Source of the DNA: a virus
Reading direction: 5' to 3' (one strand)
Virus record (IMG/VR): IMGVR_UViG_3300036795_000039
Span: 3,417-67,416 of that record
Length of the DNA stretch: 64,000 nt
The first letter of the stretch is position 1, and the number at the start of each line of letters is the position of its first letter. A model generated the notes under the pieces. It saw nothing but the letters and a program-made list of their open reading frames with translations, was not told the DNA's origin and did no database searches. Below are positions 1 to 64,000 of the stretch, piece after piece. Both the position numbers and the translations under genes were made by a program.

Positions 1-435
1 CTGGCTGATGTGGTATTTAGGTGGGACATGTGGAAGCTGTTCGGCGACCCGCCGTACTGGACGGAGGAAATGGCAACGTGGGCAGCACTTTACCCAGACA
101 GAATCGTTGAATTCTGGACGAATCAACAGAGACGTATGGCTTACGCCATCAGGGCCTATCTGGAAGCGTTAGACTCTGGTGCGTGTCGTATCGTCGGAAG
201 TGAACGCCAAGTTGATACGATGTTGCGACACATGGGAAATGCGGGCAAAAAAGAACTGAATATCGTTGACGACCAAGGCAAGCCGTTGTACATCATGTGC
301 CACATAGAAGGTAGGCTCGCTGACAAGTACGACGCAGCCATGGCGGGATGCTTGAGCTGGGCAGCATGTTTAGAGGCCCGACGCAAGAACGCGGAACCTA
401 CCCCTAAAAAGGGGATGCCGCGCCGAATTAGATGA
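1..435 (+). CDS. terminase large subunit, C-terminal part (truncated by window start)
   Basis: DPPYW motif and KYDAAMA nuclease-domain acidic motif; lies upstream of portal. Confidence 0.8.
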   Translation: MADVVFRWDMWKLFGDPPYWTEEMATWAALYPDRIVEFWTNQQRRMAYAIRAYLEALDSGACRIVGSERQVDTMLRHMGNAGKKELNIVDDQGKPLYIMCHIEGRLADKYDAAMAGCLSWAACLEARRKNAEPTPKKGMPRRIR

Positions 436-448
436 AAGGTATTGGCAC

Positions 449-658
449 ATGCCAGAATTGACCGTAGAACAAACATCCATCCTTGGCAGCCTCAGTGGCA
501 TCGCCACCACCGTGGACGGCCTGCTCTCATCGGGCATCAGCGCGGCCGAGGTGGGCGAGAAGCTGCTGGCGTTCCTAAGTCCTTCTGCCGCAGCGTCTTT
601 GCAGTCGCTGATCACGGTGCTTCAGGAGGTCGACAACCTCGTCAAAAAGGCAGAGTAG
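449..658 (+). CDS. hypothetical protein, 69 aa
   Basis: Fills terminase-portal gap; GAAAGG RBS. Confidence 0.6.
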   Translation: MPELTVEQTSILGSLSGIATTVDGLLSSGISAAEVGEKLLAFLSPSAAASLQSLITVLQEVDNLVKKAE

Positions 659-666
659 ACAACACA

Positions 667-694
667 TAACGCGTTACGCGTAACGCGTTACGCG
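667..694. repeat. perfect 24-bp palindrome (667-690), also a 14-bp tandem repeat
   Basis: TAACGCGTTACGCGTAACGCGTTA; (TAACGCGTTACGCG)x2 directly before the portal RBS. Confidence 0.9.
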
Positions 695-706
695 CAGGAG
701 GATCAC

Positions 707-2467
707 ATGACAACTTTTGCTGACGGTCCTTCTGCGCCGTACGCGAGTTCCAACCCGAACGGTAACCAGATCCAGCCGGGGATGAACATCGGTATCAACC
801 CGGCGCTGATGACACCCCGAGACTGGCTCAATGTCTTGACCCGGCGCGTCGACTTCGGTTGGGTCAGAATCGAATTGCTGCGATCCTATGTGGACGGCAA
901 CGCCCCGCTGCCGGAGATGGGCAAGAACACCAAAGAGGCGTGGCAGAAGTTCCAGCGCGAAGCCCGCACCAACTGGGGTGCGCTGATCGTAGAGAGCGTC
1001 ACGAATCGCCTTATCCCCAACGGCATTACGGTCGACGGCTCCAACGATTCCAAGCTGGCCAAGCAGGCGCAGGCCATCTGGAAACGCAACCGGCTCAACA
1101 GCGTGTTCCGCGAATGGGTGCGCTACGGACTGACTTTCAGGCAGTCCTACCTCACCGTGTGGAAGGACGCGGACGACAAGGCTATCATCACGGCGGATTC
1201 CCCTGAGTCCATGGGGGTTTCAGTAGACCCGTTACAGCCATGGAAGGTTCGCGCGGCGGTGCGCTGGTGGCGCGACCTGGACTTACAGGAGGACCGCGCT
1301 CTGGTATGGGGCAACAACAGCAGCCAGTCATTCAAGCGAACCCTGTTGAGCCTCAACGCCCCAACGAACCCGCCGAACAACATGATGTACTACCTGCCGG
1401 TGCGCTTATTGGGGGAGTGGGCCGATGCCGACACCGTCAACGACAGCGGCCAACCACCACCTGTAGTGGTGTACAACAACCCGATCTTCTGCGGCGAATT
1501 CGAAACGCACATAGATCTAATCAACCGGATCAACCGCGAGATCCTAGAACGCTTGACCACCAGCGCAATTCAGGCTTTCCGCCAGCGGGCGATGAAAGGT
1601 GGATTGCCGGTAGTCGACGCGAAAGGCAACCAAATCGATTGGGGCGCAATCTTTGAGCCCGCCCCCGGCGCTATCTGGGATCTGCCCGAAGGCATCGACA
1701 TTTGGGAAAGCCAGCCCACCGACATTCAGCCGATGCTCGCGGCATGCAAAGACGACATTCGACAACTGTCGGCCATGACCTCGACACCATTCCCGGTTCT
1801 TATGCCGGACAACGCAAACCAGACAGCCGAGGGCGCGGACGCAGCCCGAGACGCACACATCTTCAAGTGCGGTGAGCGTCTGGCCGAAGCCAAGGCCGGG
1901 ATCGAAGAAGCCCTGACACTGGCACTGAAAACCGAAGGCGCAGACCTGAGCCCAGACAAGGGCGGCGACTCCACACAAGACAAGCAGGTAGAGGTAATCT
2001 TCAAGCCCGTCGACCGTGTGACGATCGCGGAGATGTATGCCGCCGCGCAGGCAGCGTCTTCGGCTGGCGAGTCGTGGCCGTCGATTGCGCGAAACATCCT
2101 GGGGTACAGCCCAGAACAGATCGCGCAGGACCAGCTCGATAAACTCAACGAGGCGATGCGGGCGGCGATGTTCGCGGGTAACCCGGCGGTCCCGCCGGAG
2201 CCGCCGACCGACGTCGGCGTGAGGTTCGGTCCTGTAAACCCGAATAGGGCAATACAATCCGCGATGGGTAAGCAGCTTGAGAACCAGGCCAACCCGCAAG
2301 CCCCGTCGCAGTTCAACCCGTCACGCACACCACCTGGCGCTAACCCGGCTGCCACGGCGAAAGCCGCTGCCGCAAACAGCAATCCACGCCAGGCCACCAA
2401 CGCCGGTAAGGCAGGCCAGAATACGCAAGGTATCGGAGCGAATAACCCGCCCGCGCGCCGGAGGTGA
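707..2467 (+). CDS. portal protein (SPP1 Gp6-like) with Pro/Ala/Asn-rich C-terminal extension
   Basis: TNWGALIVES, GEFETHIDLINRIN, QAFRQRA, PGAIW, LGYSPEQI motifs; AGGAGG RBS; synteny. Confidence 0.92.
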   Translation: MTTFADGPSAPYASSNPNGNQIQPGMNIGINPALMTPRDWLNVLTRRVDFGWVRIELLRSYVDGNAPLPEMGKNTKEAWQKFQREARTNWGALIVESVTNRLIPNGITVDGSNDSKLAKQAQAIWKRNRLNSVFREWVRYGLTFRQSYLTVWKDADDKAIITADSPESMGVSVDPLQPWKVRAAVRWWRDLDLQEDRALVWGNNSSQSFKRTLLSLNAPTNPPNNMMYYLPVRLLGEWADADTVNDSGQPPPVVVYNNPIFCGEFETHIDLINRINREILERLTTSAIQAFRQRAMKGGLPVVDAKGNQIDWGAIFEPAPGAIWDLPEGIDIWESQPTDIQPMLAACKDDIRQLSAMTSTPFPVLMPDNANQTAEGADAARDAHIFKCGERLAEAKAGIEEALTLALKTEGADLSPDKGGDSTQDKQVEVIFKPVDRVTIAEMYAAAQAASSAGESWPSIARNILGYSPEQIAQDQLDKLNEAMRAAMFAGNPAVPPEPPTDVGVRFGPVNPNRAIQSAMGKQLENQANPQAPSQFNPSRTPPGANPAATAKAAAANSNPRQATNAGKAGQNTQGIGANNPPARRR

Positions 2468-2470
2468 CCA

Positions 2471-2662
2471 ATGTTGTGGCTAGTGCTCGTCAACCAGGCG
2501 GTAATGATCGCAATCACTTCTGCCGCAACGGTTTTCGCATACAAAGCTGATCAGAATTCACGCTGGCTACAAGAAGTGATGGCACCGTGGATGGCTCACA
2601 TATCGAGCATCATAGATCCCAATTGGCCCAAACCGCCTGACCCACCGCCGATTACAGAATGA
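2471..2662 (+). CDS. small membrane protein
   Basis: GGAGG RBS; hydrophobic N-terminus; ATGA overlap with next gene. Confidence 0.55.
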   Translation: MLWLVLVNQAVMIAITSAATVFAYKADQNSRWLQEVMAPWMAHISSIIDPNWPKPPDPPPITE

Positions 2663-5600
2663 CGCGACCCAGAACCGCCGGGGATCTGCTGTCGCAGCGA
2701 CCACATACCGACCTCGACGGCGACGACGAGAGCGACCAACTCAGCGATCCCGAATACAACGCGGGTCTGTTGCCCGAGCGCGGCGAGTACGACGAACCAG
2801 ACGACGAAGGCGACGACGATAACGACGAATTACCCACTCTCGCAGAGATCCCCGATGAGCAGGAGCAGCGGGAGAGGAGCGAAGCCCCCGAGGAGGTCCG
2901 CGAGCAATTCAACGATCTCATGGAAGACGCCGAAGAAGGAGACTTCAAACTAACTGACTACCAACGGTATTGGCGTCGGCTACAAGGGATCGTCTTACAC
3001 CACGTCAACAAGGATTGGCGGCTCGCCGGACCAACACGGGACGCGGCAGCCCACGTCGGAACCGTTGTGCAGTCCGGCCAGAAGGTCGGCAGCCACCTGA
3101 CACAGCTATATGCACAAAGGCATTTGGGCATTGACTTCACCCCGTTCGATCCCGGCCCCGGCATCATTGAGCGTCCCGGCACCAACAAGCTGATGGTGTA
3201 CTCCCGGCCCATACGGGAGAGAAGCCTTGGCGCGCAACTGAGCAGGCTAGAGACGCTTGCCAATACAGATCTGCAACTCGCCAAAGTACGGACCCTGTAT
3301 TCGGCTTTTAACGAAGACCAGACCGTCAACCGCGCGCCGATCAAAACATGGCGGCGCGTCACCACAAGCGAAAACCCCTGCGCCCTATGTGAAATCGCCG
3401 CCGATCAGGTGTACTTCTCCGATGACTTGATGGCCATTCACGACAACTGCATGTGCGACATAGAGCTGGCCGACGAATCCGATCTTGATGAACACAAGGC
3501 CCGCTACCACCACATCGGTTTCGTGCAAACACTTTTGGACATAGGAGAGCAGAAGAAAGACATCCAGACCCTGGCCGACGAGGATGCTCCGGCAGAGGAT
3601 TACCACAACCTCACCAAGATTGAGCAGCACGGAGAACTCGGCCCCGTGATCACCTGGGCTGGGCAGAAATTCACCGGGCCGGGGGAGTTACCCAACCCAA
3701 TGCCCGTTCGGCCCACACCGACAGTCTCAGGGCCAGGACGGGGCCATGAGGCGCGGCTGGCAGAGAACCGTGCCAGGGTGGCGCAGTACCGGGCGCAGCA
3801 GTTCGGCCCCGGCGGGCGCGCAGAGCCGCGCTACCATCCAGAGCACGGCAAGGGCAGCAGCTACGTGCCAACGTCCTACGGGTTGCCACCGATCACGAAA
3901 ACCGTTGGGCCTAAACCACCTAAGCCCAGGCCGATAGAGATGGGCCACGTTATAGCGACCATCGGCCCCGGCGGGCGTGTCAGTATCGAGACAGCAGGCA
4001 AGGTAGCCGAGAAGGCTGGAATTGACTGGGGCACAGCATCGTTGGACGACATGCTCGACTACATGGCCCGCAAGCACTCAGGCGCGGTGCCGCGTGGCTC
4101 GTGGCGGCTAAGTCTGTGGACGTCAACGAAATACAACCGTGTTGCCAAGCGGCGCACCTTGCAGGCCATCGATGAGATGCTGACTAAATATCCTGACGTG
4201 AAGTTCGACGGCGGATTCAAGATCGCCAAACTGGAAAACGGCGTAGTGGCTGAAACATCTTATCGCCCAAGGCTTAACGGCAGGACGACGTTCATGACGT
4301 TCAACACCGATATCATGGAACGCACACCCGACGAACTGACGCAGGCATTCAGGGCTGCCGAAGACGCGGGTCTGTACTTCTCGGGCGCATCCGAAGATCC
4401 TTACCGCGCAATGGTTTACCACGAGTACGGCCATGTACTGGATGTGCGCGGCACCAACCAGGCACGCGAGCAGGCTTCACGGCTGATGATCGCTGAGTTT
4501 ATGAAGTCTGGCCGTCCGATGACCAAGGAGGATCTTAGCGAGTGGATGGCCGAAAAGGACCGGCTCTCAGGCTATTCCATGCAGGACTTCGTCGTACCCG
4601 GCAGGATCTCGCCTCTCACCGGCAAGCCGGGCAGCCTGGCGCTTTCACCGGGCGAGTCCATTGCCCAGGCATTCGATGACGTAGAGCGCCGTGGCGAGCG
4701 AGCGTCCGACGTGTCCAGGGCGCTGCATGCCGAAGTTGTTGAGCGGGCGAAGATCCCATACCCAACAACACCGCTCACCCCCGGTTATTCGCGTGCCGCG
4801 TTGCAGGAAACAGCGGTCGAACGGCTCAAGAAGATGACGCAGCCGAAGATTCCGTGGACCGATGCGGACTTCGCCAAGGAAGACAACTTCAACAAACGCA
4901 AAGACGAGACGGTTATCCTGAGCGACGAAGACCGTTCCCTCGCAAAGCAATTGGCCACCGATATTTACCGGAAGGCCAAAGGCGTGGAGGACGCGATCAC
5001 CGCAGCCGCAGAGTCATCGGTGGGACACAACGGCGGCTACATGTCCGGTTTGGACTTCAGATTGAAGACCGGGCCGTCGCTGTATCGCAAAATTCAGGCC
5101 GAGGCAATCGAGTATGCGCAAGGAAAGCCGGTCACCGAAAACGATCTGCGCACCGCCGCAGCAGACATCAAGGACGCCGTACGGTACACAGGCGTCGTGC
5201 CCGAGGAAGGCTATTGGGCGAAGGGCGACGACATTCGCAAGTCTTTGGAATCGTTGGGGGCCAAGAACATTAAAGACCCGGTTGGCATCCCGCTCAACGG
5301 TTACCGGGGCCGCAACATGTCATTCGAATACAAGGGTGTGGCTTTCGAGATGCAGGTTCACACTGAGCTGGGCGTGGCAATCAAAGACGAGGCGCACCAC
5401 ATCTACAACGAGTCAAGGGTTTTGAAGGAGGCCATCAAAAACCGTGGCGAAGACCCAAACAAAGATCCGGCGTACCTCAAGATGTTCAACGACATGCAGG
5501 CCAAGTGGGACACAATGCCCATGCTCAAAGGCACACCCGTCGTGCAGACCGAGAAGGACGCCAAATCCGGCGACCCGAACAAGGTGCTGTACATCGCGAA

Positions 5601-7155
5601 GGACACCAAATACCGGGGGCCGACAGTACCCGGCGGCGAAGCAGAACTGGGCAGCCTCGAAATGCTTGGACGAGAACGTGTTCCATCAACACGCTTCGGA
5701 TTGACCTGGACACCCGATAGCCCAGAAGCCAAGATCGTTGCGCCCGCACGGACTATGGACAAAGACGTGTGGGCCACATTGCCAGTACAGATGCTGCCGC
5801 ACGGCACGAAGATCCTCGCCAACGAAGGCACCCTGAAGAAGAAGAGCATCGACAAAGTCGTCGGCGGCACAGAGCCTTTCAGGGAGGGCTACCACATCGA
5901 ACTATTCCAAGACAAGAACGGCTTGCATGTCGTGGATGGCCACACCCGTGTGGCCATGTACTACGCACTGAACAAAGACATGCCGGTGAAGATCCTTACG
6001 CAGGATGACATCAACAGGTGGGCCAATGAGCCGGTGCATGAGGCGCTGAAAGCACCGCTTACCGGCTTGAGCGCCGATGACAAGGGCTGGGGTTCGGTTG
6101 CCCGCCGACTACCGGGAGGGGAGACGATCACACCAGTGTTCAAAGAAGGCAAGGGCGGCAAGAAAACACTGGATCTTGAGGGCACCTGGGCTACGGTCAG
6201 CGACGAGACCCTGAAAGAGAACTGGCGCAAGGCATTACGGGACGCCGCGCCGTGGGCGCAGAAGGCCGGTGTCGACTGGTATCCCGGTGTCAACCGGCTT
6301 GCAAATAAACTGACCGACAAGTACGGCAAGCAGTTCGAGAAGCGTTGGGGCATAAAGCTAACACCGGATCTCACCGCAGCATTCTTCGCGGCGTACTCGG
6401 AGAACAATGGATGGGACGGCAACCTCGTCGGCGTGCGCAGGCTGCTCGACGGCACAGGCAACGAATACCTGGGTGTCCTAAAGGATTTCAAGTACAGCGA
6501 AGCCAGCAACTACCGGGGTATCAAGGCTGGCAAGTACGGCACCAAGTACGTCATCCCGGCGAGTACGCCCAGCCCTGAGCGAATCGCCAAGGCGCGAGCC
6601 AAGATTGAAGAGAATTACGCCAAGAAGGGCAAGGTGGCACCCAAGGACGCCACCGGCCTGTCAGAGTTTCAGATACCCGGCGAGACCGGCTGGTATCGGC
6701 TGTATGACTTCCACGTCAACAAAGCCCTGCGGGCCGCGCAGAACCCGCGAGGCGGCATCGCAGATCTACGCGAAAACGACGCCACCGCACCGAAGCCCGC
6801 CGACTTTGGGGCTAACATCGCAGGCGATTATGATAAGGCCACAGCCGACCGCTGGGTGGCCCGAATTATCCTGCACAGCGACGACGGCGTATTCTCCGAA
6901 TCCATGCGCGGCTACAGTAAGACCACGGGCGGCGTGCCGGATCGTATCGGGTACAAGCGCATGAGCAAGGCGTTGCAAGATGTGTCCAAGGAGCCGGAAT
7001 TCGCGCACCTAAACGCGGCTGCGGTGCAGGCGATCCCATGGGTGCATGTGGTAGGTCCACTAGGGTCAATCGGTGAGATCGATGACCTGTCAAGTTATGC
7101 TAGCGTTAAGGCTGAAACTTTGCGCAAGGCAGCAGAATTCGGGGATGTGGAGTGA
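2659..7155 (+). CDS. MuF-like/capsid maturation protein fused to zincin, RelA/SpoT-like alarmone synthetase, ParB-like and C-terminal glycosylase-like domains
   Basis: WRRV..ENPCALC..IHDNCMC (MuF-type, 3349-3456); HEYGH (4420); GLDFRLKT..SLYRKI..DAVRYT..YRG..FEMQVHT (5047-5364); VVDGHTR (5929); DWY..W.GN..ADRW..VQAIPW (6274-7041); lies between portal and scaffold. Confidence 0.82.
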   Translation: MTRPRTAGDLLSQRPHTDLDGDDESDQLSDPEYNAGLLPERGEYDEPDDEGDDDNDELPTLAEIPDEQEQRERSEAPEEVREQFNDLMEDAEEGDFKLTDYQRYWRRLQGIVLHHVNKDWRLAGPTRDAAAHVGTVVQSGQKVGSHLTQLYAQRHLGIDFTPFDPGPGIIERPGTNKLMVYSRPIRERSLGAQLSRLETLANTDLQLAKVRTLYSAFNEDQTVNRAPIKTWRRVTTSENPCALCEIAADQVYFSDDLMAIHDNCMCDIELADESDLDEHKARYHHIGFVQTLLDIGEQKKDIQTLADEDAPAEDYHNLTKIEQHGELGPVITWAGQKFTGPGELPNPMPVRPTPTVSGPGRGHEARLAENRARVAQYRAQQFGPGGRAEPRYHPEHGKGSSYVPTSYGLPPITKTVGPKPPKPRPIEMGHVIATIGPGGRVSIETAGKVAEKAGIDWGTASLDDMLDYMARKHSGAVPRGSWRLSLWTSTKYNRVAKRRTLQAIDEMLTKYPDVKFDGGFKIAKLENGVVAETSYRPRLNGRTTFMTFNTDIMERTPDELTQAFRAAEDAGLYFSGASEDPYRAMVYHEYGHVLDVRGTNQAREQASRLMIAEFMKSGRPMTKEDLSEWMAEKDRLSGYSMQDFVVPGRISPLTGKPGSLALSPGESIAQAFDDVERRGERASDVSRALHAEVVERAKIPYPTTPLTPGYSRAALQETAVERLKKMTQPKIPWTDADFAKEDNFNKRKDETVILSDEDRSLAKQLATDIYRKAKGVEDAITAAAESSVGHNGGYMSGLDFRLKTGPSLYRKIQAEAIEYAQGKPVTENDLRTAAADIKDAVRYTGVVPEEGYWAKGDDIRKSLESLGAKNIKDPVGIPLNGYRGRNMSFEYKGVAFEMQVHTELGVAIKDEAHHIYNESRVLKEAIKNRGEDPNKDPAYLKMFNDMQAKWDTMPMLKGTPVVQTEKDAKSGDPNKVLYIAKDTKYRGPTVPGGEAELGSLEMLGRERVPSTRFGLTWTPDSPEAKIVAPARTMDKDVWATLPVQMLPHGTKILANEGTLKKKSIDKVVGGTEPFREGYHIELFQDKNGLHVVDGHTRVAMYYALNKDMPVKILTQDDINRWANEPVHEALKAPLTGLSADDKGWGSVARRLPGGETITPVFKEGKGGKKTLDLEGTWATVSDETLKENWRKALRDAAPWAQKAGVDWYPGVNRLANKLTDKYGKQFEKRWGIKLTPDLTAAFFAAYSENNGWDGNLVGVRRLLDGTGNEYLGVLKDFKYSEASNYRGIKAGKYGTKYVIPASTPSPERIAKARAKIEENYAKKGKVAPKDATGLSEFQIPGETGWYRLYDFHVNKALRAAQNPRGGIADLRENDATAPKPADFGANIAGDYDKATADRWVARIILHSDDGVFSESMRGYSKTTGGVPDRIGYKRMSKALQDVSKEPEFAHLNAAAVQAIPWVHVVGPLGSIGEIDDLSSYASVKAETLRKAAEFGDVE

Positions 7156-7361
7156 CTGTACCAAATCCTGTGGACGACATGACATTTCATGCCGACTTCG
7201 ATGGGCATGCGGAGGAAGTATTCGACACGCTGCAATCCGCGATGGCGTGGGCCGAGGATCTTGGTGATGAGCAGACCGGGGATATCAGCTTCCAGGGCGT
7301 CCCAATCATCGTGTACGCGAGAGGACGAATCAGTGCTCCTGAAACCACCTACCCGGCGTGA
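7152..7361 (+). CDS. small acidic hypothetical protein
   Basis: GTGA overlap with upstream stop. Confidence 0.5.
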   Translation: MTVPNPVDDMTFHADFDGHAEEVFDTLQSAMAWAEDLGDEQTGDISFQGVPIIVYARGRISAPETTYPA

Positions 7362-7596
7362 CCTACAGAAGACCTTCGGACGCGTGCTCAACGACATCCT
7401 TGATGGCACAATCGATTCCGCGCCGGAGGGCAACGGGCTAGACGAACAGGTCAACGCCGCGCTCAACGACCTGGCCGAGAACATGGACAAGCGCGCCATC
7501 AAAACACTCGCCGCATATGAGGCTTTCGGCAACCAACTCACCGGCTTGCACTCCGCGCAGGGGCAGGACGATATCCTCAAACTGCTTGGGCCATAA
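7333..7596 (+). CDS. small hypothetical protein
   Basis: GAGGA RBS before GTG at 7333; phage-like codon usage. Confidence 0.55.
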   Translation: MLLKPPTRRDLQKTFGRVLNDILDGTIDSAPEGNGLDEQVNAALNDLAENMDKRAIKTLAAYEAFGNQLTGLHSAQGQDDILKLLGP

Positions 7597-7601
7597 CGTT
7601 C

Positions 7602-7621
7602 ACTGTCCCAAATGGGATAGT
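7602..7621 (+). promoter_or_regulatory. 20-bp palindromic operator-like site, copy 1 of 8
   Basis: ACTGTCCCAAATGGGATAGT, intergenic before scaffold gene. Confidence 0.75.
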
Positions 7622-7737
7622 CCCCGGCGTGTCCTCCCGCCACACCCTGGCGTTATTGGTGTAATGTTTCTGGGCGAAGGGGTAATCCCGTGCCCGCAAC
7701 GGGTTCGGTTCACATGCGAAACGCTCAGGAAGACACC

Positions 7738-8490
7738 ATGACTGCACCCGATCATCCCACCCCGACTCCAAACAGCATGCCCGGCGCTGGGCAACAGCCG
7801 ACACCGAATCCTCAATTGCAGGAGCCGGTTTCGACGAGCACACCGCCAAAGCAGCCGGAGCCGAAACCGACACCGACACCTCCCCAACAGGACACTCCGG
7901 CCAGCGAGCCCCCCGTAACGGGCACCCCGCCTCCCGGTTCTGCTGTCCCAGACGAGAACTGGCGTGACATCGCACGCAAGATGGAGGCCAGGGCCAAGGA
8001 GAATGCCGAAGCGGCCAAGAAGTGGGAAGAGCATCAAGCGGCGCAGCGCACCAAGGAGGAGAACGACGCCATCGCCATGGCCCAGTTACAGCTTGAGCGT
8101 GACGAGGCCATGGCCGAAGTGGTCCGCGAACGGATCGCACGCGAAACCGGTGTTCTCCCACAGTTTCTCGGTAGCGGTACTGAGGAACAGATGCGCGATG
8201 CCGCCAAGGCAGCCCTGGAATGGCGCGGCGTAGTCCCGCCCGAACCCCCCAGGCCGCAAACCGCTGCGGTCCCTGCTTCAACGGTCACCTCTGCTGACAA
8301 GATGGGTGCAGCCCCAAATGGCATACAGCAGTTGACAAAAGAGCAGTTCGTCGCTTTGCCGCCCAACGAGCGTATGGATGCGGTGCGTGCAGGCGCATGC
8401 ACAAATCTGGGCATCGGCAAGCCGGTGCCACAGCGCCGTATGGGCAATCAGCTAGAGCTTGGCGCATCGATGGGTGCTGGCAAGCAATAA
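7738..8490 (+). CDS. head scaffolding protein
   Basis: Pro-rich N-terminus, W..ARK.E.RAK.N coiled coil, G.TEE motif; precedes capsid gene. Confidence 0.85.
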   Translation: MTAPDHPTPTPNSMPGAGQQPTPNPQLQEPVSTSTPPKQPEPKPTPTPPQQDTPASEPPVTGTPPPGSAVPDENWRDIARKMEARAKENAEAAKKWEEHQAAQRTKEENDAIAMAQLQLERDEAMAEVVRERIARETGVLPQFLGSGTEEQMRDAAKAALEWRGVVPPEPPRPQTAAVPASTVTSADKMGAAPNGIQQLTKEQFVALPPNERMDAVRAGACTNLGIGKPVPQRRMGNQLELGASMGAGKQ

Positions 8491-8512
8491 CTTGCGAAAG
8501 GGGTGACGCCAC

Positions 8513-9367
8513 ATGGCCATCACCAATTTTATCCCCGAACTTTGGGCGGCAGCGCTGCTCGAAGTCTGGTGGAACGAAACGGTTTTCGCCGCTCTGGTGA
8601 ACCGTGAATACGAGGGCATCGCCACTCGTGGCAACACCGTGAACATTACCGGCGTTGTCGTGCCCACCGTCACGGATTACGCTGCGGCAGGCCGGGTTAC
8701 GAACGCCGAAGACATCACCGACACCGGAATTCAATTGGTTATTGACCAGGAGAAGTCGACGGACTTCTTCGTTGACGACATCGACCGTGCGCAGGCTGCC
8801 GGTTCCCTGTCGGCCTACGCGGACGCGGCAGGCGTTGCGCTGGTTGAAGATTCGGACAAGTTCATCGCAGACCTGTTGATTTCCAACGGAACTCCGCTTG
8901 TCCCGACCGGCGTGACCGACACGCCCGGCCCCGGCACTCTGGGCAACCTGACGCCGGATGACGCATTCAACCTTGTGAAGGATGCGCGCAAGCAGATGAA
9001 CAAAGCCGCTGTGCCATCAGCGAATCGGGCCTGCGTGATGAACGCGGAATTCGAGGGACTGTTGCTGTCGGCGGCATCCAAGCTGACAACCTTCTACCAG
9101 GTGGACGACACCGAGGGTCTGCGTAACGCGACCGTTGGCCAGCTACTCGGTATGCGAATGGTCACGAGCAACAACCTGCCCGCTATCAACTCACCGCAGT
9201 TCGTGGCGTTCGCACCGCGCGCCGCCGCGTACGTGTCGCAAATCGATCAGGTCGAAGCGATGCGGGCACAGACCAAGTTCGCCGACCGGATCAGGGCACT
9301 ACATGTCTACGGCGGCAAGGTCGTTCGTCCCGTGGGTGTGGTGGTATATAACGGCGGCGGCAGCTAA
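8513..9367 (+). CDS. major capsid protein
   Basis: MAITNFIPELWAAALL, NREYEG, IDQEK, FADRIRALHVYGGKVVRP; mycobacteriophage capsid type; ends GGGS. Confidence 0.93.
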   Translation: MAITNFIPELWAAALLEVWWNETVFAALVNREYEGIATRGNTVNITGVVVPTVTDYAAAGRVTNAEDITDTGIQLVIDQEKSTDFFVDDIDRAQAAGSLSAYADAAGVALVEDSDKFIADLLISNGTPLVPTGVTDTPGPGTLGNLTPDDAFNLVKDARKQMNKAAVPSANRACVMNAEFEGLLLSAASKLTTFYQVDDTEGLRNATVGQLLGMRMVTSNNLPAINSPQFVAFAPRAAAYVSQIDQVEAMRAQTKFADRIRALHVYGGKVVRPVGVVVYNGGGS

Positions 9368-9376
9368 CCAACCGGC

Positions 9377-10105
9377 ATGACAGACCCGGCCCCGCTGGAC
9401 ATCCCAGACCTACCTGATTTCGTGCAGGGAGGTCCGCTAGCGTTGTGCTCGCTAGCGGATATCGCTGGGACTCTTGGCTTTCGAGACAGTTCGTTTTTGA
9501 CGACTGATCAGATGGCCAGGATTCCCTACTTGCTGGCGAAGCTGTGCAGGTTGTTTCGGATCGAGGCGGGGCGCGAATTTACACCGGGCGATACGACAGC
9601 GGACATGCTGACGTTGGCCGGGTACATCCAACTCCCAGATCCCTTGGGAGAGGGCGGGTCTGTTGAAGAGATACTGACTGCTGATGGGAAGGTCATCGAC
9701 CCGGCGAACTATTCGGTCAAGGCGGGCGACCGCGTATGGATCGAAGAGCCAACGCTGATCGGTCACGACCGACCTGGCTCCGGCACGCGTTACACCGTTA
9801 CGTACACACATAACGGCGAAGTGCCGTGGGACGTGCGGGCCACGATGGCGGCAGCCGTCGCAAGGTATCTCACCGTTGATCCCAATTCCGCTGTGGCGCA
9901 GTCCACCTTCTTATCGGCTGAAGGGTACCACCAGCGGATTGCGGCATGGGTGGCCGACGTGGTCAGCCTGCACCCAGGCGATATCGCCTTGGCGCGAGCG
10001 CACCGCCCCTACCGTGTGAACATCATCGTGCAGAAGATGCCCAGTTTCCTTGAGGGGCGCACCGATTGGTCGATGTGGACTTGGGGCGGTGTGACGATAT
10101 GGTGA
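9377..10105 (+). CDS. head-to-tail adaptor
   Basis: FR.EAGR.FTPG and VTYTH.GEVP motifs; synteny. Confidence 0.75.
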   Translation: MTDPAPLDIPDLPDFVQGGPLALCSLADIAGTLGFRDSSFLTTDQMARIPYLLAKLCRLFRIEAGREFTPGDTTADMLTLAGYIQLPDPLGEGGSVEEILTADGKVIDPANYSVKAGDRVWIEEPTLIGHDRPGSGTRYTVTYTHNGEVPWDVRATMAAAVARYLTVDPNSAVAQSTFLSAEGYHQRIAAWVADVVSLHPGDIALARAHRPYRVNIIVQKMPSFLEGRTDWSMWTWGGVTIW

Positions 10106-10446
10106 CAGCGTCATTCCCGTCGAAGTTTCCAATCCAGTGGCGGACATGGCAGTCCGGCGGAAGAGACCCGCTGAACAATCCCATCGACGCGTGGGGAGAT
10201 CCCTTCCCCGTCATGGTCATTGGCTGGTCCAGTCGCCGCGTACTCTCGCGTGACGGCGAGCATGAGGTGGAAGACACCGACCACCTCGACCTGATGGTTA
10301 ACAATCAATTCTCTTGGGGCGTAAAGGATCACGTCATCATCCCTGGCCGTGGCGAGTACATGGTCGAGGGCATCAAAGATCCCGGCCACGGCTTCCACGG
10401 ATGGCAGCCAGGCATCACCCTGTCCTTGCTACTCGGGGAGGGCTAA
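10099..10446 (+). CDS. head-to-tail stopper
   Basis: DPLNN.I..W, EY.VEG..D.GHGFHGWQPG..L...EG pattern. Confidence 0.78.
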   Translation: MVTASFPSKFPIQWRTWQSGGRDPLNNPIDAWGDPFPVMVIGWSSRRVLSRDGEHEVEDTDHLDLMVNNQFSWGVKDHVIIPGRGEYMVEGIKDPGHGFHGWQPGITLSLLLGEG

Positions 10447-10748
10447 TGCCATTCGAAAAGAACGAAAGTGGTTGGGACGCAGTCGTTAAGAAGGTTGTCG
10501 AAGAACGGTGTGTACCAATATGTCAGACCATCGCTGACGCGTGCAACGATGATTTAGAGAGGCGCGGGCACCCCACACACAAGACATCCGACGAGCCGGG
10601 CTACATCGTGGGCATCGAGGGCGGAAAGCCATTGGAGCGTCACGACTATCGGTCAACGGTGATCACCAAGACCAATGAGGCCATGGTGGACAACGCCCAA
10701 AACAACACGCTGATTTACAACCTACACAAGGGGGCGGTGTCGGAATGA
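10446..10748 (+). CDS. neck/tail completion protein
   Basis: R.TVIT.T.EAM.DNA.NNTL motif; synteny. Confidence 0.65.
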   Translation: MPFEKNESGWDAVVKKVVEERCVPICQTIADACNDDLERRGHPTHKTSDEPGYIVGIEGGKPLERHDYRSTVITKTNEAMVDNAQNNTLIYNLHKGAVSE

Positions 10749-11191
10749 CTGTTGCCCCAATCTATTTCCCGCTTGTAGTGCAAAAGTTGATCACCTATCT
10801 GAATACTGACTACCCGCAGTCAATGCTGACGGGTGTGCCGGACGCACTCGGTAACTCGCCGGTGCCGTGCGTTGTGGAGTCCGAGGTGCCAAATCCCAGG
10901 CCCCCCAGGCTCGTAACGCTGTTCACCGTTCCCGCAGGGCCTGGGCCGCAAAGTCCCATCCTGTCTACCCGTCGAATCATTTGCCAGATCTACGAGGCAA
11001 GCGAATTCGTGACGGGGAGCCTGGCCGAAACGGCGAGGGGACTGATCGTAGATTGCAAGTACCGCCAGCTAGGGATTAAGCAAGTCAAGGTGACTGGGGA
11101 ACCGGCGAAGTTCCCCGAACCTGGCGAGCCATGGCGCTGGCAGTTCACGGCTGACGTGGTGGTTCGCGCCATCGCGGGGCCTTGGTCCTGA
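10745..11191 (+). CDS. tail terminator protein
   Basis: VPNPRP.R.V and RWQFT motifs; precedes major tail gene. Confidence 0.75.
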   Translation: MTVAPIYFPLVVQKLITYLNTDYPQSMLTGVPDALGNSPVPCVVESEVPNPRPPRLVTLFTVPAGPGPQSPILSTRRIICQIYEASEFVTGSLAETARGLIVDCKYRQLGIKQVKVTGEPAKFPEPGEPWRWQFTADVVVRAIAGPWS

Positions 11192-11207
11192 AAGGGAGTG
11201 TGCCACT

Positions 11208-11834
11208 ATGGCTCAAAACAACGCATTGATTTTTTCCGCCGATCCTGTTGTGGGCGGCGGACTTCGGGTCGCTCCTGTTGGGACCGACCTGTCTTCGATC
11301 TCCGGCTTCAACGCATCCACCGACCTGACCGACTCGTCGTTCGACGTGTGGGTCGACTTGGGCAACATGGGCGATGAGGGGTTCATGGAGAAGCTGGCCA
11401 AGAAGAACGACAAGAAGCGCAACTTTGGCGGCGATATCGTCAAGATCGTCCAGTCGGAGTTCGATGCCACACTGACTTTTACGTTCATGGAGTCGGTGAA
11501 CGGCCTTGTGCTACAAGCGATCTTCGGCGAGGCCAACGTCTTCATCACCCCGGCCACGTCCAGTCACGGTACTCAGGTCATGGTCAACAAGAACGATTTG
11601 CGCGTGCCCGACCAGTCATGGCTGATCGACACCTACGACTCAGAAACGCAAGCGCGCTACCGCAACTGGGTGCCCGATGGCATGATCTTCGACATCGGTG
11701 ACATCAAGGTAGCGACGACCGACATCATCTCCTACAAGGTGACGCTGCAATGCTTCCAGACGGTGCTGGGAGACGGCAGCAAGGCAGCCATCCGTACCTA
11801 CACCGACGACGGAATCCTCGTCACCGGAAGCTAA
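11208..11834 (+). CDS. major tail (tube) protein
   Basis: APVGT, LG..G.EG, FGGD.V, FTFMES, Y.VTL.CF, YTDDG; ends VTGS. Confidence 0.9.
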   Translation: MAQNNALIFSADPVVGGGLRVAPVGTDLSSISGFNASTDLTDSSFDVWVDLGNMGDEGFMEKLAKKNDKKRNFGGDIVKIVQSEFDATLTFTFMESVNGLVLQAIFGEANVFITPATSSHGTQVMVNKNDLRVPDQSWLIDTYDSETQARYRNWVPDGMIFDIGDIKVATTDIISYKVTLQCFQTVLGDGSKAAIRTYTDDGILVTGS

Positions 11835-11843
11835 TTCGGAACA

Positions 11844-11880
11844 GGGGGGGGTTTGGTCCCCGGTCAGCCAGACTCCCCCC
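11844..11880 (+). terminator. GC-rich hairpin after major tail gene (attenuator-like, no U tract)
   Basis: GGGGGGGGTTTGG..CCAGACTCCCCCC inverted repeat. Confidence 0.45.
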
Positions 11881-11893
11881 GCTGCCAGACCGG

Positions 11894-11913
11894 ACTGTCC
11901 CAAAAGGGATAGT
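11894..11913 (+). promoter_or_regulatory. 20-bp palindromic site, copy 2
   Basis: ACTGTCCCAAAAGGGATAGT, intergenic. Confidence 0.75.
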
Positions 11914-11924
11914 GGCAACGAAAG

Positions 11925-12293
11925 GTGAGTACGACAATGGAATTCGACGCACGGTCCAAGGAACCCGACAAGGTTGGCTTCGACTGCAAGGTCATCATGC
12001 CGGACGGCGCAACAGTGGAACTAAAACTCCGCGACTTCGCTGTCATCCCCGGCAACGTGTCCATCGACAACATAGGTAGCGATGAAGGCCAACTATGGGG
12101 ATCTTTTGCGTGGGGGCTGATCGAACCGAAGCACTGGCCGGAAGATTCGGAGAAGCCGCCGCTCAACGTGTTTCGTGAACTGCCGATGTATGTGACCATG
12201 AAGATACACCGCGAGTGGCAGAAAGCTGCGGGTGTGACCCTGGGGGAATCGCCCGCCTCAAAGCCCTCGCCGAAGAGCACGGAGAAGAGTTAG
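11925..12293 (+). CDS. tail assembly chaperone (short form)
   Basis: Between tail tube and tape measure; W....GVTLGES ending at slippery site. Confidence 0.85.
   Translation: MSTTMEFDARSKEPDKVGFDCKVIMPDGATVELKLRDFAVIPGNVSIDNIGSDEGQLWGSFAWGLIEPKHWPEDSEKPPLNVFRELPMYVTMKIHREWQKAAGVTLGESPASKPSPKSTEKS
12242..12248 (+). other. programmed -1 frameshift site GGGGGAA
   Basis: CTG GGG GAA (frame 0) shifts to GGG GGA ATC (-1), joining the ORF ending at 12742; canonical mycobacteriophage slippery heptamer. Confidence 0.88.
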
Positions 12294-12742
12294 AGGCCGA
12301 TCTGCTTGCGGCACCAGGAAACCTACGGTTAAGGAACTGTCCTAGTGAGGATTTCAACTGGCGGGATCTCAAAGTCTTCGTCAAATTCGTTGGAGTCCGA
12401 AGTCACCTGTACCGCAAGCTGTTTCCCGAATCTGCCGACTGGGATCTGTCAAATCAATTGCTGGCAAGCATCATTGACATCCAGCGCTGGTTCCAGTGGG
12501 TTCGCATGGGTGCCGATGACTCTGGCGTGCCACCGCCCGATCCCATTGAGCGCCCAGGTGTTTCGAAACGTAAGGCCGATCACCGACGCGGCAACGCTCC
12601 GCGCTCCGAGACGAACAGGGTACTCAAGATGCGGCTCACCGACGAAGAAGACCCGAACCGTAAAGCCAAGGTGCGCAAGATGTTCAGAGGCCCCAACACC
12701 GGACCTGTACGTGACATCAGAGGGATGAGCAAAGGGAAATGA
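12242..12742 (+). CDS. tail assembly chaperone, frameshifted C-terminal extension
   Basis: -1 frame ORF with W.L.NQLLA and P.PI.RPG motifs. Confidence 0.82.
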   Translation, partial: GGIARLKALAEEHGEELEADLLAAPGNLRLRNCPSEDFNWRDLKVFVKFVGVRSHLYRKLFPESADWDLSNQLLASIIDIQRWFQWVRMGADDSGVPPPDPIERPGVSKRKADHRRGNAPRSETNRVLKMRLTDEEDPNRKAKVRKMFRGPNTGPVRDIRGMSKGK

Positions 12743-15700
12743 CACAGCCGACCGGAGAACATGCCACAGGCGTCGAACTTGCCGCTGGCTATGTCAAGGT
12801 CGATGTTCAAACCAATGAGGGCATCAAACGGCTCAACACCGAACTGGAAGCCACCGAGGCGCACGCCAAGGTTGTCGGCGAACACGCCGGAGCCAACATT
12901 GTCACCGGCATCACTGCGGCGGGGGAGCCTGCGGCCAAAGGCTTTACGGACAAGCTACGTCAATTCGCGCAGGGCGGAACGAAGGATGCCGCCGCCGAGA
13001 CGGCGTCGACGTTCGGCCAGACCTTCAAGGATGCGCTGCGCAACAGCCGTCTGGTGGAAGATTCGGACTGGCTGTTTAACGGCTTCAAAGAGAAGTCGGA
13101 ACTGTATGGGGCAGAAGCCGCCTCGTCATTTCATGGCCGGTTCATTCAGCTACTCGCCGCCAACCGCATCGACGCGGGGCGCGAGGCCGAGGCCACCGGA
13201 GCCGAAGTAGCCGAAGGGCTCAAGAGAGGCACGAGTCGCGCGCTTGAAGCTGGCGGCGAAGGTTTATTCTCCGGCGAGGTATTCAAGAGAGCGTCCGAGG
13301 GCATCCAAGGGTTAGGCCGCAACGCTGGCGAAGCTGGCACAGAGGTAGGCGAAGCCAGCGAGAAACTGGCCGGAATGGGCGGTCTGCTAGCACCTTTCAT
13401 GGACCCCGCCGTGATGGGCGCTGCGGCACCGCTGGCGCTGGCCGCTGGCTTCGGCGTGGTCATCGACAAGCTGTATGAGCTGGGCGAGAAGTGGGAAGAA
13501 GTCAACCACTCGCTGCAAATCCAAACGGGCGCAACAGGAGAACAGCTCAAGGGACTTGAGGAAAACGTCAAAGCCGTTGCGGGACAAGTACCTTTGTCCA
13601 TCCAGAAGGTCGGCTCGATAGTCGCAACCGCCAAAACGGCTTTTCAGGATACCGGGGACGGCATCACCCAGATATCCACCGAGATCGGCAACCTCCAATC
13701 CATGGTCGGCGCAGTGGATCTCACCTCCCTCGGCAGGGGCTTCAGGGCATTCGGGATTGGCGGTGACGCGCAAGCCCAAGTCGATGTAGTCAACCAGTTG
13801 TTCAAGGCGTATCAGGCAACACAGGTGCCGATCAACACACTGGTCGACGCAATGGCGCGGGCCGCGCCCATAGCCAAACAATTTCACCTGTCGATCGGTG
13901 AAACCGTTGCCGTGATGACCCAGTTCGACCAGGCCGGAATCGACCCCAGCAGAACCATGTTCTCATTGGCCAAGGCGGCACAAGAAGCCACAAAGGAACA
14001 CAAGGACTTTTCTACCGTACTAAATGATGAGATCGAGCAGATACGCCACGCCGGTAGCGAGCAGGCCCAATTAGATGTTGCCGGAAAGTTCTTCGGCAAA
14101 ACCTCCGGTCGCGGCGGCGCGGCGCCGATCGTGGCGGCGGTCAACGCCGGTCTGACACTAGATCCGGCGCTGCTGGCACAGATAGAACAAGCCGCCGGGC
14201 TGATCGATAAAACACGCCACGACACTGAGTCATGGGCCGACGTATGGACCATAACGAAGAACCGGATATCCGGTGCGCTGCAACCGATTTCAGACCAGCT
14301 ACGCGAGCATGTGCAGGCCGGGTTCGAGCACATCGCCGAATGGCTGGACGCGAACCAGGGCAAGATCGTTACGTTCGCGACCTCCGTTGTTAACGCTTTC
14401 GAGAAGATAGGCGAGGGCATCTCGGTCGCGTTCAACAAAGCGGTGCCCGTCGTCAAATCCATTATTGAGTATCTGCGACCAGGTATCGATAACCTGATGC
14501 CGCATATCGAGAAGCTGGGCCAGGCGTTCGTGCCGCTGATCAAAGCGCTAGGCACCGACTTGCTGCCGATATTGAAAGTCGTTGGGGAGGCATTGGTTTG
14601 GGCGCTTGGGGAGGCTATCAAGTATGCGCCGCCCGTGGTCGATGCCCTGACGCACATCGTCAATGCTTTGACCGACACGTTCCATTGGCTGCACGACAAC
14701 CTGGGGCCGATATGGAACGAGGTCTTCGGCGATGCTAAGGCTATCATCGATCCGGTTGTCGGTGCGGTAGAAGCCGTTTGGCATGCAGGCGAGAAGGTGG
14801 TCGACTACTTCGACGCCCACATTCTGCCGATCATCAAGAACGTCTTCGGTATCTGGCTCGACCTGATGAAACCCATCATCGCCATCATCGGCGAAACAGT
14901 AAAGGCCGTAACAGGTTTGGGCGAATACATCGGGGACCACCTGGGGCCGATATTCAAGATTGCCGGTGGAATCATCCACGACACCTTCGGGCCGCTGCTG
15001 GACGTCTTCAAGCAGATATGGGACGTTCTCAAGAAGATCGGCGAATACGTCGGCCACGATCTCACCAAAGCGTTCGATGACGTAGGCAAGGCTACCGCCA
15101 GTATCAAGAGTCTGATCGATATGGTTCCCGGCCTTGGGCATTCAGGCGGGGGACCGCCAGCGACGACGCACGGGCAGACCGGACTGGCGCTTGGTGGCTA
15201 CGGCGGCGGCGATATCGTCCCGGCGATGTTGGAGCCCGGCGAGCATGTGTGGACGAAGGAAGAAGTCGCGGCCTTGGGTGGTCATGCAAACATGTATCGG
15301 CTGCGTGCCAAGATCCGTTTCGCCGGACTCCACGATCCTATGCCGATGATTCCCGGCTCCGGCAGTGACCCTGACATCACGAGTGGCGGTCCTATCGTTC
15401 GCGGACCTGGCGGCACATACCACCATGAGCACGGTGACATCATCGGAACACCTTGGGGTGTACCGATGTACGCGCAGGGCGGCGGCATGATTCACCCGGC
15501 TGGTCAAGAGCACCGCGAAAAGTCTTGGGTGATAGACAGATACAAGTTGAGTGAACCCGGCAAGACACATTTCCAGGGCGGCGGCGACGTAGGCCAATCA
15601 TGGTGGAGCGCAATCAAATCCACGTTCGATCCCAACCCGATGAACTGGTTCAAAGACGACCCCGACAAAGAGCTACCGGGCGACGATGCCAGTAGCGGCT

Positions 15701-17526
15701 CCGGTGGCTTCTGGGCCGACATACTGCGATCATTCGTAGGAAGCAAACAGATAGCGCCGGGCGCGGGCTTTGGCCATCCCTTACGGATGCAGGGCGGCGG
15801 CGATGTGCATGACAACCTTGTAGTACCGTCGCTGAAAACCGCTAATCGTCCAGTGGCACCCCATTATGGTGCCGGTAATCGTGACCCCCACGACCCTGTC
15901 GGCGCATTCTGGGACTGGTTGGCAAAGCATCCACCAGACTGGGGAGCACTCAACCCAGAGAGATGGCATTTCCAAGGCGGCGGCGAGGTCGGAGATCCTG
16001 GGCTGGCATCGGTGATAGCTCTACTGTCAGCCGAAAGTGGGCGCACCCCATACGCTTTCGGCGGCTACTCGCCGAGGGGCATCGACTGCTCAGGGCTTGT
16101 CGCTGAAGCGGTGCAGGTCTATCTAGGTGAACAAGTCAACGTAGGTGCGCACCCGATGTCCACCGGCAACGAGGCGAGTTGGCTTGCCGCACACGGCTTT
16201 AAGCAGGGCATCGGGCCGGAGGGCAGTTTCCGTGTCGGCTTCTACAACGGCGGTCCCGGCGGTGGCCACACCGCGCTGACGCTGCCGGACGGCACGAACG
16301 CGGAGGCCGGGGGATCGGGCGGCGGTGTGCGCTTGGGCGGTGGCGCTGCCGGTGCTGGTAGCGCAGAGTTCTCCGACCATTGGTATCTGCCGCCTAGGAG
16401 CGTTGTAGAGCCAGGAGGGTACGGGGGGACCGGGCCGGGCAGTTCGGGAGCCTACGGTGGCGCTGGGGGGGCAGAAGGGGCATCCTACGGCGGTGCCGGG
16501 GGCGGTGGTGGTACTGGGCCGACACCAGAGCAGGTCGCCGGAGTGGATAGCCGCGTATCCAACGCCAACGACAAACTCAACGTGCTCAACCAGAAGATCA
16601 CCGAGGCACAACAGCACCTACAGGAGGTCGAAGCTAAGGCACCGAAGACAGCGAAAGGCGAACCGGGACATGAACGTGCCGTCGCCGCCGCGCAGGAACA
16701 CCTGAAAGACCTTGAGGCACAACGGGATCAGGCGCAAGGAGACCTCGACTCAGTGACACAGGAGCGCGCCAGCCTAACCGGAGACAACGATCCGAAAGCC
16801 CTTGTGTCAGCAAAGGACCGGATCACTGACGCCAACATTCGGCTCAATGATGCGCAGGCCAAACTCGACCGCGACCGCGCCGATCCGAAGAAGAAGCCCT
16901 CCGAGATTATGCAGGATGAGAACAACGTAGCTAGAGCCAAAGAGCGAGTTGCCAAGGCAGAGCAGCACTTACAGGAGCTAGAGTCTAAGCCAGCCAAGCG
17001 GGGCAAAGGCGAGGGCGGCGGCAAGGATGCCGATTTTGTCTCGGCTATCGGGGATGCCGCAGGTAAGGGGCTGCTAGAGAACCTGCCGCAAGGATTCTCC
17101 GACCCAACCTCATGGGGCGGTGTGAAAAGTGCTGCGGCACTGATGAAATTCCTTGCCACCGCAGGCGGGCAACCTGGCAGTCCACTGGGAATGCTTGCGG
17201 CGGCTCGGGGCACTCAGGGCGCAGCCGGACTCAGCCTGTTCGGCGACATACTCGGCGGCAAAGGCGGCGACGCAGGCAAAGACATTGCTAGCCTTATCAA
17301 TCCACAGGCGTACACGGCCAGCGGCGGTGGGCTTACTGCGTCGAATCCCACACTGCCGCCGGACATGAAGACAGCGGGCGGCGGCAATACGGCCAACGTC
17401 AACAACACGCAGAACATCACCAACAATGGTGTCGATCCAGCGAAAGCGACCGTGGAGCAGACTGCGGCTCTGCATCGCGGGATACGTTCTGATGTAGGGC
17501 TAGCAAGATATGCGACGACACCATGA
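12739..17526 (+). CDS. tape measure protein with NlpC/P60-like peptidoglycan peptidase domain
   Basis: 1595 aa; ELAAGYV N-terminus; helical W/F repeats; D.VPAMLEPGEHV; DCSGLV...GGGHTA catalytic Cys/His; C-terminal coiled coil. Confidence 0.92.
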   Translation: MTQPTGEHATGVELAAGYVKVDVQTNEGIKRLNTELEATEAHAKVVGEHAGANIVTGITAAGEPAAKGFTDKLRQFAQGGTKDAAAETASTFGQTFKDALRNSRLVEDSDWLFNGFKEKSELYGAEAASSFHGRFIQLLAANRIDAGREAEATGAEVAEGLKRGTSRALEAGGEGLFSGEVFKRASEGIQGLGRNAGEAGTEVGEASEKLAGMGGLLAPFMDPAVMGAAAPLALAAGFGVVIDKLYELGEKWEEVNHSLQIQTGATGEQLKGLEENVKAVAGQVPLSIQKVGSIVATAKTAFQDTGDGITQISTEIGNLQSMVGAVDLTSLGRGFRAFGIGGDAQAQVDVVNQLFKAYQATQVPINTLVDAMARAAPIAKQFHLSIGETVAVMTQFDQAGIDPSRTMFSLAKAAQEATKEHKDFSTVLNDEIEQIRHAGSEQAQLDVAGKFFGKTSGRGGAAPIVAAVNAGLTLDPALLAQIEQAAGLIDKTRHDTESWADVWTITKNRISGALQPISDQLREHVQAGFEHIAEWLDANQGKIVTFATSVVNAFEKIGEGISVAFNKAVPVVKSIIEYLRPGIDNLMPHIEKLGQAFVPLIKALGTDLLPILKVVGEALVWALGEAIKYAPPVVDALTHIVNALTDTFHWLHDNLGPIWNEVFGDAKAIIDPVVGAVEAVWHAGEKVVDYFDAHILPIIKNVFGIWLDLMKPIIAIIGETVKAVTGLGEYIGDHLGPIFKIAGGIIHDTFGPLLDVFKQIWDVLKKIGEYVGHDLTKAFDDVGKATASIKSLIDMVPGLGHSGGGPPATTHGQTGLALGGYGGGDIVPAMLEPGEHVWTKEEVAALGGHANMYRLRAKIRFAGLHDPMPMIPGSGSDPDITSGGPIVRGPGGTYHHEHGDIIGTPWGVPMYAQGGGMIHPAGQEHREKSWVIDRYKLSEPGKTHFQGGGDVGQSWWSAIKSTFDPNPMNWFKDDPDKELPGDDASSGSGGFWADILRSFVGSKQIAPGAGFGHPLRMQGGGDVHDNLVVPSLKTANRPVAPHYGAGNRDPHDPVGAFWDWLAKHPPDWGALNPERWHFQGGGEVGDPGLASVIALLSAESGRTPYAFGGYSPRGIDCSGLVAEAVQVYLGEQVNVGAHPMSTGNEASWLAAHGFKQGIGPEGSFRVGFYNGGPGGGHTALTLPDGTNAEAGGSGGGVRLGGGAAGAGSAEFSDHWYLPPRSVVEPGGYGGTGPGSSGAYGGAGGAEGASYGGAGGGGGTGPTPEQVAGVDSRVSNANDKLNVLNQKITEAQQHLQEVEAKAPKTAKGEPGHERAVAAAQEHLKDLEAQRDQAQGDLDSVTQERASLTGDNDPKALVSAKDRITDANIRLNDAQAKLDRDRADPKKKPSEIMQDENNVARAKERVAKAEQHLQELESKPAKRGKGEGGGKDADFVSAIGDAAGKGLLENLPQGFSDPTSWGGVKSAAALMKFLATAGGQPGSPLGMLAAARGTQGAAGLSLFGDILGGKGGDAGKDIASLINPQAYTASGGGLTASNPTLPPDMKTAGGGNTANVNNTQNITNNGVDPAKATVEQTAALHRGIRSDVGLARYATTP

Positions 17527-18887
17527 GCGAGATATTCGACGGGATATTCCAAGACATCACCGGCGTATTCGGCCAGGTGTTCAATGCTGTTGGCTCCCTT
17601 GGTGCTTCGTTCATCAACCCGGCGGGCGAGGTCCCGGTCTACAACGTCGGAATCAGCACCGGCAGAACAGTGCCATCGATACCGGGGCAGGCGAACACAC
17701 TGCCGAACGACGCTGCGGACGATATGCTGCCGTGGGAGGTCGGTCCACCCAACGGCGAAACAGACTTCTACCGCATAGACACACGGTTGCAGGCGCTAGA
17801 GACGCGCATCATTTACATCGGCGTACCAGACCCACTGCTGGGCGGGCAGCGGCGCTGGTGGGAGCTGAACGGCAAATACGCTGGGGCGCAAGGACTTATG
17901 TGCGGCGAGCAATTCGCAGGTCTAATGCACTCACCGTTCGATTTGAAGATCGAATCAGGTGCCTACGAGATAGGCGGGACGTGGGAACGCACCGACTGGA
18001 ACCCTAAGACCATGAGTATGGCGGCGATGGTCAACGCCACCATGGGGCCGAACGCAAACTCGTTTGCCTACCGGATGCTTGAGCAGGCGTGGTGGAACTC
18101 ATGGGACACTGACAGCGACGGCTGGCTGGGCGTGTACACGAGAACCCACGGCTGGCGGTTCATTCCGGTGCGCCTGGCCAACATGAGCAAAACGGCATTC
18201 GAGATCGATCCCGTGTCGCACAACAACTGCTTCATGGAATGGGACATGGATATCCTTGCCTTGTACCCGTTTTACGCGAAGCGGTCCATCACGCAGACAT
18301 GGACAAACACATCGGCGACGTCCACTGTGTGGAATGAGATCATCGACACCATCGAGAGCGTCCTGGCCACGCTGATCGCTGATCTAGGTCCGCTGGCACA
18401 GGGATCAAGCCAGGTGCTGGCCAACGCTTTGCCGGGCAGACAGGTTGGCTCCCATACCTTTTCGATAGCCAACAGGGGAACATGGGGCGCTTACCCGAAG
18501 TACATCGTGTCGCCGCCGGGGATAGCGTGGATTCAGAACGGCTGGAACGCAGACGGCTCCCCGCAGATGCTCCAATTGCCTTTGCTCACACCGGAAGACG
18601 GCTACGTTCTGGTGGACACCGACCCCGACGCCCGCACTCTTACGTGTGTCACAGACCCGGTCGACCCGCTGTTCATGCAGATCCTACAAAACTCGTCGCT
18701 GCTGGAAATCCTTCTCGGGCCTGAGATTAACTCCACCAAGCCCATCTGGCAGCAGTTCAAATACAGCTTCACCGAGGCCGCGCTGATACCGCCGCAGACC
18801 GTAGCCAGCCTCACCGCGTGGCACTCCGACGAGTCCGGCACCGTGACATGCATCATGCCACAGCAGTACAAGATGGCCTGGGGGTGA
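17523..18887 (+). CDS. minor tail protein (distal tail-like)
   Basis: Follows tape measure; W.L.G..AG.QG, HGWR...VRL motifs. Confidence 0.8.
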   Translation: MSEIFDGIFQDITGVFGQVFNAVGSLGASFINPAGEVPVYNVGISTGRTVPSIPGQANTLPNDAADDMLPWEVGPPNGETDFYRIDTRLQALETRIIYIGVPDPLLGGQRRWWELNGKYAGAQGLMCGEQFAGLMHSPFDLKIESGAYEIGGTWERTDWNPKTMSMAAMVNATMGPNANSFAYRMLEQAWWNSWDTDSDGWLGVYTRTHGWRFIPVRLANMSKTAFEIDPVSHNNCFMEWDMDILALYPFYAKRSITQTWTNTSATSTVWNEIIDTIESVLATLIADLGPLAQGSSQVLANALPGRQVGSHTFSIANRGTWGAYPKYIVSPPGIAWIQNGWNADGSPQMLQLPLLTPEDGYVLVDTDPDARTLTCVTDPVDPLFMQILQNSSLLEILLGPEINSTKPIWQQFKYSFTEAALIPPQTVASLTAWHSDESGTVTCIMPQQYKMAWG

Positions 18888-18920
18888 ATTGGCAGAACGG
18901 TCGCGTGGTACTATGACGGA

Positions 18921-19421
18921 ATGCGAAAGGTTGTATTCCCAAGTCCCACAGTCGAAGAACGCTATTGGTCGCATGTTGACATGCGCGGCCCAGATGAATG
19001 CTGGCCCTGGACTGGCGCAAGAAGTAAAGGCTACGGCAAAATTTGGGTCGGCTACGATGCAGACGGTAAAATTATCATGCACCGTGCAACTCGCGTCGGG
19101 TGGAAACTCGTACACGGTCGCGAGCCCGGTGAGCGCCATGTCCGGCACACGTGCGATAACCCACCATGTCAGAATCCGAAACACTGGATACTCGGAACAC
19201 ATCAGCGAAACATGGACGACATGGCAATACGTGGACGCGCCAAGTACGTTCGCGGGGAGCGGCACGGAAAGTCTAAACTCACTGAGCACCAAGTCCTTTC
19301 GATACGATCCATGTACACGGCGGGGTATCGGCAGGCTGACATCGCAAGGCACTACGGCGTCACACAGGCTAACATCGGCGAGATCATTAAAGGGAAGACC
19401 TGGCAGCACCTATTGGGATGA
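18921..19421 (+). CDS. HNH homing endonuclease with C-terminal HTH, inserted between minor tail genes
   Basis: ECWPWTG..GYG, RHTCDNPPCQNPKH..GT...N..D, SKLTE..V..IR. Confidence 0.9.
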   Translation: MRKVVFPSPTVEERYWSHVDMRGPDECWPWTGARSKGYGKIWVGYDADGKIIMHRATRVGWKLVHGREPGERHVRHTCDNPPCQNPKHWILGTHQRNMDDMAIRGRAKYVRGERHGKSKLTEHQVLSIRSMYTAGYRQADIARHYGVTQANIGEIIKGKTWQHLLG

Positions 19422-19427
19422 TGCCTA

Positions 19428-21245
19428 ATGCCAACCGGGCTGATGGGATTGGTGGACCGCTTCGGGCAGCAACTGTCCATGGTGAATACGTTGCAGCGCC
19501 AACAGGTTTCACTACCATCGCTCGTAGCCGACGACCCACAGTCCGCGTTCTTCTACTTATGGCAGCAGCGCAGCAACCTACTGGCGCAACGCTATCAGCG
19601 CCCGCTGCTACGGCTGTGGGACGAGAACCATGAGCTGATCGGAACCATCGGCAAGGAAAAGTCGGTGGTGGTCGAAGAGGTCATGGCAGACTCCGGTGCC
19701 GGGACTTGCGTTGTGCGGGCAGACAATTGGCTGTCCAACTTCATCCTGTACGACAGGCGCGCAGAACAAGATTTGCACTTCACCCTAGATCCGCACCCAA
19801 CCGACCGCTCGTGGCGCACACGGTGGGGCGGCAAGGTCACGACGGTCAACGCCAAGCGCGATTCGTCGGGCCTGCACACCATCGAGCTTGAAATGATTCA
19901 CAACCGAGAACACTTGAAGCACTTGCTAATTGGTGCCAATCCGGTGTTCCCACCGGAAATACAAATTCCGAAAATGTACTTCCTGCCATGGAATTGCCGC
20001 ACCGGCACGTTCATGACAATGTTCATTAACCTTGCGCGCCAGTTCTTCCCACTGCTGTCTATACCCGACAATATCGCCAACCCATTCGGGTGGATCGGCG
20101 CTGACGATTCCATTGGTGGGCTTGACCCGATGCTGTGGCCGATACAGCCCCAATTCGTTGACCCTGCAACAGATCAGAGCCGCTTCGAGGTTATCGCCGC
20201 ACGCTGGAATGACGCGCACACCGTGTTCGCGCCGACGCTGCTGGACGCTGGCTGCATCGTGCGCGCCTACACATTCATCGCTGGCGAGGACACAGAATCT
20301 CCACATCCAGAACTGGGGAACCTGCTCGGCAAAGTTGTTATGCCAGAGCGCAACTGCATCATCTTGGCGTGCGAGGACAAGTCGGGTGTCACAGGTCCGT
20401 CTGGCACCCTCGTGGATGGCTGGATCAATTTCATCGCCAGCACGGGCGACGACTTGATAACGGACACAATCATTCCTGATCCAAACATGTTCCCTGACAC
20501 TCAGGTGCCCAGCGGCATCGAGCCGATCATCGAAGAGTGGTTCGGTGTCGCACCGGCCACGCCGTGGATCATCTGGAAGGACGACCAGCACAGCGGCATC
20601 ATCGAGAGCACGAGATCACAGCACGGCTCAACCGCGAAAACCATTATGACAGGCGGTAAGTCACCCGGTTGGGTCAACGACCTCCAAACGTTCCTCATAA
20701 AATGGGGCCTCTCGCAGCTTCAGATCGCCTTCTCCGGCGGGTGGGGAGGTAACGTCGGCCCATCACCAATTGGCGCAGGACTCGACGAAATCTACCAGGG
20801 CGAATTAGACGACACAGCTCTCGCGTATGAGCGCCAGAGCATCCTTGTGCGCGAATTGTATTGCGGCGACATGGGTTTCCTGGAACATTGGGAAGCCGGT
20901 ACAGGCACCGCGTACGTGGTGTCGGGCATACTATCGTTGCGCGATGGTAGCTGGAAGACCAGACCGTGGACGTCGTTTAAGGTCAATGTCCGCAACGGGC
21001 AACCCTACCTGCTGGATATCGACTATACGTTGGGTGATCGAATGGGATTCACTATGGCGCAAGCCCTTTATGTGGATCAGCTATATGGTTACAAGCGTTC
21101 CTACAGTCGTAGCGATGCCATGAAGATCGAGCTACAGATCGGCAGCGGCCAGCAGGAACAGGACCCGTTGTTCCAGGCGACGAATTCGCTTGCGGCAGTG
21201 TGGAATATGTTCGGCATGTACATGGGATCGAGTCAGTTGTTCTGA
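19428..21245 (+). CDS. minor tail protein (baseplate hub-like)
   Basis: RPLLRLWD, RWGG, GGKSPGWVN, LGDR.GF motifs. Confidence 0.85.
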   Translation: MPTGLMGLVDRFGQQLSMVNTLQRQQVSLPSLVADDPQSAFFYLWQQRSNLLAQRYQRPLLRLWDENHELIGTIGKEKSVVVEEVMADSGAGTCVVRADNWLSNFILYDRRAEQDLHFTLDPHPTDRSWRTRWGGKVTTVNAKRDSSGLHTIELEMIHNREHLKHLLIGANPVFPPEIQIPKMYFLPWNCRTGTFMTMFINLARQFFPLLSIPDNIANPFGWIGADDSIGGLDPMLWPIQPQFVDPATDQSRFEVIAARWNDAHTVFAPTLLDAGCIVRAYTFIAGEDTESPHPELGNLLGKVVMPERNCIILACEDKSGVTGPSGTLVDGWINFIASTGDDLITDTIIPDPNMFPDTQVPSGIEPIIEEWFGVAPATPWIIWKDDQHSGIIESTRSQHGSTAKTIMTGGKSPGWVNDLQTFLIKWGLSQLQIAFSGGWGGNVGPSPIGAGLDEIYQGELDDTALAYERQSILVRELYCGDMGFLEHWEAGTGTAYVVSGILSLRDGSWKTRPWTSFKVNVRNGQPYLLDIDYTLGDRMGFTMAQALYVDQLYGYKRSYSRSDAMKIELQIGSGQQEQDPLFQATNSLAAVWNMFGMYMGSSQLF

Positions 21246-21258
21246 TGGAAGGGTGGTG

Positions 21259-21278
21259 ACTATCCCAAATGGGACAGT
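21259..21278 (+). promoter_or_regulatory. 20-bp palindromic site, copy 3, overlapping a gene start
   Basis: ACTATCCCAAATGGGACAGT. Confidence 0.75.
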
Positions 21279-21820
21279 CGGAAAACGAAGGGCCGCAACA
21301 GCGTATTGACGCGCCGGAGTACACCGGCCTGCTTGACAAGCTGACTGGCGCGGTGCAGCGCGCCAAGCAGACCGTGTCCGGCACGACGCCTGAGCAGCTT
21401 GAGATGACGGCGGCATTCACCACCATGCTCAGAGACTTGCGCTACCCCGTAGACAAAGAGGGCAACGTGATGAACGCTGACTTCTTCGCACCACTGGTGG
21501 CATACCATCTTGTGCGTTGTGGGTGGCGACCACACAGCGAGAAGCGAAAGATCAAGCCACGCAGGGTTCCCGGTAAAGGCATGGTGGCAGATGCCGTCGA
21601 ATGGGTGGATATGAGCGAACCGGATGACCCGCTGCGTCACCTGGACACCATGAGTATGCGCGACGTCGCAGAGCTGCCGGAGGTATGGAAGTATGAGGCG
21701 ATCCGCCGTCTGGGTGGGCATGTGAAAAACGATCTGCCAGAACCACTTTCGGGATGGAAGGTCGACACCAACATCAACATCGCGGATATGCCACGCGAAC
21801 CAGACGATTTATTTAGCTAG
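21269..21820 (+). CDS. minor tail-region protein (DUF2744-like)
   Basis: HL..CGWR...IK...WV....PD pattern; synteny. Confidence 0.65.
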   Translation: MGQSENEGPQQRIDAPEYTGLLDKLTGAVQRAKQTVSGTTPEQLEMTAAFTTMLRDLRYPVDKEGNVMNADFFAPLVAYHLVRCGWRPHSEKRKIKPRRVPGKGMVADAVEWVDMSEPDDPLRHLDTMSMRDVAELPEVWKYEAIRRLGGHVKNDLPEPLSGWKVDTNINIADMPREPDDLFS

Positions 21821-21828
21821 GAGATGTT

Positions 21829-21996
21829 ATGGCAGGCAAGGCAACTCAGCAGAATACCCACCACCTGAAGAACGGGACACTGGTAACCGGAGGATTCCGG
21901 CTACTCGACGCGGACGGCAGAGTGATCAAAGAAGGACACCTGCCCACTTCACCGAGAGTGGAAGTGCCCATTGAGTATTCGGAGGTCTACCAGTGA
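21829..21996 (+). CDS. small hypothetical protein, 55 aa (below ORF-track cutoff)
   Basis: AGGAG RBS; MAGKATQQ..EVYQ; GTGA overlap with next gene. Confidence 0.6.
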   Translation: MAGKATQQNTHHLKNGTLVTGGFRLLDADGRVIKEGHLPTSPRVEVPIEYSEVYQ

Positions 21997-23054
21997 GCCA
22001 GCCAGTCTACCTAGGAAGCACGCTTAACCGCACTCACTGGTGGGGTGTCGTAAGCGACATTGCCACACCGGCCCTGATGACGGCCACCATGGAGATCGTT
22101 GGCGAGGATGCCGCGATCACCCTTGACGCACTCAAGGGCGACAAAGGCGATCAGGGCGCACCAGCCGATATCGTCAAAATGCAATATCAGGATGCCTTCA
22201 CCGACGTGTCGCAGATCCCAGTGAGCACCCTAACCGATGAGCTGGCGGACATCGGAAAGGCTTGGTGGATCGGCAATATGGTCTACGCGTGGTCCGGCAC
22301 CACGCTACAGGCCAAGGCTATGGGTACCGCTGGCCCGCCCGGCCCTGTACCGAACGTGACGCCAGAGATCAACCTGCTCGATCCTGACGGCACCACCGCG
22401 AGTTCCATTGTCGTATCAGGAGATCCAGCCAACCCGACATGGCTATTCAACATGAAATGCCCGGCGGGACCGGCAGGCGCGAGCGGAACCATCTCAGGCG
22501 CAAGCGATTTGGACCTGACTAGTGGTGTTGAACTCGGCGAGGCCATCGTCTGGAACGGCACCAAGTGGCAGCCACAACAGGTCGGCACGATCTTCCCGCT
22601 GATCTATTCAATACCGCAGGGCGCGTTCCGTTCATTCTCCGGTATCGCGACCATTCAGAACATCGCGACCATCAGCTTGCCGCCACAACCGTACCCATGG
22701 ACGCCACTGGTCTTCGGCCACATCAAGGCACTTGGTCTTGAACTGGCCACTGACCCACTGACTTTAGGCGCGGCGGCATTCCTAGGCGCAGACGGTAACG
22801 CTGGCGGACAATTGATTGCGCGAGGCTTCGGCAACATCACCTCGTTCGCCAACTTCTCACCGCACTACAGCCAAGCGGGCGCGACCATGACAGCCATGGT
22901 CCCCGGCAACGGAACCGCCGTAGTCCCGGCGAATCACACTGGCACTCAAGGAGATATCTACATCGACCTGTGGAACGACGGCGCACTCGGCGCATACTCA
23001 TTCAACAACAACAACGCGCAAGCCGTCATCATGGCTATGCCAGTGGTGGCGTGA
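21993..23054 (+). CDS. minor tail protein with short collagen-like motifs
   Basis: GDKGDQGAP, DIGKAWWIG, GPPGPVP, PQPYPW.P.V.GH. Confidence 0.8.
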   Translation: MSQPVYLGSTLNRTHWWGVVSDIATPALMTATMEIVGEDAAITLDALKGDKGDQGAPADIVKMQYQDAFTDVSQIPVSTLTDELADIGKAWWIGNMVYAWSGTTLQAKAMGTAGPPGPVPNVTPEINLLDPDGTTASSIVVSGDPANPTWLFNMKCPAGPAGASGTISGASDLDLTSGVELGEAIVWNGTKWQPQQVGTIFPLIYSIPQGAFRSFSGIATIQNIATISLPPQPYPWTPLVFGHIKALGLELATDPLTLGAAAFLGADGNAGGQLIARGFGNITSFANFSPHYSQAGATMTAMVPGNGTAVVPANHTGTQGDIYIDLWNDGALGAYSFNNNNAQAVIMAMPVVA

Positions 23055-23064
23055 AAGTTAGCCT

Positions 23065-26000
23065 ATGCCAAACGCTTTCGACCTCTTCAACTACCAGGCG
23101 AACTTCGACCCAACAAAGGGCGGCACATTCGTCACGGTACAAGACGTCTTCGGTTCCTTCGGCGACGTCTTCCAGGAGATCATCAACCTACTGCCGGACC
23201 TAATCAAACTCCTTGAGGGCGTCACACCTTCGCAGGTTATCCAGTTGATAGAGACGGGCCTAGAAGCATTCATCAACCTGATCTTCCCGACAGACGGCTC
23301 CGAAAGCCCAATCCTCACAGCACTTATCGCCATCATCAACGACGCGCCGACCCTAGTCGTGCAGTTCGTCAGCTTCACCCTCCAACTGATACCGGATATC
23401 CTTGATGCGCTCATCTCCCTGATCGGCAGCCCTGGCGGCGCGAGCATCATCGGCCAGCTTATTACAGTGGTCATATCGATCCTCCCCGGCATTCTCACGT
23501 CACTCATCAGCCTGATCACCGGCACTGGCGGGGGCGGCATCATCGGCCAACTCGTAAGTGTCGTGATTGCGATCCTCCCCCAAATCCTCACTGCCGTAAT
23601 CACTTTGATAGAAGACGCGCCAGCCATCGTCACACAGCTTGTCAGTGTCGTCACCACGATTCTGCCGGACGTGCTCACGGCCATCATCTCCCTCATATCT
23701 GGCGGCGGCGGCGCAGGAATCATCACATCGCTAGTAAGTATTGTCATCAACATCCTCCCCCAAATCCTCACTGCCGTAATCGGTTTGCTCGCCACCGCGC
23801 CCAGTATCGTCACGCAGCTTGTTACTGTTGTCATGAACATTCTGCCGGATATCCTTACATCTCTTGGCAGTTCAATCGGCGGGCTCGGCGGTGCGGGTAT
23901 CCTCGGCCAGTTGATTGGTATCGCGGCGACGATACTCACCGGCTCAGGCGGTCTGCTGGCGGGATTTACGAACTCCCCAATTCTCGCACAGCTCATCTCG
24001 GCTGCTGGCGGAAGCGGTTCATCGCTAACAGATTTCGGCAATCTGTTCGCCATAGCCATCGGTGACATAACCGGCTTAGCCACAGGGATTCTCGCGTGGC
24101 TCACGGGCGGCGGTGCACTCCCTGGCGCGACCACACTCGGCGCGTCTGGATTGACCGGCCTGGCAACAGGAATCGGGACATGGCTATTAAGCGGCGGCTC
24201 GTTACCGTCCGCTACCAGGGCTCTTATCAGCCAGGTACTTGACGGCAGCGCCAACCCGCTTACAGGGTACCTGTCGAACCTTAATTCCGGCGGCATCATG
24301 CAGGGCACGGGGATCACTAGTATCTTTGGTGCTCCCACCACCGTTGTTACTGTTCATCCTCCGGTGTTCGATGCGGTCGGCGCGGGGGCCTCTGGATTTA
24401 ATACCGGGGGAGGCTGGGCGCATACTCTTTCTGCCGACGCCACCGCCCTCGTCGTCGCCGTCAACTGGTTCGACTTCACTTCTAGCATGACGCCGCCCAC
24501 CGTTTCGGTGGATGTGGGAAGTACTCCAATGACCCTGTTGGACACCGTTTATTCCTATGCCGCCCCTGGCTCACTCTTTGGTGGTATGTGTCTGTTCGGG
24601 CTGATGGCCCCACCGACCGGCGCTCAGACAATCACCGTCACATTCTCCGATGGCACCACAAACGGGGTGGGTAACTCCCTCTCCTACGCCGGGGTCACAA
24701 GCTTCGGCACGGCGGTAGACAACACCATCGGCAGCGCCACCACCCCAACACTTTCGGTGTCTTCTGGTGCGGATCAGATGGTGGCGCAGGCATTCGGTGG
24801 CTGGGTTTACGACCTCTCCGCTTACAACCAGACCCAGCGGTTTAACCAGCCATACGGTGCTGGCCTGTCCTTCATCATGGGGGATGCGCCCGGTGCCACC
24901 ACCGTGAACTTCACCGCCTCCCAAACAGCGACGATCTGGAGTGCCGCCGCTGTTCCATTGATCGGCACCTCCACAACCACTCCTAACAACACCAGTCTCG
25001 CTGCCGACTTGCAATCCCTTGTTACCATCTTTGCGCAGGCGTGGGGCGGTAGTACCGCCGTCAGATATTTAGCTGCCGACCTGACCAATTTCGCGCAAGC
25101 GATACCGTACCCGTCTGTGCAGGGCTTACTTGGTTCGACCCAAATCGGTGGCACAGTCCAAAGTTTCGCGGACACCGTCGTGCAAGGGATTCAAAACAAC
25201 ACTCTCACCGGCAACTCCTTCGGCGTGCTCGGCGGTGCGCTCGGGGCCCTACGAGATTTCCTGGGCTACACAACAGTTGGTGCGCCAGCAGCCACTTCCG
25301 TTGCAGGAGTAGGCAATACAAATAATCAGTTCATCTCTCAGATGGCCGCCGCCAAGCCCACGGCCAGCGGTATCGACCAGACCACCGACGCACCCTACAA
25401 CATTGATGCCCTGTTCGCGGCGGGGCTTCCGACCAAAACCATCACCGACAAGGACGCCGGGGTTGCGTTCATCGGCACTGTTCACGGCGGCGTCAAACAA
25501 TCGGTGCGGTGGCTGGGTTTCCCCACCGGGGGAACGATGGCCAACATCAACGGATTCTTCATCCACATCTGGAAATACAACCCGCTGGTGTCCACGACCA
25601 AGCTAACGCCGGTTCACCAATCCGCTAACCTGGCTGGCAGTATCGGCACCGGCAGTAGCCCGGTATGGAATAGCTACAACCTGGCCACCCCGTTCACCTC
25701 ATTGCAGAACGATCTCTATGTGGTGACGTTCTCTATTGTCGGTTCGGGAACCTACAACATCTGCGGCATAACAGGTTCCATTTCAACTGCCGGAATGCCG
25801 CAGGCACTCGGCGGCAAAGAATGGTATGGCCCTGACCAAACCGCCGAAGCGCACAACACGACCACCACACTGCTCACCGGAATAGGTAGTTTCCTATCTG
25901 CGACTCTAGCAATGGACAACGGCGGCGATAGTGGCGTCATCATTGCCTGCACAGCAGTAGGCACACAGGTCACGAACTTCACTGTCACCGTGGGAGCTAA

Positions 26001-27198
26001 GACAGCAACACTTCTGGGTTCTGTTGCACTGGGCGGTAATACGAGCAACTGGCTCGGATTATGGTATTGCCAAAGCACACCCGACAGCCCGATAGGCACA
26101 GGGAACCAGACTGTCAAATTGACATGCAATGTGAATGTGACCGCAGGCGGTGGTTGGCACGGTGCAATAAATGCCGTAAACATTTGGGGCGCAGGCGATT
26201 GCACCGGAATCTTAACAGCCAGCGGCACTAATGCTAACTGCTCGCTGGCACTCAATGGTTTCGCTAACCAGGACTGGAACGACCAGATCTATTTCGCCGG
26301 TGCTTCTGATGCGACAACATGGTCAGGTTCGGGAACCACGGCATCACCTAACGGTGGGTTTCTGGTCACCGCCAGCGACGTTGGCGGTTCGGCACCGCTT
26401 GCGTTGGGGTTCAACGATATACGGTTCTTCCCAACCATTACCAACACTCGTACTACAGGCAACAGTGCATTGATCGCGGTTGGTGTACGAATCAATTCCA
26501 CCGCCGCAGGTTTGCCCGTCCAAAAAGGATTGCCTTGGGTCAACACAGGATCACACGTCGGCACGTCAAACATCAGCTACGACACCGCATCTCCGTGGAT
26601 CGGACTATCCGGTGTCGCTGGCGCAACCACTTACAACCCCATCCTGATACCGTTCTACGGCTCGCAAACCATCACCAATCCAGCCGTAACCTACACGTGG
26701 GCAAACTATTTCGACTGCGTGGCCTGCGGAGGTGGCGCTGGCGGTGATGCGGGCGGATCATTCCAAGGATCGGTGGGTGGGGCAGCCGGGAGCTGGAACG
26801 GCGCAATAGGTACGAGAACGTTAATGGGCGTATCGAACATTACCGCAAGTATCGGTACCGGGGGGTTGGGCGGTGGTTCAATTTCTGCCGGGGGTGCTTC
26901 GGGTGGGGCCAGCACCCTAACCATCCCCGGTTGGGGACCCATAACCGGCGCAGGCGGTGTCGGGCACGGCTCGGCAGTCGTCGGCGCTCGTCCTGGCGCA
27001 AGCAATCCCGGCTACAACTTTACCAATCACTATGGTAGCAACGACTATTTCCCCGGCGGTGCGGGCGGAGCATCAGCGCAAGCAGGCGGTCAACAACCAG
27101 GCGGCGGCGGTGGTGGTGGTAACCCAGTATCGACCGGCTTCAATGAACTCGGTGGGCAAGGCGGCGCTGGCATCGCCTACATCTATCTGTATCAGTAA
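23065..27198 (+). CDS. large minor tail/fibre protein, 1377 aa
   Basis: N-terminal amphipathic ILP.IL repeats, central beta-rich domains, Gly-rich C-terminus (GGGAGG..PGGGGGGG..GGAG). Confidence 0.78.
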   Translation: MPNAFDLFNYQANFDPTKGGTFVTVQDVFGSFGDVFQEIINLLPDLIKLLEGVTPSQVIQLIETGLEAFINLIFPTDGSESPILTALIAIINDAPTLVVQFVSFTLQLIPDILDALISLIGSPGGASIIGQLITVVISILPGILTSLISLITGTGGGGIIGQLVSVVIAILPQILTAVITLIEDAPAIVTQLVSVVTTILPDVLTAIISLISGGGGAGIITSLVSIVINILPQILTAVIGLLATAPSIVTQLVTVVMNILPDILTSLGSSIGGLGGAGILGQLIGIAATILTGSGGLLAGFTNSPILAQLISAAGGSGSSLTDFGNLFAIAIGDITGLATGILAWLTGGGALPGATTLGASGLTGLATGIGTWLLSGGSLPSATRALISQVLDGSANPLTGYLSNLNSGGIMQGTGITSIFGAPTTVVTVHPPVFDAVGAGASGFNTGGGWAHTLSADATALVVAVNWFDFTSSMTPPTVSVDVGSTPMTLLDTVYSYAAPGSLFGGMCLFGLMAPPTGAQTITVTFSDGTTNGVGNSLSYAGVTSFGTAVDNTIGSATTPTLSVSSGADQMVAQAFGGWVYDLSAYNQTQRFNQPYGAGLSFIMGDAPGATTVNFTASQTATIWSAAAVPLIGTSTTTPNNTSLAADLQSLVTIFAQAWGGSTAVRYLAADLTNFAQAIPYPSVQGLLGSTQIGGTVQSFADTVVQGIQNNTLTGNSFGVLGGALGALRDFLGYTTVGAPAATSVAGVGNTNNQFISQMAAAKPTASGIDQTTDAPYNIDALFAAGLPTKTITDKDAGVAFIGTVHGGVKQSVRWLGFPTGGTMANINGFFIHIWKYNPLVSTTKLTPVHQSANLAGSIGTGSSPVWNSYNLATPFTSLQNDLYVVTFSIVGSGTYNICGITGSISTAGMPQALGGKEWYGPDQTAEAHNTTTTLLTGIGSFLSATLAMDNGGDSGVIIACTAVGTQVTNFTVTVGAKTATLLGSVALGGNTSNWLGLWYCQSTPDSPIGTGNQTVKLTCNVNVTAGGGWHGAINAVNIWGAGDCTGILTASGTNANCSLALNGFANQDWNDQIYFAGASDATTWSGSGTTASPNGGFLVTASDVGGSAPLALGFNDIRFFPTITNTRTTGNSALIAVGVRINSTAAGLPVQKGLPWVNTGSHVGTSNISYDTASPWIGLSGVAGATTYNPILIPFYGSQTITNPAVTYTWANYFDCVACGGGAGGDAGGSFQGSVGGAAGSWNGAIGTRTLMGVSNITASIGTGGLGGGSISAGGASGGASTLTIPGWGPITGAGGVGHGSAVVGARPGASNPGYNFTNHYGSNDYFPGGAGGASAQAGGQQPGGGGGGGNPVSTGFNELGGQGGAGIAYIYLYQ

Positions 27199-27212
27199 GG
27201 GAGACAACAACT

Positions 27213-27431
27213 ATGGCAAAAATAGGTAACTTTGAAGATCATCACTTCGTCGGGCAGAACCCGCGTTATGATCGTCCGATCCAGCCCAACGAGATTTGCG
27301 GCGTGGAAATGCGAACCGCCACCAAAGCCGTAGAGGGATACGACATGTGGGCGCAGTGCGGCCACACGCTTTCCGAACACCCGAGAGGAGCACTTCATGG
27401 CCGTGCACAAGCTGACGCCCAAAACGGCTGA
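27213..27431 (+). CDS. small Cys/His protein
   Basis: GGAG RBS; C..CGH....H. Confidence 0.55.
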   Translation: MAKIGNFEDHHFVGQNPRYDRPIQPNEICGVEMRTATKAVEGYDMWAQCGHTLSEHPRGALHGRAQADAQNG

Positions 27432-27849
27432 CCCATATACGGGGATGCAAAACTCGTACCTAGCATGGCATTTCGTTGACGAGGAGGCGCTGGACGTTTT
27501 TGCGGCCATGAAATGGCTTCAGTTCTACACGGGTTGGACATATCACCTGTCAGCAGATCTCAATGACCCACTGGCGCAACAGGTTGTGTTGACCAGGCAG
27601 ATCTACGTCGACCAGCCGATGGTCACAGTGGTTGTGAAGAATACGCAGTGGTTCACGTTCGACAATGGGATGGTGAACGCTCTTGACGACGCCTTTGTCA
27701 CCGCCAACTATGATGCCGAAGATTACACGCTGCCGCCGAATCCCCCACCGCCGCAACAGACTAATGTGATCAACAATATCCCCGACCCGAACATCCCCGC
27801 ACCGACAATGGTTGGCGGCGCGCAACCCGTACCATTCCCGACACAGTAA
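27397..27849 (+). CDS. hypothetical protein
   Basis: GAGGAG RBS; operon continuity. Confidence 0.65.
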   Translation: MAVHKLTPKTADPYTGMQNSYLAWHFVDEEALDVFAAMKWLQFYTGWTYHLSADLNDPLAQQVVLTRQIYVDQPMVTVVVKNTQWFTFDNGMVNALDDAFVTANYDAEDYTLPPNPPPPQQTNVINNIPDPNIPAPTMVGGAQPVPFPTQ

Positions 27850-27871
27850 CCGGCAGGAGGATCATAAGACC

Positions 27872-28564
27872 ATGGCAGTCTTGTCGATGGAACGTATCAG
27901 CTCGCAAAGCCTTGCGGGACTACAGATCTCGTTGGACAACGGGCAGGCTATCGAAAGCCTGAACGATGCGCTGACGACCGCACCGGCACCGGCCAACCAG
28001 TGGACGACAGACACGGAGACGGGCGTCCAATACACGGGCGGTATGCAGGTTACCTTCAGTTATCCTGGTATCCCCGATCAGGTTGGTTTGATTGATGATT
28101 GGATTCTCGTCACTGACGCATCCTATGATGCCGGGACGAATGTCTGGACGTTAGCGGGCAGCAGCACCATCACCGTGTACGGTGTCAACGCCGGGTTGAT
28201 AGGAACCGTAACGGATTTCGTGAACACGTTCACCGGGGATACGCCGATCGTGTGGAGCGCCACGTCAGAGGCCCCGATCGCGTCGGCGGCGGGCGGCGGC
28301 ACTGCCACGCTGCTGTTCGATCCGCCTGTCTCACCGGATGGGCCATTCAGTTACACAGTCGAATTCGATGACACGACCACGAGTACCACTGGTGCTGCAA
28401 CACTTTCGGGTGCTCCGGTGATCCTGGGGAACGGTCAGGTGCGTCTCACGGTCACCGGCCTAACCGTTGGTGACGACGTCGAATTCACTGTCACAGTCAC
28501 CAGCACCACCTTTACAAGCACGAACGCCGTTGCGCTCGTATCGAATTCAATCACTGTCACGTAG
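27872..28564 (+). CDS. Thr-rich protein with C-terminal fibronectin-III-like domain (probable virion protein)
   Basis: AGGAGG RBS; F.PP...G...Y.V...TVTGLT.G....FTVT...SNSITV. Confidence 0.65.
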   Translation: MAVLSMERISSQSLAGLQISLDNGQAIESLNDALTTAPAPANQWTTDTETGVQYTGGMQVTFSYPGIPDQVGLIDDWILVTDASYDAGTNVWTLAGSSTITVYGVNAGLIGTVTDFVNTFTGDTPIVWSATSEAPIASAAGGGTATLLFDPPVSPDGPFSYTVEFDDTTTSTTGAATLSGAPVILGNGQVRLTVTGLTVGDDVEFTVTVTSTTFTSTNAVALVSNSITVT

Positions 28565-28575
28565 AAGGGAATCGA

Positions 28576-29433
28576 ATGACTAGAACTGCCGGTAGGTTTG
28601 GGCTTCGACCAACGCCACTGGGCCACAAGTGGGCGATGCCGATGGCCAATTACGTTGACATCAAATCACTCCCACCGATCCCGGCGGGCGCATTCGGGCA
28701 CACAGATAAGGTACAGGGTCCATGGGGGATGTTAAAGAACGACGTGCTCGGGTGCTGTGTGGTGTCCGGCGCGGAGCACGAGACGATGTTGTGGACCGCC
28801 GAGGCGACAGCCGGAACGCGTTTGAGCCAAGCAGTTTTCGATGACTACCGCACCGTCAAGAACTATGAACTGCTCGGCAACTACACTCCCGGCCTGACCG
28901 ACACAGACAACGGCTGCGATATGCTGCACGCCGCAGAGCTGCGCATCCGTAGAGGTATCACCGACGCGGACGGCAAGAACCACAAGATCGGTGTGGCGCT
29001 CCAATTAGAGTGCGGCCCAGGCTATCTGAATATGGATCAGTTCTGGTATGCCGCCTACCTGTTCGACGGAACAGGTCTGGGTATCGGCGTCACAGCGCAG
29101 ATGCAGCAAGACTTCGCCGATGGGGTGCCTTGGGACGCAACGAGTTTCAACCCAGACCAGGTTGTCGGTGGGCACTACGTTCCGGCGGTGGCCCGCGAGG
29201 TCGCCACCCTGCACGGCACCAGCGCGCTTGAGGCCGACGTGATCAGTTGGGGCGAGAAACAGTCCATCACCGTCGCCGGTCTTCAGGTCATCACCAACAC
29301 GGTCCTGGTGTATGCCACGCCCGAAAAGCTAGCTAGCGGAAAGGATTTGGAGGGTCTGGGATGGAGCGACATGAGAGCGGATATCAAGAAGCTGTCCCGT
29401 ATAGGAGCCCTTCGGGGGATTCACAGGCTCTAA
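28576..29433 (+). CDS. putative papain-like cysteine peptidase
   Basis: ND.LGCCV.SG, DNG, GGHYV, ISWG pattern. Confidence 0.6.
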   Translation: MTRTAGRFGLRPTPLGHKWAMPMANYVDIKSLPPIPAGAFGHTDKVQGPWGMLKNDVLGCCVVSGAEHETMLWTAEATAGTRLSQAVFDDYRTVKNYELLGNYTPGLTDTDNGCDMLHAAELRIRRGITDADGKNHKIGVALQLECGPGYLNMDQFWYAAYLFDGTGLGIGVTAQMQQDFADGVPWDATSFNPDQVVGGHYVPAVAREVATLHGTSALEADVISWGEKQSITVAGLQVITNTVLVYATPEKLASGKDLEGLGWSDMRADIKKLSRIGALRGIHRL

Positions 29434-29918
29434 TACCGGAGAGGCTGTACGCGCCGCCGGGGCTGACCACTCCGGCGCACACACAACAGGTCACGCACCA
29501 CTACACGCTGCTGTACCCACCGCACCCGGCGCGCAAAGACGACCCGCACTATGTGGACTTCTCGGCGTTCCGGCGGCGCACACGGGAGACGGCGCGCTGC
29601 GCAATCGGGTTGCACCGCAAGGACTTCAGCGAATGCAGCGATCCCAGCAAGTGGCCGGTAGGGCTTGAGTTACACCACCACGCAATCGAATTCAGCCTGC
29701 AACAAGGCATCGACCTTGCATGGTTGGAGGCCGATTACCCTGGCGTGTCGGACCCGAATACCATTGGGGCATGGGTAGAATCAGCGGACAACCTTCAATG
29801 GCTGTGCGAACGCCATCATCGCGGTCTCGACGGCGTACACGTTCTCTCGGCTAGCGACTATGAAGCGATAAAGTATGTTCGTAATTTGGTAGACTCATCA
29901 CATGAGATGCAAGGTTGA
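29361..29918 (+). CDS. HNH-like His/Cys protein (start uncertain)
   Basis: LELHH..EF...WVES..NL..LC..HHRG..GVH. Confidence 0.55.
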
Positions 29919-30402
29919 GGGATGCGAAAAACGAACCAATGCAAAGGGATTGTGTCACGGGCACTACCGGCGATGGCGGCTGTATGGAGATCCTTTAGCA
30001 GGCCACGACAGATATCAGCCGAAGTTCTGCGAGGTGGGCGGTTGTTCGAATCGTATGGAGGGGCACGGGTATTGCGTGAAGCATTTGCGCCGCTGGCATC
30101 TGTACGGCGACCCACTTATTCGCATGCGGGCCGAAAATGGTTCAGGCACCATCAATCCCGATGGTTATCGGGAGATTTTCCGCGACGGAAAGCAGGTTTT
30201 AGAGCACCGCTGGGTAATGGCGCAGGCGCTTGGCCGTTCGTTACTACCGGACGAGGTGGTACATCACCGAAACGGCAATCGTGCCGACAACAGAATCGAG
30301 AACTTGGAACTATGGGTACGTTCCCACCCTGCGGGACAACGAGTTTCGGAGGTGGTCGAATGGGCGCGAGAAATGCTGGCTCGCTACGACGAGGCGGCGT
30401 GA
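29902..30402 (+). CDS. HNH endonuclease with two N-terminal zinc-finger repeats
   Basis: C.VEGC..GLC..HY.RW..YGDP x2; EHR.VM...LGR.L...[21 protein letters not shown]. Confidence 0.9.
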
Positions 30403-30406
30403 TCGC

Positions 30407-32056
30407 ATGACTGGCACCGTCAGTATTGACAACGTTAACTTCATGTGGCAGACGGTCATCATGCCACGCCAGGGCGACATCTATGTCTTTGGCGGTTCGT
30501 TAAATCCGAACGCGGTGCAGATGGGAACTGATTGCAGCGGAGCGGTTTCCGAGGTGGATGAGGCGGTTCTGTTTGGGGCGCAGATGAGTTGGATGCGCCA
30601 GTTCTGGACGGGGACCTTTGCCGGAGCGAATCCCGGCGACAGGGGTCCATTCCAGAATGTGTCCTGTACGTCAGAGTGGGTGTGTATCGCCGGTCCTGGT
30701 GACGCGCCAGCCGGTGCCGTCATGGTGGTCGCGGTCCTACAAGATCCCGACCCGTCGTCGGCGCACATGGTGTGTCAGGTGCTGGACCCCGATAACGTTA
30801 CTGGGTTCGGTGGTCCCGGCAAGTATGTGGGTATCGAGTCCGGCGGTCAGTTCGAAGACCCGAACGGTAACTCCACGTTGCACATTGGGCCTATCGCCAC
30901 CAGCATCTACGATCGTGAATTCAACCAGTGGTTCTACCTCGACCGCACGGTAGTCAGCCAGCCGGTGCTGACACCGTTGGAGGAGAACGCTCTAACTATC
31001 CTGAATGTCGGCGTGTCCAAAGGCATTGCACCGATAGGTATCCAGATGTCTTATGCATGCGTGTATGACGAGTCCAACTTCCTGATGTATGCGAACGCGA
31101 AAGTTGAAGAGTCCTTCAACTATCCGCATGACGCGGTCGGCAGCGACGGCTATTCGTGCGGCCCGTTCCAGCAGCAGTACACCGAAGGCTGGGGAAGCGT
31201 TGCGTGCGAGATGGATTGGGCGTGCTCGGCGGGCCTGTTCTTCGATGCGCTGGCCCGCACTGACTACAACAACTCGGCGAATTCGCCGGGGTGGCGCATC
31301 CAGCAAGTACAGCGGTCGGCTACAGTGGACGGCTCAAACTATGACGCACAGTGGAGTAGGGCTGTGTCGCTTTACAATACGGTGATCAACGCGCAAGCGG
31401 AAGGGTTCCTCATGTCACTATCCGATCAACAGCAGGCCGACCTGTACACCTGGTTAGGTGACATCCACGGCGGGCTGTTCAACTCGATCCAAAGCCAATC
31501 TCCCTTCAGGGCTTTAGGTGAGGGCGCGATTTGGCAGCAACACCAGATGCCTATCAACGACGACGGGTTCATTCATCCACAGTACGTGGCTTGGGCTGCG
31601 TCCGTGGGAGATTCGGGCAGCCTTGCGGTGCTGGAATCGTTGGCCACCGCATCGCCCACCACATGGCCCGACAGGGCGGCAGACATCGCGCTGGCGCAGC
31701 AAGTGCTGGCGGCGGTGCAGGGCGGTGCTGTGATCCCGCCGCCGGTCGTAACGCCAACGCCGAACGTAGTTACGCCGGACGTCGTCACGCCACAGCCGGT
31801 TACGCCGGTCATCAGCCCGTCAGGCATCAATATCAGCCCGGCGCAACTGATTACGTGGGCCAACGACGCGGTAACTATCATCGGGACATTGGGCACTTGG
31901 GCTACGTCCATTCACAGCATCCTGGGTCAGTTCTTGCCCGGCGCGTCCGGTGTTGTGGTGCCCTCAATGCTGGCCGCTGCCACCACCGTTTCGGCGGGCC
32001 ACACCGTACACCGTCGCCACCAGGCCGAGAAGGCGCTAGCTAAGTCGGGCACATAG
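30407..32056 (+). CDS. endolysin (lysin A): NlpC/P60-like peptidase plus lysozyme/transglycosylase-like domain
   Basis: Y.FGG..GTDCSG..AHM; ES.F.MYAN..V.ES..YPHDAVGSDG.S.GPFQQQ..WG; Q.VQRSA..DGSNY. Confidence 0.85.
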   Translation: MTGTVSIDNVNFMWQTVIMPRQGDIYVFGGSLNPNAVQMGTDCSGAVSEVDEAVLFGAQMSWMRQFWTGTFAGANPGDRGPFQNVSCTSEWVCIAGPGDAPAGAVMVVAVLQDPDPSSAHMVCQVLDPDNVTGFGGPGKYVGIESGGQFEDPNGNSTLHIGPIATSIYDREFNQWFYLDRTVVSQPVLTPLEENALTILNVGVSKGIAPIGIQMSYACVYDESNFLMYANAKVEESFNYPHDAVGSDGYSCGPFQQQYTEGWGSVACEMDWACSAGLFFDALARTDYNNSANSPGWRIQQVQRSATVDGSNYDAQWSRAVSLYNTVINAQAEGFLMSLSDQQQADLYTWLGDIHGGLFNSIQSQSPFRALGEGAIWQQHQMPINDDGFIHPQYVAWAASVGDSGSLAVLESLATASPTTWPDRAADIALAQQVLAAVQGGAVIPPPVVTPTPNVVTPDVVTPQPVTPVISPSGINISPAQLITWANDAVTIIGTLGTWATSIHSILGQFLPGASGVVVPSMLAAATTVSAGHTVHRRHQAEKALAKSGT

Positions 32057-32976
32057 TGCCGTTCCTCACACACCTTAACGAGCGGGAATTCAAAGCAGCG
32101 GAACGCATTACGGCGTGGCTGCTAACCCTACTCGGGTACACCGTCGCGATGGGAATGGGAGTGGATTCGTCGGGCTGGCACGACCCGGTGTTCCAGGTGG
32201 TCAGCCATGTGCCGTGGACCCCGTACTCGTGGGCGGCTGTGCTGGCCGCATCCACAGTGGTGTTCAACATCGGCTATGTGCTCGGGTTCGAAAACCATTG
32301 GCGCGGAAGGTTAATCATCCTCGGCGCATCGCTGTGCGCGGCCTGGTGGATAGGACTGGCCGCATGTATGGCCCGCATGGTGTACCAAATGCCAACGCGC
32401 ATAACGATTATGTGGCCGGTGGTGACGTTCTTCATCGCGTGCATATATCTGTCGCGGGTGGTTGTGTACTCGGACCTGTTCACCGGGGAGCGGTGGAACA
32501 CCAATCCGTATCAAGCCTGGGCCACAACGTTTCTCATGTCGGCGTCTTTGTCACAAGTCATTATAGGTATCGCCCCGGTATCCATCCTCACTGAGATCGA
32601 GCGCCCGGCAGCGCTGAGCGTGGGCAGCGCGAATCTCTTTGGCGCAGTGGTGGTTATGTTCGGCCTGCACCTCAAGGATAAAGAGCAAGGGCTGATGTAT
32701 GAGCTGGCGGGCGCATTCTCACTGGTGCTCACACTGGGCTGGTATTGCACGGAGGTGCTACGCCAATCACCTTTGTCTGGAACAACTTTGGGCTTCGCTA
32801 TGCCGGAGGCATTCGTGCTCGCCACACTACACAGGGGCATTCAGATCATCACACTCAAAGGCGCGCGGTGGTATGGCCGAGAACGGCTGGAACGAAAGAT
32901 GATTCATGCACTCAACCCGACCGCCACAGTGACACCACTGGTGCCGGAGGTTGAGCCGGAAGCCAACGGCGCGTAA
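32056..32976 (+). CDS. multi-pass membrane protein in lysis cassette (holin-like position)
   Basis: About 7-8 hydrophobic segments; directly after lysin A. Confidence 0.65.
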   Translation: MPFLTHLNEREFKAAERITAWLLTLLGYTVAMGMGVDSSGWHDPVFQVVSHVPWTPYSWAAVLAASTVVFNIGYVLGFENHWRGRLIILGASLCAAWWIGLAACMARMVYQMPTRITIMWPVVTFFIACIYLSRVVVYSDLFTGERWNTNPYQAWATTFLMSASLSQVIIGIAPVSILTEIERPAALSVGSANLFGAVVVMFGLHLKDKEQGLMYELAGAFSLVLTLGWYCTEVLRQSPLSGTTLGFAMPEAFVLATLHRGIQIITLKGARWYGRERLERKMIHALNPTATVTPLVPEVEPEANGA

Positions 32977-33383
32977 TGGACAACAGCGAACTCGCGGCGG
33001 TCTTCAGCCTATCCGGCGTCGTAATCACCGCCCTTCTAACGACTTTGACCGCGATCCGCTCCGGCAAGGACCGCCGCGAGCGCACCGCCGACCGGCGCAG
33101 AATCGAAGAAGAGACAACCGATGTCATCCTGAAACGTGTTCGCAGAGAACTAGATCGGGCCTATGAGGTGATTGACATCAAGGACCGCAAGCTGCGCTTA
33201 TGCACGCGGTTCATTCACGTCAACCGAGAGCAGTTCGCCACGTTGGGAATTGAAGTGCCGGACCTAGACATTGACGAGGGTCCGACCGTGCGCGACGAGG
33301 CCCGCCGGGTCCGGTTCGAAATCGACACCGCCGCCGACGACGCACGCGAGGACGACCTGCTCGACAGGGACGGACCGCCGTGA
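32976..33383 (+). CDS. single-TM lysis-cassette protein
   Basis: N-terminal TM followed by charged coiled coil. Confidence 0.65.
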   Translation: MDNSELAAVFSLSGVVITALLTTLTAIRSGKDRRERTADRRRIEEETTDVILKRVRRELDRAYEVIDIKDRKLRLCTRFIHVNREQFATLGIEVPDLDIDEGPTVRDEARRVRFEIDTAADDAREDDLLDRDGPP

Positions 33384-33403
33384 CCCACTCTGATTTTGGG
33401 CAC

Positions 33404-33436
33404 AAAAAAAGCCCAGCAGGCCGAAGCCTACCGGGC
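33404..33436 (-). terminator. intrinsic terminator of the leftward operon, at the convergence point
   Basis: Minus strand GCCCGGTAGGC-TTCG-GCCTGCTGGGC-TTTTTTT. Confidence 0.88.
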
Positions 33437-33457
33437 TAATCTTGTTGCGCCACAACG

Positions 33458-33706
33458 CTATGCGAACTCGTCGTAACGCGCCTGTATCTCTGCTTGCACC
33501 CGCGCCACCTCTGACGCGTCGATCATGGTGAACTCGCCCAGCCACAGGATGTCATCCTGCGCGTGGTCGTTGGGTTGCCAGCCGCTGGCCGGTCGCCAGC
33601 TCTGCGCCGGGGCCGACAGCCATATGGGCATGTTGCCGTCTGTTGGCGCGTCAACCCGATACAACTTGGTGGCCGGTCCAGGCCCACCATTGCTGTAGTA
33701 CAGCAT
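33458..33706 (-). CDS. 82-aa protein, candidate immunity protein for an alarmone-synthetase toxin (IapK-like pattern)
   Basis: GGAGG RBS; YY....P..LYR....W......I..LGEF..I...EV pattern. Confidence 0.55.
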   Translation of the reverse strand: MLYYSNGGPGPATKLYRVDAPTDGNMPIWLSAPAQSWRPASGWQPNDHAQDDILWLGEFTMIDASEVARVQAEIQARYDEFA

Positions 33707-33714
33707 TTCAATCT

Positions 33715-33930
33715 TTACCTCCCGTTCAACTTGTTCGCTCGTTCCCATTGCTCCGCAATGGCTTTCGCTCCCTTCCTAGACGCGGCCTCCTGGCTGGTGA
33801 TCATTTTGCCCCCGCGCCCATGCTGACTCACGCAGATCATGCCCGTATGTCTGACCGGTGTTACTCGATAGACTCGGTCAGCACCACCATGCGCTATCAG
33901 GTTGACGCCTACAGCATTCCACTGCATCAT
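33715..33930 (-). CDS. small hypothetical protein
   Basis: GAGGTG RBS; operon continuity. Confidence 0.6.
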   Translation of the reverse strand: MMQWNAVGVNLIAHGGADRVYRVTPVRHTGMICVSQHGRGGKMITSQEAASRKGAKAIAEQWERANKLNGR

Positions 33931-33936
33931 GCCACC

Positions 33937-34077
33937 TCACATATAGAGTGACAGGCCGGTGTTCACCAGCTCGACTATCGCCGCGCCGATGTCACCGCCC
34001 GTCTGCTCGTCGGCGTACTGCGTGATCGCGGCCCACCGTGAAAACTGTTGCGGGTCAAGGGTAATCGACTCTTCCAT
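33937..34077 (-). CDS. 46-aa protein, possibly ribbon-helix-helix
   Basis: MEESITLDPQ..YADEQTGGDIGAAIVELVNTGL; TGATG coupling. Confidence 0.5.
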   Translation of the reverse strand: MEESITLDPQQFSRWAAITQYADEQTGGDIGAAIVELVNTGLSLYM

Positions 34078-34424
34078 CAGGCCACCGCCCCAGAGCTGCC
34101 GCCGTAGTAGCCGGGGCAGTAGGCCAGCTCTGCGTCGTGAACCATTGCCGCAGACTTGATTTGATCCAACTGCGACAACTGGTAGACCTTCGAGATCAGG
34201 CTGGACTCACTCACACCATCCATGCGCTGCTCGCAGATGAAGTGCGCGCCGTCGATTGCCGATGCTGCGCCGGACCTGTTGCTGATACCGTCACGGTCCA
34301 GCATGGACAGGTACTGGTTGTCCATGTCCATCGGGTCAGCATGTGCTGTGGGTACCATCAGGAACGCCGCTATGGCGCACCACACGGCGAAAGCCATGGC
34401 CCCGAACACATCTCGTGCTCTCAT
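34077..34424 (-). CDS. secreted DUF732-family protein
   Basis: Signal peptide ending PTAHA-DP; D..YL..L...GI, GAH.IC, AYCP. Confidence 0.82.
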   Translation of the reverse strand: MRARDVFGAMAFAVWCAIAAFLMVPTAHADPMDMDNQYLSMLDRDGISNRSGAASAIDGAHFICEQRMDGVSESSLISKVYQLSQLDQIKSAAMVHDAELAYCPGYYGGSSGAVA

Positions 34425-34428
34425 TGTG

Positions 34429-34512
34429 TTTTCCTCTCTCGCAACCGATTTGGCTGCTGAGCCAACCGCACTATCCCTTTTGGGACAGTGGGCTGGACTG
34501 CGGCCCTTCGGA
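34429..34512 (-). repeat. structured intergenic element copy 1; its variable stem is palindrome copy 4 (34470-34489)
   Basis: Minus strand GAAGGGCCGCAGTC-[stem]-GCTCAGCAGCCAAATCGGTTGC-GAGAGAGGAAA. Confidence 0.88.
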
Positions 34513-35667
34513 TTACGCTTCGACGTGAACCGTTCGACCGAACGGTCCCGTCATACTGGTGGTCGCGAGCCACAGGGTCGGTATCTCCGACGTGTCTGGC
34601 GCACGGCCACACAGGTCGGTGATGTACACGACACCCGCGATGTGCTCGCCCATGGCGACCAACTCATCGACCCGGTTGAACACTGGCCGAAAGTCCGTTC
34701 CGCCACCACCTTTCGCGGACAGCGGGCACTCGTCGCCTGGGGCCAACTCGATCTCGTCTTTGATCGCCGCGTCGGCGTCGAGGACCAGACCAGAGCAACC
34801 CGTTTCTGACAAGCACTCAGTGATTAGCGCGGAGTACGCCGACAACTGCTGGTTGCTGACCGAACCGCTTGTGTCCCTTGCGAACACGACCTTGCCTATC
34901 TCATCAGCCCGCTTGCGCGGGTAGATGACCGGCTGCCAGGCGTGCCGCCTAGCGGAGCGCGACCAGTCATTGCGGGTGGACATGGCGTCCTTCACAAAGT
35001 CCGCCATCTCGCGCCGCCAGTCAATCGACTGATGGCGTATCCGGTCCAGAATCCGTTGCAGGTCACCGGGAACGTCACCGACCCCCAGCGCTTGCGCAGC
35101 TTGCGCGGCCTGAATCACCGCGCCGTCCCACGCATCTCGCAACTCCTGGCTGGCCTGAGCGGCTGCCTGAGCGTCACCGGACGGGTCAGCAGCGGGTTCG
35201 CCGAACGTACCGCAGGGATCGCTTGCGCCCCCTTGGCTTTCGCCGCCCTTGCCGCCGCCGTCCTGTTGGTCAGGTTCGGGCAGACGTCCAAGAATTTCCT
35301 CACACGCCAGCCCGCGATACTGCGAGTCGGCCAGGCCACCATCCGGCATCTTGATATCGGCGATGTCCTGTAGCGTCAGGTTAATCTCATGGTCACCCGC
35401 GACGTTGCCGCGCTGGTCCGCCGGTAAACGCCACATGTGCTGGTGAGCACAGTGCAGTGTCTCATGTAGCAGGACGAATCGCAGTTCCTCATCGGACAGC
35501 GACTCCACAAAGGTTGGGTTCCAAGCGATCTCGCGACCGTTGGTGTGAGCCGTCTCAGTGGATGGGTCCAGCTTGTCGGGCAAGCGCATCGCCAGCGAAC
35601 CGTAGAACGGCTGGTTGGTCAGCGCCCACCACCGCGCTCTATCGATGCGCGTGGTTACTGATGTCAC
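34513..35667 (-). CDS. DUF2201-type metallopeptidase-VWA protein
   Basis: PFYG, TA.TNG, HETLH, N.A.D..IN; DTSGS MIDAS, GGGGTDFRPVF, YITD. Confidence 0.88.
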   Translation of the reverse strand: MTSVTTRIDRARWWALTNQPFYGSLAMRLPDKLDPSTETAHTNGREIAWNPTFVESLSDEELRFVLLHETLHCAHQHMWRLPADQRGNVAGDHEINLTLQDIADIKMPDGGLADSQYRGLACEEILGRLPEPDQQDGGGKGGESQGGASDPCGTFGEPAADPSGDAQAAAQASQELRDAWDGAVIQAAQAAQALGVGDVPGDLQRILDRIRHQSIDWRREMADFVKDAMSTRNDWSRSARRHAWQPVIYPRKRADEIGKVVFARDTSGSVSNQQLSAYSALITECLSETGCSGLVLDADAAIKDEIELAPGDECPLSAKGGGGTDFRPVFNRVDELVAMGEHIAGVVYITDLCGRAPDTSEIPTLWLATTSMTGPFGRTVHVEA

Positions 35668-35670
35668 TTT

Positions 35671-35755
35671 GGTTTCCTCTCTCGTGCAACCGATTTGGCT
35701 GCCGACCGGAGCTGGCCGAGGTTGCCCCCGACCAGTCCGACTGCGGCCCTTCAGA
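35671..35755 (-). repeat. structured intergenic element copy 2
   Basis: GAAGGGCCGCAGTC-GGACTGGTCGGGG(GCAA)CCTCGGCCAGCTCC-GGTCGGCAGCCAAATCGGTTGC-ACGAGAGAGGAAACC. Confidence 0.88.
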
Positions 35756-36556
35756 TTACTTGATACCTCCCAACACCGACAGGATGTCAGATGCTTGCTT
35801 GGCAACCTTGCGGCGTGCCTTGGCGTCGTCGCGAACGTCCTCCGCGTGGATCGTGGCCAGCGGCTCCATCGCCTTGACCACCGGGGCGAAATCGCCCGAA
35901 AAGTCAAGATCTGGAACCAGATTGGTGAGATCACGAATCGAGTCGAACACGGACGCGTACAGCTTGCCGTCCGCCTTACAGCGATCACGCACACGCCGCA
36001 ACGCCTCCGCGAGACGCGCACGCAGTTCCTTCTCGGCCTCTTCCGCCGAAGCTGCGAGCCATTCACCCCACGCGCCATCCGCCGGGGTCGGCAGGTACCG
36101 CGTGCCAAACGAGAACTTGCCCTCAATCTCGTTGCGGCTCGGCCACATTGACGCGTCAAACAGACCGTTCAACCGGGCCGGTGCGTTCCGCCGCTCCGAC
36201 TCGTAGTCGGCGAGGAATGCTGCCACCAGCTTGTTGTGACGATCTCCCAGCTTCCGCATGACCTCCGCGTGTTCGAACTCACGGCCAGCGGGCAACATCC
36301 GCATACCGTCCTGAGCGGACGGCAGCGTGAGCCGCCGGTGCTCCTGGTACGCTTCCGCGTGCAGCTTGGCGAGGTCAGACAGCGCCGGGTGATCCGACAC
36401 GCGAACAAGAACCTTGGCGGCATTGACGATACCGTGGGCCTCATTCACCGCGTGAGTTTCCTTGCGGTGCTGCCGCGTTGCCTGCCACCGGCCCGTGTTC
36501 AACACAGCCAGCTTGGTTCTCGCGGCTACCTCTTCGATGTTAATGATGTTATTCAT
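35756..36556 (-). CDS. DUF3150-like helical protein
   Basis: W...R, TLP....G.R.LP, F...Y, LF....P....I..KF pattern; sits between AAA and VWA genes. Confidence 0.6.
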   Translation of the reverse strand: MNNIINIEEVAARTKLAVLNTGRWQATRQHRKETHAVNEAHGIVNAAKVLVRVSDHPALSDLAKLHAEAYQEHRRLTLPSAQDGMRMLPAGREFEHAEVMRKLGDRHNKLVAAFLADYESERRNAPARLNGLFDASMWPSRNEIEGKFSFGTRYLPTPADGAWGEWLAASAEEAEKELRARLAEALRRVRDRCKADGKLYASVFDSIRDLTNLVPDLDFSGDFAPVVKAMEPLATIHAEDVRDDAKARRKVAKQASDILSVLGGIK

Positions 36557-36560
36557 CGGA

Positions 36561-36647
36561 TTTCCTCTCTTCACAACCGATTTGGCTGCTGAGCGAACCA
36601 CGCCGAGGTTGCCCCCGGCGGGTTCGACTGCCTCCCTTCGGATTTCG
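36561..36647 (-). repeat. structured intergenic element copy 3
   Basis: GAAGGGAGGCAGTC-GAACCCGCCGGGG(GCAA)CCTCGGCGTGGTTC-GCTCAGCAGCCAAATCGGTTGT-GAAGAGAGGAAA. Confidence 0.88.
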
Positions 36648-37691
36648 TCAGTTGACTGCGAACAGCTCTTGGTTCTCAGTGAACCAGAACACCCACTCTT
36701 TGCTGCCGGACAGCTTCGCGCCCAGCTTGCGGTACATGTCACGAGCCAGCAATGCACCGTAGACACGCGGCATCCGACTCATGTATTGCACGGCGGCTGT
36801 TGCATGTTGCTGCTCGACCGCTGCGGCCAGCATGGACGCGACCAGGTACAGCGCGGCTGGATCGTCGGGCACCGGAGCGCCCTTCGGGTCCATCCACACC
36901 TGGTCTGGTGTCGGCAGCTTGTTCGCCAACCGGGCGAACGCTAGGAACTCAGCCGCCGCCGGTTTCCCGATAGCAGCAGAGATGGACGACAAGTCCTGAA
37001 TCCCGTTCTGCCACAGGCGAATCACCGTCTCCCACGAGCGGTAGTCCGGCATACGGACGGCCGGGTGGGCGGACGGCTTCCAGTTGTACAGCGGCGAGTT
37101 TTCCTCGCGGGCACCAGTCGAACGGTGCCAGGCGATGATTTCCGCCGGAGCGCCGTTGTCCATCGCCCACTCGGTCCACTGCGCCACTTCGTCCTGCCAG
37201 GTACCCAGCATCACCGGGCCGTCTGCGGCGGTGTTCGCAGAACCGGGGGCCGGGATTTCGAACGCCAGGTGGAACCGTGACCGCAGCGGCTCGCAGAGCC
37301 GCGTCACACCGGCCACATCACCGGGCCGGTTGGTCGCGCCCCAAATGAGAACCTGCGGCGACAACGTCCCCTCATCGAACAACCGCATCAGCGCGGCCTG
37401 CACGTCGATGGGGGCCTGCCCCAGGTCATCGAGGAACAACAGTGTCGGCTCTGTGGTGGTCTGAAGATCGGCCAGCACATCGAGCGGAAGTGCCTTGGTG
37501 ACACCGGCTTTCATGTCCGGCACCAGGGCGCCCCCGAAGTCCACACGCTCGGACAGGCTCGCCCGCATCACTACGAGCCGCCTGCCCAGATCCTTTGCGA
37601 CGGCCGCGATTCGGGCTGTCTTGGCGCAACCGGGCGGGCCGACCAGCAATACTCGCTGACCAGCCGCCATCAGTGCGTTAAGTTTCGACAT
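36648..37691 (-). CDS. MoxR-like AAA+ ATPase
   Basis: Walker A GPPGCAKT, Walker B LLFLDD, ATN sensor, PLRSRF Arg finger, RSWE. Confidence 0.9.
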   Translation of the reverse strand: MSKLNALMAAGQRVLLVGPPGCAKTARIAAVAKDLGRRLVVMRASLSERVDFGGALVPDMKAGVTKALPLDVLADLQTTTEPTLLFLDDLGQAPIDVQAALMRLFDEGTLSPQVLIWGATNRPGDVAGVTRLCEPLRSRFHLAFEIPAPGSANTAADGPVMLGTWQDEVAQWTEWAMDNGAPAEIIAWHRSTGAREENSPLYNWKPSAHPAVRMPDYRSWETVIRLWQNGIQDLSSISAAIGKPAAAEFLAFARLANKLPTPDQVWMDPKGAPVPDDPAALYLVASMLAAAVEQQHATAAVQYMSRMPRVYGALLARDMYRKLGAKLSGSKEWVFWFTENQELFAVN

Positions 37692-37693
37692 AT

Positions 37694-37796
37694 GGTTTCC
37701 TCTCTCAGGCAGCCGGATTGCTCCGGCGCACAGCCAATTTGACTGCTGAGCAGGTACCACCAGGATCGCTGGTGGCCCTGACTGCGGCCCTTTGGT
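37694..37796 (-). repeat. structured intergenic element copy 4 (extra GCAA hairpin)
   Basis: AAAGGGCCGCAGTC-[stem]-GCTCAGCAGTCAAATTGGCTGT-GC-GCCGGA(GCAA)TCCGGC-..GAGAGAGGAAACC. Confidence 0.85.
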
Positions 37797-37822
37797 CTAA
37801 AGGTATTGCGCCACACCGACAC

Positions 37823-38029
37823 TCAATCGGCTTGGAACCCGAAGTACACACGCGGCGCGTGCTTGAACTCCAACGTGCCCTTCGCGCCGTCCGACCTGCG
37901 GACGACCGTAACGAACGGGGCGGCGAAGCCGATAAAGTCGTACAAGGCTTGCGCCTCAGCAAGACTCATCCCGGCTCCCGGCTCCGGCTCGCGACCGGAG
38001 TCGTAATTGTGAATCTCAATACCAGACAT
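37823..38029 (-). CDS. small conserved phage protein
   Basis: GGAGG RBS; F.GFAAPFV.V.RRSDG.KGTLEF.H.PRVYFGF. Confidence 0.7.
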   Translation of the reverse strand: MSGIEIHNYDSGREPEPGAGMSLAEAQALYDFIGFAAPFVTVVRRSDGAKGTLEFKHAPRVYFGFQAD

Positions 38030-38181
38030 CAACCCTCCCAGGTTAATTCGGATGGATCGAGGTAGATTACTTTGGTACCCCGAAGGATTCTGGCTAGGCC
38101 GTCCGGTGTCCACTTGTCGAAGACTCCGAAGAGCCGCTGGCTATGTGGTGGACACCAAGACACGCGGCTATGGCGGCTCAT
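38029..38181 (-). CDS. small hypothetical protein, 50 aa
   Basis: TGATG coupling at both ends. Confidence 0.4.
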   Translation of the reverse strand: MSRHSRVSWCPPHSQRLFGVFDKWTPDGLARILRGTKVIYLDPSELTWEG

Positions 38182-38303
38182 CAGCTCACCATGAGATCAT
38201 GTTCGTCCCACCAGGCCTGCGCGTCGTCCAGCACTTGGCTCAACTGCTCGACCAGGTACTCGGGACGCAGCGGTTTGTGCTGCCTGTCGTTGTATTCCTT
38301 CAC
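38181..38303 (-). CDS. small hypothetical protein, 40 aa
   Basis: GTG just after the GAGAGAGGAAAC of element copy 5. Confidence 0.55.
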   Translation of the reverse strand: MKEYNDRQHKPLRPEYLVEQLSQVLDDAQAWWDEHDLMVS

Positions 38304-38305
38304 GT

Positions 38306-38388
38306 GTTTCCTCTCTCGCAACCGATTTGGTTGCTGACCAGGAGCGCCCCGCCGGAGCGGGACGAACCTGACTGCGACCCTTCAGTTT
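38306..38388 (-). repeat. structured intergenic element copy 5
   Basis: GAAGGGTCGCAGTC-[stem]-GGTCAGCAACCAAATCGGTTGC-GAGAGAGGAAAC. Confidence 0.88.
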
Positions 38389-38577
38389 TCAGTTGTTATG
38401 CACCGCATCACACTCGACACCATCATCGCTCAGGCCGAAGGTGATTCGATCCATGGCACTATTTTGGATCATGTTACGAATCTGCCTGTCGGACAGCCGT
38501 TTACTGCCGGGGTAGGCAAACACCCTGCGGTATTGGTCCGCGTCGAACTCAACAGTGAAGTTGACCCGCACCTTCAT
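38389..38577 (-). CDS. small hypothetical protein, 62 aa
   Basis: GGAGGAAAC RBS; MKVRV.FTVE.D. Confidence 0.7.
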   Translation of the reverse strand: MKVRVNFTVEFDADQYRRVFAYPGSKRLSDRQIRNMIQNSAMDRITFGLSDDGVECDAVHNN

Positions 38578-39199
38578 TTTGTTTCCTCCCTTTGGGCAGC
38601 CACCATGGCTGCCTTACCGGCGCGCTGGTACGTGACCAGCACACTGGTAAGGCACCCCGCCAGTCACCGAAATGCCTTGCGGGATACCCCGTTTGAAGAG
38701 AGAGAGAAATCTTGTGCCATCCCGTGACCCGCCTGACCCCGTAGGTATCTCCGCATCCTTGTCACCGCTCAAGGCGGATTGACCTCACCGTTCAAGACGG
38801 GTTTGGCGACTGTCGATCACGACTAACGCACTCGTTCCGTCCGGCTCTTCAGCGCGGCTCGCGATATCTCTGCCCGCAGACGCGATGCGACCTGGGGGAG
38901 CCAGGGAAAGTCCCCCTGGCCGGTTCTGCCATGTTTCTCAACGGGGGGGCGGAAACCCGAACCCCGGAGCCGCGACCCGAAACAACGGACGCACTACGTG
39001 CAACCCAATGTTGACAACATATATTCCTGGTGACAACCCATTTACAGGAACCGGGGGTGTGATGTCCGTCACACCCTCTTAGGGGTGGCCGTGACCAGGA
39101 CGAATGACCCAGAATCAAGACCCCCACTCACCTGGTAGCACCGGACCAGGCAGGCCCCAACGTCGCTCAGCGGGCCACTCAGCCCCAGCACGGGGCGTT

Positions 39200-39556
39200 C
39201 TAGCAGCTCTCCCCGAAGGACTCCGGCCTACCGACCGCCTGGTGAATAGTCCGCACCGCTGCCGCACTGTGCCAGACCTGGCGATACCGCTGCTTAGAAC
39301 GCCGCACCGGCCCGAAGAACATGAGACACCACTGGCCGTCCGGTCGTTCTTCGGCGTATTGGAAGCGGTAACGTCCTGCGGCATAACCGATCCCGCGTTC
39401 AAGCGTGGCTTCCTGGTTGCGCGCCAACGGTTTTCCGTTGATCTCAATCTCATAGTGGATGACTGGCTGTAGCTCGTCGGACTCGTAGGGCCTACGTGCG
39501 ATCACTTCATGCCCTTCACCGCGCACACCGCGCACTGGCGGCTCCGGCAATACCAC
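39200..39556 (-). CDS. hypothetical protein (true start may be GTG at 39505)
   Basis: ORF with GRYRF...W...FGP pattern. Confidence 0.5.
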   Translation of the reverse strand: MVLPEPPVRGVRGEGHEVIARRPYESDELQPVIHYEIEINGKPLARNQEATLERGIGYAAGRYRFQYAEERPDGQWCLMFFGPVRRSKQRYRQVWHSAAAVRTIHQAVGRPESFGESC

Positions 39557-39665
39557 GGCAACACCTTGCCGCAGTCCTTACATTTAACTTCTCGCATGTC
39601 GCTGCCCTCTCTAACAGTTCAATGCCGTATTGTGTTGTCTACCACCAGCATACAGGAGGTTGACA

Positions 39666-40421
39666 ATGAGCAGTTCACGAACACTAAACGTGTTCAGCCT
39701 TAACGGGTACATGGGCAATATGTGGTTTGGCCCGCAAGCCGAAGTCGCACAACACCTTTCAGCCCTAGGGCTGGCGTACTGGCAGCCCATCGGCTACGAC
39801 AGCGGCGCGTTCCCGTTATCGACGGGCGTCTCGTCGGGCCTCGCCGAACTGCGCCGCCAGCGCAGCCTGCACCCCGGCCCATTTATGATCACCGCGTGGT
39901 CAGAGGGCGCATGCATCGCCACCGAATACCTCAAGACCGACACGTCCAGTGATCTGCGCGGCGGTGTGTTCTACGGCAACCCATACAGGGCTGCGGGGCA
40001 ATGGAGCCCAAGCGGGAACGCTTTGGGCGCGGTGCGTGATCCTGGCGGTGCTGGCGTCGGCGGACCCCAAAAGAACTGGCGCACACCAGATAGCATCCAC
40101 CACTACTGCCACGGGCCGAACCAGCCCAGCTACGACGGCCTACCCGGTATCGATCAATACACCTGTTGCAGCACAGGCACAGACGGAGATATCGCGCGGA
40201 TCTTCTACAACTTCGTGTTCACCCAATGGACGGGCGCATTCACCGAGATCCTTACCGTCGCAGAGGAATTGGCAACGAACGCGGGCGTCACCCTCTTTGC
40301 GGCTATCGAGACAGCCATCGAGTGGATCAGGTTCTTCGCCGGACAGTGTGTCCCACATACGGACTACACGTCATATGCCGGTCAGCAGTATCTCGCGAAC
40401 CTCGCGCACTCCCTACCGTAG
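39666..40421 (+). CDS. lysin B-like / PE-PPE cutinase-fold serine esterase, catalytic domain only
   Basis: WQPIGY...FP...V..G, AWSEGA nucleophile elbow, YGNPYR, D.Y, PHTDY; AGGAGG RBS. Confidence 0.82.
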   Translation: MSSSRTLNVFSLNGYMGNMWFGPQAEVAQHLSALGLAYWQPIGYDSGAFPLSTGVSSGLAELRRQRSLHPGPFMITAWSEGACIATEYLKTDTSSDLRGGVFYGNPYRAAGQWSPSGNALGAVRDPGGAGVGGPQKNWRTPDSIHHYCHGPNQPSYDGLPGIDQYTCCSTGTDGDIARIFYNFVFTQWTGAFTEILTVAEELATNAGVTLFAAIETAIEWIRFFAGQCVPHTDYTSYAGQQYLANLAHSLP

Positions 40422-40475
40422 AGAATGCTGTACGCCAGTTATCACGAAACCCGTTGTGCCCGTTGACCAGGGATG

Positions 40476-40505
40476 TTGACAATGTCAGAGGGTGCGCGTA
40501 CAAAT
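40476..40505 (+). promoter_or_regulatory. putative SigA-type promoter of the rightward arm
   Basis: TTGACA-17-TACAAAT. Confidence 0.4.
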
Positions 40506-40561
40506 ATGGGAGTCCCGCAAATCGGCGGGCAATAACTCATCGAGAGAAGGGCACGATCATC

Positions 40562-41407
40562 GTGGCAGGACGAATCCCCACCAAGGGGGCACCAGGGCCA
40601 AAGACTGTTACTCCCAAGAAGACAGCAGCGCCCAAGAAGACAGCAGCGCCGAGCAAGGCAGTCGCCGTGGTGGACAAAGACAAGTTGGACACCGACGTCA
40701 CCAAGGCCAGAGCTACTCAGCTCACCAAGCGCATCAAGGACTCTCACGTCAACACCTGGAAGCTGTTGGCCGAAGCAGCCAAGGGCCGCGCGTGGAAAGC
40801 GTTGGGGTACAAGAACTGGAACGAGTGGCGGGACAAGGAATTCTCGGATCTGCCGATCCTTCCCCGCGACAAGCGCAAAGAGGCCGTGGCCAGCCTCGCC
40901 AAAGATGGCCTATCGGTTCGTGCCATCTCGGACATCACCGGGGCAAGTAAGTCTCAGGTGGATCGCGACCGCGCCGCAGCACTGGGGTTGTCGCAGCCCA
41001 CTGTCCCAAATGGGACAGTGAAGAAGGACGACAACGTGATCGACATCCCCGCGAGCGACATCACCGAAGTCCCCGACGGCGGCGGCGGCGAAAGTGGCGA
41101 GGGCGCAAGCGATCCTGAGCCAACGCCCACCATCGGGCGCGATGGCCGCGTAACCGACACCACCAACATCGGCAAGACACCAACCGTGATCAACGTGGTA
41201 TCGGTAGCACGCACCATCGCCAACGAGCTGGCCAACGTGCGCATACGTCTCGACTCACTGTTTGCCCGCGAAGACTACGAGGAGAACAAGGTCGACGTTC
41301 AAGGCACGCTGGAAACAGCAGTAGGCGACATCATTGACACGCTGGTGGAAGAATTCGCCGACCTAATCTCGGAGCGTATGCCGGAGCCGGAACCGGCAGG
41401 GGCATAA
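40562..41407 (+). CDS. helix-turn-helix DNA-binding protein
   Basis: AW.ALGY..W..W...EF; GLSVRAISDITGASKSQVDRD HTH; GRDGR; 18-bp tandem repeat (PKKTAA x2) at 40613-40648. Confidence 0.82.
   Translation: MAGRIPTKGAPGPKTVTPKKTAAPKKTAAPSKAVAVVDKDKLDTDVTKARATQLTKRIKDSHVNTWKLLAEAAKGRAWKALGYKNWNEWRDKEFSDLPILPRDKRKEAVASLAKDGLSVRAISDITGASKSQVDRDRAAALGLSQPTVPNGTVKKDDNVIDIPASDITEVPDGGGGESGEGASDPEPTPTIGRDGRVTDTTNIGKTPTVINVVSVARTIANELANVRIRLDSLFAREDYEENKVDVQGTLETAVGDIIDTLVEEFADLISERMPEPEPAGA
41000..41019 (+). promoter_or_regulatory. 20-bp palindromic site, copy 5, inside the HTH gene
   Basis: ACTGTCCCAAATGGGACAGT. Confidence 0.75.
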
Positions 41408-41515
41408 CATGATTCAGCCCCGGCGGCGAGCAATGTCAAGGTTTAGAGAGGAAACCAAACCGCCGGGGCCGAACACATGTTCCGCAGCAGGACGCGCCGA
41501 ACAATCTAAGGATAC

Positions 41516-42061
41516 ATGGTGAAACAGAATCTAGCCAATAGGCTTGCCGCAGGGGGCTTTTGGGCACTACAGATCGGTTGGCTCAGCGTCGAGGTAGCCG
41601 ACCATCTCAAGTCCGAGGGCACCACAGTTCCGATCGGAAGCGGTTCTCCTACAGAGGTTTTGACGGTCTGCACACTGGGTGCGTTCGAGCATTTCGTCAA
41701 TGTCCATATGGACGACATGCGGATGAACGTCAAGGTGAAATTCGAGGAGCCGTCGCCGAAGCTGTACGACAAATACTGCCAGGAGATAACCCGTGAGCAG
41801 TGGGCGAAGCTACACCAGCATCCCACGTACGATCGGATCGCGCTGTGGCACAGCGATTCTGAGCATAGGCACGTATCCACGATATGGACCGGCCTAGACG
41901 AGAACCACTGCGAGCCGCCGCATATCTTCGAGACAATGGTGGTCCACGTCCACGGCCAGAACCAGGGACACATTGCCAGAGTGTTCAAGACACGCAACCT
42001 CGCGGAGGCCCGCGCCGCGCACCACGAAGCCGTCGCTCTAGTCAAGGCAGGGCGTCTATAA
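41516..42061 (+). CDS. hypothetical protein (start uncertain)
   Basis: VSTIWTGLD......PP.IFETMV...EARA.H pattern of a common phage family. Confidence 0.6.
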   Translation: MVKQNLANRLAAGGFWALQIGWLSVEVADHLKSEGTTVPIGSGSPTEVLTVCTLGAFEHFVNVHMDDMRMNVKVKFEEPSPKLYDKYCQEITREQWAKLHQHPTYDRIALWHSDSEHRHVSTIWTGLDENHCEPPHIFETMVVHVHGQNQGHIARVFKTRNLAEARAAHHEAVALVKAGRL

Positions 42062-42064
42062 AAA

Positions 42065-42098
42065 CAGCAACCAAATCGGTTGCGCAAGAGAGGAAACC
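42065..42098 (+). repeat. partial (3-prime half) copy of the structured element, on the + strand
   Basis: CAGCAACCAAATCGGTTGC-GCAAGAGAGGAAACC. Confidence 0.8.
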
Positions 42099-42105
42099 GA
42101 AAGAA

Positions 42106-42750
42106 ATGTCAACCACCTCAATGATGCAGATCGACGAGCTAGACGCGGAAACCCTGCGGATACCCGTCATCGGCACCAGTCCACTTATCACCCACAACTG
42201 GTCAGAGAAGGCCAAGCGGATGATGCTGGAAAAGCAACAGGGACGTAAGAACCCGAAGGAAAACCGCGACCCGCAGGCCGAATTCGAGTCATCGAAGTAC
42301 CGGATCTATGTGCCAAAAGCAAAGGGCGGTAAGCCCGTTGAAGCCTGCGGCGTGCCCGTCGTGGCATTCAAGTCGGCCACTACGTCAGCGGCCCGCTTCT
42401 ACGACAAGTCCGTTTCCATGGTGTCGCTACGACAGTTCATGTTCTTCAAGGGCGTCGTAACCAAAGCCGACGCGCAAGAGCTGTTCCAGATCGTCGGGGA
42501 ACCGGAGATGCGCGAGGACATGGTCACCGTTGGCATCAGCGGAACCGACTTGCGTTACCGCGCATGCTTTTACGAGTGGTCAACCACCCTGCAAATCACC
42601 TACGTCAAAAGCTGCATCTCTCAGGGCAGCGTGTTGTCGTTGGTCGACGCGGGCGGCTTCGGTGTCGGTGTCGGGGAGTGGCGTCCAGAGAAAAACGGCC
42701 AGATGGGCTGCTACACCATCGACCGCAGTCGCGATATCGAGGTGCTGTAA
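42106..42750 (+). CDS. stand-alone Cas7/RAMP-like protein, 214 aa
   Basis: I.GTSPLI.H first strand; GVP..AFKSA...AAR helix; MREDMV.V....DLRYR thumb-like hairpin; W...L.I.Y; Gly-rich loop GGFGVGVGEWRPEKNGQMG. Confidence 0.7.
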   Translation: MSTTSMMQIDELDAETLRIPVIGTSPLITHNWSEKAKRMMLEKQQGRKNPKENRDPQAEFESSKYRIYVPKAKGGKPVEACGVPVVAFKSATTSAARFYDKSVSMVSLRQFMFFKGVVTKADAQELFQIVGEPEMREDMVTVGISGTDLRYRACFYEWSTTLQITYVKSCISQGSVLSLVDAGGFGVGVGEWRPEKNGQMGCYTIDRSRDIEVL

Positions 42751-43185
42751 ATGGCTTCTGTGCGTGAGGAATTGCGCCGCATCTATACATCACAAGGGGG
42801 TGAGCTAACACCACAGGCTGTGGTGGATGCGGCGCGTCGGAAGAACTCACCTTTGAATTCCTACTTCGAGTGGGATGATCGCGTGGCTGGTGAGGCGTAT
42901 CGAATCGTGCAGGCGCAGGACTTGATTCGTCGTCAGTTCAAGGTTTATGCGCGAGACAAGCGTGGCCCCAAGCACGTTCGCGAGTATGTCAGCGTCTACC
43001 AGGCCGGGGGTTCCGACACGGGCGCATACAGGCTCACTGAAGAGGTTGTGGTCGACCCTATTTCGGAGGCTATCCTGCTTCGAGAATTTCAGCGTGACAT
43101 TGATAACTTGAAGCGGCGCTACGGTCACTTTAAGGAATTCGGTCGGCTCGTGAGAGAGGCGTTGGGAGAGGAGGATTCAGCGTAA
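42751..43185 (+). CDS. conserved partner protein, 144 aa
   Basis: GELTP.AVVDAAR..SPL..YFEWDD..A.E.YR..QA..LIR; abuts upstream stop (TAAATG). Confidence 0.8.
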   Translation: MASVREELRRIYTSQGGELTPQAVVDAARRKNSPLNSYFEWDDRVAGEAYRIVQAQDLIRRQFKVYARDKRGPKHVREYVSVYQAGGSDTGAYRLTEEVVVDPISEAILLREFQRDIDNLKRRYGHFKEFGRLVREALGEEDSA

Positions 43186-43189
43186 ACAT

Positions 43190-43559
43190 GGCAGGCGTGG
43201 CAGGCATGGCTAGGTTGGGTCCGGCAAGGCTCGGCTCGGCATGGCCCGGCAGGCGCGGCACGGCGTGGCACGGTATGGCCTGGCGCGGCAGGCATGGCTC
43301 GGCGCGGCCCGGCTTGGTGTGGTTGGGTATGGCAACGCTTGGCTGGGCAGGGCAGGCGTGGCGAGGCAAGGCGAGGCACGGCAGGGCGCGGCAGGGCAGG
43401 CGTGGCAAGGCCTGGCGGGGTTCGGCTTGGCTGGGTCCGGCATGGCCGGGTCCGGCATGGCCAGGCACGGCAGGCTCGGCGCGGCTAGGCACGGCTCGGC
43501 AAGGTGTGGGCATGGCGCTCGGCTTGGCTCGGTGTGGCATGGCTTGGTTTGGCAGGCAA
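43190..43559 (+). repeat. GGY-NN pentamer array divided by GGCA tetramers; probable non-coding guide RNA array
   Basis: More than 60 GG(C/T)NN units in register; GGCA separators at 43190, 43199, 43248, 43287, 43351, 43395, 43469, 43551. Confidence 0.9.
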
Positions 43560-43680
43560 GGATAAGGGAGTGGGATGTGTTGTTACGGATAGGATCTCGT
43601 TACACCCTGGCGCAGGCGTGGCGAATCTTCAAGCGCGCCAGACAATTCGCAAATTTACGAGAAGACAGGGAGATCGAGCT

Positions 43681-44040
43681 GTGGCTAGTGGCAATACGTC
43701 GAGTGCGACCGTAGACGACGTGATCTGCGGGGCAAAGGAATTGATTGTCCGGTACGGCTGGCAGCGCGGCGCGTGGCCACCGTTTGGACCTGCACCACGT
43801 TGCCTGCGGGCCGCGCTGTACACGGCGGCAGGAAATCTGGATTGCCTTGCCACACGGACGCATACCGACGCGTTGCGGCGCGTCTCTGGGGCAATCTATA
43901 AGCCCGGCAGCGTCGGCGGCATCACCGACTGGGAATTCCGTAAGGACACCAACCGGGACGTCGTTATCTCTGTGCTACAGAAGGCAATTGAGCTAGGGCC
44001 AACCGAGCCTGAGATACGCGGCGAACTGTGGCCAGTCTGA
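43681..44040 (+). CDS. DUF6197-like hypothetical protein
   Basis: A..LI..YGWQRG...CL..AL...I.DW......V...L..A. Confidence 0.65.
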   Translation: MASGNTSSATVDDVICGAKELIVRYGWQRGAWPPFGPAPRCLRAALYTAAGNLDCLATRTHTDALRRVSGAIYKPGSVGGITDWEFRKDTNRDVVISVLQKAIELGPTEPEIRGELWPV

Positions 44041-44426
44041 TGGACAAGCTGCACTATAAGGGTGATTGCCGAAAGTTCGTGCCTAACAGGATCGTTGGGC
44101 CGGACACCTGGGGCGCATGGTACATCCCCGTCACGGCGCACTACTTCAACGGGATCACCACGATCTTTTACAAGCCGGTCCCGCCCGACAAGCTACCACC
44201 ACAGTGTGTCGAAATGTCGAAACAGGTTGTGGCGCAACAGCAACAAGGAAAGGTGCAACAATGGCCGCGAGACGGAAGCGGACCCTCACCAGAGCCGAGG
44301 TCGCAGCCGCAATCGCTGCAATACCAAATCTTGCGGCGCAGCGCCGGGAAGACGGGCGCGTCCAAAGGTTCAGGGCTCACGAAATCGCAACGCGAGTTGC
44401 TGAAGCGTTTCAAGAAGCGGGGATAG
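44028..44426 (+). CDS. hypothetical protein; 3-prime part overlaps a probable small gene at 44261-44440
   Basis: Operon continuity; AGGAAAGG RBS before ATG 44261. Confidence 0.45.
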   Translation: MASLMDKLHYKGDCRKFVPNRIVGPDTWGAWYIPVTAHYFNGITTIFYKPVPPDKLPPQCVEMSKQVVAQQQQGKVQQWPRDGSGPSPEPRSQPQSLQYQILRRSAGKTGASKGSGLTKSQRELLKRFKKRG

Positions 44427-44436
44427 AGGTGAGGCA

Positions 44437-45102
44437 ATGAGCGACGAAGCACGCAGGGCCGCAGGGATTCTCACACAATGTAAATGGTTGCGTGACAGCA
44501 TCAGCAAGTGGGAGGCGCAGGCCAAGGAAATCCTGGCCCGCGAGCTGACCGGCGGCGAGCGCACCAAGGCGGTCGCGGCGGATGGCACTGAGATCGGTTC
44601 TGTCACAAGGGCAGAGGGCGCACGTTCGATGCAGATCGACAACGAGGCCGGGTTTCTGGCGTGGGTGAAGCAACGCTATCCCACGGAGGTAGAAGAAACA
44701 GTGCGTCCGGCGTTCGTCAAGCTGTGCGCCGAGAAGGTGAAGCTGCTAGGCGGTTTGCCGGATGCGAATGGTGAACTGTGCCCGCATGTTTCAATGGTGC
44801 GCGCCGACCCGAAGACCAGCGTGTCACCGCTATCTAATGACGACCGCGCGCTGATCGAGGCGCTGTTTAGGCAACACACTTGGGAGAACCTGACAACCAT
44901 GGTTATGTCGGATAATCCCGCGCTTCCGCCTGCGCCACAACAGGATTGCTCGCTGGGTGATGCCGTCACTGTCCCAAAAGGGACAGTCGAACCCGAACCC
45001 GGCACTGAGCCTGAGCCGTTCATTGAAGAGGGACCGCCAAACTGGGCTGAGTCCAACACGTTTGAGACTTCTGACGCTGTACACCAGCGGCGGATGAGAT
45101 AA
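44437..45102 (+). CDS. hypothetical protein of recombination module; contains palindrome copy 6 (44968-44987)
   Basis: FLAWV...YPTEV...VRPAF motif; upstream of ERF gene. Confidence 0.7.
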   Translation: MSDEARRAAGILTQCKWLRDSISKWEAQAKEILARELTGGERTKAVAADGTEIGSVTRAEGARSMQIDNEAGFLAWVKQRYPTEVEETVRPAFVKLCAEKVKLLGGLPDANGELCPHVSMVRADPKTSVSPLSNDDRALIEALFRQHTWENLTTMVMSDNPALPPAPQQDCSLGDAVTVPKGTVEPEPGTEPEPFIEEGPPNWAESNTFETSDAVHQRRMR

Positions 45103-45123
45103 ATCCCTAGAGAGGAAACCGAA

Positions 45124-45462
45124 GTGAAGATCACCATTAAGCAGGACGGCGATATCTGCATGGAAACCAACGGTGCCACACCGGCAGAGATAGCCGGAGT
45201 GATACTGAGCGTGCAGCGTGAGCTACGTAAGACCGATTTGACAAAGCTGGCCGAGGACCGGCCAGTTGATTTGAGCGATATGCAGGGCGCGACGTATGAC
45301 TGGATGATCGCGCACGACAAGGATCAGGGCATTCACATATCCAGTATCGCAAGAGCGTTCAGCATCTCGAATGGTGCTGCGGGACAACGCTGCTACCAAC
45401 TAGTCAAGGACGGCTTCGCAACCAAGATCTGCAACGGTCGGTACCGCGCGGTGACGCAATGA
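45124..45462 (+). CDS. winged-HTH-like protein
   Basis: AGAGAGGAAACC RBS; IARAFSIS.GAA..RC..LV..G.A......GRYRA. Confidence 0.65.
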   Translation: MKITIKQDGDICMETNGATPAEIAGVILSVQRELRKTDLTKLAEDRPVDLSDMQGATYDWMIAHDKDQGIHISSIARAFSISNGAAGQRCYQLVKDGFATKICNGRYRAVTQ

Positions 45463-46451
45463 CTGAGCCCGTTAAGAAACCACCGGCCAAGCGGGCACCC
45501 CGACGTGCCAAGCCGAAACCGGAGGTAGCGGTGACACCGACACCGGATTCGGAAACCGTTGGGGACAATCGGACCACTATTTCCGGTTCCGGCGTTGGGC
45601 CGATGCTGGTAACCCAAGGACCACCACAGGAGAAGATATATTTGACTGTTCACGAATTGTGGTCCCGTGTAATGGAATCCGTTCGCTCTGTGGCCAAGGG
45701 TGACTTCAATGAGGATCAGGGCTTCAAGTTTCGAGGTGTTGATTCGGTGGTTGACCAGGTCGGCCCGGCGTTGCGCACTTTTGGCGTACATATCAGGCCC
45801 CGGCGAATCCTTGAGCACCACGCTACGGAGTACACCACCAAGCGCGGCTCGCGCATGGTTAACCGTGTGGTTCGTGTGGAGTGGGAAGTCACTGGACCGC
45901 AAGGTGATTCGTTTCTTGGCGAGTCGATGGGTGAGGCAGCCGACGCCGGGGACAAGTCCTTGACCAAGGCGCAGTCTGTGGCGTACAGGGTGTATCTGCT
46001 TCAGGCGCTTAGCATTCCGACCGGCGAACGCGATGCCGACGCTGACGCTCACGAGCGTGACACGCCAGCGGCCAGCGAGGGCCATTACTGGGATCAGCAG
46101 CAGGAGCAGCAATACAGCCGCCAGCGGCCATCTGGGGGCCAGGACGCGGCACGCCAAGCCCAAGCCGGGGAGGACAACCAGGCGGCACAAGTGGACAACG
46201 AGGATGCCCGCAAGGAAATGTGGCGTGTCGCAAAAGGATTGGGCTGGGAATGGGGCAAGCTCGCGGCCAGGTTCAAAGCCGATCACGGCACCGAATCCAA
46301 CAGGGCACTACCCGCCGTCATCAACGCCTTCACTAACACGTTGATTAGTGAGGCAGAGGCCGAGGAGGATAAAGCTAAGGCGACGGCGGCAGAAGTGTTG
46401 GGGGCCAAGGAAGTTGCACCCGACGAGGCGCAGCCTGGCGGTGTGCTCTGA
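45459..46451 (+). CDS. ERF-family ssDNA annealing protein
   Basis: QGFKFRGVD.V...V.PAL...G, GP.GD, GEA.D.GDK...KAQSVAY. Confidence 0.85.
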   Translation: MTEPVKKPPAKRAPRRAKPKPEVAVTPTPDSETVGDNRTTISGSGVGPMLVTQGPPQEKIYLTVHELWSRVMESVRSVAKGDFNEDQGFKFRGVDSVVDQVGPALRTFGVHIRPRRILEHHATEYTTKRGSRMVNRVVRVEWEVTGPQGDSFLGESMGEAADAGDKSLTKAQSVAYRVYLLQALSIPTGERDADADAHERDTPAASEGHYWDQQQEQQYSRQRPSGGQDAARQAQAGEDNQAAQVDNEDARKEMWRVAKGLGWEWGKLAARFKADHGTESNRALPAVINAFTNTLISEAEAEEDKAKATAAEVLGAKEVAPDEAQPGGVL

Positions 46452-47521
46452 TGGGCAGCGACGTTCAGGTCACCGAGACTGGGCTAATCCTGCCGGACAA
46501 CATGACGTTTGAAGACTGGGCAGAGTATGGCCAACGGCTGCAACGCATGTCGCGAGCTGTCATGTGGTGGTTAGGTGACTGGTGGCGCTTCGGTGTGCGG
46601 ACATACGGCACGAGCGAAGCCAAAGCGGCACTTACCAGATACTCATATCAGACATGTATGAACGCCGGGAGCGTGGCGCGACAGTTTGAATTCTCCCGAC
46701 GTCGGGAGAATGTGCGCTGGGAAGAGCACAAAGTGCTGTGTTCCAGAGTGTTAAGTGATGAAGACCAGGACCGTTTACTAGACGAGTGGGAGGTTACTCA
46801 ACCGACGACGGCGGCGGCACGGACTCAGGCTAGCAAGCTAAAACGCGCGTACAGGCTGGACGCACGCGAACCTAGTGAAATACCAGGGGAGTGCGCGACG
46901 ATTTCCCTTGCCTCGTATGAGGATTGGCTGCCGAGCCAACCTCATTGCGACCTGTTACTAACCGATCCGCCGTACTCTACTGACATGGATGATATCGAAT
47001 CCTTCGCAAACCGTTGGCTGCCAATGGCATTGAATAAGGTAGCCCCGACTGGCCGCGCATATGTATGCATCGGAGCATACCCAGATGAGCTGCGTACCTA
47101 TCTGAGTGTGCCTGTCCCACAGCACCTTACGCTGGCTAACGTGTTGGTGTGGACATACCGAAACACCATAGGGCCTTCGCCGGATTATGATTACAAACTC
47201 AACTGGCAGGCCATCCTGTACTACCGTGGACAGGATGCGTTGAAGCTGCGTTGCCCAGACATGGTGGAACAGTTCACCGTTCAAGACATCAACGCACCGG
47301 ATGGACGGCGCGGCGACCGCTGGCACGCATGGCAGAAACCCGATGAGCTAGGCTCACGATTCGTTCGGCACGCAACACAATTGGGCGACCTAGTGCTAGA
47401 CCCGTTCGCGGGCACCGGGACTTTTCTGCTCGCTGCGGCAGCGTTGGGGCGCAAGGCATTTGGCTGCGAAATCAGTGAAGCGAATCTGGATATCGCAGTA
47501 GAGCGAGGATGCCAGCTATGA
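46451..47521 (+). CDS. N6A/N4C DNA methyltransferase with N-terminal LmbU-like DNA-binding domain
   Basis: TDPPY, H.WQKP, VLDPFAGTGT; N-terminal WWLGDW and FE.SRRRE. Confidence 0.88.
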   Translation: MGSDVQVTETGLILPDNMTFEDWAEYGQRLQRMSRAVMWWLGDWWRFGVRTYGTSEAKAALTRYSYQTCMNAGSVARQFEFSRRRENVRWEEHKVLCSRVLSDEDQDRLLDEWEVTQPTTAAARTQASKLKRAYRLDAREPSEIPGECATISLASYEDWLPSQPHCDLLLTDPPYSTDMDDIESFANRWLPMALNKVAPTGRAYVCIGAYPDELRTYLSVPVPQHLTLANVLVWTYRNTIGPSPDYDYKLNWQAILYYRGQDALKLRCPDMVEQFTVQDINAPDGRRGDRWHAWQKPDELGSRFVRHATQLGDLVLDPFAGTGTFLLAAAALGRKAFGCEISEANLDIAVERGCQL

Positions 47522-48030
47522 GTAACGATTGGCAAGCTGATATGAGTGAGTCATCGAGGTACTTCTGCGATCTTGTGTGGCCGGTTATCAGGGCAGCGGT
47601 CGGCGGCGGCGATATGGTGCCAGTCGAGTCTGTGCAATCGACCGAATTCACGCGCACACTCGACATCGTTGCAGGGATCGATGCCTGGATAGTGCAGGGG
47701 CATCATATCTTTGGAATCGCCTCGCGGATTCAATATGACACTTCATGGGAGACGTTTACCATCCGTATGTCTCGGCCAAATAATTCTGTTGTGGAGTACC
47801 AGAAACGCCGTGACCAAATCGCTACGCCTGGTTCACTTTTCCCACGGTGGACAGTTCAAGCGTACGTCGACCGCAGCGGGCCGAAGCTGTTAGCGGCGGG
47901 CGCTGTCCTCACTGAGCATGTTATTCAAGCTGTCACAGACCAGATCGGATACATGCAGATGACCTACAACGCGGAGTTCTGGGTTGTGCCTTGGGATAAG
48001 TTGGGCGACAAAGTATGGCGGACACCATGA
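47518..48030 (+). CDS. hypothetical protein coupled to the MTase, possible PD-(D/E)xK-like fold
   Basis: LD..AGIDAW...GIASRIQ...FTIR...EY.KR; ATGA overlap. Confidence 0.55.
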   Translation: MSNDWQADMSESSRYFCDLVWPVIRAAVGGGDMVPVESVQSTEFTRTLDIVAGIDAWIVQGHHIFGIASRIQYDTSWETFTIRMSRPNNSVVEYQKRRDQIATPGSLFPRWTVQAYVDRSGPKLLAAGAVLTEHVIQAVTDQIGYMQMTYNAEFWVVPWDKLGDKVWRTP

Positions 48031-48416
48031 ACTACCCGCGTTACAACAATCTGGATATCACGCCGACACAGGTGGCGCTCGAATTGCTGGGCCTGTCAAG
48101 GCAATTGGCCGAAGCCGTCGCGGACCTTGACGATATCGAGCAGGCAGTCGTGAACGCCGACGAGGCATATGTGCTAGCTGACGCCGAGGCACACATGCGC
48201 TGCCGTAGCGAGGACGACCTTCCGGCAGCGGATATGCGAAAGGCGTGGTGTGACAAGAGAACAACGGGAGAACGGTTGGCACGCGAGTCGGCTAGGGCTA
48301 TTGTGCGTGCCCGCAAGCTGCGGATAGATACTCTGAAGACGCGTGTCACAATCGGCCAAACAGTGTGCAACGCACTACAATCCGAGCTGGACCTACAGAG
48401 AGTGCGAAGTCGATGA
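48027..48416 (+). CDS. coiled-coil hypothetical protein
   Basis: ATGA overlap; helical composition. Confidence 0.65.
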   Translation: MNYPRYNNLDITPTQVALELLGLSRQLAEAVADLDDIEQAVVNADEAYVLADAEAHMRCRSEDDLPAADMRKAWCDKRTTGERLARESARAIVRARKLRIDTLKTRVTIGQTVCNALQSELDLQRVRSR

Positions 48417-48613
48417 AAGGGCAGCTATTGGTAGCCAGTGATCTCACGGGCTGGGGCCGGTGCCCGCGATGCGGACGCGTCCTGTACATAACGCGCGGGA
48501 AGGTGCCGAATCATCGCACACCGCCGCTCAAGCCACCGATCCGTAGAGGTGTGCGCGGCTCTACGCCGTTGACTGGCCGCGACCAGCCATGGTGTAGCGG
48601 GATGTCTAAATGA
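48413..48613 (+). CDS. small zinc-finger protein
   Basis: CPRCGR...H...C.G. Confidence 0.55.
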   Translation: MKGQLLVASDLTGWGRCPRCGRVLYITRGKVPNHRTPPLKPPIRRGVRGSTPLTGRDQPWCSGMSK

Positions 48614-48993
48614 CGATACGTCAGGCTCAGCGCGCCAAGCTGGGCGAGCGCGCGCAGCGCATGTGTGAGATATGCGGGCACCCAGGCAACAACGCGCATC
48701 ACCGTAAGCCGCTTAGCCAGGGTGGCACCGACGCCCTGTCAAACCTGTTGCTGCTGTGCGGGTCTGGCACGACGGGTTGTCACGGCTATGTGACGGCACC
48801 CGTCAGGAACAGTTGGCTGTGGCCGATCAAGCCGAAGAGCACCGGATGGGTGTGTTGGCGCAGCGACAATCCGGCCACTGTGCCAGTGAAGTATCGGGGC
48901 CATTGGGCGCGTTTGGATGACGCGGGCCATGTTCACTTACTGCTACCGAGAGAGGTTCGAAATGAGTTGGGTCACTTGTCAATTGGCGGCTAG
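48610..48993 (+). CDS. HNH endonuclease
   Basis: CEICG...HHRK..SQGG....NLLLLCGSGTTGCHG. Confidence 0.85.
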   Translation: MTIRQAQRAKLGERAQRMCEICGHPGNNAHHRKPLSQGGTDALSNLLLLCGSGTTGCHGYVTAPVRNSWLWPIKPKSTGWVCWRSDNPATVPVKYRGHWARLDDAGHVHLLLPREVRNELGHLSIGG

Positions 48994-49147
48994 TGGCGTG
49001 GAGCGTGCGGTTAACACTGACCTGGTGTTATGGGCGGACGACAAACGCGCGACGACGGTGTTGACTATGGTTGGGGGACAACAGTTCTCAATTCTTGGCG
49101 GGCTACAGGAGTGGTTGAACGAAGTTGAGTTAGCGGCGAAGCCATGA
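48962..49147 (+). CDS. small hypothetical protein
   Basis: GAGAGG RBS; operon continuity. Confidence 0.5.
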   Translation: MSWVTCQLAASGVERAVNTDLVLWADDKRATTVLTMVGGQQFSILGGLQEWLNEVELAAKP

Positions 49148-49338
49148 AGTACCCCAAAGAGATTGGGCCGCAGTCACAGACCGAAGCGCTGGCCGTCTTG
49201 TTCACACTACTGGGCAACGCGTACAACCTACTCGCCCAATACGAGGCCGACGAGCGTGGTGGTCGCGACGAGCGGATACGGAAGAACATTATGAACACGG
49301 ACAAGCCTTCGACGAAGGGAGAGTTCTATGATTCGTAA
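49144..49338 (+). CDS. small hypothetical protein
   Basis: ATGA overlap. Confidence 0.45.
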   Translation: MKYPKEIGPQSQTEALAVLFTLLGNAYNLLAQYEADERGGRDERIRKNIMNTDKPSTKGEFYDS

Positions 49339-49537
49339 CTTGCTTGTGCGCGTCCTGTACACCGTGGGCGAGACGTGTTTCCTTGTGGCAGACCAGCTTT
49401 CACCGGCCACTGACGAAGTGTGGCGCGACCGGCGCTGGAAGCAATACCTACGCCAACAGGCCCGCCTCGATAGCTATGCCACGTCGCATCATTGCGACCC
49501 AAACCAATGCGGTTGGCCGGGGCTATACCGTGGGTAG
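49328..49537 (+). CDS. small hypothetical protein
   Basis: AAGGGAG RBS. Confidence 0.45.
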   Translation: MIRNLLVRVLYTVGETCFLVADQLSPATDEVWRDRRWKQYLRQQARLDSYATSHHCDPNQCGWPGLYRG

Positions 49538-49841
49538 AGCCAAATATCCGAACAACTGGCCACGCATCGAGCGAAACATCAAGCTACGGGCCGACTTTCG
49601 TTGCGAATGCGGCACCGGATACGACTGCGGCTCAAACACACACCTAAGCCGATGCCCGAGCATTGATGGCCAGCGGTATGCACACAACAAACGCCTGATC
49701 AAATTGCGTGTGGTGCAGATTCGGCGCGGCGAAGATTGGCGACCGCATAATCTTGTGGCACTGTGCCTTCCATGCTACGTGCTGTGGGCCAAAGAGGAAG
49801 AGGCTGAGATTCAACGCGAGCTGGGACCGGCGCTGTGGTAG
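49530..49841 (+). CDS. degenerate HNH-like protein
   Basis: YP.NW..I...I..RA..RCEC..C...NL.ALC..C; catalytic His apparently missing. Confidence 0.6.
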   Translation: MGRAKYPNNWPRIERNIKLRADFRCECGTGYDCGSNTHLSRCPSIDGQRYAHNKRLIKLRVVQIRRGEDWRPHNLVALCLPCYVLWAKEEEAEIQRELGPALW

Positions 49842-50146
49842 TCGACCTCGCGCTGCCGCGTGGCGTAGTTCTGGTGTTAGGCAACGGAACTCGTGTACCT
49901 GTCGACCTTAAGCACATCGCCAATCATCCAAGCTATGGCCGAATCTTCAAGGTGCTTATCGAGGCGGACATGGTAAAGCTGATGCCGATGATCCACGCTG
50001 TCGACGCCGACCGATGGCCACCTGGTTGCACGCTACAATTCCCAAGATTGGACGGCACACTATCTGACGAGTGGTTACAGCGTGTGCTGAATAATTCGCG
50101 AATCCTGCGGCGCGGTAGGACATCTGGGATCGAGTACACCAAGTGA
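49835..50146 (+). CDS. hypothetical protein
   Basis: Operon continuity. Confidence 0.5.
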   Translation: MVVDLALPRGVVLVLGNGTRVPVDLKHIANHPSYGRIFKVLIEADMVKLMPMIHAVDADRWPPGCTLQFPRLDGTLSDEWLQRVLNNSRILRRGRTSGIEYTK

Positions 50147-50449
50147 TCTCTTCCCAGTTACCCGGCGGTGGATCGGCGGCTGGCAGAGTAGGCCCGAAGC
50201 ATCAGACCAAACTCGCGCTACCCGTATGGTTTTCACGGGGAGGCGTCGTCGGCGTGCTTTCGCACCAGGGCGGGGAACTCGTGCAGGCACCGTCTAGCTG
50301 GTGCCCAGGTCTGCCTTTACCACCGGCCTGCACGATCTGGGATCGACTTGACACACACCATCTAAAGGCTGTTGCTCACGCTTGCGAGGCGCGGACTGGA
50401 TTTGATAGGCTGTCCAGTAACAGCTTTGGCCTGGGGTGGTTAAGTTGTT

Positions 50450-50484
50450 ACGGACGGTCTTCTTCGGGGGGCCGTCCGTTTTTT
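50450..50484 (+). terminator. intrinsic terminator
   Basis: ACGGACGGTCTTC-TTCG-GGGGGCCGTCCGT-TTTTT. Confidence 0.88.
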
Positions 50485-50535
50485 GTTGGAAGTTACCACC
50501 GTAGCACACACGAAAACGGCTGTGCAACAATGGGT

Positions 50536-50564
50536 TTGCATAGGGTGAAAAGTAGGTGTACTTT
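50536..50564 (+). promoter_or_regulatory. putative SigA-type promoter
   Basis: TTGCAT-17-TACTTT just after the terminator. Confidence 0.55.
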
Positions 50565-50602
50565 GGACGTTGTCAATTGCGCTGGTAGAGAGGACCATTC
50601 AG

Positions 50603-50872
50603 TTGAAGTGCTTAACCATTACGGTCGATGACCGCGAACTATTTAGCGGCGAGGTCGCCGAGCTACAGTGGACCGAAACTGCGGACTCTGTAGGTGTCAC
50701 AGCACGTTTCACTCCGGCCCCGTCGATTATGGATTCTCTCAAGCAGTTTGGTGCGGCAGCGCAGCAGAAGAAACAACAGGCCGAGCCACCGCCGCCACTG
50801 TCCCAAACGGGACAGTCACCAGCGGAGCCGCCACACTTGGTACCGCCTCTCGACACAGTGGACGGCGAATAG
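50603..50872 (+). CDS. hypothetical protein; contains palindrome copy 7 (50797-50816)
   Basis: AGAGAGGA RBS before TTG. Confidence 0.6.
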   Translation: MKCLTITVDDRELFSGEVAELQWTETADSVGVTARFTPAPSIMDSLKQFGAAAQQKKQQAEPPPPLSQTGQSPAEPPHLVPPLDTVDGE

Positions 50873-51160
50873 GTGACTGGCGATTTCCGCACCCATCAGT
50901 GTTACCGATGCGGTAACTTCTGGTGCTCTAACAGTGGCCCAAAGTGCTTTGTTACCAACACCTTTTGCCCAACATGCATACCGTCTGTGACACACAGGCT
51001 AGCCGACGACCGCGCCACCATGGCCCCACCGATGTATGTAGAGCAGCGTCGGCGACCAATGGTGAGCGCCGCCAACGAGGCCAGGGGAATCCGTTCTGCG
51101 CGCGCACATTTCGTCAGCGAAGAACGGCTTTCGATTCGGCTGAAGCGGAGGGCATCGTGA
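50873..51160 (+). CDS. Cys-rich hypothetical protein
   Basis: CxxC x2; GTGA overlap downstream. Confidence 0.45.
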   Translation: MTGDFRTHQCYRCGNFWCSNSGPKCFVTNTFCPTCIPSVTHRLADDRATMAPPMYVEQRRRPMVSAANEARGIRSARAHFVSEERLSIRLKRRAS

Positions 51161-51576
51161 ACATCGCAACCAACATCAAGGTCGGCGAGTATGAGATGAA
51201 CACGCCGGGGCTCATAGCGTGCGACCACTGTGGGATAGTCGCTGTGGACACACCGGCTTTCGGCTGGAAGCGGTGGCAGGAGAACGGCGAGCTACTGCAC
51301 CACTGCCCGGCGGCGGTGCAGTACAACGAATGGGTGGCGGGCGGTCTGGTTCACATGAAGGCACCGGACGAGGCTGTGCAGTACCAGTATTGGCCGTTGC
51401 CAAATGTGTTCTACCTGGTGAACGCTGAAATGGGCTTCGAGGCAGGGCCTTTCGTCGGCCACGGTGAGGCCATGAATGCGTTGGATCTGATTAACGGCGA
51501 TCTCCGTTCCGGCACAGCGGTATTGAGTGACGGCGAATATCACGCAAGCAAGATATGGCACGTCAATGGTCGCTAA
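51157..51576 (+). CDS. hypothetical protein
   Basis: GGAGG RBS; CDHCG..HHCP. Confidence 0.6.
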   Translation: MNIATNIKVGEYEMNTPGLIACDHCGIVAVDTPAFGWKRWQENGELLHHCPAAVQYNEWVAGGLVHMKAPDEAVQYQYWPLPNVFYLVNAEMGFEAGPFVGHGEAMNALDLINGDLRSGTAVLSDGEYHASKIWHVNGR

Positions 51577-51651
51577 CGTACTGATCTGTCTTGGCGTCAT
51601 CGCGGGATTGAAGATCGCGAAATACGTGTGGTCAATCATCTGGGAATGGGC

Positions 51652-51972
51652 ATGACTGAGTCGCCGCCGGATCTTGATTACGAGCCGACGCCGGACCCGT
51701 CCGAGCCAGAGCCAGGGTTCACTGAGCACGGCTACCGTGTGCTGGATGGTTTCCCGACGTCGGGTATCGACCGCGACCGCCCTTACCAGGATCTTGGTGG
51801 ATTAGTAAGGCCGGACGCGTATTTCGGTGCCCGCGAATTCGACTGTCCCACATGCAAAGCCGAAGTTGGCGACAAGTGCCAGGTGTGGGTGGGTCGTCTG
51901 AGCCGTACCGTGCCGCGAAAGATGCCGTGTATAGCCAGGATTCGTAAAGCCAAAGACGCGGGCCTGATATGA
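51652..51972 (+). CDS. zinc-finger protein
   Basis: CPTCKA..G..C......PC.AR. Confidence 0.65.
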   Translation: MTESPPDLDYEPTPDPSEPEPGFTEHGYRVLDGFPTSGIDRDRPYQDLGGLVRPDAYFGAREFDCPTCKAEVGDKCQVWVGRLSRTVPRKMPCIARIRKAKDAGLI

Positions 51973-52242
51973 AACCATTCACCGAACTCAGTTTAGAGAA
52001 GTGGCGGGTTACCCGAATGCTTGTGCCGAGGGCTGTGGCGGCGCGTGGTGTGCCTGACTGGCACCGACCATCCGCCACCGTAAGCGTGGCCGTGTGGGCT
52101 GTTTGGCCCCCGCATTGGGGGTTGGAAGGTAGTCCGCTGCTGATATTTCCGATGTGGCGCATGGCGTTTCGTGCTGCGTTCGACCGTGCCCAGTTCTCTG
52201 TATCGCCAACACCGCCCGATGCAACCCTGGAAGAGAGATTCT

Positions 52243-52644
52243 ATGGCAAAGCATGAGAATCCGCAGCAGCCGCCCCAAATCTATTACCCGCCAGGGCATC
52301 CCAAGCACACTGACGGCAAGCAACCAGACGCAGCCGCCACCGTAGCCGAAGAAGATCTCGGCGACGTCATCCGCGCCATCGAAGGCTTGGCCGCTGAGCT
52401 GTCCGAAGAATTCTTCACGGTGCCAGACATAGCCGAGGATAGCGGGCGTGTCGACGCTGAAAAGTTCGACGCTGCAACACGTTTGGCGTTTGTCTCATGC
52501 GGTAACGCACTGGACTACGCCATTCGGTTGGTGCGCGAGAAGGGTCGGGCTCTGCGAATCAAGAAGCTACGAAAGGAGTTATCCGAAGAGATGCGAGCCG
52601 CCGGATTAACAGGTGATCCAACAGACGGCGAGCCTACTATCTGA
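52243..52644 (+). CDS. hypothetical protein
   Basis: ORF with phage-like codon usage. Confidence 0.6.
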   Translation: MAKHENPQQPPQIYYPPGHPKHTDGKQPDAAATVAEEDLGDVIRAIEGLAAELSEEFFTVPDIAEDSGRVDAEKFDAATRLAFVSCGNALDYAIRLVREKGRALRIKKLRKELSEEMRAAGLTGDPTDGEPTI

Positions 52645-52777
52645 GAAAGGGCCGATGGATTAGGATGACATGATGTGCCGAAAGCGTCTGCCACCAGCGG
52701 ACCACTCACGAATGCACTACGCACTCAAGCGTTTACATCGATTAGTAGTTATCAACACCACGAAAGGTAGTATCGAA

Positions 52778-52993
52778 ATGTCAAATCCGACACCGGATAT
52801 GCGCTCGATTGACCAGAACGACATCAACGCGTGGGCGGAGAATGTGAACGCCGCCGTCACCGCGTTGCAGACCATTATTGCCAACGGCAATCTCACAGCA
52901 GCCGACGAGTCGCTGATGAACACCGCTATTGGCACTCTCGACGGGGTGGCCGGTACCGTGACGCCGCCTGTTACGCCGCCTGCCGGTCAGTAA
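52778..52993 (+). CDS. small hypothetical protein
   Basis: GAAAGG RBS. Confidence 0.65.
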   Translation: MSNPTPDMRSIDQNDINAWAENVNAAVTALQTIIANGNLTAADESLMNTAIGTLDGVAGTVTPPVTPPAGQ

Positions 52994-52996
52994 TCA

Positions 52997-55138
52997 GTGA
53001 GCACGCCAATTGGGCTGCCGCAGTTCACTGTCCAGCAGTACATGGAAGAAGGCCAGACACCGGGCAGTAATGTGTCCGGTGATCCGGTCACTGTCGCGCC
53101 GCTGAATATCTTGGTGACGTTCACACCAAGCCAGGCCGAGATCCAGGTTACTGAGGCCACACCCATTCCGTTCACGGTGTACCTCGATCCCGTTGTGGCG
53201 CGGGTGGATACGGACGGCTACCTCAAGGGGATCAACAGCGAGCCCGTGTATTACGACGACGCTGGCACGATTTATCAAGTGCCACAACTGAGTTCAGCGG
53301 GCCTGCCGGTCACTCCGGTGTACGCCGGGGCCGACACGCCAGCGTACTGGATTGACGCCGACGGCAACGAGGTTCCCAACCCGCCAGGTCTCGCGGTGTG
53401 GGGTGTGCGGCTGGTGTCGAACAGTTCCCTTCTCGCACTTGCCAATCCGCTCATGTACCGGGTGAACTACTCGCGCGGCGATGTGGTGATACACAGCTTC
53501 ACGTTCGCCGCACCATCGACAGATGTCACCGTCGACCTCAGCACCGTCGAACGGCTAGGACCAGCCCCGGCATCGGTCACGTCGATAGCCGACATCACAC
53601 CACTTGGCATCGAGATTGTTACCGCACCCGACGTGGAGTCTGTCGCCAACCTGCTGGGCTACAACCCACCCAAGCAAGTATCAATCGGTGACCAGGGACA
53701 TGGAATAGCAGCGCAGGGCAACGCCACCTCAACCGTGGGTACGGGCGAAATGATGTTCGTGGTGGGTCCGAAATCCTCTGGCATCTCCGCGTTGTTCGAA
53801 CACTGGTACACCGACGCCGGATCAGGGGCCGACACCGACCCGGCTGGGCCAATCAGCTTCAATGCGTCTGTGCGGGTTGTCAGTTCGAGCAACCCAGGCA
53901 CCCTGATAAACACGATTCACCGGATAACGTTCAACGGGCGCACCACCGCGACACTGGACCCCGGCGGCAAGGTTATCTCCGATCCGTTGGGTATCACTGT
54001 CGCTCAAGGCGATGAGGTCGCCGTCCGTACGTTCTTGGCGTCGGGCACCGCGTACGCGCCTAGGGAGACATGGGGAACCAGCGGCGGGCCTGGCGGGTTC
54101 ACTGCCACAACGGATTTGACGGCACCGGGCAGCGCCGCTATCCCGGTATCCGGTGGGATCTATTACGGGCCAGCCGCATTAATGGGATTCCCCGAAGGTG
54201 CAGCAGATGCCTTGTCCTGCTTAATTATTGGCGACTCGATATCGTCCAGCGGTGCCGACACAGCCGTCTTCACGATTCCCCACCTTGGGGAAGGCGGGTT
54301 CGGGATACGGGCACTCACCGGCCAGGGCGGGCTTCTCAACGTGGCGGTGCCCGGTGATTCCGCGACCGGCTTCCAGAGCAGCGACTTTGACTTCCACCGG
54401 CTAGCCAACGCCGCGTACTGCAATGTCGCGCTAATCGGCTACGGCTCAAACGATTTCATTGAAGGCACCACCGCAGCCCAGCTTGAGGCCATCCACCTGA
54501 ATGAGGCAAACGAGTTGCGGCGGCTGGGCATTCGTAGAGTTTTCATCCTCACCGTCTGTCCTCGCGTGACTACCACAGATGGCTGTGGAACCCTAACAGG
54601 TCAAACACCCATGTCAGGCGAAGCGCAACGCGTGCTATACAACACCTGGGCCAGGGGCCGGTGCCCCATTGACCCAAGCACCAAAGCGCCTGTGGCAGTT
54701 GGCACTTCGGGCGCACTGTTGGCGGGCGACTTCGGGCATCCCCTCACCGGGTTCTTCGACGTGGCATCCAAAGTCGAGTCGGGCCTGAATTCCGGTAAAT
54801 GGTTACCAGCCCTGCGAACCGCGCATGGCTCAATCACTTCCGGCGACAATGCCGTCACGTCCTCAGACGCCAACTTTTCTGGGGCTATTCAAGAGAATGG
54901 CGGCGACCTTGGGTCTGGCATGGTACTCATGGGCGGTGGGGCGAGCGGAGCGCCACTGTCGGGGCCAGCGGTGCTTGTCACACCACCCACGACGGCGTAC
55001 CTACTTCTGTTGGCCAGCACCACAGTAACCAACGCGACCCTTTACATTGGCACAGTGACAGCGGAGGGCGTCCACCCGAACGGCAGGGGCGTTGTCCTGA
55101 TGGCTTCGGCAATCGACCTGGCCAAATTGGCAGGCTAG
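52997..55138 (+). CDS. SGNH/GDSL hydrolase with tail-protein-like N-terminus
   Basis: IIGDSI (block I), N.AVPG, YGSND (block III), EGVHPN (block V). Confidence 0.8.
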   Translation: MSTPIGLPQFTVQQYMEEGQTPGSNVSGDPVTVAPLNILVTFTPSQAEIQVTEATPIPFTVYLDPVVARVDTDGYLKGINSEPVYYDDAGTIYQVPQLSSAGLPVTPVYAGADTPAYWIDADGNEVPNPPGLAVWGVRLVSNSSLLALANPLMYRVNYSRGDVVIHSFTFAAPSTDVTVDLSTVERLGPAPASVTSIADITPLGIEIVTAPDVESVANLLGYNPPKQVSIGDQGHGIAAQGNATSTVGTGEMMFVVGPKSSGISALFEHWYTDAGSGADTDPAGPISFNASVRVVSSSNPGTLINTIHRITFNGRTTATLDPGGKVISDPLGITVAQGDEVAVRTFLASGTAYAPRETWGTSGGPGGFTATTDLTAPGSAAIPVSGGIYYGPAALMGFPEGAADALSCLIIGDSISSSGADTAVFTIPHLGEGGFGIRALTGQGGLLNVAVPGDSATGFQSSDFDFHRLANAAYCNVALIGYGSNDFIEGTTAAQLEAIHLNEANELRRLGIRRVFILTVCPRVTTTDGCGTLTGQTPMSGEAQRVLYNTWARGRCPIDPSTKAPVAVGTSGALLAGDFGHPLTGFFDVASKVESGLNSGKWLPALRTAHGSITSGDNAVTSSDANFSGAIQENGGDLGSGMVLMGGGASGAPLSGPAVLVTPPTTAYLLLLASTTVTNATLYIGTVTAEGVHPNGRGVVLMASAIDLAKLAG

Positions 55139-55143
55139 ACAAC

Positions 55144-55725
55144 ATGATTGACTTGACTGTTGCCATGTGTAGCATCGACACACGCTACCGTACGTTCGCG
55201 CTGCGAATGCAGGACATGCTGTGGGGCCAGCACCAACGCCTGCCGCTGGCCGACCGCCAGCGGGTAGAGATCCTGATCCTGTCCGACAACAAGGTGATGA
55301 CCATTGGGACCAAACGTAATTGGCTGGTGCAGATGGCGCAGGGCCGCTACGTGCAGTTCGTAGACGACGACGACAGACTGGCCGACGACGCATTAAAACG
55401 GGTGCTGGCCTGCACCGCATACGACTGTGACGTGATTTGCTTCCCGGCCATGGTGTCACTAGGCGGCGGGCCTGCGCGAATATGCCATTACAGCAAGAAC
55501 TTTGGACACGACCACAACACGGCGACCTGCTATCAACGGCTGCCCAACCATATCTGCGCCACCAAGCGCGAGATCATGCTTGACACCCCGTTCCTGAATA
55601 TCTGTATGGGAGAAGATGCCGACTATGCGCGGCGGCTAGCACCCAAACTGAAGACCGAATGCACGCTCGAAAAGCCTTTGTACTTCTACGATTACGATCC
55701 GAGGACCAGTGAATGTAGACGTTGA
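55144..55725 (+). CDS. GT2-family glycosyltransferase
   Basis: G.KRN.LV..AQGRYVQFVDDDD, GEDADYA. Confidence 0.88.
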   Translation: MIDLTVAMCSIDTRYRTFALRMQDMLWGQHQRLPLADRQRVEILILSDNKVMTIGTKRNWLVQMAQGRYVQFVDDDDRLADDALKRVLACTAYDCDVICFPAMVSLGGGPARICHYSKNFGHDHNTATCYQRLPNHICATKREIMLDTPFLNICMGEDADYARRLAPKLKTECTLEKPLYFYDYDPRTSECRR

Positions 55726-56419
55726 CTTGGTGATAATGTCCAAGGCCACCAATAACTCGCTGGCGACCATGACGCAGCGCGCCGTCAACACCGCCAAGTA
55801 TGCAGCGCTACCCCGTGTCGTCAATGTGATTGTGATGGAACAGGCCAACGCCGAATACAGCAATGCCACAACGGTTTTGAGCCCAGGCGTATTCAACTAC
55901 AATGCGTTCGCCAACCATGGCGCGAAACTTGGGCAGGCACCGTACATCGTTATCGCTAATAACGATCTGGAGTTTCGCGACGGCTGGCTGGACCGGATGC
56001 TCGCGGCGAACTGGCCAGTGACGTCGCCGGTAAGCCCCGGCTATCACCGGCACCACAACGTGATGGGCAACGAGATCGGCCAACAGGTAGGAAGGCACTT
56101 GGCCGGTTGGTGTTACATGCTCACCCGTGAGCTGTGGTCTGAGCTGGGCGGGCTCGATGATACATATCCGTTTTGGTGTGCCGATAACGCCGTGATGAAA
56201 CAGTTGCAGGACAAGGGGATTCACCCAATGCTGGTGGCGGGCGCGACGGTGCATCACAAGGTGTCGGCCACGCTGATGCGCGAATCCCGTGACGTACAGG
56301 ACGAATTGACGTGGGGGCTGGTGCATCAATACAACCTCGACACCAATGCCAACATCTTCGCCAGAGACTATCGTTATGATGCGTGGAAGCGCCGCAACAG
56401 AATTCAGGAAACACCATGA
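55709..56419 (+). CDS. GT2-family glycosyltransferase
   Basis: FNYN...N.GA, IANNDL, GW, GGLD..Y.FWCADN, VHH. Confidence 0.85.
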   Translation: MNVDVDLVIMSKATNNSLATMTQRAVNTAKYAALPRVVNVIVMEQANAEYSNATTVLSPGVFNYNAFANHGAKLGQAPYIVIANNDLEFRDGWLDRMLAANWPVTSPVSPGYHRHHNVMGNEIGQQVGRHLAGWCYMLTRELWSELGGLDDTYPFWCADNAVMKQLQDKGIHPMLVAGATVHHKVSATLMRESRDVQDELTWGLVHQYNLDTNANIFARDYRYDAWKRRNRIQETP

Positions 56420-57060
56420 GCGACATAGTGATTGGGGTGGTAGCCGACACGCGCCGTGATCAGCAGGCGTGGGCGCTGTATGACACGGTCGACGCCAAGG
56501 TGATTAGCTTCGACTCCGGCACCATAGGCGCAACCAAGAACCACATCAGGGTATGGACGAAACTTCTTCAGCACGGCGGCAATTGGGCTGTGGTACTTGA
56601 GGATGACGCGGTGCCGGTGGACGGGTTCACCGATCAGTTAGTCGGCGCGCTCGCTGACCCACCAGCCAACATTGTCGGCCTGTATCTGGGCAAGGGCTAT
56701 CCGAAAGCGTGGCAGCGTTTCGTCAAGAAGGCCACTTCAAGTGAGACGGCGAATTATGTTATGTCGAGCCATCTTCTGCACGGCGTGGGAACGGCGATCC
56801 GCATGCACCTTGTCGAGGACATGCTGCGCTGCATCAAGCGCATCACGCCAGTCGATTGGCCGATGGATGAGCAGATCACACGGTGGGCGCGGCTACGTGG
56901 CGAACGGGTGTGCTACACGCTGCCGAGCCTTGTCGATCATGCTGATGGCCCAACGCTTTTGGTTCATCCCGACAGTGAGGGTCGCGCCGCTCCGCGCGTG
57001 GCCTACCGCACCGGCAGGCGTCCCGTGTGGGATAAGACGAAAGTTGTTGGTATGCCATGA
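56416..57060 (+). CDS. GT25-like glycosyltransferase
   Basis: G...NH..VW, VVLEDDA.PV, LYLG, PSLVDHAD.P. Confidence 0.85.
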   Translation: MSDIVIGVVADTRRDQQAWALYDTVDAKVISFDSGTIGATKNHIRVWTKLLQHGGNWAVVLEDDAVPVDGFTDQLVGALADPPANIVGLYLGKGYPKAWQRFVKKATSSETANYVMSSHLLHGVGTAIRMHLVEDMLRCIKRITPVDWPMDEQITRWARLRGERVCYTLPSLVDHADGPTLLVHPDSEGRAAPRVAYRTGRRPVWDKTKVVGMP

Positions 57061-57167
57061 CACCCGCACAGATCGCACTCATCGTATTCATTAGCCTCGT
57101 ACTGGTTGGTTTTACGCGACACGGCTGGTTGACAGGGCTCTAACAAAACAAGAAAGGAAATACCGAA

Positions 57168-57419
57168 ATGGCAAGTAACAGAACAGCATCGGGCTCACCT
57201 ACTGCGGCGGCGCGCAAGTCGTCCGGCGGCGGCAAGGGCATGAAGCCGGGCAGCTTCCCCGTCGAAGACAAAGGCATGGCCGATAGTGCCATTAACCTGC
57301 GTGGGCACGCGCCAAGCCCAGACGCGGTGCTAGACAAGGTATCTCGATACGCTTCCAAGACCGGCGACGAGGGCTTGAAGAACCGCGTTGCAGCCGCACG
57401 CAAGAAGGACCGGAGTTGA
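57168..57419 (+). CDS. small basic protein
   Basis: AGAAAGGA RBS; GSFPV.D...A..AI.LRG motif. Confidence 0.7.
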   Translation: MASNRTASGSPTAAARKSSGGGKGMKPGSFPVEDKGMADSAINLRGHAPSPDAVLDKVSRYASKTGDEGLKNRVAAARKKDRS

Positions 57420-57652
57420 CGAATGATTTCGTGCCTACGCACGTCATTGACCTCGATTGCCCGCACGGTTGCGGCGCAGTGCTGCACATCCCTGCTATTG
57501 AGTCTGCTTCGGAATACCACACTTTCGGCAACGCTCAAGTCGCGCTTAAGGGGATTCAGATTCAATCCCCGACGATCTGGGCGCAAGTCGCAGCCCACAG
57601 CCGGGTCTGTCCCATGGTTCCCCTTGGCGAGGAATGGCGCGCTAGTCTTTGA
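57416..57652 (+). CDS. small hypothetical protein
   Basis: TTGA overlap; CPHGCG..H...CP. Confidence 0.5.
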   Translation: MTNDFVPTHVIDLDCPHGCGAVLHIPAIESASEYHTFGNAQVALKGIQIQSPTIWAQVAAHSRVCPMVPLGEEWRASL

Positions 57653-57808
57653 CCGGGACCGCAGTGGAATCCGAAACGGTGATGGCTCAATCGATTTCGA
57701 TAAGCTGTTCGGCTACATCCGCAATGATGAGATGGTCGACACCGTGATCGCACTGCCTACCGGATACGTCAGTTACATCGACGGCCACAACGTGCTGCGT
57801 ACTGAGCC

Positions 57809-57828
57809 ACTGTCCCAAATGGGACAGT
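57809..57828 (+). promoter_or_regulatory. 20-bp palindromic site, copy 8 (in the ORF ending 57920)
   Basis: ACTGTCCCAAATGGGACAGT. Confidence 0.75.
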
Positions 57829-57977
57829 CGGATGCACCACTGGCCAAGGTGATTGACATGCATAAACGGATCGCGGACAAGGTGACTGGCATCAACAAAC
57901 GAATCGCTGGTGAAATATGACCGTATTGCGCGTGTCGGATCTAGCCGAAAGTCGGGCCGGTATGCCACAATTAGCTC

Positions 57978-58220
57978 ATGTGGAGGGCAGTCCCTGGCTA
58001 CGAGGGCAGCTACGAGGCGAACCGCGAACTGTGGGCGGTGCGCTCACTCGACCGCATCATCGTGGACAGGAACGGCAAGTACCGCCGTCTACGAGGCCGG
58101 TTACTTGCTGGCGTCAACCGCAACGAATTCCAAGTCATCCTGTCCCGCAACGGGATTCAGGAGTTGTTCACGCTCAACGAAATTATCGAGCGCACGTTCG
58201 GGGCACAGATCCCCGCGTAG
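57978..58220 (+). CDS. NUMOD4-domain protein lacking an HNH domain (endonuclease remnant)
   Basis: WRAVPGYEGSYE......VRSLDR.......GRLL....V.LSRNG. Confidence 0.75.
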   Translation: MWRAVPGYEGSYEANRELWAVRSLDRIIVDRNGKYRRLRGRLLAGVNRNEFQVILSRNGIQELFTLNEIIERTFGAQIPA

Positions 58221-58236
58221 AGAAGGGGATACTCTG

Positions 58237-58428
58237 ATGTTTGTTGTAGGAACTGTCCAACGTGTTGTCGACCCAAAGGACTCCTCGAAATTCGACCTGG
58301 TCTGGCCCGTCATGTTGGAGGACGAGACCCAGGGGTTCGTCGGCGGCACCGTAGGCACATACAGCGATCGCGATTCTGCGGGCAAGGTCGCGGACGCACT
58401 CAACAAAGTCTTGGCAGCCAACACGTAA
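58237..58428 (+). CDS. small hypothetical protein
   Basis: AGAAGGGG RBS. Confidence 0.55.
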   Translation: MFVVGTVQRVVDPKDSSKFDLVWPVMLEDETQGFVGGTVGTYSDRDSAGKVADALNKVLAANT

Positions 58429-58461
58429 GGCCCGCAATGGAATACGTGAAACGACACCAAT

Positions 58462-58869
58462 ATGACTCCCCGCGCGCCGAAGTTCTGCGCAGATCCAATG
58501 TGCGGGGAATTAGTGCCCGCAGGGCAGCGCTATTGCGCGACCCACGACTCGGGGCGCTGGTCTACGGGCAAGAGCATCCCCAAATCGCGATCCGCCGACG
58601 CCAGATGGAAGAAAACAAGAAGAAGAATTCTCAATCGCGACTCGCACCGCTGCCGAATCCGCTTCGTGGGTATATGCATTGGGCTCGCAAGCGAGGTAAA
58701 CCACAGAATTCCGGTATCTCAAGGCGGCACGGATCACGATTCGAATCTGGAGGCCGCGTGTCGGCCATGTCACCTGGCGTTGACCGCAGACCAGGGGCAC
58801 GAGGCGGCGGGACATAAGGTGGCAGGCCGAATCCGTTACATACCAGGAGAACTCAGGGGGTTGCCCTGA
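58462..58869 (+). CDS. HNH endonuclease (packaging-associated type)
   Basis: PRAPK.C...C, W.K.R.RIL.RD..RC, EVNH.IP..QGG.D...NL.AAC.PCH. Confidence 0.85.
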   Translation: MTPRAPKFCADPMCGELVPAGQRYCATHDSGRWSTGKSIPKSRSADARWKKTRRRILNRDSHRCRIRFVGICIGLASEVNHRIPVSQGGTDHDSNLEAACRPCHLALTADQGHEAAGHKVAGRIRYIPGELRGLP

Positions 58870-59141
58870 TGCCGAATCGTCATGTACCACACAGCCACGT
58901 TTCCCCGCCGCCGAAGACGCACAAGCCGTGTCACCATTGCCGCAAACCCGTGCTACTGCAACACGTTCGGCCTAAACATGAATGCACTGAGCACTGCCAT
59001 ACGGACGGCATCGAGCACGACTACCGCATGGAGCAGATGCCGCCGCTGACAAGGTATTTCGACGACGCGTTCAATGAGATGTGCTACGACTGTGCTATAA
59101 AGCCAGCGCACAAGCGCAAAAGGCATGTGGCGCATGGGTGA
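58869..59141 (+). CDS. Cys/His-rich small protein
   Basis: TGATG coupling; CxxC pairs. Confidence 0.5.
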   Translation: MPNRHVPHSHVSPPPKTHKPCHHCRKPVLLQHVRPKHECTEHCHTDGIEHDYRMEQMPPLTRYFDDAFNEMCYDCAIKPAHKRKRHVAHG

Positions 59142-59754
59142 GGGGTGGGATATCTATTCGTGGCCGGTGTTCCGTTTCCCGACCTCGCGGCGGCGGCGCA
59201 AGTGGGCATCGCGTTGTATCCGGCAGAACATGTTTCGCTTCGCCAGTAGACCGGATACGACGCGTAGAGTGTTGGTGCTCATGCTGTTTGGTTGGATGCT
59301 AGCCGCTGCAACAACTTACGGCATAGCACACGCCGAGGTCGACGGCAGCGTGCCCGGCCCCGGCTTGTGCTCATATCCCGGTGTTGGCTCATCCGGCATG
59401 GATTTCGGTGTGTACCACTATGTTTGCGACTTCCCAATCGAGATCAACGGTAGCCATTGGCATTGCGAATACGGCGGTGCTGCCGGTAACGGGCTCGTGG
59501 GCGTTAGCATCGCACCGTTCGGCGTAGGGCTCAATGCTGCTGTCAGCTCGAATGTTGGTGTGCTGGAAGGCAGTTGTTCATGGCGTTGCCCTGATAACAA
59601 CTTGGCTGCCGCACCAAACCCACCGTTGGCGTGGCAAAACGGCCAGGCAATGACGGCGAGGTGCAAAGACGTTGCGCCAGCACCAGTTCCGGCATGGTTG
59701 GCGCAACCACCCGGTCCACCGAATCCGCTTGCACCACAAGGCGAGTCACCGTGA
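59125..59754 (+). CDS. secreted Cys-containing protein (true start probably downstream)
   Basis: Signal peptide ending IAHA; C.YPGV, CDFP.E.NGSHWHC, WRCPDN. Confidence 0.6.
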   Translation: MWRMGEGWDIYSWPVFRFPTSRRRRKWASRCIRQNMFRFASRPDTTRRVLVLMLFGWMLAAATTYGIAHAEVDGSVPGPGLCSYPGVGSSGMDFGVYHYVCDFPIEINGSHWHCEYGGAAGNGLVGVSIAPFGVGLNAAVSSNVGVLEGSCSWRCPDNNLAAAPNPPLAWQNGQAMTARCKDVAPAPVPAWLAQPPGPPNPLAPQGESP

Positions 59755-60014
59755 ATTACTTGGATTTGTTTATGCCGCCGGAGATTGGGAAGGGAAGTGT
59801 TGTGGAGGTCAACGATATACGGCACAGGTTCACATACCACGCGCCGGACCCGGCGAAAGCCGCTAAACACCAGAGCATTCGGCAGGCGTGCATGAACCTC
59901 GCGCACAACCTTAACGATCTGCTGCCGGACGGACGTGAAAAGTCGTTGGCCATAACACATTTAGAAGAAGTGTGTATGTGGGCCAACGCGTCACTTGCAC
60001 GATCACCCGAATGA
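59751..60014 (+). CDS. Acb2/Tad1-like nucleotide-sponge protein
   Basis: RFTYHAP...H..IR.....LA......P.GREKSLAIT.LEE..MWANA..AR. Confidence 0.7.
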   Translation: MNYLDLFMPPEIGKGSVVEVNDIRHRFTYHAPDPAKAAKHQSIRQACMNLAHNLNDLLPDGREKSLAITHLEEVCMWANASLARSPE

Positions 60015-60025
60015 AAGGTACTGCC

Positions 60026-60214
60026 ATGATTGTCATTGGAATCATTCTGCTGTTGCTCGCGTATCTGCTACCCGATGTGGTGGCTGTACCGCCGGGCATC
60101 GAGCACGTCCTGTCGGTGTTGGGTTGGGTCGCTATCGTGGTCGGCCTGATCTTGCTGGTGTTCGGTCATCTTCGCGGTGGACCCGTGGTCGGCACTCGTC
60201 GCTACTGGTGGTAA
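60026..60214 (+). CDS. small two-TM membrane protein (DUF6131-like)
   Basis: MIVIGIILLLL...G.PV.G.RRYWW. Confidence 0.7.
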   Translation: MIVIGIILLLLAYLLPDVVAVPPGIEHVLSVLGWVAIVVGLILLVFGHLRGGPVVGTRRYWW

Positions 60215-60587
60215 GAGGCGTGGTCCCATGCAGCACGAGACACCAAATACATTGCAGCCCTTGGCATGCAAACCTGGTTGCTACCTATCGGGAGGAACGG
60301 CACCGGCAGGAAGTTGCGTGGGAGGGCATGACTGGCGGGCACGCTGGGGATGCAAAGCATCTGCGGGCGCAGGGTCACAGGCTGATCACGTTCGGCGATT
60401 GGTTGAGGGCGTCGCGCCGTGAACGCCATTCTCATCGCTAGTGTGATCGCCGCGATTATTGGCCTGTCCACTGGGTATTGGATCGGCTACAGAGATGGGC
60501 TATATTGCTGTCACAGTTGGGCGAGACGGTACATGCAGGAAATGAAACGGCACCAGCCACAACACCATTCATTGAGGAGGAGTTGAA

Positions 60588-61085
60588 ATGCCAAAAGGTG
60601 GAATAGGTGAGGCCCAGAAGCGGCCCGACAACAAGTGGGAAGTCCGGCATGAGGACGGCAGCACAGAAGTGTTGTCCGACAAGCAATTCAACGAGCAGTA
60701 TGTGGTAGAGGAGGAACCAGTGGAGACAAAGAAGCCGGAAGTTGTTACGGGAGAACAATTCCCGCAAGACAGCGACTACGTCGGCGACTACTTGAGTCAG
60801 GTGGAAGAAGAGCTGAAGCGCTACGAGAACGGCATCAGGAACGTACGCGCCGAGATCAAAGCCGCCAAGTCATCCAAGGGCGAATCAGACTTCGCTGCTC
60901 TACGGCACGCCATTCATGAACTGTCGCACGGCAATCCGCTGACCCGCACCGCGCATGCGGTGACAGTCAACCACGACGGGCCAGAGCGCCTACAGCCCCC
61001 GCCGACAGCCGAATCCAACGTGTGCTCCGGTTCTGGCGAGGAAACCAACGCCGACGTCGTATCCGCACGTCATGCGGGGCGCTGA
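60588..61085 (+). CDS. hypothetical protein
   Basis: GAGGAGG RBS. Confidence 0.7.
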   Translation: MPKGGIGEAQKRPDNKWEVRHEDGSTEVLSDKQFNEQYVVEEEPVETKKPEVVTGEQFPQDSDYVGDYLSQVEEELKRYENGIRNVRAEIKAAKSSKGESDFAALRHAIHELSHGNPLTRTAHAVTVNHDGPERLQPPPTAESNVCSGSGEETNADVVSARHAGR

Positions 61086-61330
61086 TGAAAACTGTTGCAA
61101 CCGCTGGCGCGTGGCTGGCGTCGGCCACCTTGTGGCTAATGGCGTCGTTCTTCATAGCTACGGCTTGTGAGCATCGAACGCCACCGGCACCTACGGTGAC
61201 CAACACGCCAAGCACACCGACGACGCCCACCACCGTGCCTAACATCGCGCCGACAGACATGCCGGACACGACAACCACGCCACCACCGTTTGAAAACCCA
61301 TCCACCTCAACAGGAATCGGAAAAGGATAA
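61085..61330 (+). CDS. putative Pro/Thr-rich lipoprotein
   Basis: Hydrophobic leader ending ATAC. Confidence 0.6.
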   Translation: MKTVATAGAWLASATLWLMASFFIATACEHRTPPAPTVTNTPSTPTTPTTVPNIAPTDMPDTTTTPPPFENPSTSTGIGKG

Positions 61331-61524
61331 TGATGTCAACAGAACCCAGATCTTCGCTGACTATCGCGGAACACGACGACACCGGCACACGTATTGTGGC
61401 ACTGGACCTTGCGCTGCGCTACGCGCCAAGTGGCACCGCAGAGTCTGTGGTGGATGACGCCAGCACATATCTCGCATTCCTGAAGGGCGAAGGATTCCGT
61501 GACGCAAAGGGATGGCCCAGTTAG
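61330..61524 (+). CDS. small hypothetical protein
   Basis: AAAGGA RBS; R..AL.LA.......V...A..Y.AFL.G. Confidence 0.6.
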   Translation: MMSTEPRSSLTIAEHDDTGTRIVALDLALRYAPSGTAESVVDDASTYLAFLKGEGFRDAKGWPS

Positions 61525-61721
61525 TGGCGCTGACGTTCGTGCAGGCCGCAGAACATGTCGGTGATCATGTCAGGTACACGTCGGCTCCTGGCATGCCTGC
61601 GCGTCCCGGTGTTATCAGGGCGGTGAAACAGCTCGTGGTGGTCGACTTCAACGATCACGACGGCGGCATGCTGCAATGCAATCCGCATTGCTTGGATCTT
61701 GTTGATTCACAACTGTTTTGA
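61512..61721 (+). CDS. small SH3-like hypothetical protein
   Basis: VGD.V.Y......G.I.....V.V.F pattern. Confidence 0.5.
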   Translation: MAQLVALTFVQAAEHVGDHVRYTSAPGMPARPGVIRAVKQLVVVDFNDHDGGMLQCNPHCLDLVDSQLF

Positions 61722-61731
61722 GAGAGGAAGC

Positions 61732-62118
61732 ATGACCGCGAAAGTTTATGTGCGCGAACAGTTTCAACGCCTGCTGATTTACCTTCAGATTCCGTTGCTG
61801 TATCAGCGCGCCGTAGTGTGGTGGGAATTCCACTCCGATCTCCGTGCTCAGCTCAAGGCCGCTCGAATGTTCTTGGCGCAGCGCATGGTTGCGGTGCATA
61901 ACTACGCGTTCGGCACAGTGATGATTGTTGCTACCAGGCAGATTCAATCTCGCGCCGAACTGCGCGATATGTCGCCGGCTGAGATTATGATCGCTTACCG
62001 TAGCGGACGGCTCGATTATCTGACCGGCACCAAGGAATACTCAGCGCCGGATGTTGGCAGGTATGGCGATACGCGTTTTCGTGACTGGGTTGCTCACGGC
62101 GGGCAAATCAAGCCATGA
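61732..62118 (+). CDS. hypothetical protein
   Basis: GAGAGAGGAAG RBS. Confidence 0.6.
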   Translation: MTAKVYVREQFQRLLIYLQIPLLYQRAVVWWEFHSDLRAQLKAARMFLAQRMVAVHNYAFGTVMIVATRQIQSRAELRDMSPAEIMIAYRSGRLDYLTGTKEYSAPDVGRYGDTRFRDWVAHGGQIKP

Positions 62119-62414
62119 ATGACGAGCCGGACGAATTTTACGAGTTGGAAATGCCTTTTGTGGTGGTCAGGTCTACTGGCGGCGTGTTCGATGATGATTC
62201 GTACTGTGCGGGATATGAGATGGGCTGTATCGACGCGCACCTGGCCACGCTCGCACCGATCTGTGACACAGCCGATGCCACCATTCGCACCGACAACATC
62301 AAGCAGGCCGACCTCATCGCGATGCGCCACAATCTTGCTGTCGAATTCAGTGAAGGCGAAAACGGTTGGACGCACGCCCATTTCACAAGATCCGAAAGTC
62401 GGGATAGTGCCTAA
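62115..62414 (+). CDS. hypothetical protein
   Basis: MPFVVV.S.GG.FDD.S..AGYEMG; Q.DLIAM. Confidence 0.7.
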   Translation: MNDEPDEFYELEMPFVVVRSTGGVFDDDSYCAGYEMGCIDAHLATLAPICDTADATIRTDNIKQADLIAMRHNLAVEFSEGENGWTHAHFTRSESRDSA

Positions 62415-62718
62415 CGGTAATCAGCGCGGCAACAGCCATTCCCGCAGGCTTCGAAAGCTGTGGCTGCTCAAGGTTTGTGGTGACGGCATCAGCGCGCCAT
62501 GCTGGGAATGTCTTACGCTGGTGACGTTCGAGTCTATGGTGGTCGACCGTATCATCCCGGCGCATCAGGGCGGAACGTATGCCCGCAACAACATCCGTGT
62601 GCATTGCCACGTATGCAGCAACCGCGAGGGGGCGAAATTCACCAACATGATTCGATATACCAAGTGGGATTCCGAACAGTGGCTTGCGACAACGAAACTC
62701 AGAGAGGTCAGCGCATGA
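62407..62718 (+). CDS. HNH endonuclease
   Basis: N.RGNS..RR.RK.WLL...GDG...PC..C...VDRIIP...GGTY.R.NIR..C..C. Confidence 0.82.
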   Translation: MPNGNQRGNSHSRRLRKLWLLKVCGDGISAPCWECLTLVTFESMVVDRIIPAHQGGTYARNNIRVHCHVCSNREGAKFTNMIRYTKWDSEQWLATTKLREVSA

Positions 62719-63152
62719 AAATTTTTGTGTGTTGGGAGAATTCGGGCGAGAAGAAGACTGCTGGTCGGATGGCCGATATGGTGAGGAACTTCATCAACCA
62801 CACCCACAGGTTCCCCCAAATCGACGTGCTGACATCTCATGTCACGGATGGTCACTTCGGCCCGTATCGCAACGATGCGGAAGCCCTTGCGGCAGAAGCA
62901 CAACGGCTACTGGAAGCGCAGGAGGCCGCGTTTGGTATCACGCAGAAGGACTTAAGCGAGTACATGGCCACTCAGCAGAATACGGTCAAGCAGATGGCCG
63001 CTCAAACACGCACACCGCCAGCGATTATCGCTGGTCGTCGTGCGCCTGGCGGCGGCGGCGGCATTCCTGGCATTCCTGGCGGCTACACGGCACAACCAAT
63101 CCCGGCTCCGTATAACGTCTCGTTCTATGGTGTCGTGACGGATAGTTATTGA
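62715..63152 (+). CDS. hypothetical protein
   Basis: AGAGAGG RBS; ATGA overlap. Confidence 0.6.
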   Translation: MKIFVCWENSGEKKTAGRMADMVRNFINHTHRFPQIDVLTSHVTDGHFGPYRNDAEALAAEAQRLLEAQEAAFGITQKDLSEYMATQQNTVKQMAAQTRTPPAIIAGRRAPGGGGGIPGIPGGYTAQPIPAPYNVSFYGVVTDSY

Positions 63153-64000
63153 GGGCATGTTACGGCGATGGTCGATGCGTTCCCAGATGACTGATCATAC
63201 AGAGGAGGGTAACCCTCCGCTTTATTGGCCCCGAATTCGTAAGGTAGGTACTGGGATTCGCGAGGGACTACTAATGCGGGTGCGGGCGCTACGGTGGCTC
63301 GTCCTGATCAGTGCATTGGATTGCGGCACAAGCAATCTAGGCACCATCCAAAGAAGGTGACCATGGCTAGCCCAGGCACTACCAGGTGGATGTGCGTTAG
63401 GTACTGTGGTGATGTGCATGTAATACCCATGGTAGGCAAGCACATTCACACCATCCCACTGTGTTGGTGTAAGCCGAAGAGTGAGTATGTGGTCACGCAT
63501 GGCGGCGGTGTGCGCCGAGCCCTGCACTCACACAACGACATTCATAGGCTGTGCCATATCCTCATACCATGAGGTACTACCCACACACATGAGATATCAA
63601 GGCATCCACGAATGAGTCAACGAGATAGCAACGCGGACAACCAATCCCAGTACGGTCACCACCCCACCATGCAGGAACTACCCGACAACCACCCCTGCAT
63701 GGACACCTCCCGCTGGACGTTCACTGATCACCACCCCGAATCCCGCAGCCCCGCAAGGGAACTCCTGGCACTGTGTGAAGACGCTGGCCTAACCCACTGG
63801 CCCACTTCCACCATCCAGTATCACCATCCCTGCCACTACCAATCCCACCACCCCAACGGTGCGACGGCACTCCCCACCACCCCAACCGACAATGCACCAT
63901 CCACTGATCTACCACCCCATCACGACTGATGACCATCGACCACCCCGCGACTGATCACCACCCCCCGGCACCACCCCCCCGGGCGGGGGTCGGCGGCACA

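Follow-up and report, generated by a model that had tools for sequence, protein, structure and literature searches.

The locus studied here raises the question of which kind of protein is encoded by a long frame that a phage carries between its portal gene and its scaffold gene, and whether it acts as an Apk2-like toxin. It was analysed in a window of 64,000 nucleotides (positions 3,417 to 67,416 of the virus record IMGVR_UViG_3300036795_000039); the source record is 67.4 kb long and was rated 100% complete by CheckV. The original prediction described a MuF-like head protein with four effector domains, including an internal Apk2-like synthetase, an interpretation that was partly supported by our data.

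The polyvalent gene fills the MuF/gp7 slot

The following genes were found in and around the frame:

707 to 2467, + strand: SPP1-type portal gene (Pfam PF05133, 9.1e-16; phrog_104, 2.8e-93), directly 5' of the polyvalent gene
2471 to 2662, + strand: 63-aa ORF, conserved, N-terminus hydrophobic, translation coupled to that of the polyvalent gene
2659 to 7155, + strand: polyvalent gene encoding 1,498 aa (P0001), a single open frame with relatives
7189 to 7596, + strand: 135-aa ORF, a conserved head-module gene between the polyvalent and scaffold genes
7690 to 8490, + strand: scaffold gene (phrog_2592, 3.2e-27)
8513 to 9367, + strand: major capsid gene (phrog_267, 7.1e-65)

As had been proposed, the frame 2659-7155 is a gene. 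Since P0001 has 10 relatives at E <= 1e-3, including P0003 (59% identity, 95% of the length), we regard this frame as real and not as a chance one. Its ATG overlaps the TGA of the 63-aa ORF (ATGA at 2659-2662). This small ORF has no PHROG match, and homologues were found in the same place at the related loci L004 and L005 (E 2.9e-23 and 2.5e-24). The 135-aa ORF was matched by neither Pfam nor PHROG and has homologues in the same position at loci L022, L023 and L024 (2.6e-15 to 9.5e-10). No RSH (RelA/SpoT-homologue) domain was detected in the polyvalent proteins of these three loci, and the 135-aa ORF is therefore not tied to the synthetase.

The overall gene order is terminase end, portal, 63-aa ORF, polyvalent gene, 135-aa ORF, scaffold, capsid and adaptors. 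In L004, L005, L022 and L024 a portal homologue directly precedes the polyvalent gene, and a homologue of the 135-aa ORF followed by scaffold and capsid lies 3' of it in L022, L023 and L024; this synteny was kept in every relative whose respective flank is present. The polyvalent gene thus fills the MuF/gp7 slot, after the portal and before the scaffold. In Mycobacterium phage Donkeykong the order is portal, gp4 and scaffold, and in Streptococcus phage V22 the portal is followed by the MuF-Apk2-like gene with the scaffold further 3'. The capsid protein shares 58% identity with capsid proteins of cluster-F mycobacteriophages.

The N-terminal domain is assigned to the VG15 type

Along P0001 we distinguished the following regions, all on the + strand:

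2659 to 2940, + strand: acidic N-terminal region, residues 1-94, probably disordered (D/E-rich translation)
2941 to 3708, + strand: VG15/'MuF-like' head-protein domain, residues 95-350 (CxxC...HxNCxC motif)
3709 to 4065, + strand: Pro/Gly-rich linker, residues 351-469 (from its translation; no family match)
4066 to 4863, + strand: zincin-like metallopeptidase, residues 470-735 (HEYGH at 588-592, D595, and E666 in GESIAQAF)
4891 to 5553, + strand: RSH synthetase domain, residues 745-965 (profile match, model, catalytic residues)
5554 to 5655, + strand: structured connector, residues 966-999, packing on the RSH domain (pLDDT > 90 in the two-domain model)
5656 to 6033, + strand: predicted sulfiredoxin/ParB-fold domain, residues 1000-1125 (PFR and DGHTR motifs)
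6076 to 7152, + strand: DUF7178 with a predicted HhH-GPD glycosylase-like fold, residues 1140-1498 (candidate catalytic pair K1379/D1397)

All motifs that had been quoted for this protein could be located in P0001, and the ranges given for the zincin (about 4050-4750) and the synthetase (about 4940-5530) lie within about 100 nt of 4066-4863 and 4891-5553. The five domain assignments were all supported, including the HhH-glycosylase-like C-terminus, for which the support is structure-based.

Residues 1-94 are poorly conserved in our alignment of relatives (A1). The adjoining domain carries the Cys4 motifs PCALCEIA (240-247) and IHDNCMCD (260-267) and matched phrog_1522 (2.7e-23), VG15 clusters (Atlas feature score 0.95) and, in a tblastn search, gp4 of cluster-F mycobacteriophages (about 31% identity, 1e-19). 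The Pfam model VG15 (PF25310) reached 19.2-21.5 bits on P0001, which is under its 26-bit gathering cut-off, and it matched 9 of 26 relatives (best 9.7e-31). In contrast, the canonical MuF models PF04233 and TIGR01641 gave no match to the N-domain at E <= 1, whereas both recognised the V22 control (1.2e-15 and 4.9e-24, respectively). When 23 N-domains were compared with V22 residues 1-340 by hhalign, the motifs were in register, at a weak score (E 0.035, probability 1.5). On this profile evidence we assign the N-domain to the VG15 type rather than to canonical MuF. The proposed MuF-like head domain is thus retained as a VG15/'MuF-like' Cys4 domain, but not as a member of PF04233 or TIGR01641. 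Cluster-F gp4 proteins, such as that of Donkeykong, share the portal-scaffold position and the VG15-type Cys4 domain; however, the 251-aa gp4 contains no more than the N-domain, to which P0001 adds about 1,150 residues and four further domains.

A zincin-like metallopeptidase follows the linker

The sequence HEYGHVLD is found at residues 588-595 (nt 4420-4443). Of 46 homologous zincin segments, 45 contain HExxH and 33 the longer HExxHxxD. In the phage-type MPTases described for polyvalent proteins, an Asp lies three positions behind HEXXH and the next helix contributes a Glu (PMC5512222); HEYGH, D595 and E666 of P0001 fit this signature. From this HExxHxxD...E signature, residues 470-735 are predicted to be a zincin. 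The region also matched phrog_17987 (3.4e-6), and it carries the Atlas features 'Pro-Pro endopeptidase family' and 'Metalloprotease family' (0.92 each). Giant proteins contain up to five copies of the zincin domain. In one relative the zincin gave a weak ATLF match.

The RSH domain retains the catalytic residues of SaEAS

The synthetase had been predicted to be internal in a multi-domain chain, and it indeed occupies residues 745-965 of 1,498. Its motifs are FRLKTGPSLYRKI (800-812), DAVRYT (839-844), GYRGRN (881-886), FEMQVHT (896-902) and HHIYNESR (913-920). The best match in both sequence and structure was SaEAS of Streptomyces albidoflavus (PDB 8VX3; profile E-value 1.6e-10), and a two-domain structure model that includes the RSH domain reached a pLDDT of 94.2 and a pTM of 0.89. 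The original prediction had made the synthetase fold one of the points on which it could fail; according to the model and the 8vx3 profile match, residues 745-965 adopt the SYNTH fold.

The catalytic and ATP-binding residues of SaEAS are D121, R124, K154, N169, E182 and Q184 (PMC12691689). These align with D839, R842, K872, N886, E897 and Q899 of P0001, respectively, which are invariant in 8 relatives (alignment A1); D121 is replaced by Ala in the crystal 8VX3. Every ATP-binding and catalytic residue of the SaEAS/Tas1 type is retained in P0001. SaEAS has a single domain, is exported by Sec and synthesises both (p)ppApp and (p)ppGpp (PMC12691689), whereas the RSH domain of P0001, at about 22% identity, forms part of a phage structural polyprotein.

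The Pfam model RelA_SpoT (PF04607) did not match the RSH domain of P0001 at E <= 1. The V22 Apk2-like domain was likewise not matched, and this model therefore does not reach this RSH group. The P0001 and V22 domains share 27% identity in BLASTP (1e-17), and the Rel-like tail of NCBIfam NF041399 matched both. A quick tree built from 111 RSH rows placed the pneumococcal V22 domain in the other half from P0001.

A ParB/Srx-like domain recurs with this RSH group

Downstream of the connector, HVVDGHTRVAMY spans residues 1090-1101 with DGHTR at 1093-1097. In alignment A2, D94, G95, H96 and R98 are invariant, which corresponds to a GxHR-type active-site Arg motif, and DGHxR was present in 60 of the 62 ParB/Srx-like segments. 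According to the structure model, residues 1000-1125 adopt the ParB/Srx alpha+beta fold. Pfam ParBc_2 matched 5 of 13 relatives (best E 0.0013) and not P0001 itself, and a profile search of the PDB with this domain gave nothing at E <= 10.

Of 156 mapped proteins, 107 contain an RSH domain, 62 a ParB/Srx-like domain and 44 both, in a set that favours two-domain proteins since it was retrieved by a query holding both domains. The two domains co-occur in either order, and on the quick tree at least 8 changes are needed for one order and at least 4 for the other. The recurrence of the ParB/Srx-like domain with this RSH group (44 of 62) looks new; in the main text of a PF02195-based ParB survey (PMC12704722), the words 'alarmone' and 'ppGpp' are absent.

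In a complex test of the RSH piece against the connector plus ParB piece, for which the alignment was made in this analysis, a score of 0.78 was obtained and the best of three controls scored 0.00; this mark was attained by 58 of the 80 solved complexes and by 2 of the 110 mismatched pairs. The runs agreed in at least 95% of the contacts, with a partner pLDDT of at least 84. Most of the confident contacts involved model residues 233-281, and from the Srx core only 318-319 were named. Because these contacts adjoin the point where one chain was cut in two, the test shows packing of the connector, and not of the Srx core, on the RSH domain.

DUF7178 resembles HhH-GPD glycosylases in its predicted fold

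The C-terminal domain contains the motifs WYP, SENNGW, DRW and QAIPW within residues 1203-1467. In the structure model DUF7178 has a two-lobed helical HhH-GPD glycosylase fold, an assignment that looks new: a full-text literature search on this Pfam family found no paper. The overall fold is like that of the HhH-GPD glycosylases Ogg, AGOG, MagIII, Endonuclease III and MutY and of the queuine salvage enzyme DUF2419, at weak Foldseek E-values (0.2). It differs from the glycosylases in having no sequence-profile similarity to them and in some 85 inserted residues (model residues about 125-210), which the shorter DUF7178 variants lack. Pfam HhH-GPD matched none of 26 members, and hhalign against E. 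coli nth (Endonuclease III) gave no sequence-level link (probability 0.1). Structure matches in BFVD included proteins named 'Large polyvalent protein associated domain' and 'ART-PolyVal-like'.

The model shows a helix, a short hairpin, a helix and a 10-residue loop, after which an invariant Asp caps the next helix. A conserved Lys precedes this Asp by 18 residues, the same spacing as between K120 and D138, which we take to be the catalytic residues of E. coli nth. K1379 and D1397, both conserved, are thus a candidate catalytic pair, defined by secondary-structure register and spacing.

P0001 is a polyvalent protein and not a classical Apk2

As defined by Iyer et al. 2017, polyvalent proteins of phages and conjugative elements combine two to fifteen unrelated, mostly enzymatic domains, and P0001 carries five globular domains. 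Because its relatives are mosaic, we place P0001 in this class and not with classical Apk2, as a new combination within a known class. The relatives swap modules such as an ADP-ribosyltransferase, a glutamine deamidase, an intein or a second ParB, and the VG15 domain, the zincin and DUF7178 are kept by most of them.

RelA/SpoT, MPTase and ParB domains have already been described in polyvalent proteins (PMC5512222). P0001 and its relatives are like them in joining unrelated effectors in one chain, with a zincin MPTase hub and RelA/SpoT, ParB/Srx-superfamily and ART domains, in the location of the gene among late and head genes, and in their extreme mosaicism. [quoted passage not shown] The text of PMC5512222 contains neither 'glycosylase' nor 'helix-hairpin-helix', and the architecture of P0001 may already be present in its supplements or FTP files.

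Apk2 is similarly encoded by a head-module gene 3' of the portal, and its RSH-type domain, as seen in the phage V22 protein, is homologous. Apk2 differs in its canonical MuF domain, its C-terminal toxin and the iapK and aph1 genes located 3'; in V22 an HD_4 gene and a phrog_3514 gene of 69 aa take these positions. For P0001 we found no genes of the iapK/aph1 type, and the genome of its phage contains no HD_4 gene. The description as Apk2-like thus holds for the shared RSH group, but not for the position in the tree or for the accompanying genes.

Proposed function and alternative explanations

We propose that P0001 is probably a minor head protein of the gp7/MuF position that was enlarged into a polyvalent effector. 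A few copies would enter the head via the N-domain and exit with the DNA. In the new host, the RSH domain would move pyrophosphate from ATP onto the 3'-OH of ATP or ADP, perhaps also of GTP or GDP, and the resulting synthesis of (p)ppApp or (p)ppGpp would drain ATP and shut down host metabolism. The product specificity of the RSH domain cannot be deduced from its sequence; that of Apk2 was reported to be unchanged after syn-motif swaps (PMC12226406). The zincin may cleave P0001 into working pieces, the ParB/Srx-like domain may bind a nucleotide and control or complement the synthetase, and DUF7178 may bind or cut DNA.

We consider it unlikely that P0001 mainly serves head assembly, with the zincin as a capsid or scaffold maturation protease and the other domains staying in the producing cell or the capsid. 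The label 'head maturation protease' is attached to both phrog_1522 and phrog_17987, the homologous gp4 carries the annotation 'capsid maturation protease and MuF-like fusion protein', and no separate prohead protease was found among ten proteins (eight head-/tail-module genes, the 2471-2662 ORF and the terminase end). However, Donkeykong gp4 bears the protease name with a VG15 domain only and no zincin, relative P0007 is without the zincin, and a separate scaffold gene is present. Moreover, the ADP-ribosyltransferase, glutamine deamidase and RSH domains are hard to explain by assembly alone.

Quite unlikely, in our opinion, is an RSH domain that acts as a tRNA 3'-CCA pyrophosphokinase and stops translation, as CapRel, FaRel2 and PhRel2 do, instead of making nucleotide alarmones.

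It seems very improbable that P0001 is a MuF polymorphic toxin of the classical kind, carried by a temperate phage and used by lysogens against non-immune neighbours. The 135-aa ORF directly downstream could then be the immunity protein, but its homologues adjoin polyvalent genes in which no RSH domain was detected. Neither PF00589 nor PF00239 matched an integrase in the whole 67.4-kb record, and the HD_4 hydrolase is missing from the genome. The ORF 33458-33748 was considered as IapK-like and showed no similarity to the V22 gene in the iapK position. Finally, it is scarcely credible that one or more domains are inactive relics serving merely as bulk or binding modules, since the catalytic residues of the RSH domain, the zincin HExxH, DGHxR and the DUF7178 K/D pair are invariant or nearly so.

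Within the preferred reading of P0001 as an enlarged minor head protein, the ParB/Srx-fold domain might be a dedicated partner of this RSH clade and DUF7178 a capsid-delivered glycosylase or lyase of the HhH-GPD type; we regard this joint reading as tentative and rather doubtful. If both were true, the phage would inject a three-part kit against nucleotides and DNA. The ParB/Srx-like domain could be a brake that covers the acceptor site during synthesis and packaging and is freed by the zincin cut, and such a built-in brake would take over the role that the separately encoded IapK/Aph1 immunity proteins have for Apk2. Another option is that the domain acts on the alarmone as a hydrolase or as a second nucleotide phosphotransferase.

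Current ideas are not overturned, because the general class was predicted in 2017. To the alarmone-type toxins of head proteins, which are prophage proteins with a single toxin in Firmicutes and Pasteurellaceae, P0001 would add a multi-enzyme example from a phage that is actinophage-like and apparently non-temperate. P0001 offers a system for studying how a toxic synthetase stays silent during synthesis and packaging without separate immunity genes. The fold assignment of DUF7178 and the ParB/Srx-RSH pairing are testable leads. As for the pairing, the two domains were also found as separate neighbouring genes in two of eight genome loci (L020 and L015), and in L015 the neighbour is a gene of the HD_4 hydrolase type.

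The polyvalent gene and its neighbourhood

The virus record comprises 67,416 bases and has a CheckV completeness of 100%; the window covers bases 3417-67416 of it. The gene studied here and the reading frames discussed with it are as follows:

707-2467, + strand, SPP1-type portal gene
2471-2662, + strand, 63-aa ORF with a hydrophobic N-terminus in the gap between portal and polyvalent gene, translationally coupled (ATGA)
2659-7155, + strand, large polyvalent gene, 1,498 residues
7189-7596, + strand, 135-aa ORF in the gap between polyvalent and scaffold gene
33458-33748, - strand, 96-aa ORF, IapK-like candidate whose residue pattern shows a loose likeness by eye only

The 1,498-aa ORF is a real gene. 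A search found ten relatives of its product, one of which (P0003) is 59% identical across 95% of the length, and the same neighbours surround the gene in close relatives on IMG/VR contigs. The genes are ordered as the end of the large terminase, portal, 63-aa ORF, polyvalent gene, 135-aa ORF, scaffold, major capsid, adaptors, tail terminator and major tail protein. The ATG of the polyvalent gene overlaps the stop codon of the conserved 63-aa ORF, which is kept in two relatives' loci (L004 and L005), showed no family match and may encode a small membrane or head-assembly protein. Homologues of the 135-aa ORF precede the scaffold gene and follow DUF7178-ending polyvalent genes in three further loci (L022 6570-6908, L023 1886-2380 and L024 6046-6540). 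As these polyvalent genes have no detected RelA/SpoT-homologue (RSH) domain, the 135-aa ORF was rejected as an immunity gene of the synthetase; it may have a role in head assembly or be linked to DUF7178.

Identity between the capsid protein and its cluster-F mycobacteriophage counterparts is 58%, from which we infer that the host probably belongs to the Actinomycetota and is perhaps a mycobacterium. No integrase match (PF00589 or PF00239) was found across the whole record. When the gene was compared with 50,697 phage records, Megablast gave no match, while tblastn matched 382 records, none of which reached 60% identity or 80% query coverage. No tRNA was predicted in the window by ARAGORN, and the composition profile of the locus was not unusual.

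Domain architecture of the 1,498-aa protein

The protein (P0001) was divided into the following parts:

residues 1-94, acidic and poorly conserved
residues 95-350, VG15-type head domain (phrog_1522 at 2.7e-23)
residues 470-735, zincin-like metallopeptidase, predicted from HEYGH, D595 and E666
residues 745-965, RSH synthetase (phmmer, profile, AlphaFold2 and Foldseek)
residues 1000-1125, sulfiredoxin (Srx)/ParB fold (Foldseek, PFR and DGHTR motifs)
residues 1140-1498, Pfam DUF7178 (7.5e-11)

When Pfam was searched per single domain (E <= 1), only VG15 and DUF7178 were matched, besides chance-level SoPB_HTH and TQ. The VG15 match is weak in P0001 and reaches 9.7e-31 in relatives. The original prediction had placed a MuF-type Cys/His domain here. 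The CxxC...HxNCxC motif and the gene position agree with this, but the canonical MuF models PF04233 and TIGR01641 do not match, whereas they do match our control, the MuF-Apk2-like protein of the pneumococcal phage V22. In an hhalign comparison of the N-domain with the V22 MuF region, the Cys motifs were in register, but only at an E-value of 0.035. We thus call residues 95-350 MuF-like by position and motif, at most a candidate member of the MuF family. Gp4 of cluster-F phages (251 aa) consists of the VG15-type domain alone and occupies the same slot as P0001. In the relative P0012, the Cys motif of this domain is interrupted by an intein-like insertion at residues of about 205-465, which matches the Intein_splicing and intein N-terminal models.

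The motifs of the predicted HEYGH zincin were recovered. PMC5512222 describes for the phage-type MPTase of polyvalent proteins the signature that residues 470-735 carry. HExxH is present in 45 of 46 homologous segments, Atlas features for the region pointed to metalloproteases (0.92), and proteins 2,600-4,500 residues long have as many as five copies of the domain.

The RSH domain is a predicted alarmone synthetase

A phmmer search against the PDB returned 8vx3 as the sole match (6.9e-6), and a profile of eight relatives improved this to 1.6e-10. PMC12691689 describes 8VX3 as SaEAS, a Streptomyces enzyme that is exported and produces (p)ppApp as well as (p)ppGpp. The AlphaFold2 model of residues 740-1130, built on a 49-row alignment, had a pLDDT of 94.2 and a pTM of 0.89; Foldseek matched it to 8vx3 (5.4e-9), Tas1 (1.2e-5) and CapRel (2.5e-3). 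Furthermore, D839, R842, K872, N886, E897 and Q899 align with the SaEAS active-site residues named in PMC12691689, and all six are invariant across the eight relatives. These data bear out the claim of a RelA/SpoT-like synthetase located internally in the chain. Most likely, the domain would act as an ATP-consuming 3'-pyrophosphokinase. Its product is probably (p)ppApp and perhaps, by analogy to SaEAS, (p)ppGpp too, a choice that sequence cannot decide.

The description as Apk2-like holds in part. Residues 745-965 share 27% identity (1e-17) with the Apk2-like domain of V22, but the two lie in opposite halves of the RSH tree, and genes of the iapK/aph1 type, the immunity genes downstream of Apk2, were not found.

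A ParB/Srx-like domain is paired with the RSH domain

Foldseek of residues 1000-1125 returned Srx chains with a probability of 0.97-1.0, and PFR and DGHTR are conserved in the domain, in agreement with the ParB/Srx-like assignment made earlier. When the ParB-domain alignment A2 was run as a profile against the PDB, nothing matched at E <= 10.

With residues 455-1498 as the query, HMMER matched 1,223 proteins (E <= 1e-3), of which the best 150 were taken; the five domains were mapped by local phmmer on 156 proteins. Of these, 107 carry RSH and 62 the ParB/Srx-like domain, while 44 have the two together, in either order; the counts are biased by a query holding both domains. A quick maximum-likelihood tree was computed from 111 RSH rows (SH-aLRT support only; segments covering <120 profile positions excluded). 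In it, the ParB/Srx-like domain precedes RSH in 27 rows and follows it in 16, and rows scored as lacking it may include proteins ending at contig edges. Sister rows differ in domain order. On the tree, the ParB/Srx-first order needs 15 changes and the RSH-first order 8, of which well-supported branches force at least 8 and 4, respectively. Ten proteins of the PARB-RSH type matched no Pfam family at E <= 0.01, and a second and third homologue search returned just 7 and 4 proteins, unnamed or annotated as 'hypothetical protein'.

Bacterial genomes mostly encode the ParB/Srx-like domain as a small gene of its own, in Mycobacterium, Mycolicibacterium and other Actinomycetota. In two of eight bacterial loci, an RSH-family gene is its neighbour. 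In one, from an Actinomycetota MAG (L020 4306-6644), a chromosomal operon has the gene of a small alarmone synthetase (SAS; PF04607, 1.2e-6), then that of a LuxR-type HTH protein and the stand-alone ParB/Srx-like gene, together with an 89-aa ORF; in the other (L015), the gene adjoins an HD_4 hydrolase-type gene.

In a split-chain complex test, RSH against connector plus ParB/Srx scored 0.78 (best of three controls 0.00), a mark that 58 of 80 solved complexes attained, against 2 of 110 mismatched pairs. The contacts agreed in at least 95% of runs, with a partner pLDDT of at least 84 and an alignment built by ourselves. Most of them come from the connector beside the cut point of the split chain, and we therefore do not take this pass to show contact between RSH and the Srx core. 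Among 15 of the 58 papers matched by a literature search, no title or abstract opening described an RSH and ParB/Srx fusion; statements on what is in print also draw on term counts within PMC12704722 and PMC5512222, and the FTP files of the latter may list the architecture.

The DUF7178 model resembles HhH-GPD glycosylases

The DUF7178 model, from 26 rows, had a pLDDT of 94.0. In it, two helices are joined by a hairpin of four residues, the second of them opening with a conserved Pro-Lys; after a loop of ten residues, an invariant Asp caps the next helix. The Lys-to-Asp spacing is 18 residues, as between K120 and D138 of E. coli Endonuclease III (nth), which we take to be its catalytic residues. 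Foldseek against the PDB was weak, and the rows of real probability were only 8-oxoguanine glycosylases and DUF2419. Sequence profiles gave no link between DUF7178 and nth. A 21-column match seen with the untrimmed alignment was meaningless, and because trimmed local alignments reached a probability of just 0.1, the glycosylase reading is drawn from the modelled fold only. Thus, of the HhH-glycosylase-like C-terminus first suggested, the model favours the fold, while sequence did not connect it to nth. BFVD matches of DUF7178 were large phage proteins, several named polyvalent-protein domains, as well as small phage proteins. A full-text search for 'DUF7178' returned no paper.

A mosaic family and its possible mode of action

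Most of the close family keep VG15, zincin and DUF7178, while RSH, ParB/Srx, ADP-ribosyltransferase, glutamine deamidase, intein and an 'ANGGITIDL' module vary among relatives. The latter, a conserved module of ~150 residues ('ANGGITIDL...GYAYAP...LGVFDL'), changes position among P0005, P0006, P0009, P0010 and P0011, is missing from P0001 and had no Pfam match. P0001 is a variation on the known theme of polyvalent proteins and MuF toxins; the original observation is confirmed and its interpretation partly supported. The pairing of a ParB/Srx fold with an RSH synthetase and the HhH-GPD fold of DUF7178 merit follow-up.

In the published picture, MuF proteins are thought to bind DNA and to be present in 2-3 copies per head (PMC12226406), and polyvalent proteins to be early-delivered effectors (PMC5512222). 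Because gene position, the N-domain and this published picture fit, we propose that the protein would be packaged in few copies and exit the head with the DNA. The RSH domain would then consume ATP as a 3'-pyrophosphokinase, and the zincin may cleave the chain, analogous to the chain cutting proposed for DdrB of phage P1 in PMC5512222. Since no iapK/aph1-type gene was found, the synthetase must be tolerated or kept inactive in the producing cell; the ParB/Srx domain and connector are hypothetical candidates for this role. The 96-aa IapK-like candidate was unsupported: by BLASTP it gave no alignment to the V22 gene at the iapK position (E <= 100), and it has no PHROG family, whereas that V22 gene matches phrog_3514 (2.8e-37).

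Elsewhere in the window, a 608-aa multi-domain endolysin at 30230-32056 (+) is followed by a 306-aa ORF with weak membrane-protein matches only. A leftward block encodes a 548-aa protein of phrog_1314, 'HNH endonuclease' (34513-36159, -), and a 370-aa ATPase of phrog_1297 (36648-37760, -).

Follow-up and report, generated by a model that had tools for sequence, protein, structure and literature searches.

The window, i.e., the whole 64,000-nt stretch of DNA analysed, belongs to an uncultured, actinobacterial phage, one operon of which carries the same folded RNA module in five intergenic gaps (Table 1). The module, about 80 bases in size, is a long hairpin, conserved at its base and variable at its tip, with a strong ribosome-binding site (RBS) behind it. 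The leftward genes of this operon, judging from the one canonical terminator at its end and the lack of promoter-like sites between its genes, probably form one polycistronic transcript. Each copy fills its gap from the stop codon to the next start; overlapping or abutting genes of the same operon have no element.

Table 1 Features in and around the leftward operon of the window (CM, covariance model; z of copies 1–5 against dinucleotide shuffles)
Feature	Position	Strand	Location	CM score	z	Remarks
Canonical intrinsic terminator	33410..33437	-	leftward-operon end			12-bp stem, then UUUUUUU
Copy 1	34427..34521	-	between DUF2201/vWA gene and DUF732 gene	R1, 86.9 bits	-6.09	5′ box, variable stem, 3′ box, extended SD; MFE fold is the rod
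Copy 2	35672..35764	-	between 266-aa gene (unknown) and DUF2201/vWA gene	89.3 bits	-3.38	GCAA tetraloop
Copy 3	36559..36651	-	between MoxR-like AAA ATPase gene and 266-aa gene	90.4 bits	-4.7	GCAA tetraloop; 5′ box is GGGAGGCAG, giving an A·G mismatch at pair 19–68
Copy 4	37696..37805	-	upstream of ATPase gene	75 bits for 37716–37805	-1.45	extra hairpin 37709–37729 separates 3′ box from SD (37696–37705)
Copy 5	38304..38395	-	upstream of 40-aa gene	81.8 bits	-3.0	UCCG tetraloop; GGGUC pairs with GCAACC (U-A at pair 19–68)
Structured leader, not an element copy	38574..38709	-	first gene	no match	-5.12	
Partial copy	42067..42096	+	before rightward gene (start 42106)	12.9 bits, E 0.19	-2.25	3′-box hairpin GCAACC-AAAUC-GGUUGC and AGAGAGGAAA; no 5′ box, no variable stem
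RBS motif AGAGAGGAAA alone	45109..45118	+	5 nt before GTG start at 45124			

The five full copies lie where the original prediction had placed them, all on the minus (sense) strand, and the motif counts in the window are far above chance: the 3′ box (GCAGYCAAATYGGYTGY, at most two mismatches) was found seven times against 0.15 expected, the 5′ box (RAAGGGNNGCAGTC, at most one mismatch) five times against 0.62, and the RBS motif (AGAGAGGAAA, at most one mismatch) 12 times against 1.73, and none of 100 shuffles reached the respective number. The seven 3′-box matches comprise the five copies, the partial copy and a two-mismatch match at 54107, the last of which is probably due to chance. Nine further full copies were found elsewhere: six in L034, two in L035 and one in L144, an Actinomycetota MAG. 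The search of Rfam 15 that the original prediction had proposed (cmscan of 33000–46000, E up to 1) gave no family that matches the element. The sole match in that interval, which is weak and unrelated (E 0.09), covers the terminator at 33394–33438.

The main fold, which the original prediction had overlooked, is a rod: the 5′ box pairs with the 3′ box and lengthens the variable stem. This rod was returned as the consensus by unguided RNAalifold, with 22–23 consensus pairs. When a 23-pair structure was tested on the 14 copies, 93.9% of its 314 cells proved to be paired, as compared with 79.1% in shuffles. The statement that the stem differs between copies but is always paired holds: in the 14-copy set (five from the window and nine others; four sources, orthologues included, so that covariation counts overstate independent events), 11 of the 23 pairs, and 9 of the 11 pairs of the variable stem, changed on both sides. 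Covariation in homologues, on which the original prediction had made itself depend, is thus heavy in the variable stem. At orthologous sites, the variable stems may differ wholly (22 of 31 and 21 of 30 columns) with the boxes unchanged. Compensatory changes were also found at pairs 13–75 and 19–68: the former is G-C in 12 copies, A-U in two and broken in none, and the latter is C-G in eight, U-A in three and A·G in three, the U-A pairs occurring at three different sites whose orthologues have C-G. Copy 4 has the compensated variants CCAA/UUGG, and its pair 13–75 is A-U. In copy 1, the variable stem is the genome-wide palindrome CACUGUCCC-AAAA-GGGAUAGUG.

That the fold is one of sense-strand RNA, as had been proposed, is supported by these compensatory changes and by the excess of G-U/U-G cells over A-C/C-A cells (28 versus 2), and it is therefore the sense strand that folds. 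The mean MFE is −40.2 kcal/mol in the sense and −32.8 kcal/mol in the antisense orientation (mean gap 7.4), the sense strand being the more stable in 13 of 14 copies. The stem is closed by a GNRA loop in 5 and a UNCG loop in 2 of the 14 copies, so that RNA-type tetraloops account for 7 of 14 together. Taken alone, copy 4 does not fold significantly better than its dinucleotide shuffles.

The earlier interpretation as a switch is only partly supported: the sense-strand fold and the existence of an alternative pairing stand, but the pairings then given and the hiding of the RBS do not. The proposed competition of GCAGUC with GCAGCC for GGUUGC is energetically poor; the GCAGUC:GGUUGC pairing is possible in 14 of 14 copies, yet half of its pairs are G-U, and when forced it gives a mean of −29.6 kcal/mol, about 10 worse. 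The actual competitors are the rod (mean −39.3 kcal/mol) and a local hairpin of the 3′ box (mean −38.9 kcal/mol), which differ by 0.4–4.7 kcal/mol in single copies when each is forced; in copy 3, the MFE fold is the hairpin state and the rod lies 2.8 kcal/mol higher. Each base of the 3′ box is partnered in both states, and the local hairpin is paired in 100% of cells in the 14 copies. The extended Shine-Dalgarno (SD) sequence pairs over eight positions (one G-U) with the 16S tail CCUCCUUUCU, which is that of the MAG carrying a copy. Its mean unpaired probability is 0.70 both with the 5′ box free and with the 5′ box held single-stranded, and the predicted accessibility of the initiation region is almost the same (0.61 versus 0.59); therefore, no switch output is evident.

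The relatives have a different rod family with the same layout, i.e., a conserved lower helix (GAGA/UCUC), an internal loop and a covarying upper stem. It begins 3–8 bases after the ATPase stop codon in 13 of 80 relatives' loci, and 21 of the 40 ATPase-downstream gaps of at least 35 nt in the relatives fold with z below −2.

Our tentative interpretation, which we hold plausible but somewhat short of probable, is that the element serves to process and stabilise the message between cistrons and to insulate the RBS, in the manner of the T7 RNase III sites. It would act in cis, as part of the polycistronic sense-strand mRNA of the leftward operon. Right after the stop codon, the 5′ box (A-A-C-Y-G-A-A-G-G-G-C-C-G-C-A-G-U-C) pairs with the 3′ box (G-C-U-C-A-G-C-A-G-C-C-A-A-A-U-C-G-G-U-U), and the variable stem stacks on this pairing to give an irregular rod of about 25 bp. 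A host endonuclease, specific for double strands or loops, would cut the conserved lower rod, so that the variable stem remains on the upstream cistron and protects its 3′ end as a hairpin. At its own start, the downstream cistron would carry the short 3′-box hairpin against the 8-bp extended SD (AGAGAGGA), which is predicted to stay single-stranded whatever the neighbouring gene. The cleavage, its position, the enzyme and the effect on stability are inferred. Among the roles listed in the original prediction, that of a processing site appears to fit best, and antitermination finds no support. A pure processing role does not need the perfect local 3′-box hairpin or the closeness to the stop codon; both fit a ribosome-driven switch at least as well.

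Such a ribosome-actuated bistable switch is a possible but rather unlikely alternative. On reaching the upstream stop codon, a terminating ribosome would cover the 5′ box and melt it, the 3′ box would refold into its local hairpin, and the output would be the translation or fate of the next cistron without cleavage, by translational coupling or a shunt-like hand-over across the rod base. In addition to the near-isoenergetic states and the fully partnered 3′ box described above, the stop codon ends 0–9 nt before column 10 in 11 of the 14 copies, a distance to the 5′ box that is within reach of the usual ribosome footprint; in the other three, however, it lies 22–26 nt away. Within the 5′ box, the invariant RAAGGG resembles an SD: as read by eye, it is complementary to CCUUUC in the 16S tail, one pair being G-U. 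The hairpin-plus-SD arrangement also occurs by itself in two places, 42067 (+) and the first-gene leader. This leader had been taken in part (38581–38643) for a divergent copy, but that stretch has no covariance-model match at E up to 10 and belongs to a separate conserved structure: a CU tract, UUUCUCUCUCUCUUC (38695–38709), is followed by two hairpins, the hairpin GGCAGCC-AUGGU-GGCUGCC (38595–38613), the SD GGGAGGAAAC and the ATG at 38577. In the MFE fold, this CU tract is base-paired to the SD, as an anti-SD tract would be, and both tract and architecture are conserved in L034 (1582–1715); leader and element have only the hairpin-plus-SD layout in common. A fuller version, itself rather doubtful, is a reusable coupling device in which the stopping ribosome melts the rod and exposes RAAGGG, the hairpin forms by the true SD, and the leader CU tract serves as a master gate. 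If true, translation of one cistron would govern whether the next is processed or initiated, through a device copied five times. Against the switch stand the unchanged accessibility of the SD and the initiation region, and the hairpin itself, which shows no double-sided change against the commonest pair: the only orthologous copies differing on both of its sides are copy 4 and L034_3 (G-C versus A-U). Moreover, the family B rods of the relatives, as read by eye, have no evident competing hairpin.

The sequence of the element is conserved besides its structure: 22 columns, located in the loops and the lower stem, are invariant among the 14 copies. The unpaired A15, G16, A71 and A72 are invariant or nearly so and flank invariant pairs, the upper stem varies freely, and the rod has the conserved internal loops AG opposite AAA and C opposite A. 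This pattern fits a lower rod that is recognised by some factor or nuclease. It also accords with an operator for a trans-acting RNA-binding protein of phage or host, in the manner of T4 RegA or the RNA-phage coat proteins, which would recognise either the 3′-box hairpin, whose loop is AAAUC, or the lower rod including its AG/AAA loop, and repress or activate the cistrons coordinately. In 12 of the 14 copies, the 3′-box hairpin and the SD are only 1–8 nt apart, and the site is common to several cistrons, as in a regulon. We nevertheless consider this unlikely. Pfam searches of 67 of the 84 called ORFs (the 17 left out are mostly in the virion-gene region) revealed no RNA-binding family, a weak objection as most of the proteins have no family at all, and the window and L034 differ in the first gene of the operon, which is therefore not the shared factor.

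Traces of exchange exist at the gene junctions. L035_2 is a chimera, with a 5′ box of the copy-3 type (GGGAGGCAG) and a 3′ box, RBS and spacer of the copy-2 type (GGUCGGCAGCC...GCACGAGAGAGGAAAA). The similarity between copy 1 and L034_6 spans the element and ends at the start codon, behind which the genes are unrelated (the window has the DUF732 gene there, L034 that of a 64-aa protein). L034 also has one extra element together with an extra small gene, and the MAG copy lies in a bacterial chromosome between two small secreted-protein genes. Cassette shuffling as a side effect, as the chimera and the gene replacement at junctions suggest, thus receives some support. A primary role at the DNA level, in which the repeats are homologous-recombination joints that shuffle cassettes like the PeSLs of T4-type phages and the RNA fold is secondary, would also suit the wholly different stems between the same boxes at orthologous sites; we regard it as decidedly unlikely. 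Recombination needs only sequence identity, which leaves the compensatory changes, the G-U excess, the tetraloops and the strand bias unexplained; in addition, the module has no promoter, unlike PeSL, and no recombinase was found by Pfam among the 67 ORFs scanned.

Control at the level of transcription, whether by partial terminators or attenuators that grade operon expression or by gap structure that blocks Rho loading, would be in keeping with strong GC-rich hairpins right after the stop codons, with the similar hairpins at the same place in the relatives and with gaps of about 90 nt that would otherwise be exposed. In the sense orientation, however, only 33437–33410 qualifies as an intrinsic terminator: no copy is followed by a U-tract, GAGAGAGGAAA standing there instead, while the operon-end terminator has seven U. 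Termination by mycobacterial RNA polymerase generally requires a U-tract. Neither role has any need of the conserved boxes or of the competing hairpin, and we give this explanation little credence. Sigma-70-like sites are likewise absent from every element: two were found in 9.5 kb against 2.2 expected, both elsewhere.

It is highly improbable that the element acts on the DNA level, as an operator or promoter module of the ESAS type found in Cluster K phages, for which the 3′ box as a 17-bp imperfect palindrome and the use of the same 16-mer as tandem iterons in the replication gene of an unrelated phage contig could speak, or that it is a self-cleaving ribozyme, for which conserved boxes and helix layout could in principle be catalytic, because the RNA rod explains why 10 of the 14 copies depart from the palindrome in the same manner (pair 68–78 has G opposite T), the 5′ and 3′ boxes covary within one genome, unlike independent operator half-sites, sigma-70-like hexamers are lacking, and no Rfam ribozyme or other family was matched at E up to 1.

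The element can be compared with several known systems. The attC sites of integrons have conserved imperfect inverted ends, a variable centre, a position directly behind cassette genes and a strand-specific fold. The element shares these traits with them, but it has no RYYYAAC/GTTRRRY cores (by reading), and each copy is tied to an SD. We rejected identity with attC, as no tyrosine recombinase or integrase was found in the Pfam scan of 67 of the 84 ORFs. The REP sequence in malE-malF is a protective intercistronic stem-loop, and REPs are mobile and occur genome-wide; the element, in contrast, is confined to one operon, except for the single chromosomal MAG copy. Like the proposed module, REP and the plastid intercistronic expression element (PMC2230500) are structured intercistronic RNAs that give stable, translatable units from a polycistronic message; they differ in sequence and host and are not known to have a conserved box pair or competing hairpin.

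The PeSLs of T4-type phages (PMC2839356) combine a strong sigma-70 promoter with a terminator stem-loop. They resemble the element as small repeated stem-loop modules at gene boundaries of variable regions, with signs of recombination between copies. The element, however, has neither a promoter-like site nor a U-tract, and its fold is selected on the RNA strand; identity was rejected since no element contains a sigma-70-like site. The stem is present, but no U-tract follows any copy.

The SAS/ESAS of Cluster K mycobacteriophages resemble the element in arrangement (PMC3203893, PMC11373665, PMC12699233): like it, they are a repeated RBS motif near the starts of non-structural genes with unusually long gaps, often with imperfect inverted repeats around a variable spacer upstream, in one orientation and in phages of Mycobacteriales. 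The SAS is a 13-bp motif, GGGATAGGAGCCC, typically 3–7 bp before start codons (PMC3203893), and the ESAS has 17-bp repeats with a spacer of 4–13 bp (PMC3203893) or 12–14 bp (PMC11373665) and SigA-like −35/−10 hexamers, the authors stating that the variation of the repeats does not support RNA pairing. The conserved RBS differs, being AGAGAGGAAA in the element, and the SAS motif was not found: it had two matches with two mismatches against 1.41 expected, neither near an element. The boxes of the element are 33–36 nt apart around a hairpin, without a promoter-like site and with compensatory variation. Identity with ESAS thus fails on the spacing, the sigma-70-like sites, the compensatory pairs 13–75/19–68 and the 28:2 ratio of G-U to A-C.

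The proposed processing module has a parallel in T7. Its polycistronic early precursor carries five signals acted on by E. coli RNase III; the substrates span about two helical turns, and internal loops lead to single-strand cuts that leave stabilising 3′ hairpins, so that the product keeps a protective 3′ hairpin (PMC3867540). The rod of the element is likewise irregular, about two helical turns long and interrupted by internal loops. In both cases, such hairpins are repeated, intercistronic and located in one phage operon, have no terminator tail, and stand a short way before the RBS of the following gene. In sequence, the element is not similar to the T7 sites; it differs further in its competing local hairpin, its conserved extended SD and its freely variable upper stem. 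The module represents a new family within an already familiar class of elements.

The 67,416-base source record, an IMG/VR virus graded complete by CheckV and covered by the window from base 3417 to base 67416, carries its virion genes rightward up to ~33.4 kb, a leftward gene block at 33.4–38.6 kb, and rightward genes again from ~39.6 kb. In the order of transcription, the leftward block consists of genes of 62, 40, 50, and 69 aa, a MoxR-like AAA ATPase gene, a gene for a family-less 266-aa protein, genes for a DUF2201 metallopeptidase/vWA protein and a DUF732 secreted protein, and three small genes. In protein searches, closeness to mycobacteriophages was limited to the virion genes, the portal protein being 54.5% identical to Mycobacterium abscessus prophage portals. 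The matches of the ATPase and the vWA protein were all below 60% identity, and every top record among the matches listed came from a non-actinobacterial phage. Megablast of the region found no nucleotide relative among 50,697 phage records, and Pfam, applied to 67 of the 84 called ORFs, detected no family of recombinases, RNase III, or RNA-binding proteins.

The repeated element postulated for the gaps of this block proved to be real: its 3′ box, 5′ box, and RBS motif are each far commoner than in dinucleotide shuffles, and five full copies fill stop-to-start gaps on the minus strand. A covariance model of the element, whose E-values are rough, recovered from the whole record exactly these five copies and one weak partial copy made up of the 3′-box hairpin and the RBS only. 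Many close metagenome homologues of the ATPase exist, some of them, on Logan and JGI contigs, at 80–89% identity, and 80 loci were retrieved through it. Only two of these loci carry the element, in gaps orthologous to those of the window: L034, which has six copies and an ATPase of 85% identity, and L035, which has two copies, a truncated third, and an ATPase of 76% identity. In the other 78 of 81 sources, the model had no hit. One more full copy is chromosomal: it belongs to an Actinomycetota MAG (locus L144), where it lies between two small secreted-protein genes and adjoins an MMPL transporter gene. Its SD, AAGGAG, differs from the others, and the two flanking ORFs have no homology to the DUF732 protein of the window. 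Within the order of this MAG, the model (28 candidates scored per genome) matched one of the 151 genomes sampled, by the MAG copy itself. Scanning IMG/VR for the exact 17-mer gave 27 loci, none with the flanking boxes, and its scan by the ATPase gave no relatives. The gapped box pattern gave eight loci in IMG/VR, none real, and at least 120 stretches in genome contigs; among the 128 loci listed from both scans, one (L144) is real. In an IMG/VR contig with a GC content of 64%, the 16-mer of the 3′ box, GCAACCAAATCGGTTG, recurs as tandem iterons within a gene that resembles a replication initiator and precedes a gene for a DnaB-like helicase (both identified by eye); this was judged to be a coincidence.

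Positions of the element copies and other features (window coordinates unless another source is named)
Feature	Source	Position	Strand
Element copy 1	window	34427–34521	−
Element copy 2	window	35672–35764	−
Element copy 3	window	36559–36651	−
Element copy 4	window	37696–37805	−
Element copy 5	window	38304–38395	−
Partial copy	window	42061–42097	+
MAG copy	L144 (G001:C19:9722–9813)	3977–4068	−
Chimeric copy L035_2	L035	1352–1445	
Leader of the first gene	window	38574–38709	−
CU tract of the leader	window	38695–38709	−
CU tract of the leader	L034	1582–1596	
Terminator at the operon end	window	33437–33410	
Palindrome	window	7604–7619	
Palindrome	window	11896–11911	
Palindrome	window	21261–21276	
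Palindrome	window	34472–34487	−
Palindrome	window	41002–41017	
Palindrome	window	44970–44985	
Palindrome	window	50799–50814	
Palindrome	window	57811–57826	
(GGCNN)n array (D1, D2)	window	43201–43554	
Three 93-base repeats (D3)	window	23410–23775	
Family B rods (~60% ATPase identity)	L044, L046–L051, L070, L081, L085, L087, L091, L097	just after ATPase stop	

The 14 full copies stem from four sources and are partly orthologues of each other; MAFFT aligned them over 95 columns, 22 of which are invariant. The original prediction rightly held that the variable stem is conserved in its pairing: double-sided changes are found at 9 of its 11 pairs. It overlooked, however, the main fold, in which the 5′ box pairs with the 3′ box. 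This pairing was found by RNAfold in copies 1, 2, and 5 and by RNAalifold for the whole alignment, and it lengthens the variable stem into a rod of 22–23 consensus pairs with conserved loops. Between columns 13 and 75 of the lower rod, 12 copies have G-C and two have A-U, a compensated change; since column 75 falls in the loop of the local 3′-box hairpin, its covariation is explained by the rod alone. Compensated variation is also seen between columns 19 and 68 (C-G in eight copies, U-A in three, A·G in three), where the three U-A copies occupy three different sites and have C-G orthologues. G-U or U-G cells number 28 vs. 2 for A-C or C-A, the sense strand folds better than the antisense strand by a mean of 7.4 kcal/mol, and 7 of the 14 stems end in a GNRA or UNCG loop. 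These three features indicate that the predicted fold is a property of the transcribed strand. Inspection of the loops, by eye only, gave no convincing case for a K-turn or an RNase E motif.

Rods are not confined to the carriers of this element. In 59 loci, positions could be assigned to the ATPase gene as well as to the one after it; with gene starts set by a crude rule biased toward shorter gaps, the gap is at least 35 nt in 40 of them, and 21 of these 40 gaps fold with z < −2. A second rod family, family B, is common to 13 loci and begins 3–8 bases past the ATPase stop. Its lower helix and internal loop are conserved (GAGAYCUCAUC ... UCAGYUCUC), and its upper stem covaries (16 pairs, 6 of them doubly changed, with 11 of the 13 sequences aligned). 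C/A-rich sequence without a strong SD follows, and no counterpart of the competing hairpin was seen by eye. Thus, as judged from folding, the stop-proximal rod is the general feature.

We tentatively rank first the reading that the element is an intercistronic processing, stability, and RBS-insulating signal, by analogy with the RNase III sites in the early operon of T7 (PMC3867540). The conserved lower rod with its loops would be the site of recognition and cleavage, the variable stem would be left as a protective 3′ hairpin, and the downstream message would be headed by a short hairpin and an open extended SD. Eight positions of the RBS motif AGAGAGGA, one of them as G-U, can pair with CCUCCUUUCU, the 16S tail of the copy-carrying MAG, so that much of the motif's conservation is that of an extended SD.

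A ribosome-driven switch ranks second and is rather unlikely. The original prediction had proposed a built-in alternative pairing, and a two-state design does appear plausible, but with other partners. When forced, GCAGUC:GGUUGC, half of whose pairs are G-U, reaches −29.6 kcal/mol, as against means of −39.3 for the forced rod and −38.9 for the forced 3′-box hairpin; the last two are near-isoenergetic, which makes rod and hairpin the plausible states. The hairpin, GCAGCC-AAAUC-GGUUGC, is perfect, with all cells paired, but its variation is one-sided when the commonest pair is the reference; in one orthologous comparison, both sides differ. In 11 of the 14 copies, moreover, the stop codon ends 0–9 nt before column 10. 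Against a switch, the predicted accessibility of the SD stays the same (0.70 vs. 0.70) when the 5′ box is held single-stranded, as by a terminating ribosome; SD occlusion as the output was therefore rejected, the switch would not act via RBS hiding, and no output is predicted for it.

A protein operator is less probable than a switch. Still less probable are recombination joints: L035_2 is a chimera of a copy-3-type 5′ box and a copy-2-type 3′ box, RBS, and spacer, which suggests a crossover inside the element, and the orthologous copies 1 and L034_6 precede unrelated genes. The copies thus seem to recombine with each other, but the RNA-specific signals are left unexplained by this reading. 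Roles at the level of transcription are just as improbable; no U-tract follows the elements, and the operon ends in a textbook terminator. An operator-promoter module or a ribozyme is the least probable; the elements contain no sigma-70-like site, and Rfam gave no match.

The stretch 38581–38643, previously taken for a divergent copy, is instead part of a separate structured leader upstream of the first operon gene. In its MFE fold, the CU tract UUUCUCUCUCUCUUC pairs with the SD of the first gene and encloses three hairpins. The tract is identical in L034 with different flanks, and a leader stem shows a compensated change. By reading, GAGAGAG or GAAGAGAG in the RBSs of the other cistrons is likewise complementary to the tract.

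A second repeat, the palindrome (CAC)TGTCCC-AAAW-GGGACA(GTG), occurs at eight sites in the window vs. 0.02 expected, some in gaps and some inside ORFs in differing reading frames. At all eight sites, the A-rich center lies on the strand that is sense for the local genes; the site at 34472 supplies element copy 1 with its variable stem, and a similar hairpin is found in the ATPase gene leader of L079. The palindrome is a candidate operator or RNA hairpin. The window also contains a long (GGCNN)n array with a 5-base period within overlapping rightward ORFs, and three 93-base repeats (61–71% identity to the reference copy) within a 1377-aa ORF (23065–27198); the first two abut, and the third lies 180 bases further.

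Phage operons are usually annotated as ORF strings, and, to our knowledge, the control of the stability and yield of single cistrons in actinobacterial phages is little understood. Here, a single structured RNA module, backed by covariation and having two near-isoenergetic folds, recurs between genes, at least five in number, and distant relatives have a structural counterpart in the same position. Should it prove to be a processing or insulating signal, it would be nature's version of the synthetic insulators built from a ribozyme, a hairpin, and a standard RBS, and could serve as an expression part for mycobacteria; a ribosome-driven switch, on the other hand, would represent a new coupling of cistrons over long gaps.

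The element was unreported in the literature as far as searched, where SAS/ESAS were the only comparable actinophage elements and the 12-mer CCAAATCGGTTG matched the full texts of two unrelated papers only. By the membership criteria of SAS, ESAS, PeSLs, intrinsic terminators, attC, and the Rfam families, it belongs to none of them; the Cluster K SAS motif itself is absent. PeSLs (PMC2839356) and protective intercistronic stem-loops are among its closest analogues. The T7 RNase III signals (PMC3867540) are the closest in function; the structure agrees with theirs, and cleavage is what we propose. The Cluster K SAS/ESAS share the host group and resemble the element in layout, and their authors describe them as a DNA-level promoter-operator (PMC3203893, PMC11373665). 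Because RNA and DNA readings can be distinguished for the present element, it sharpens the question of what SAS/ESAS-like repeats do in mycobacteriophages.
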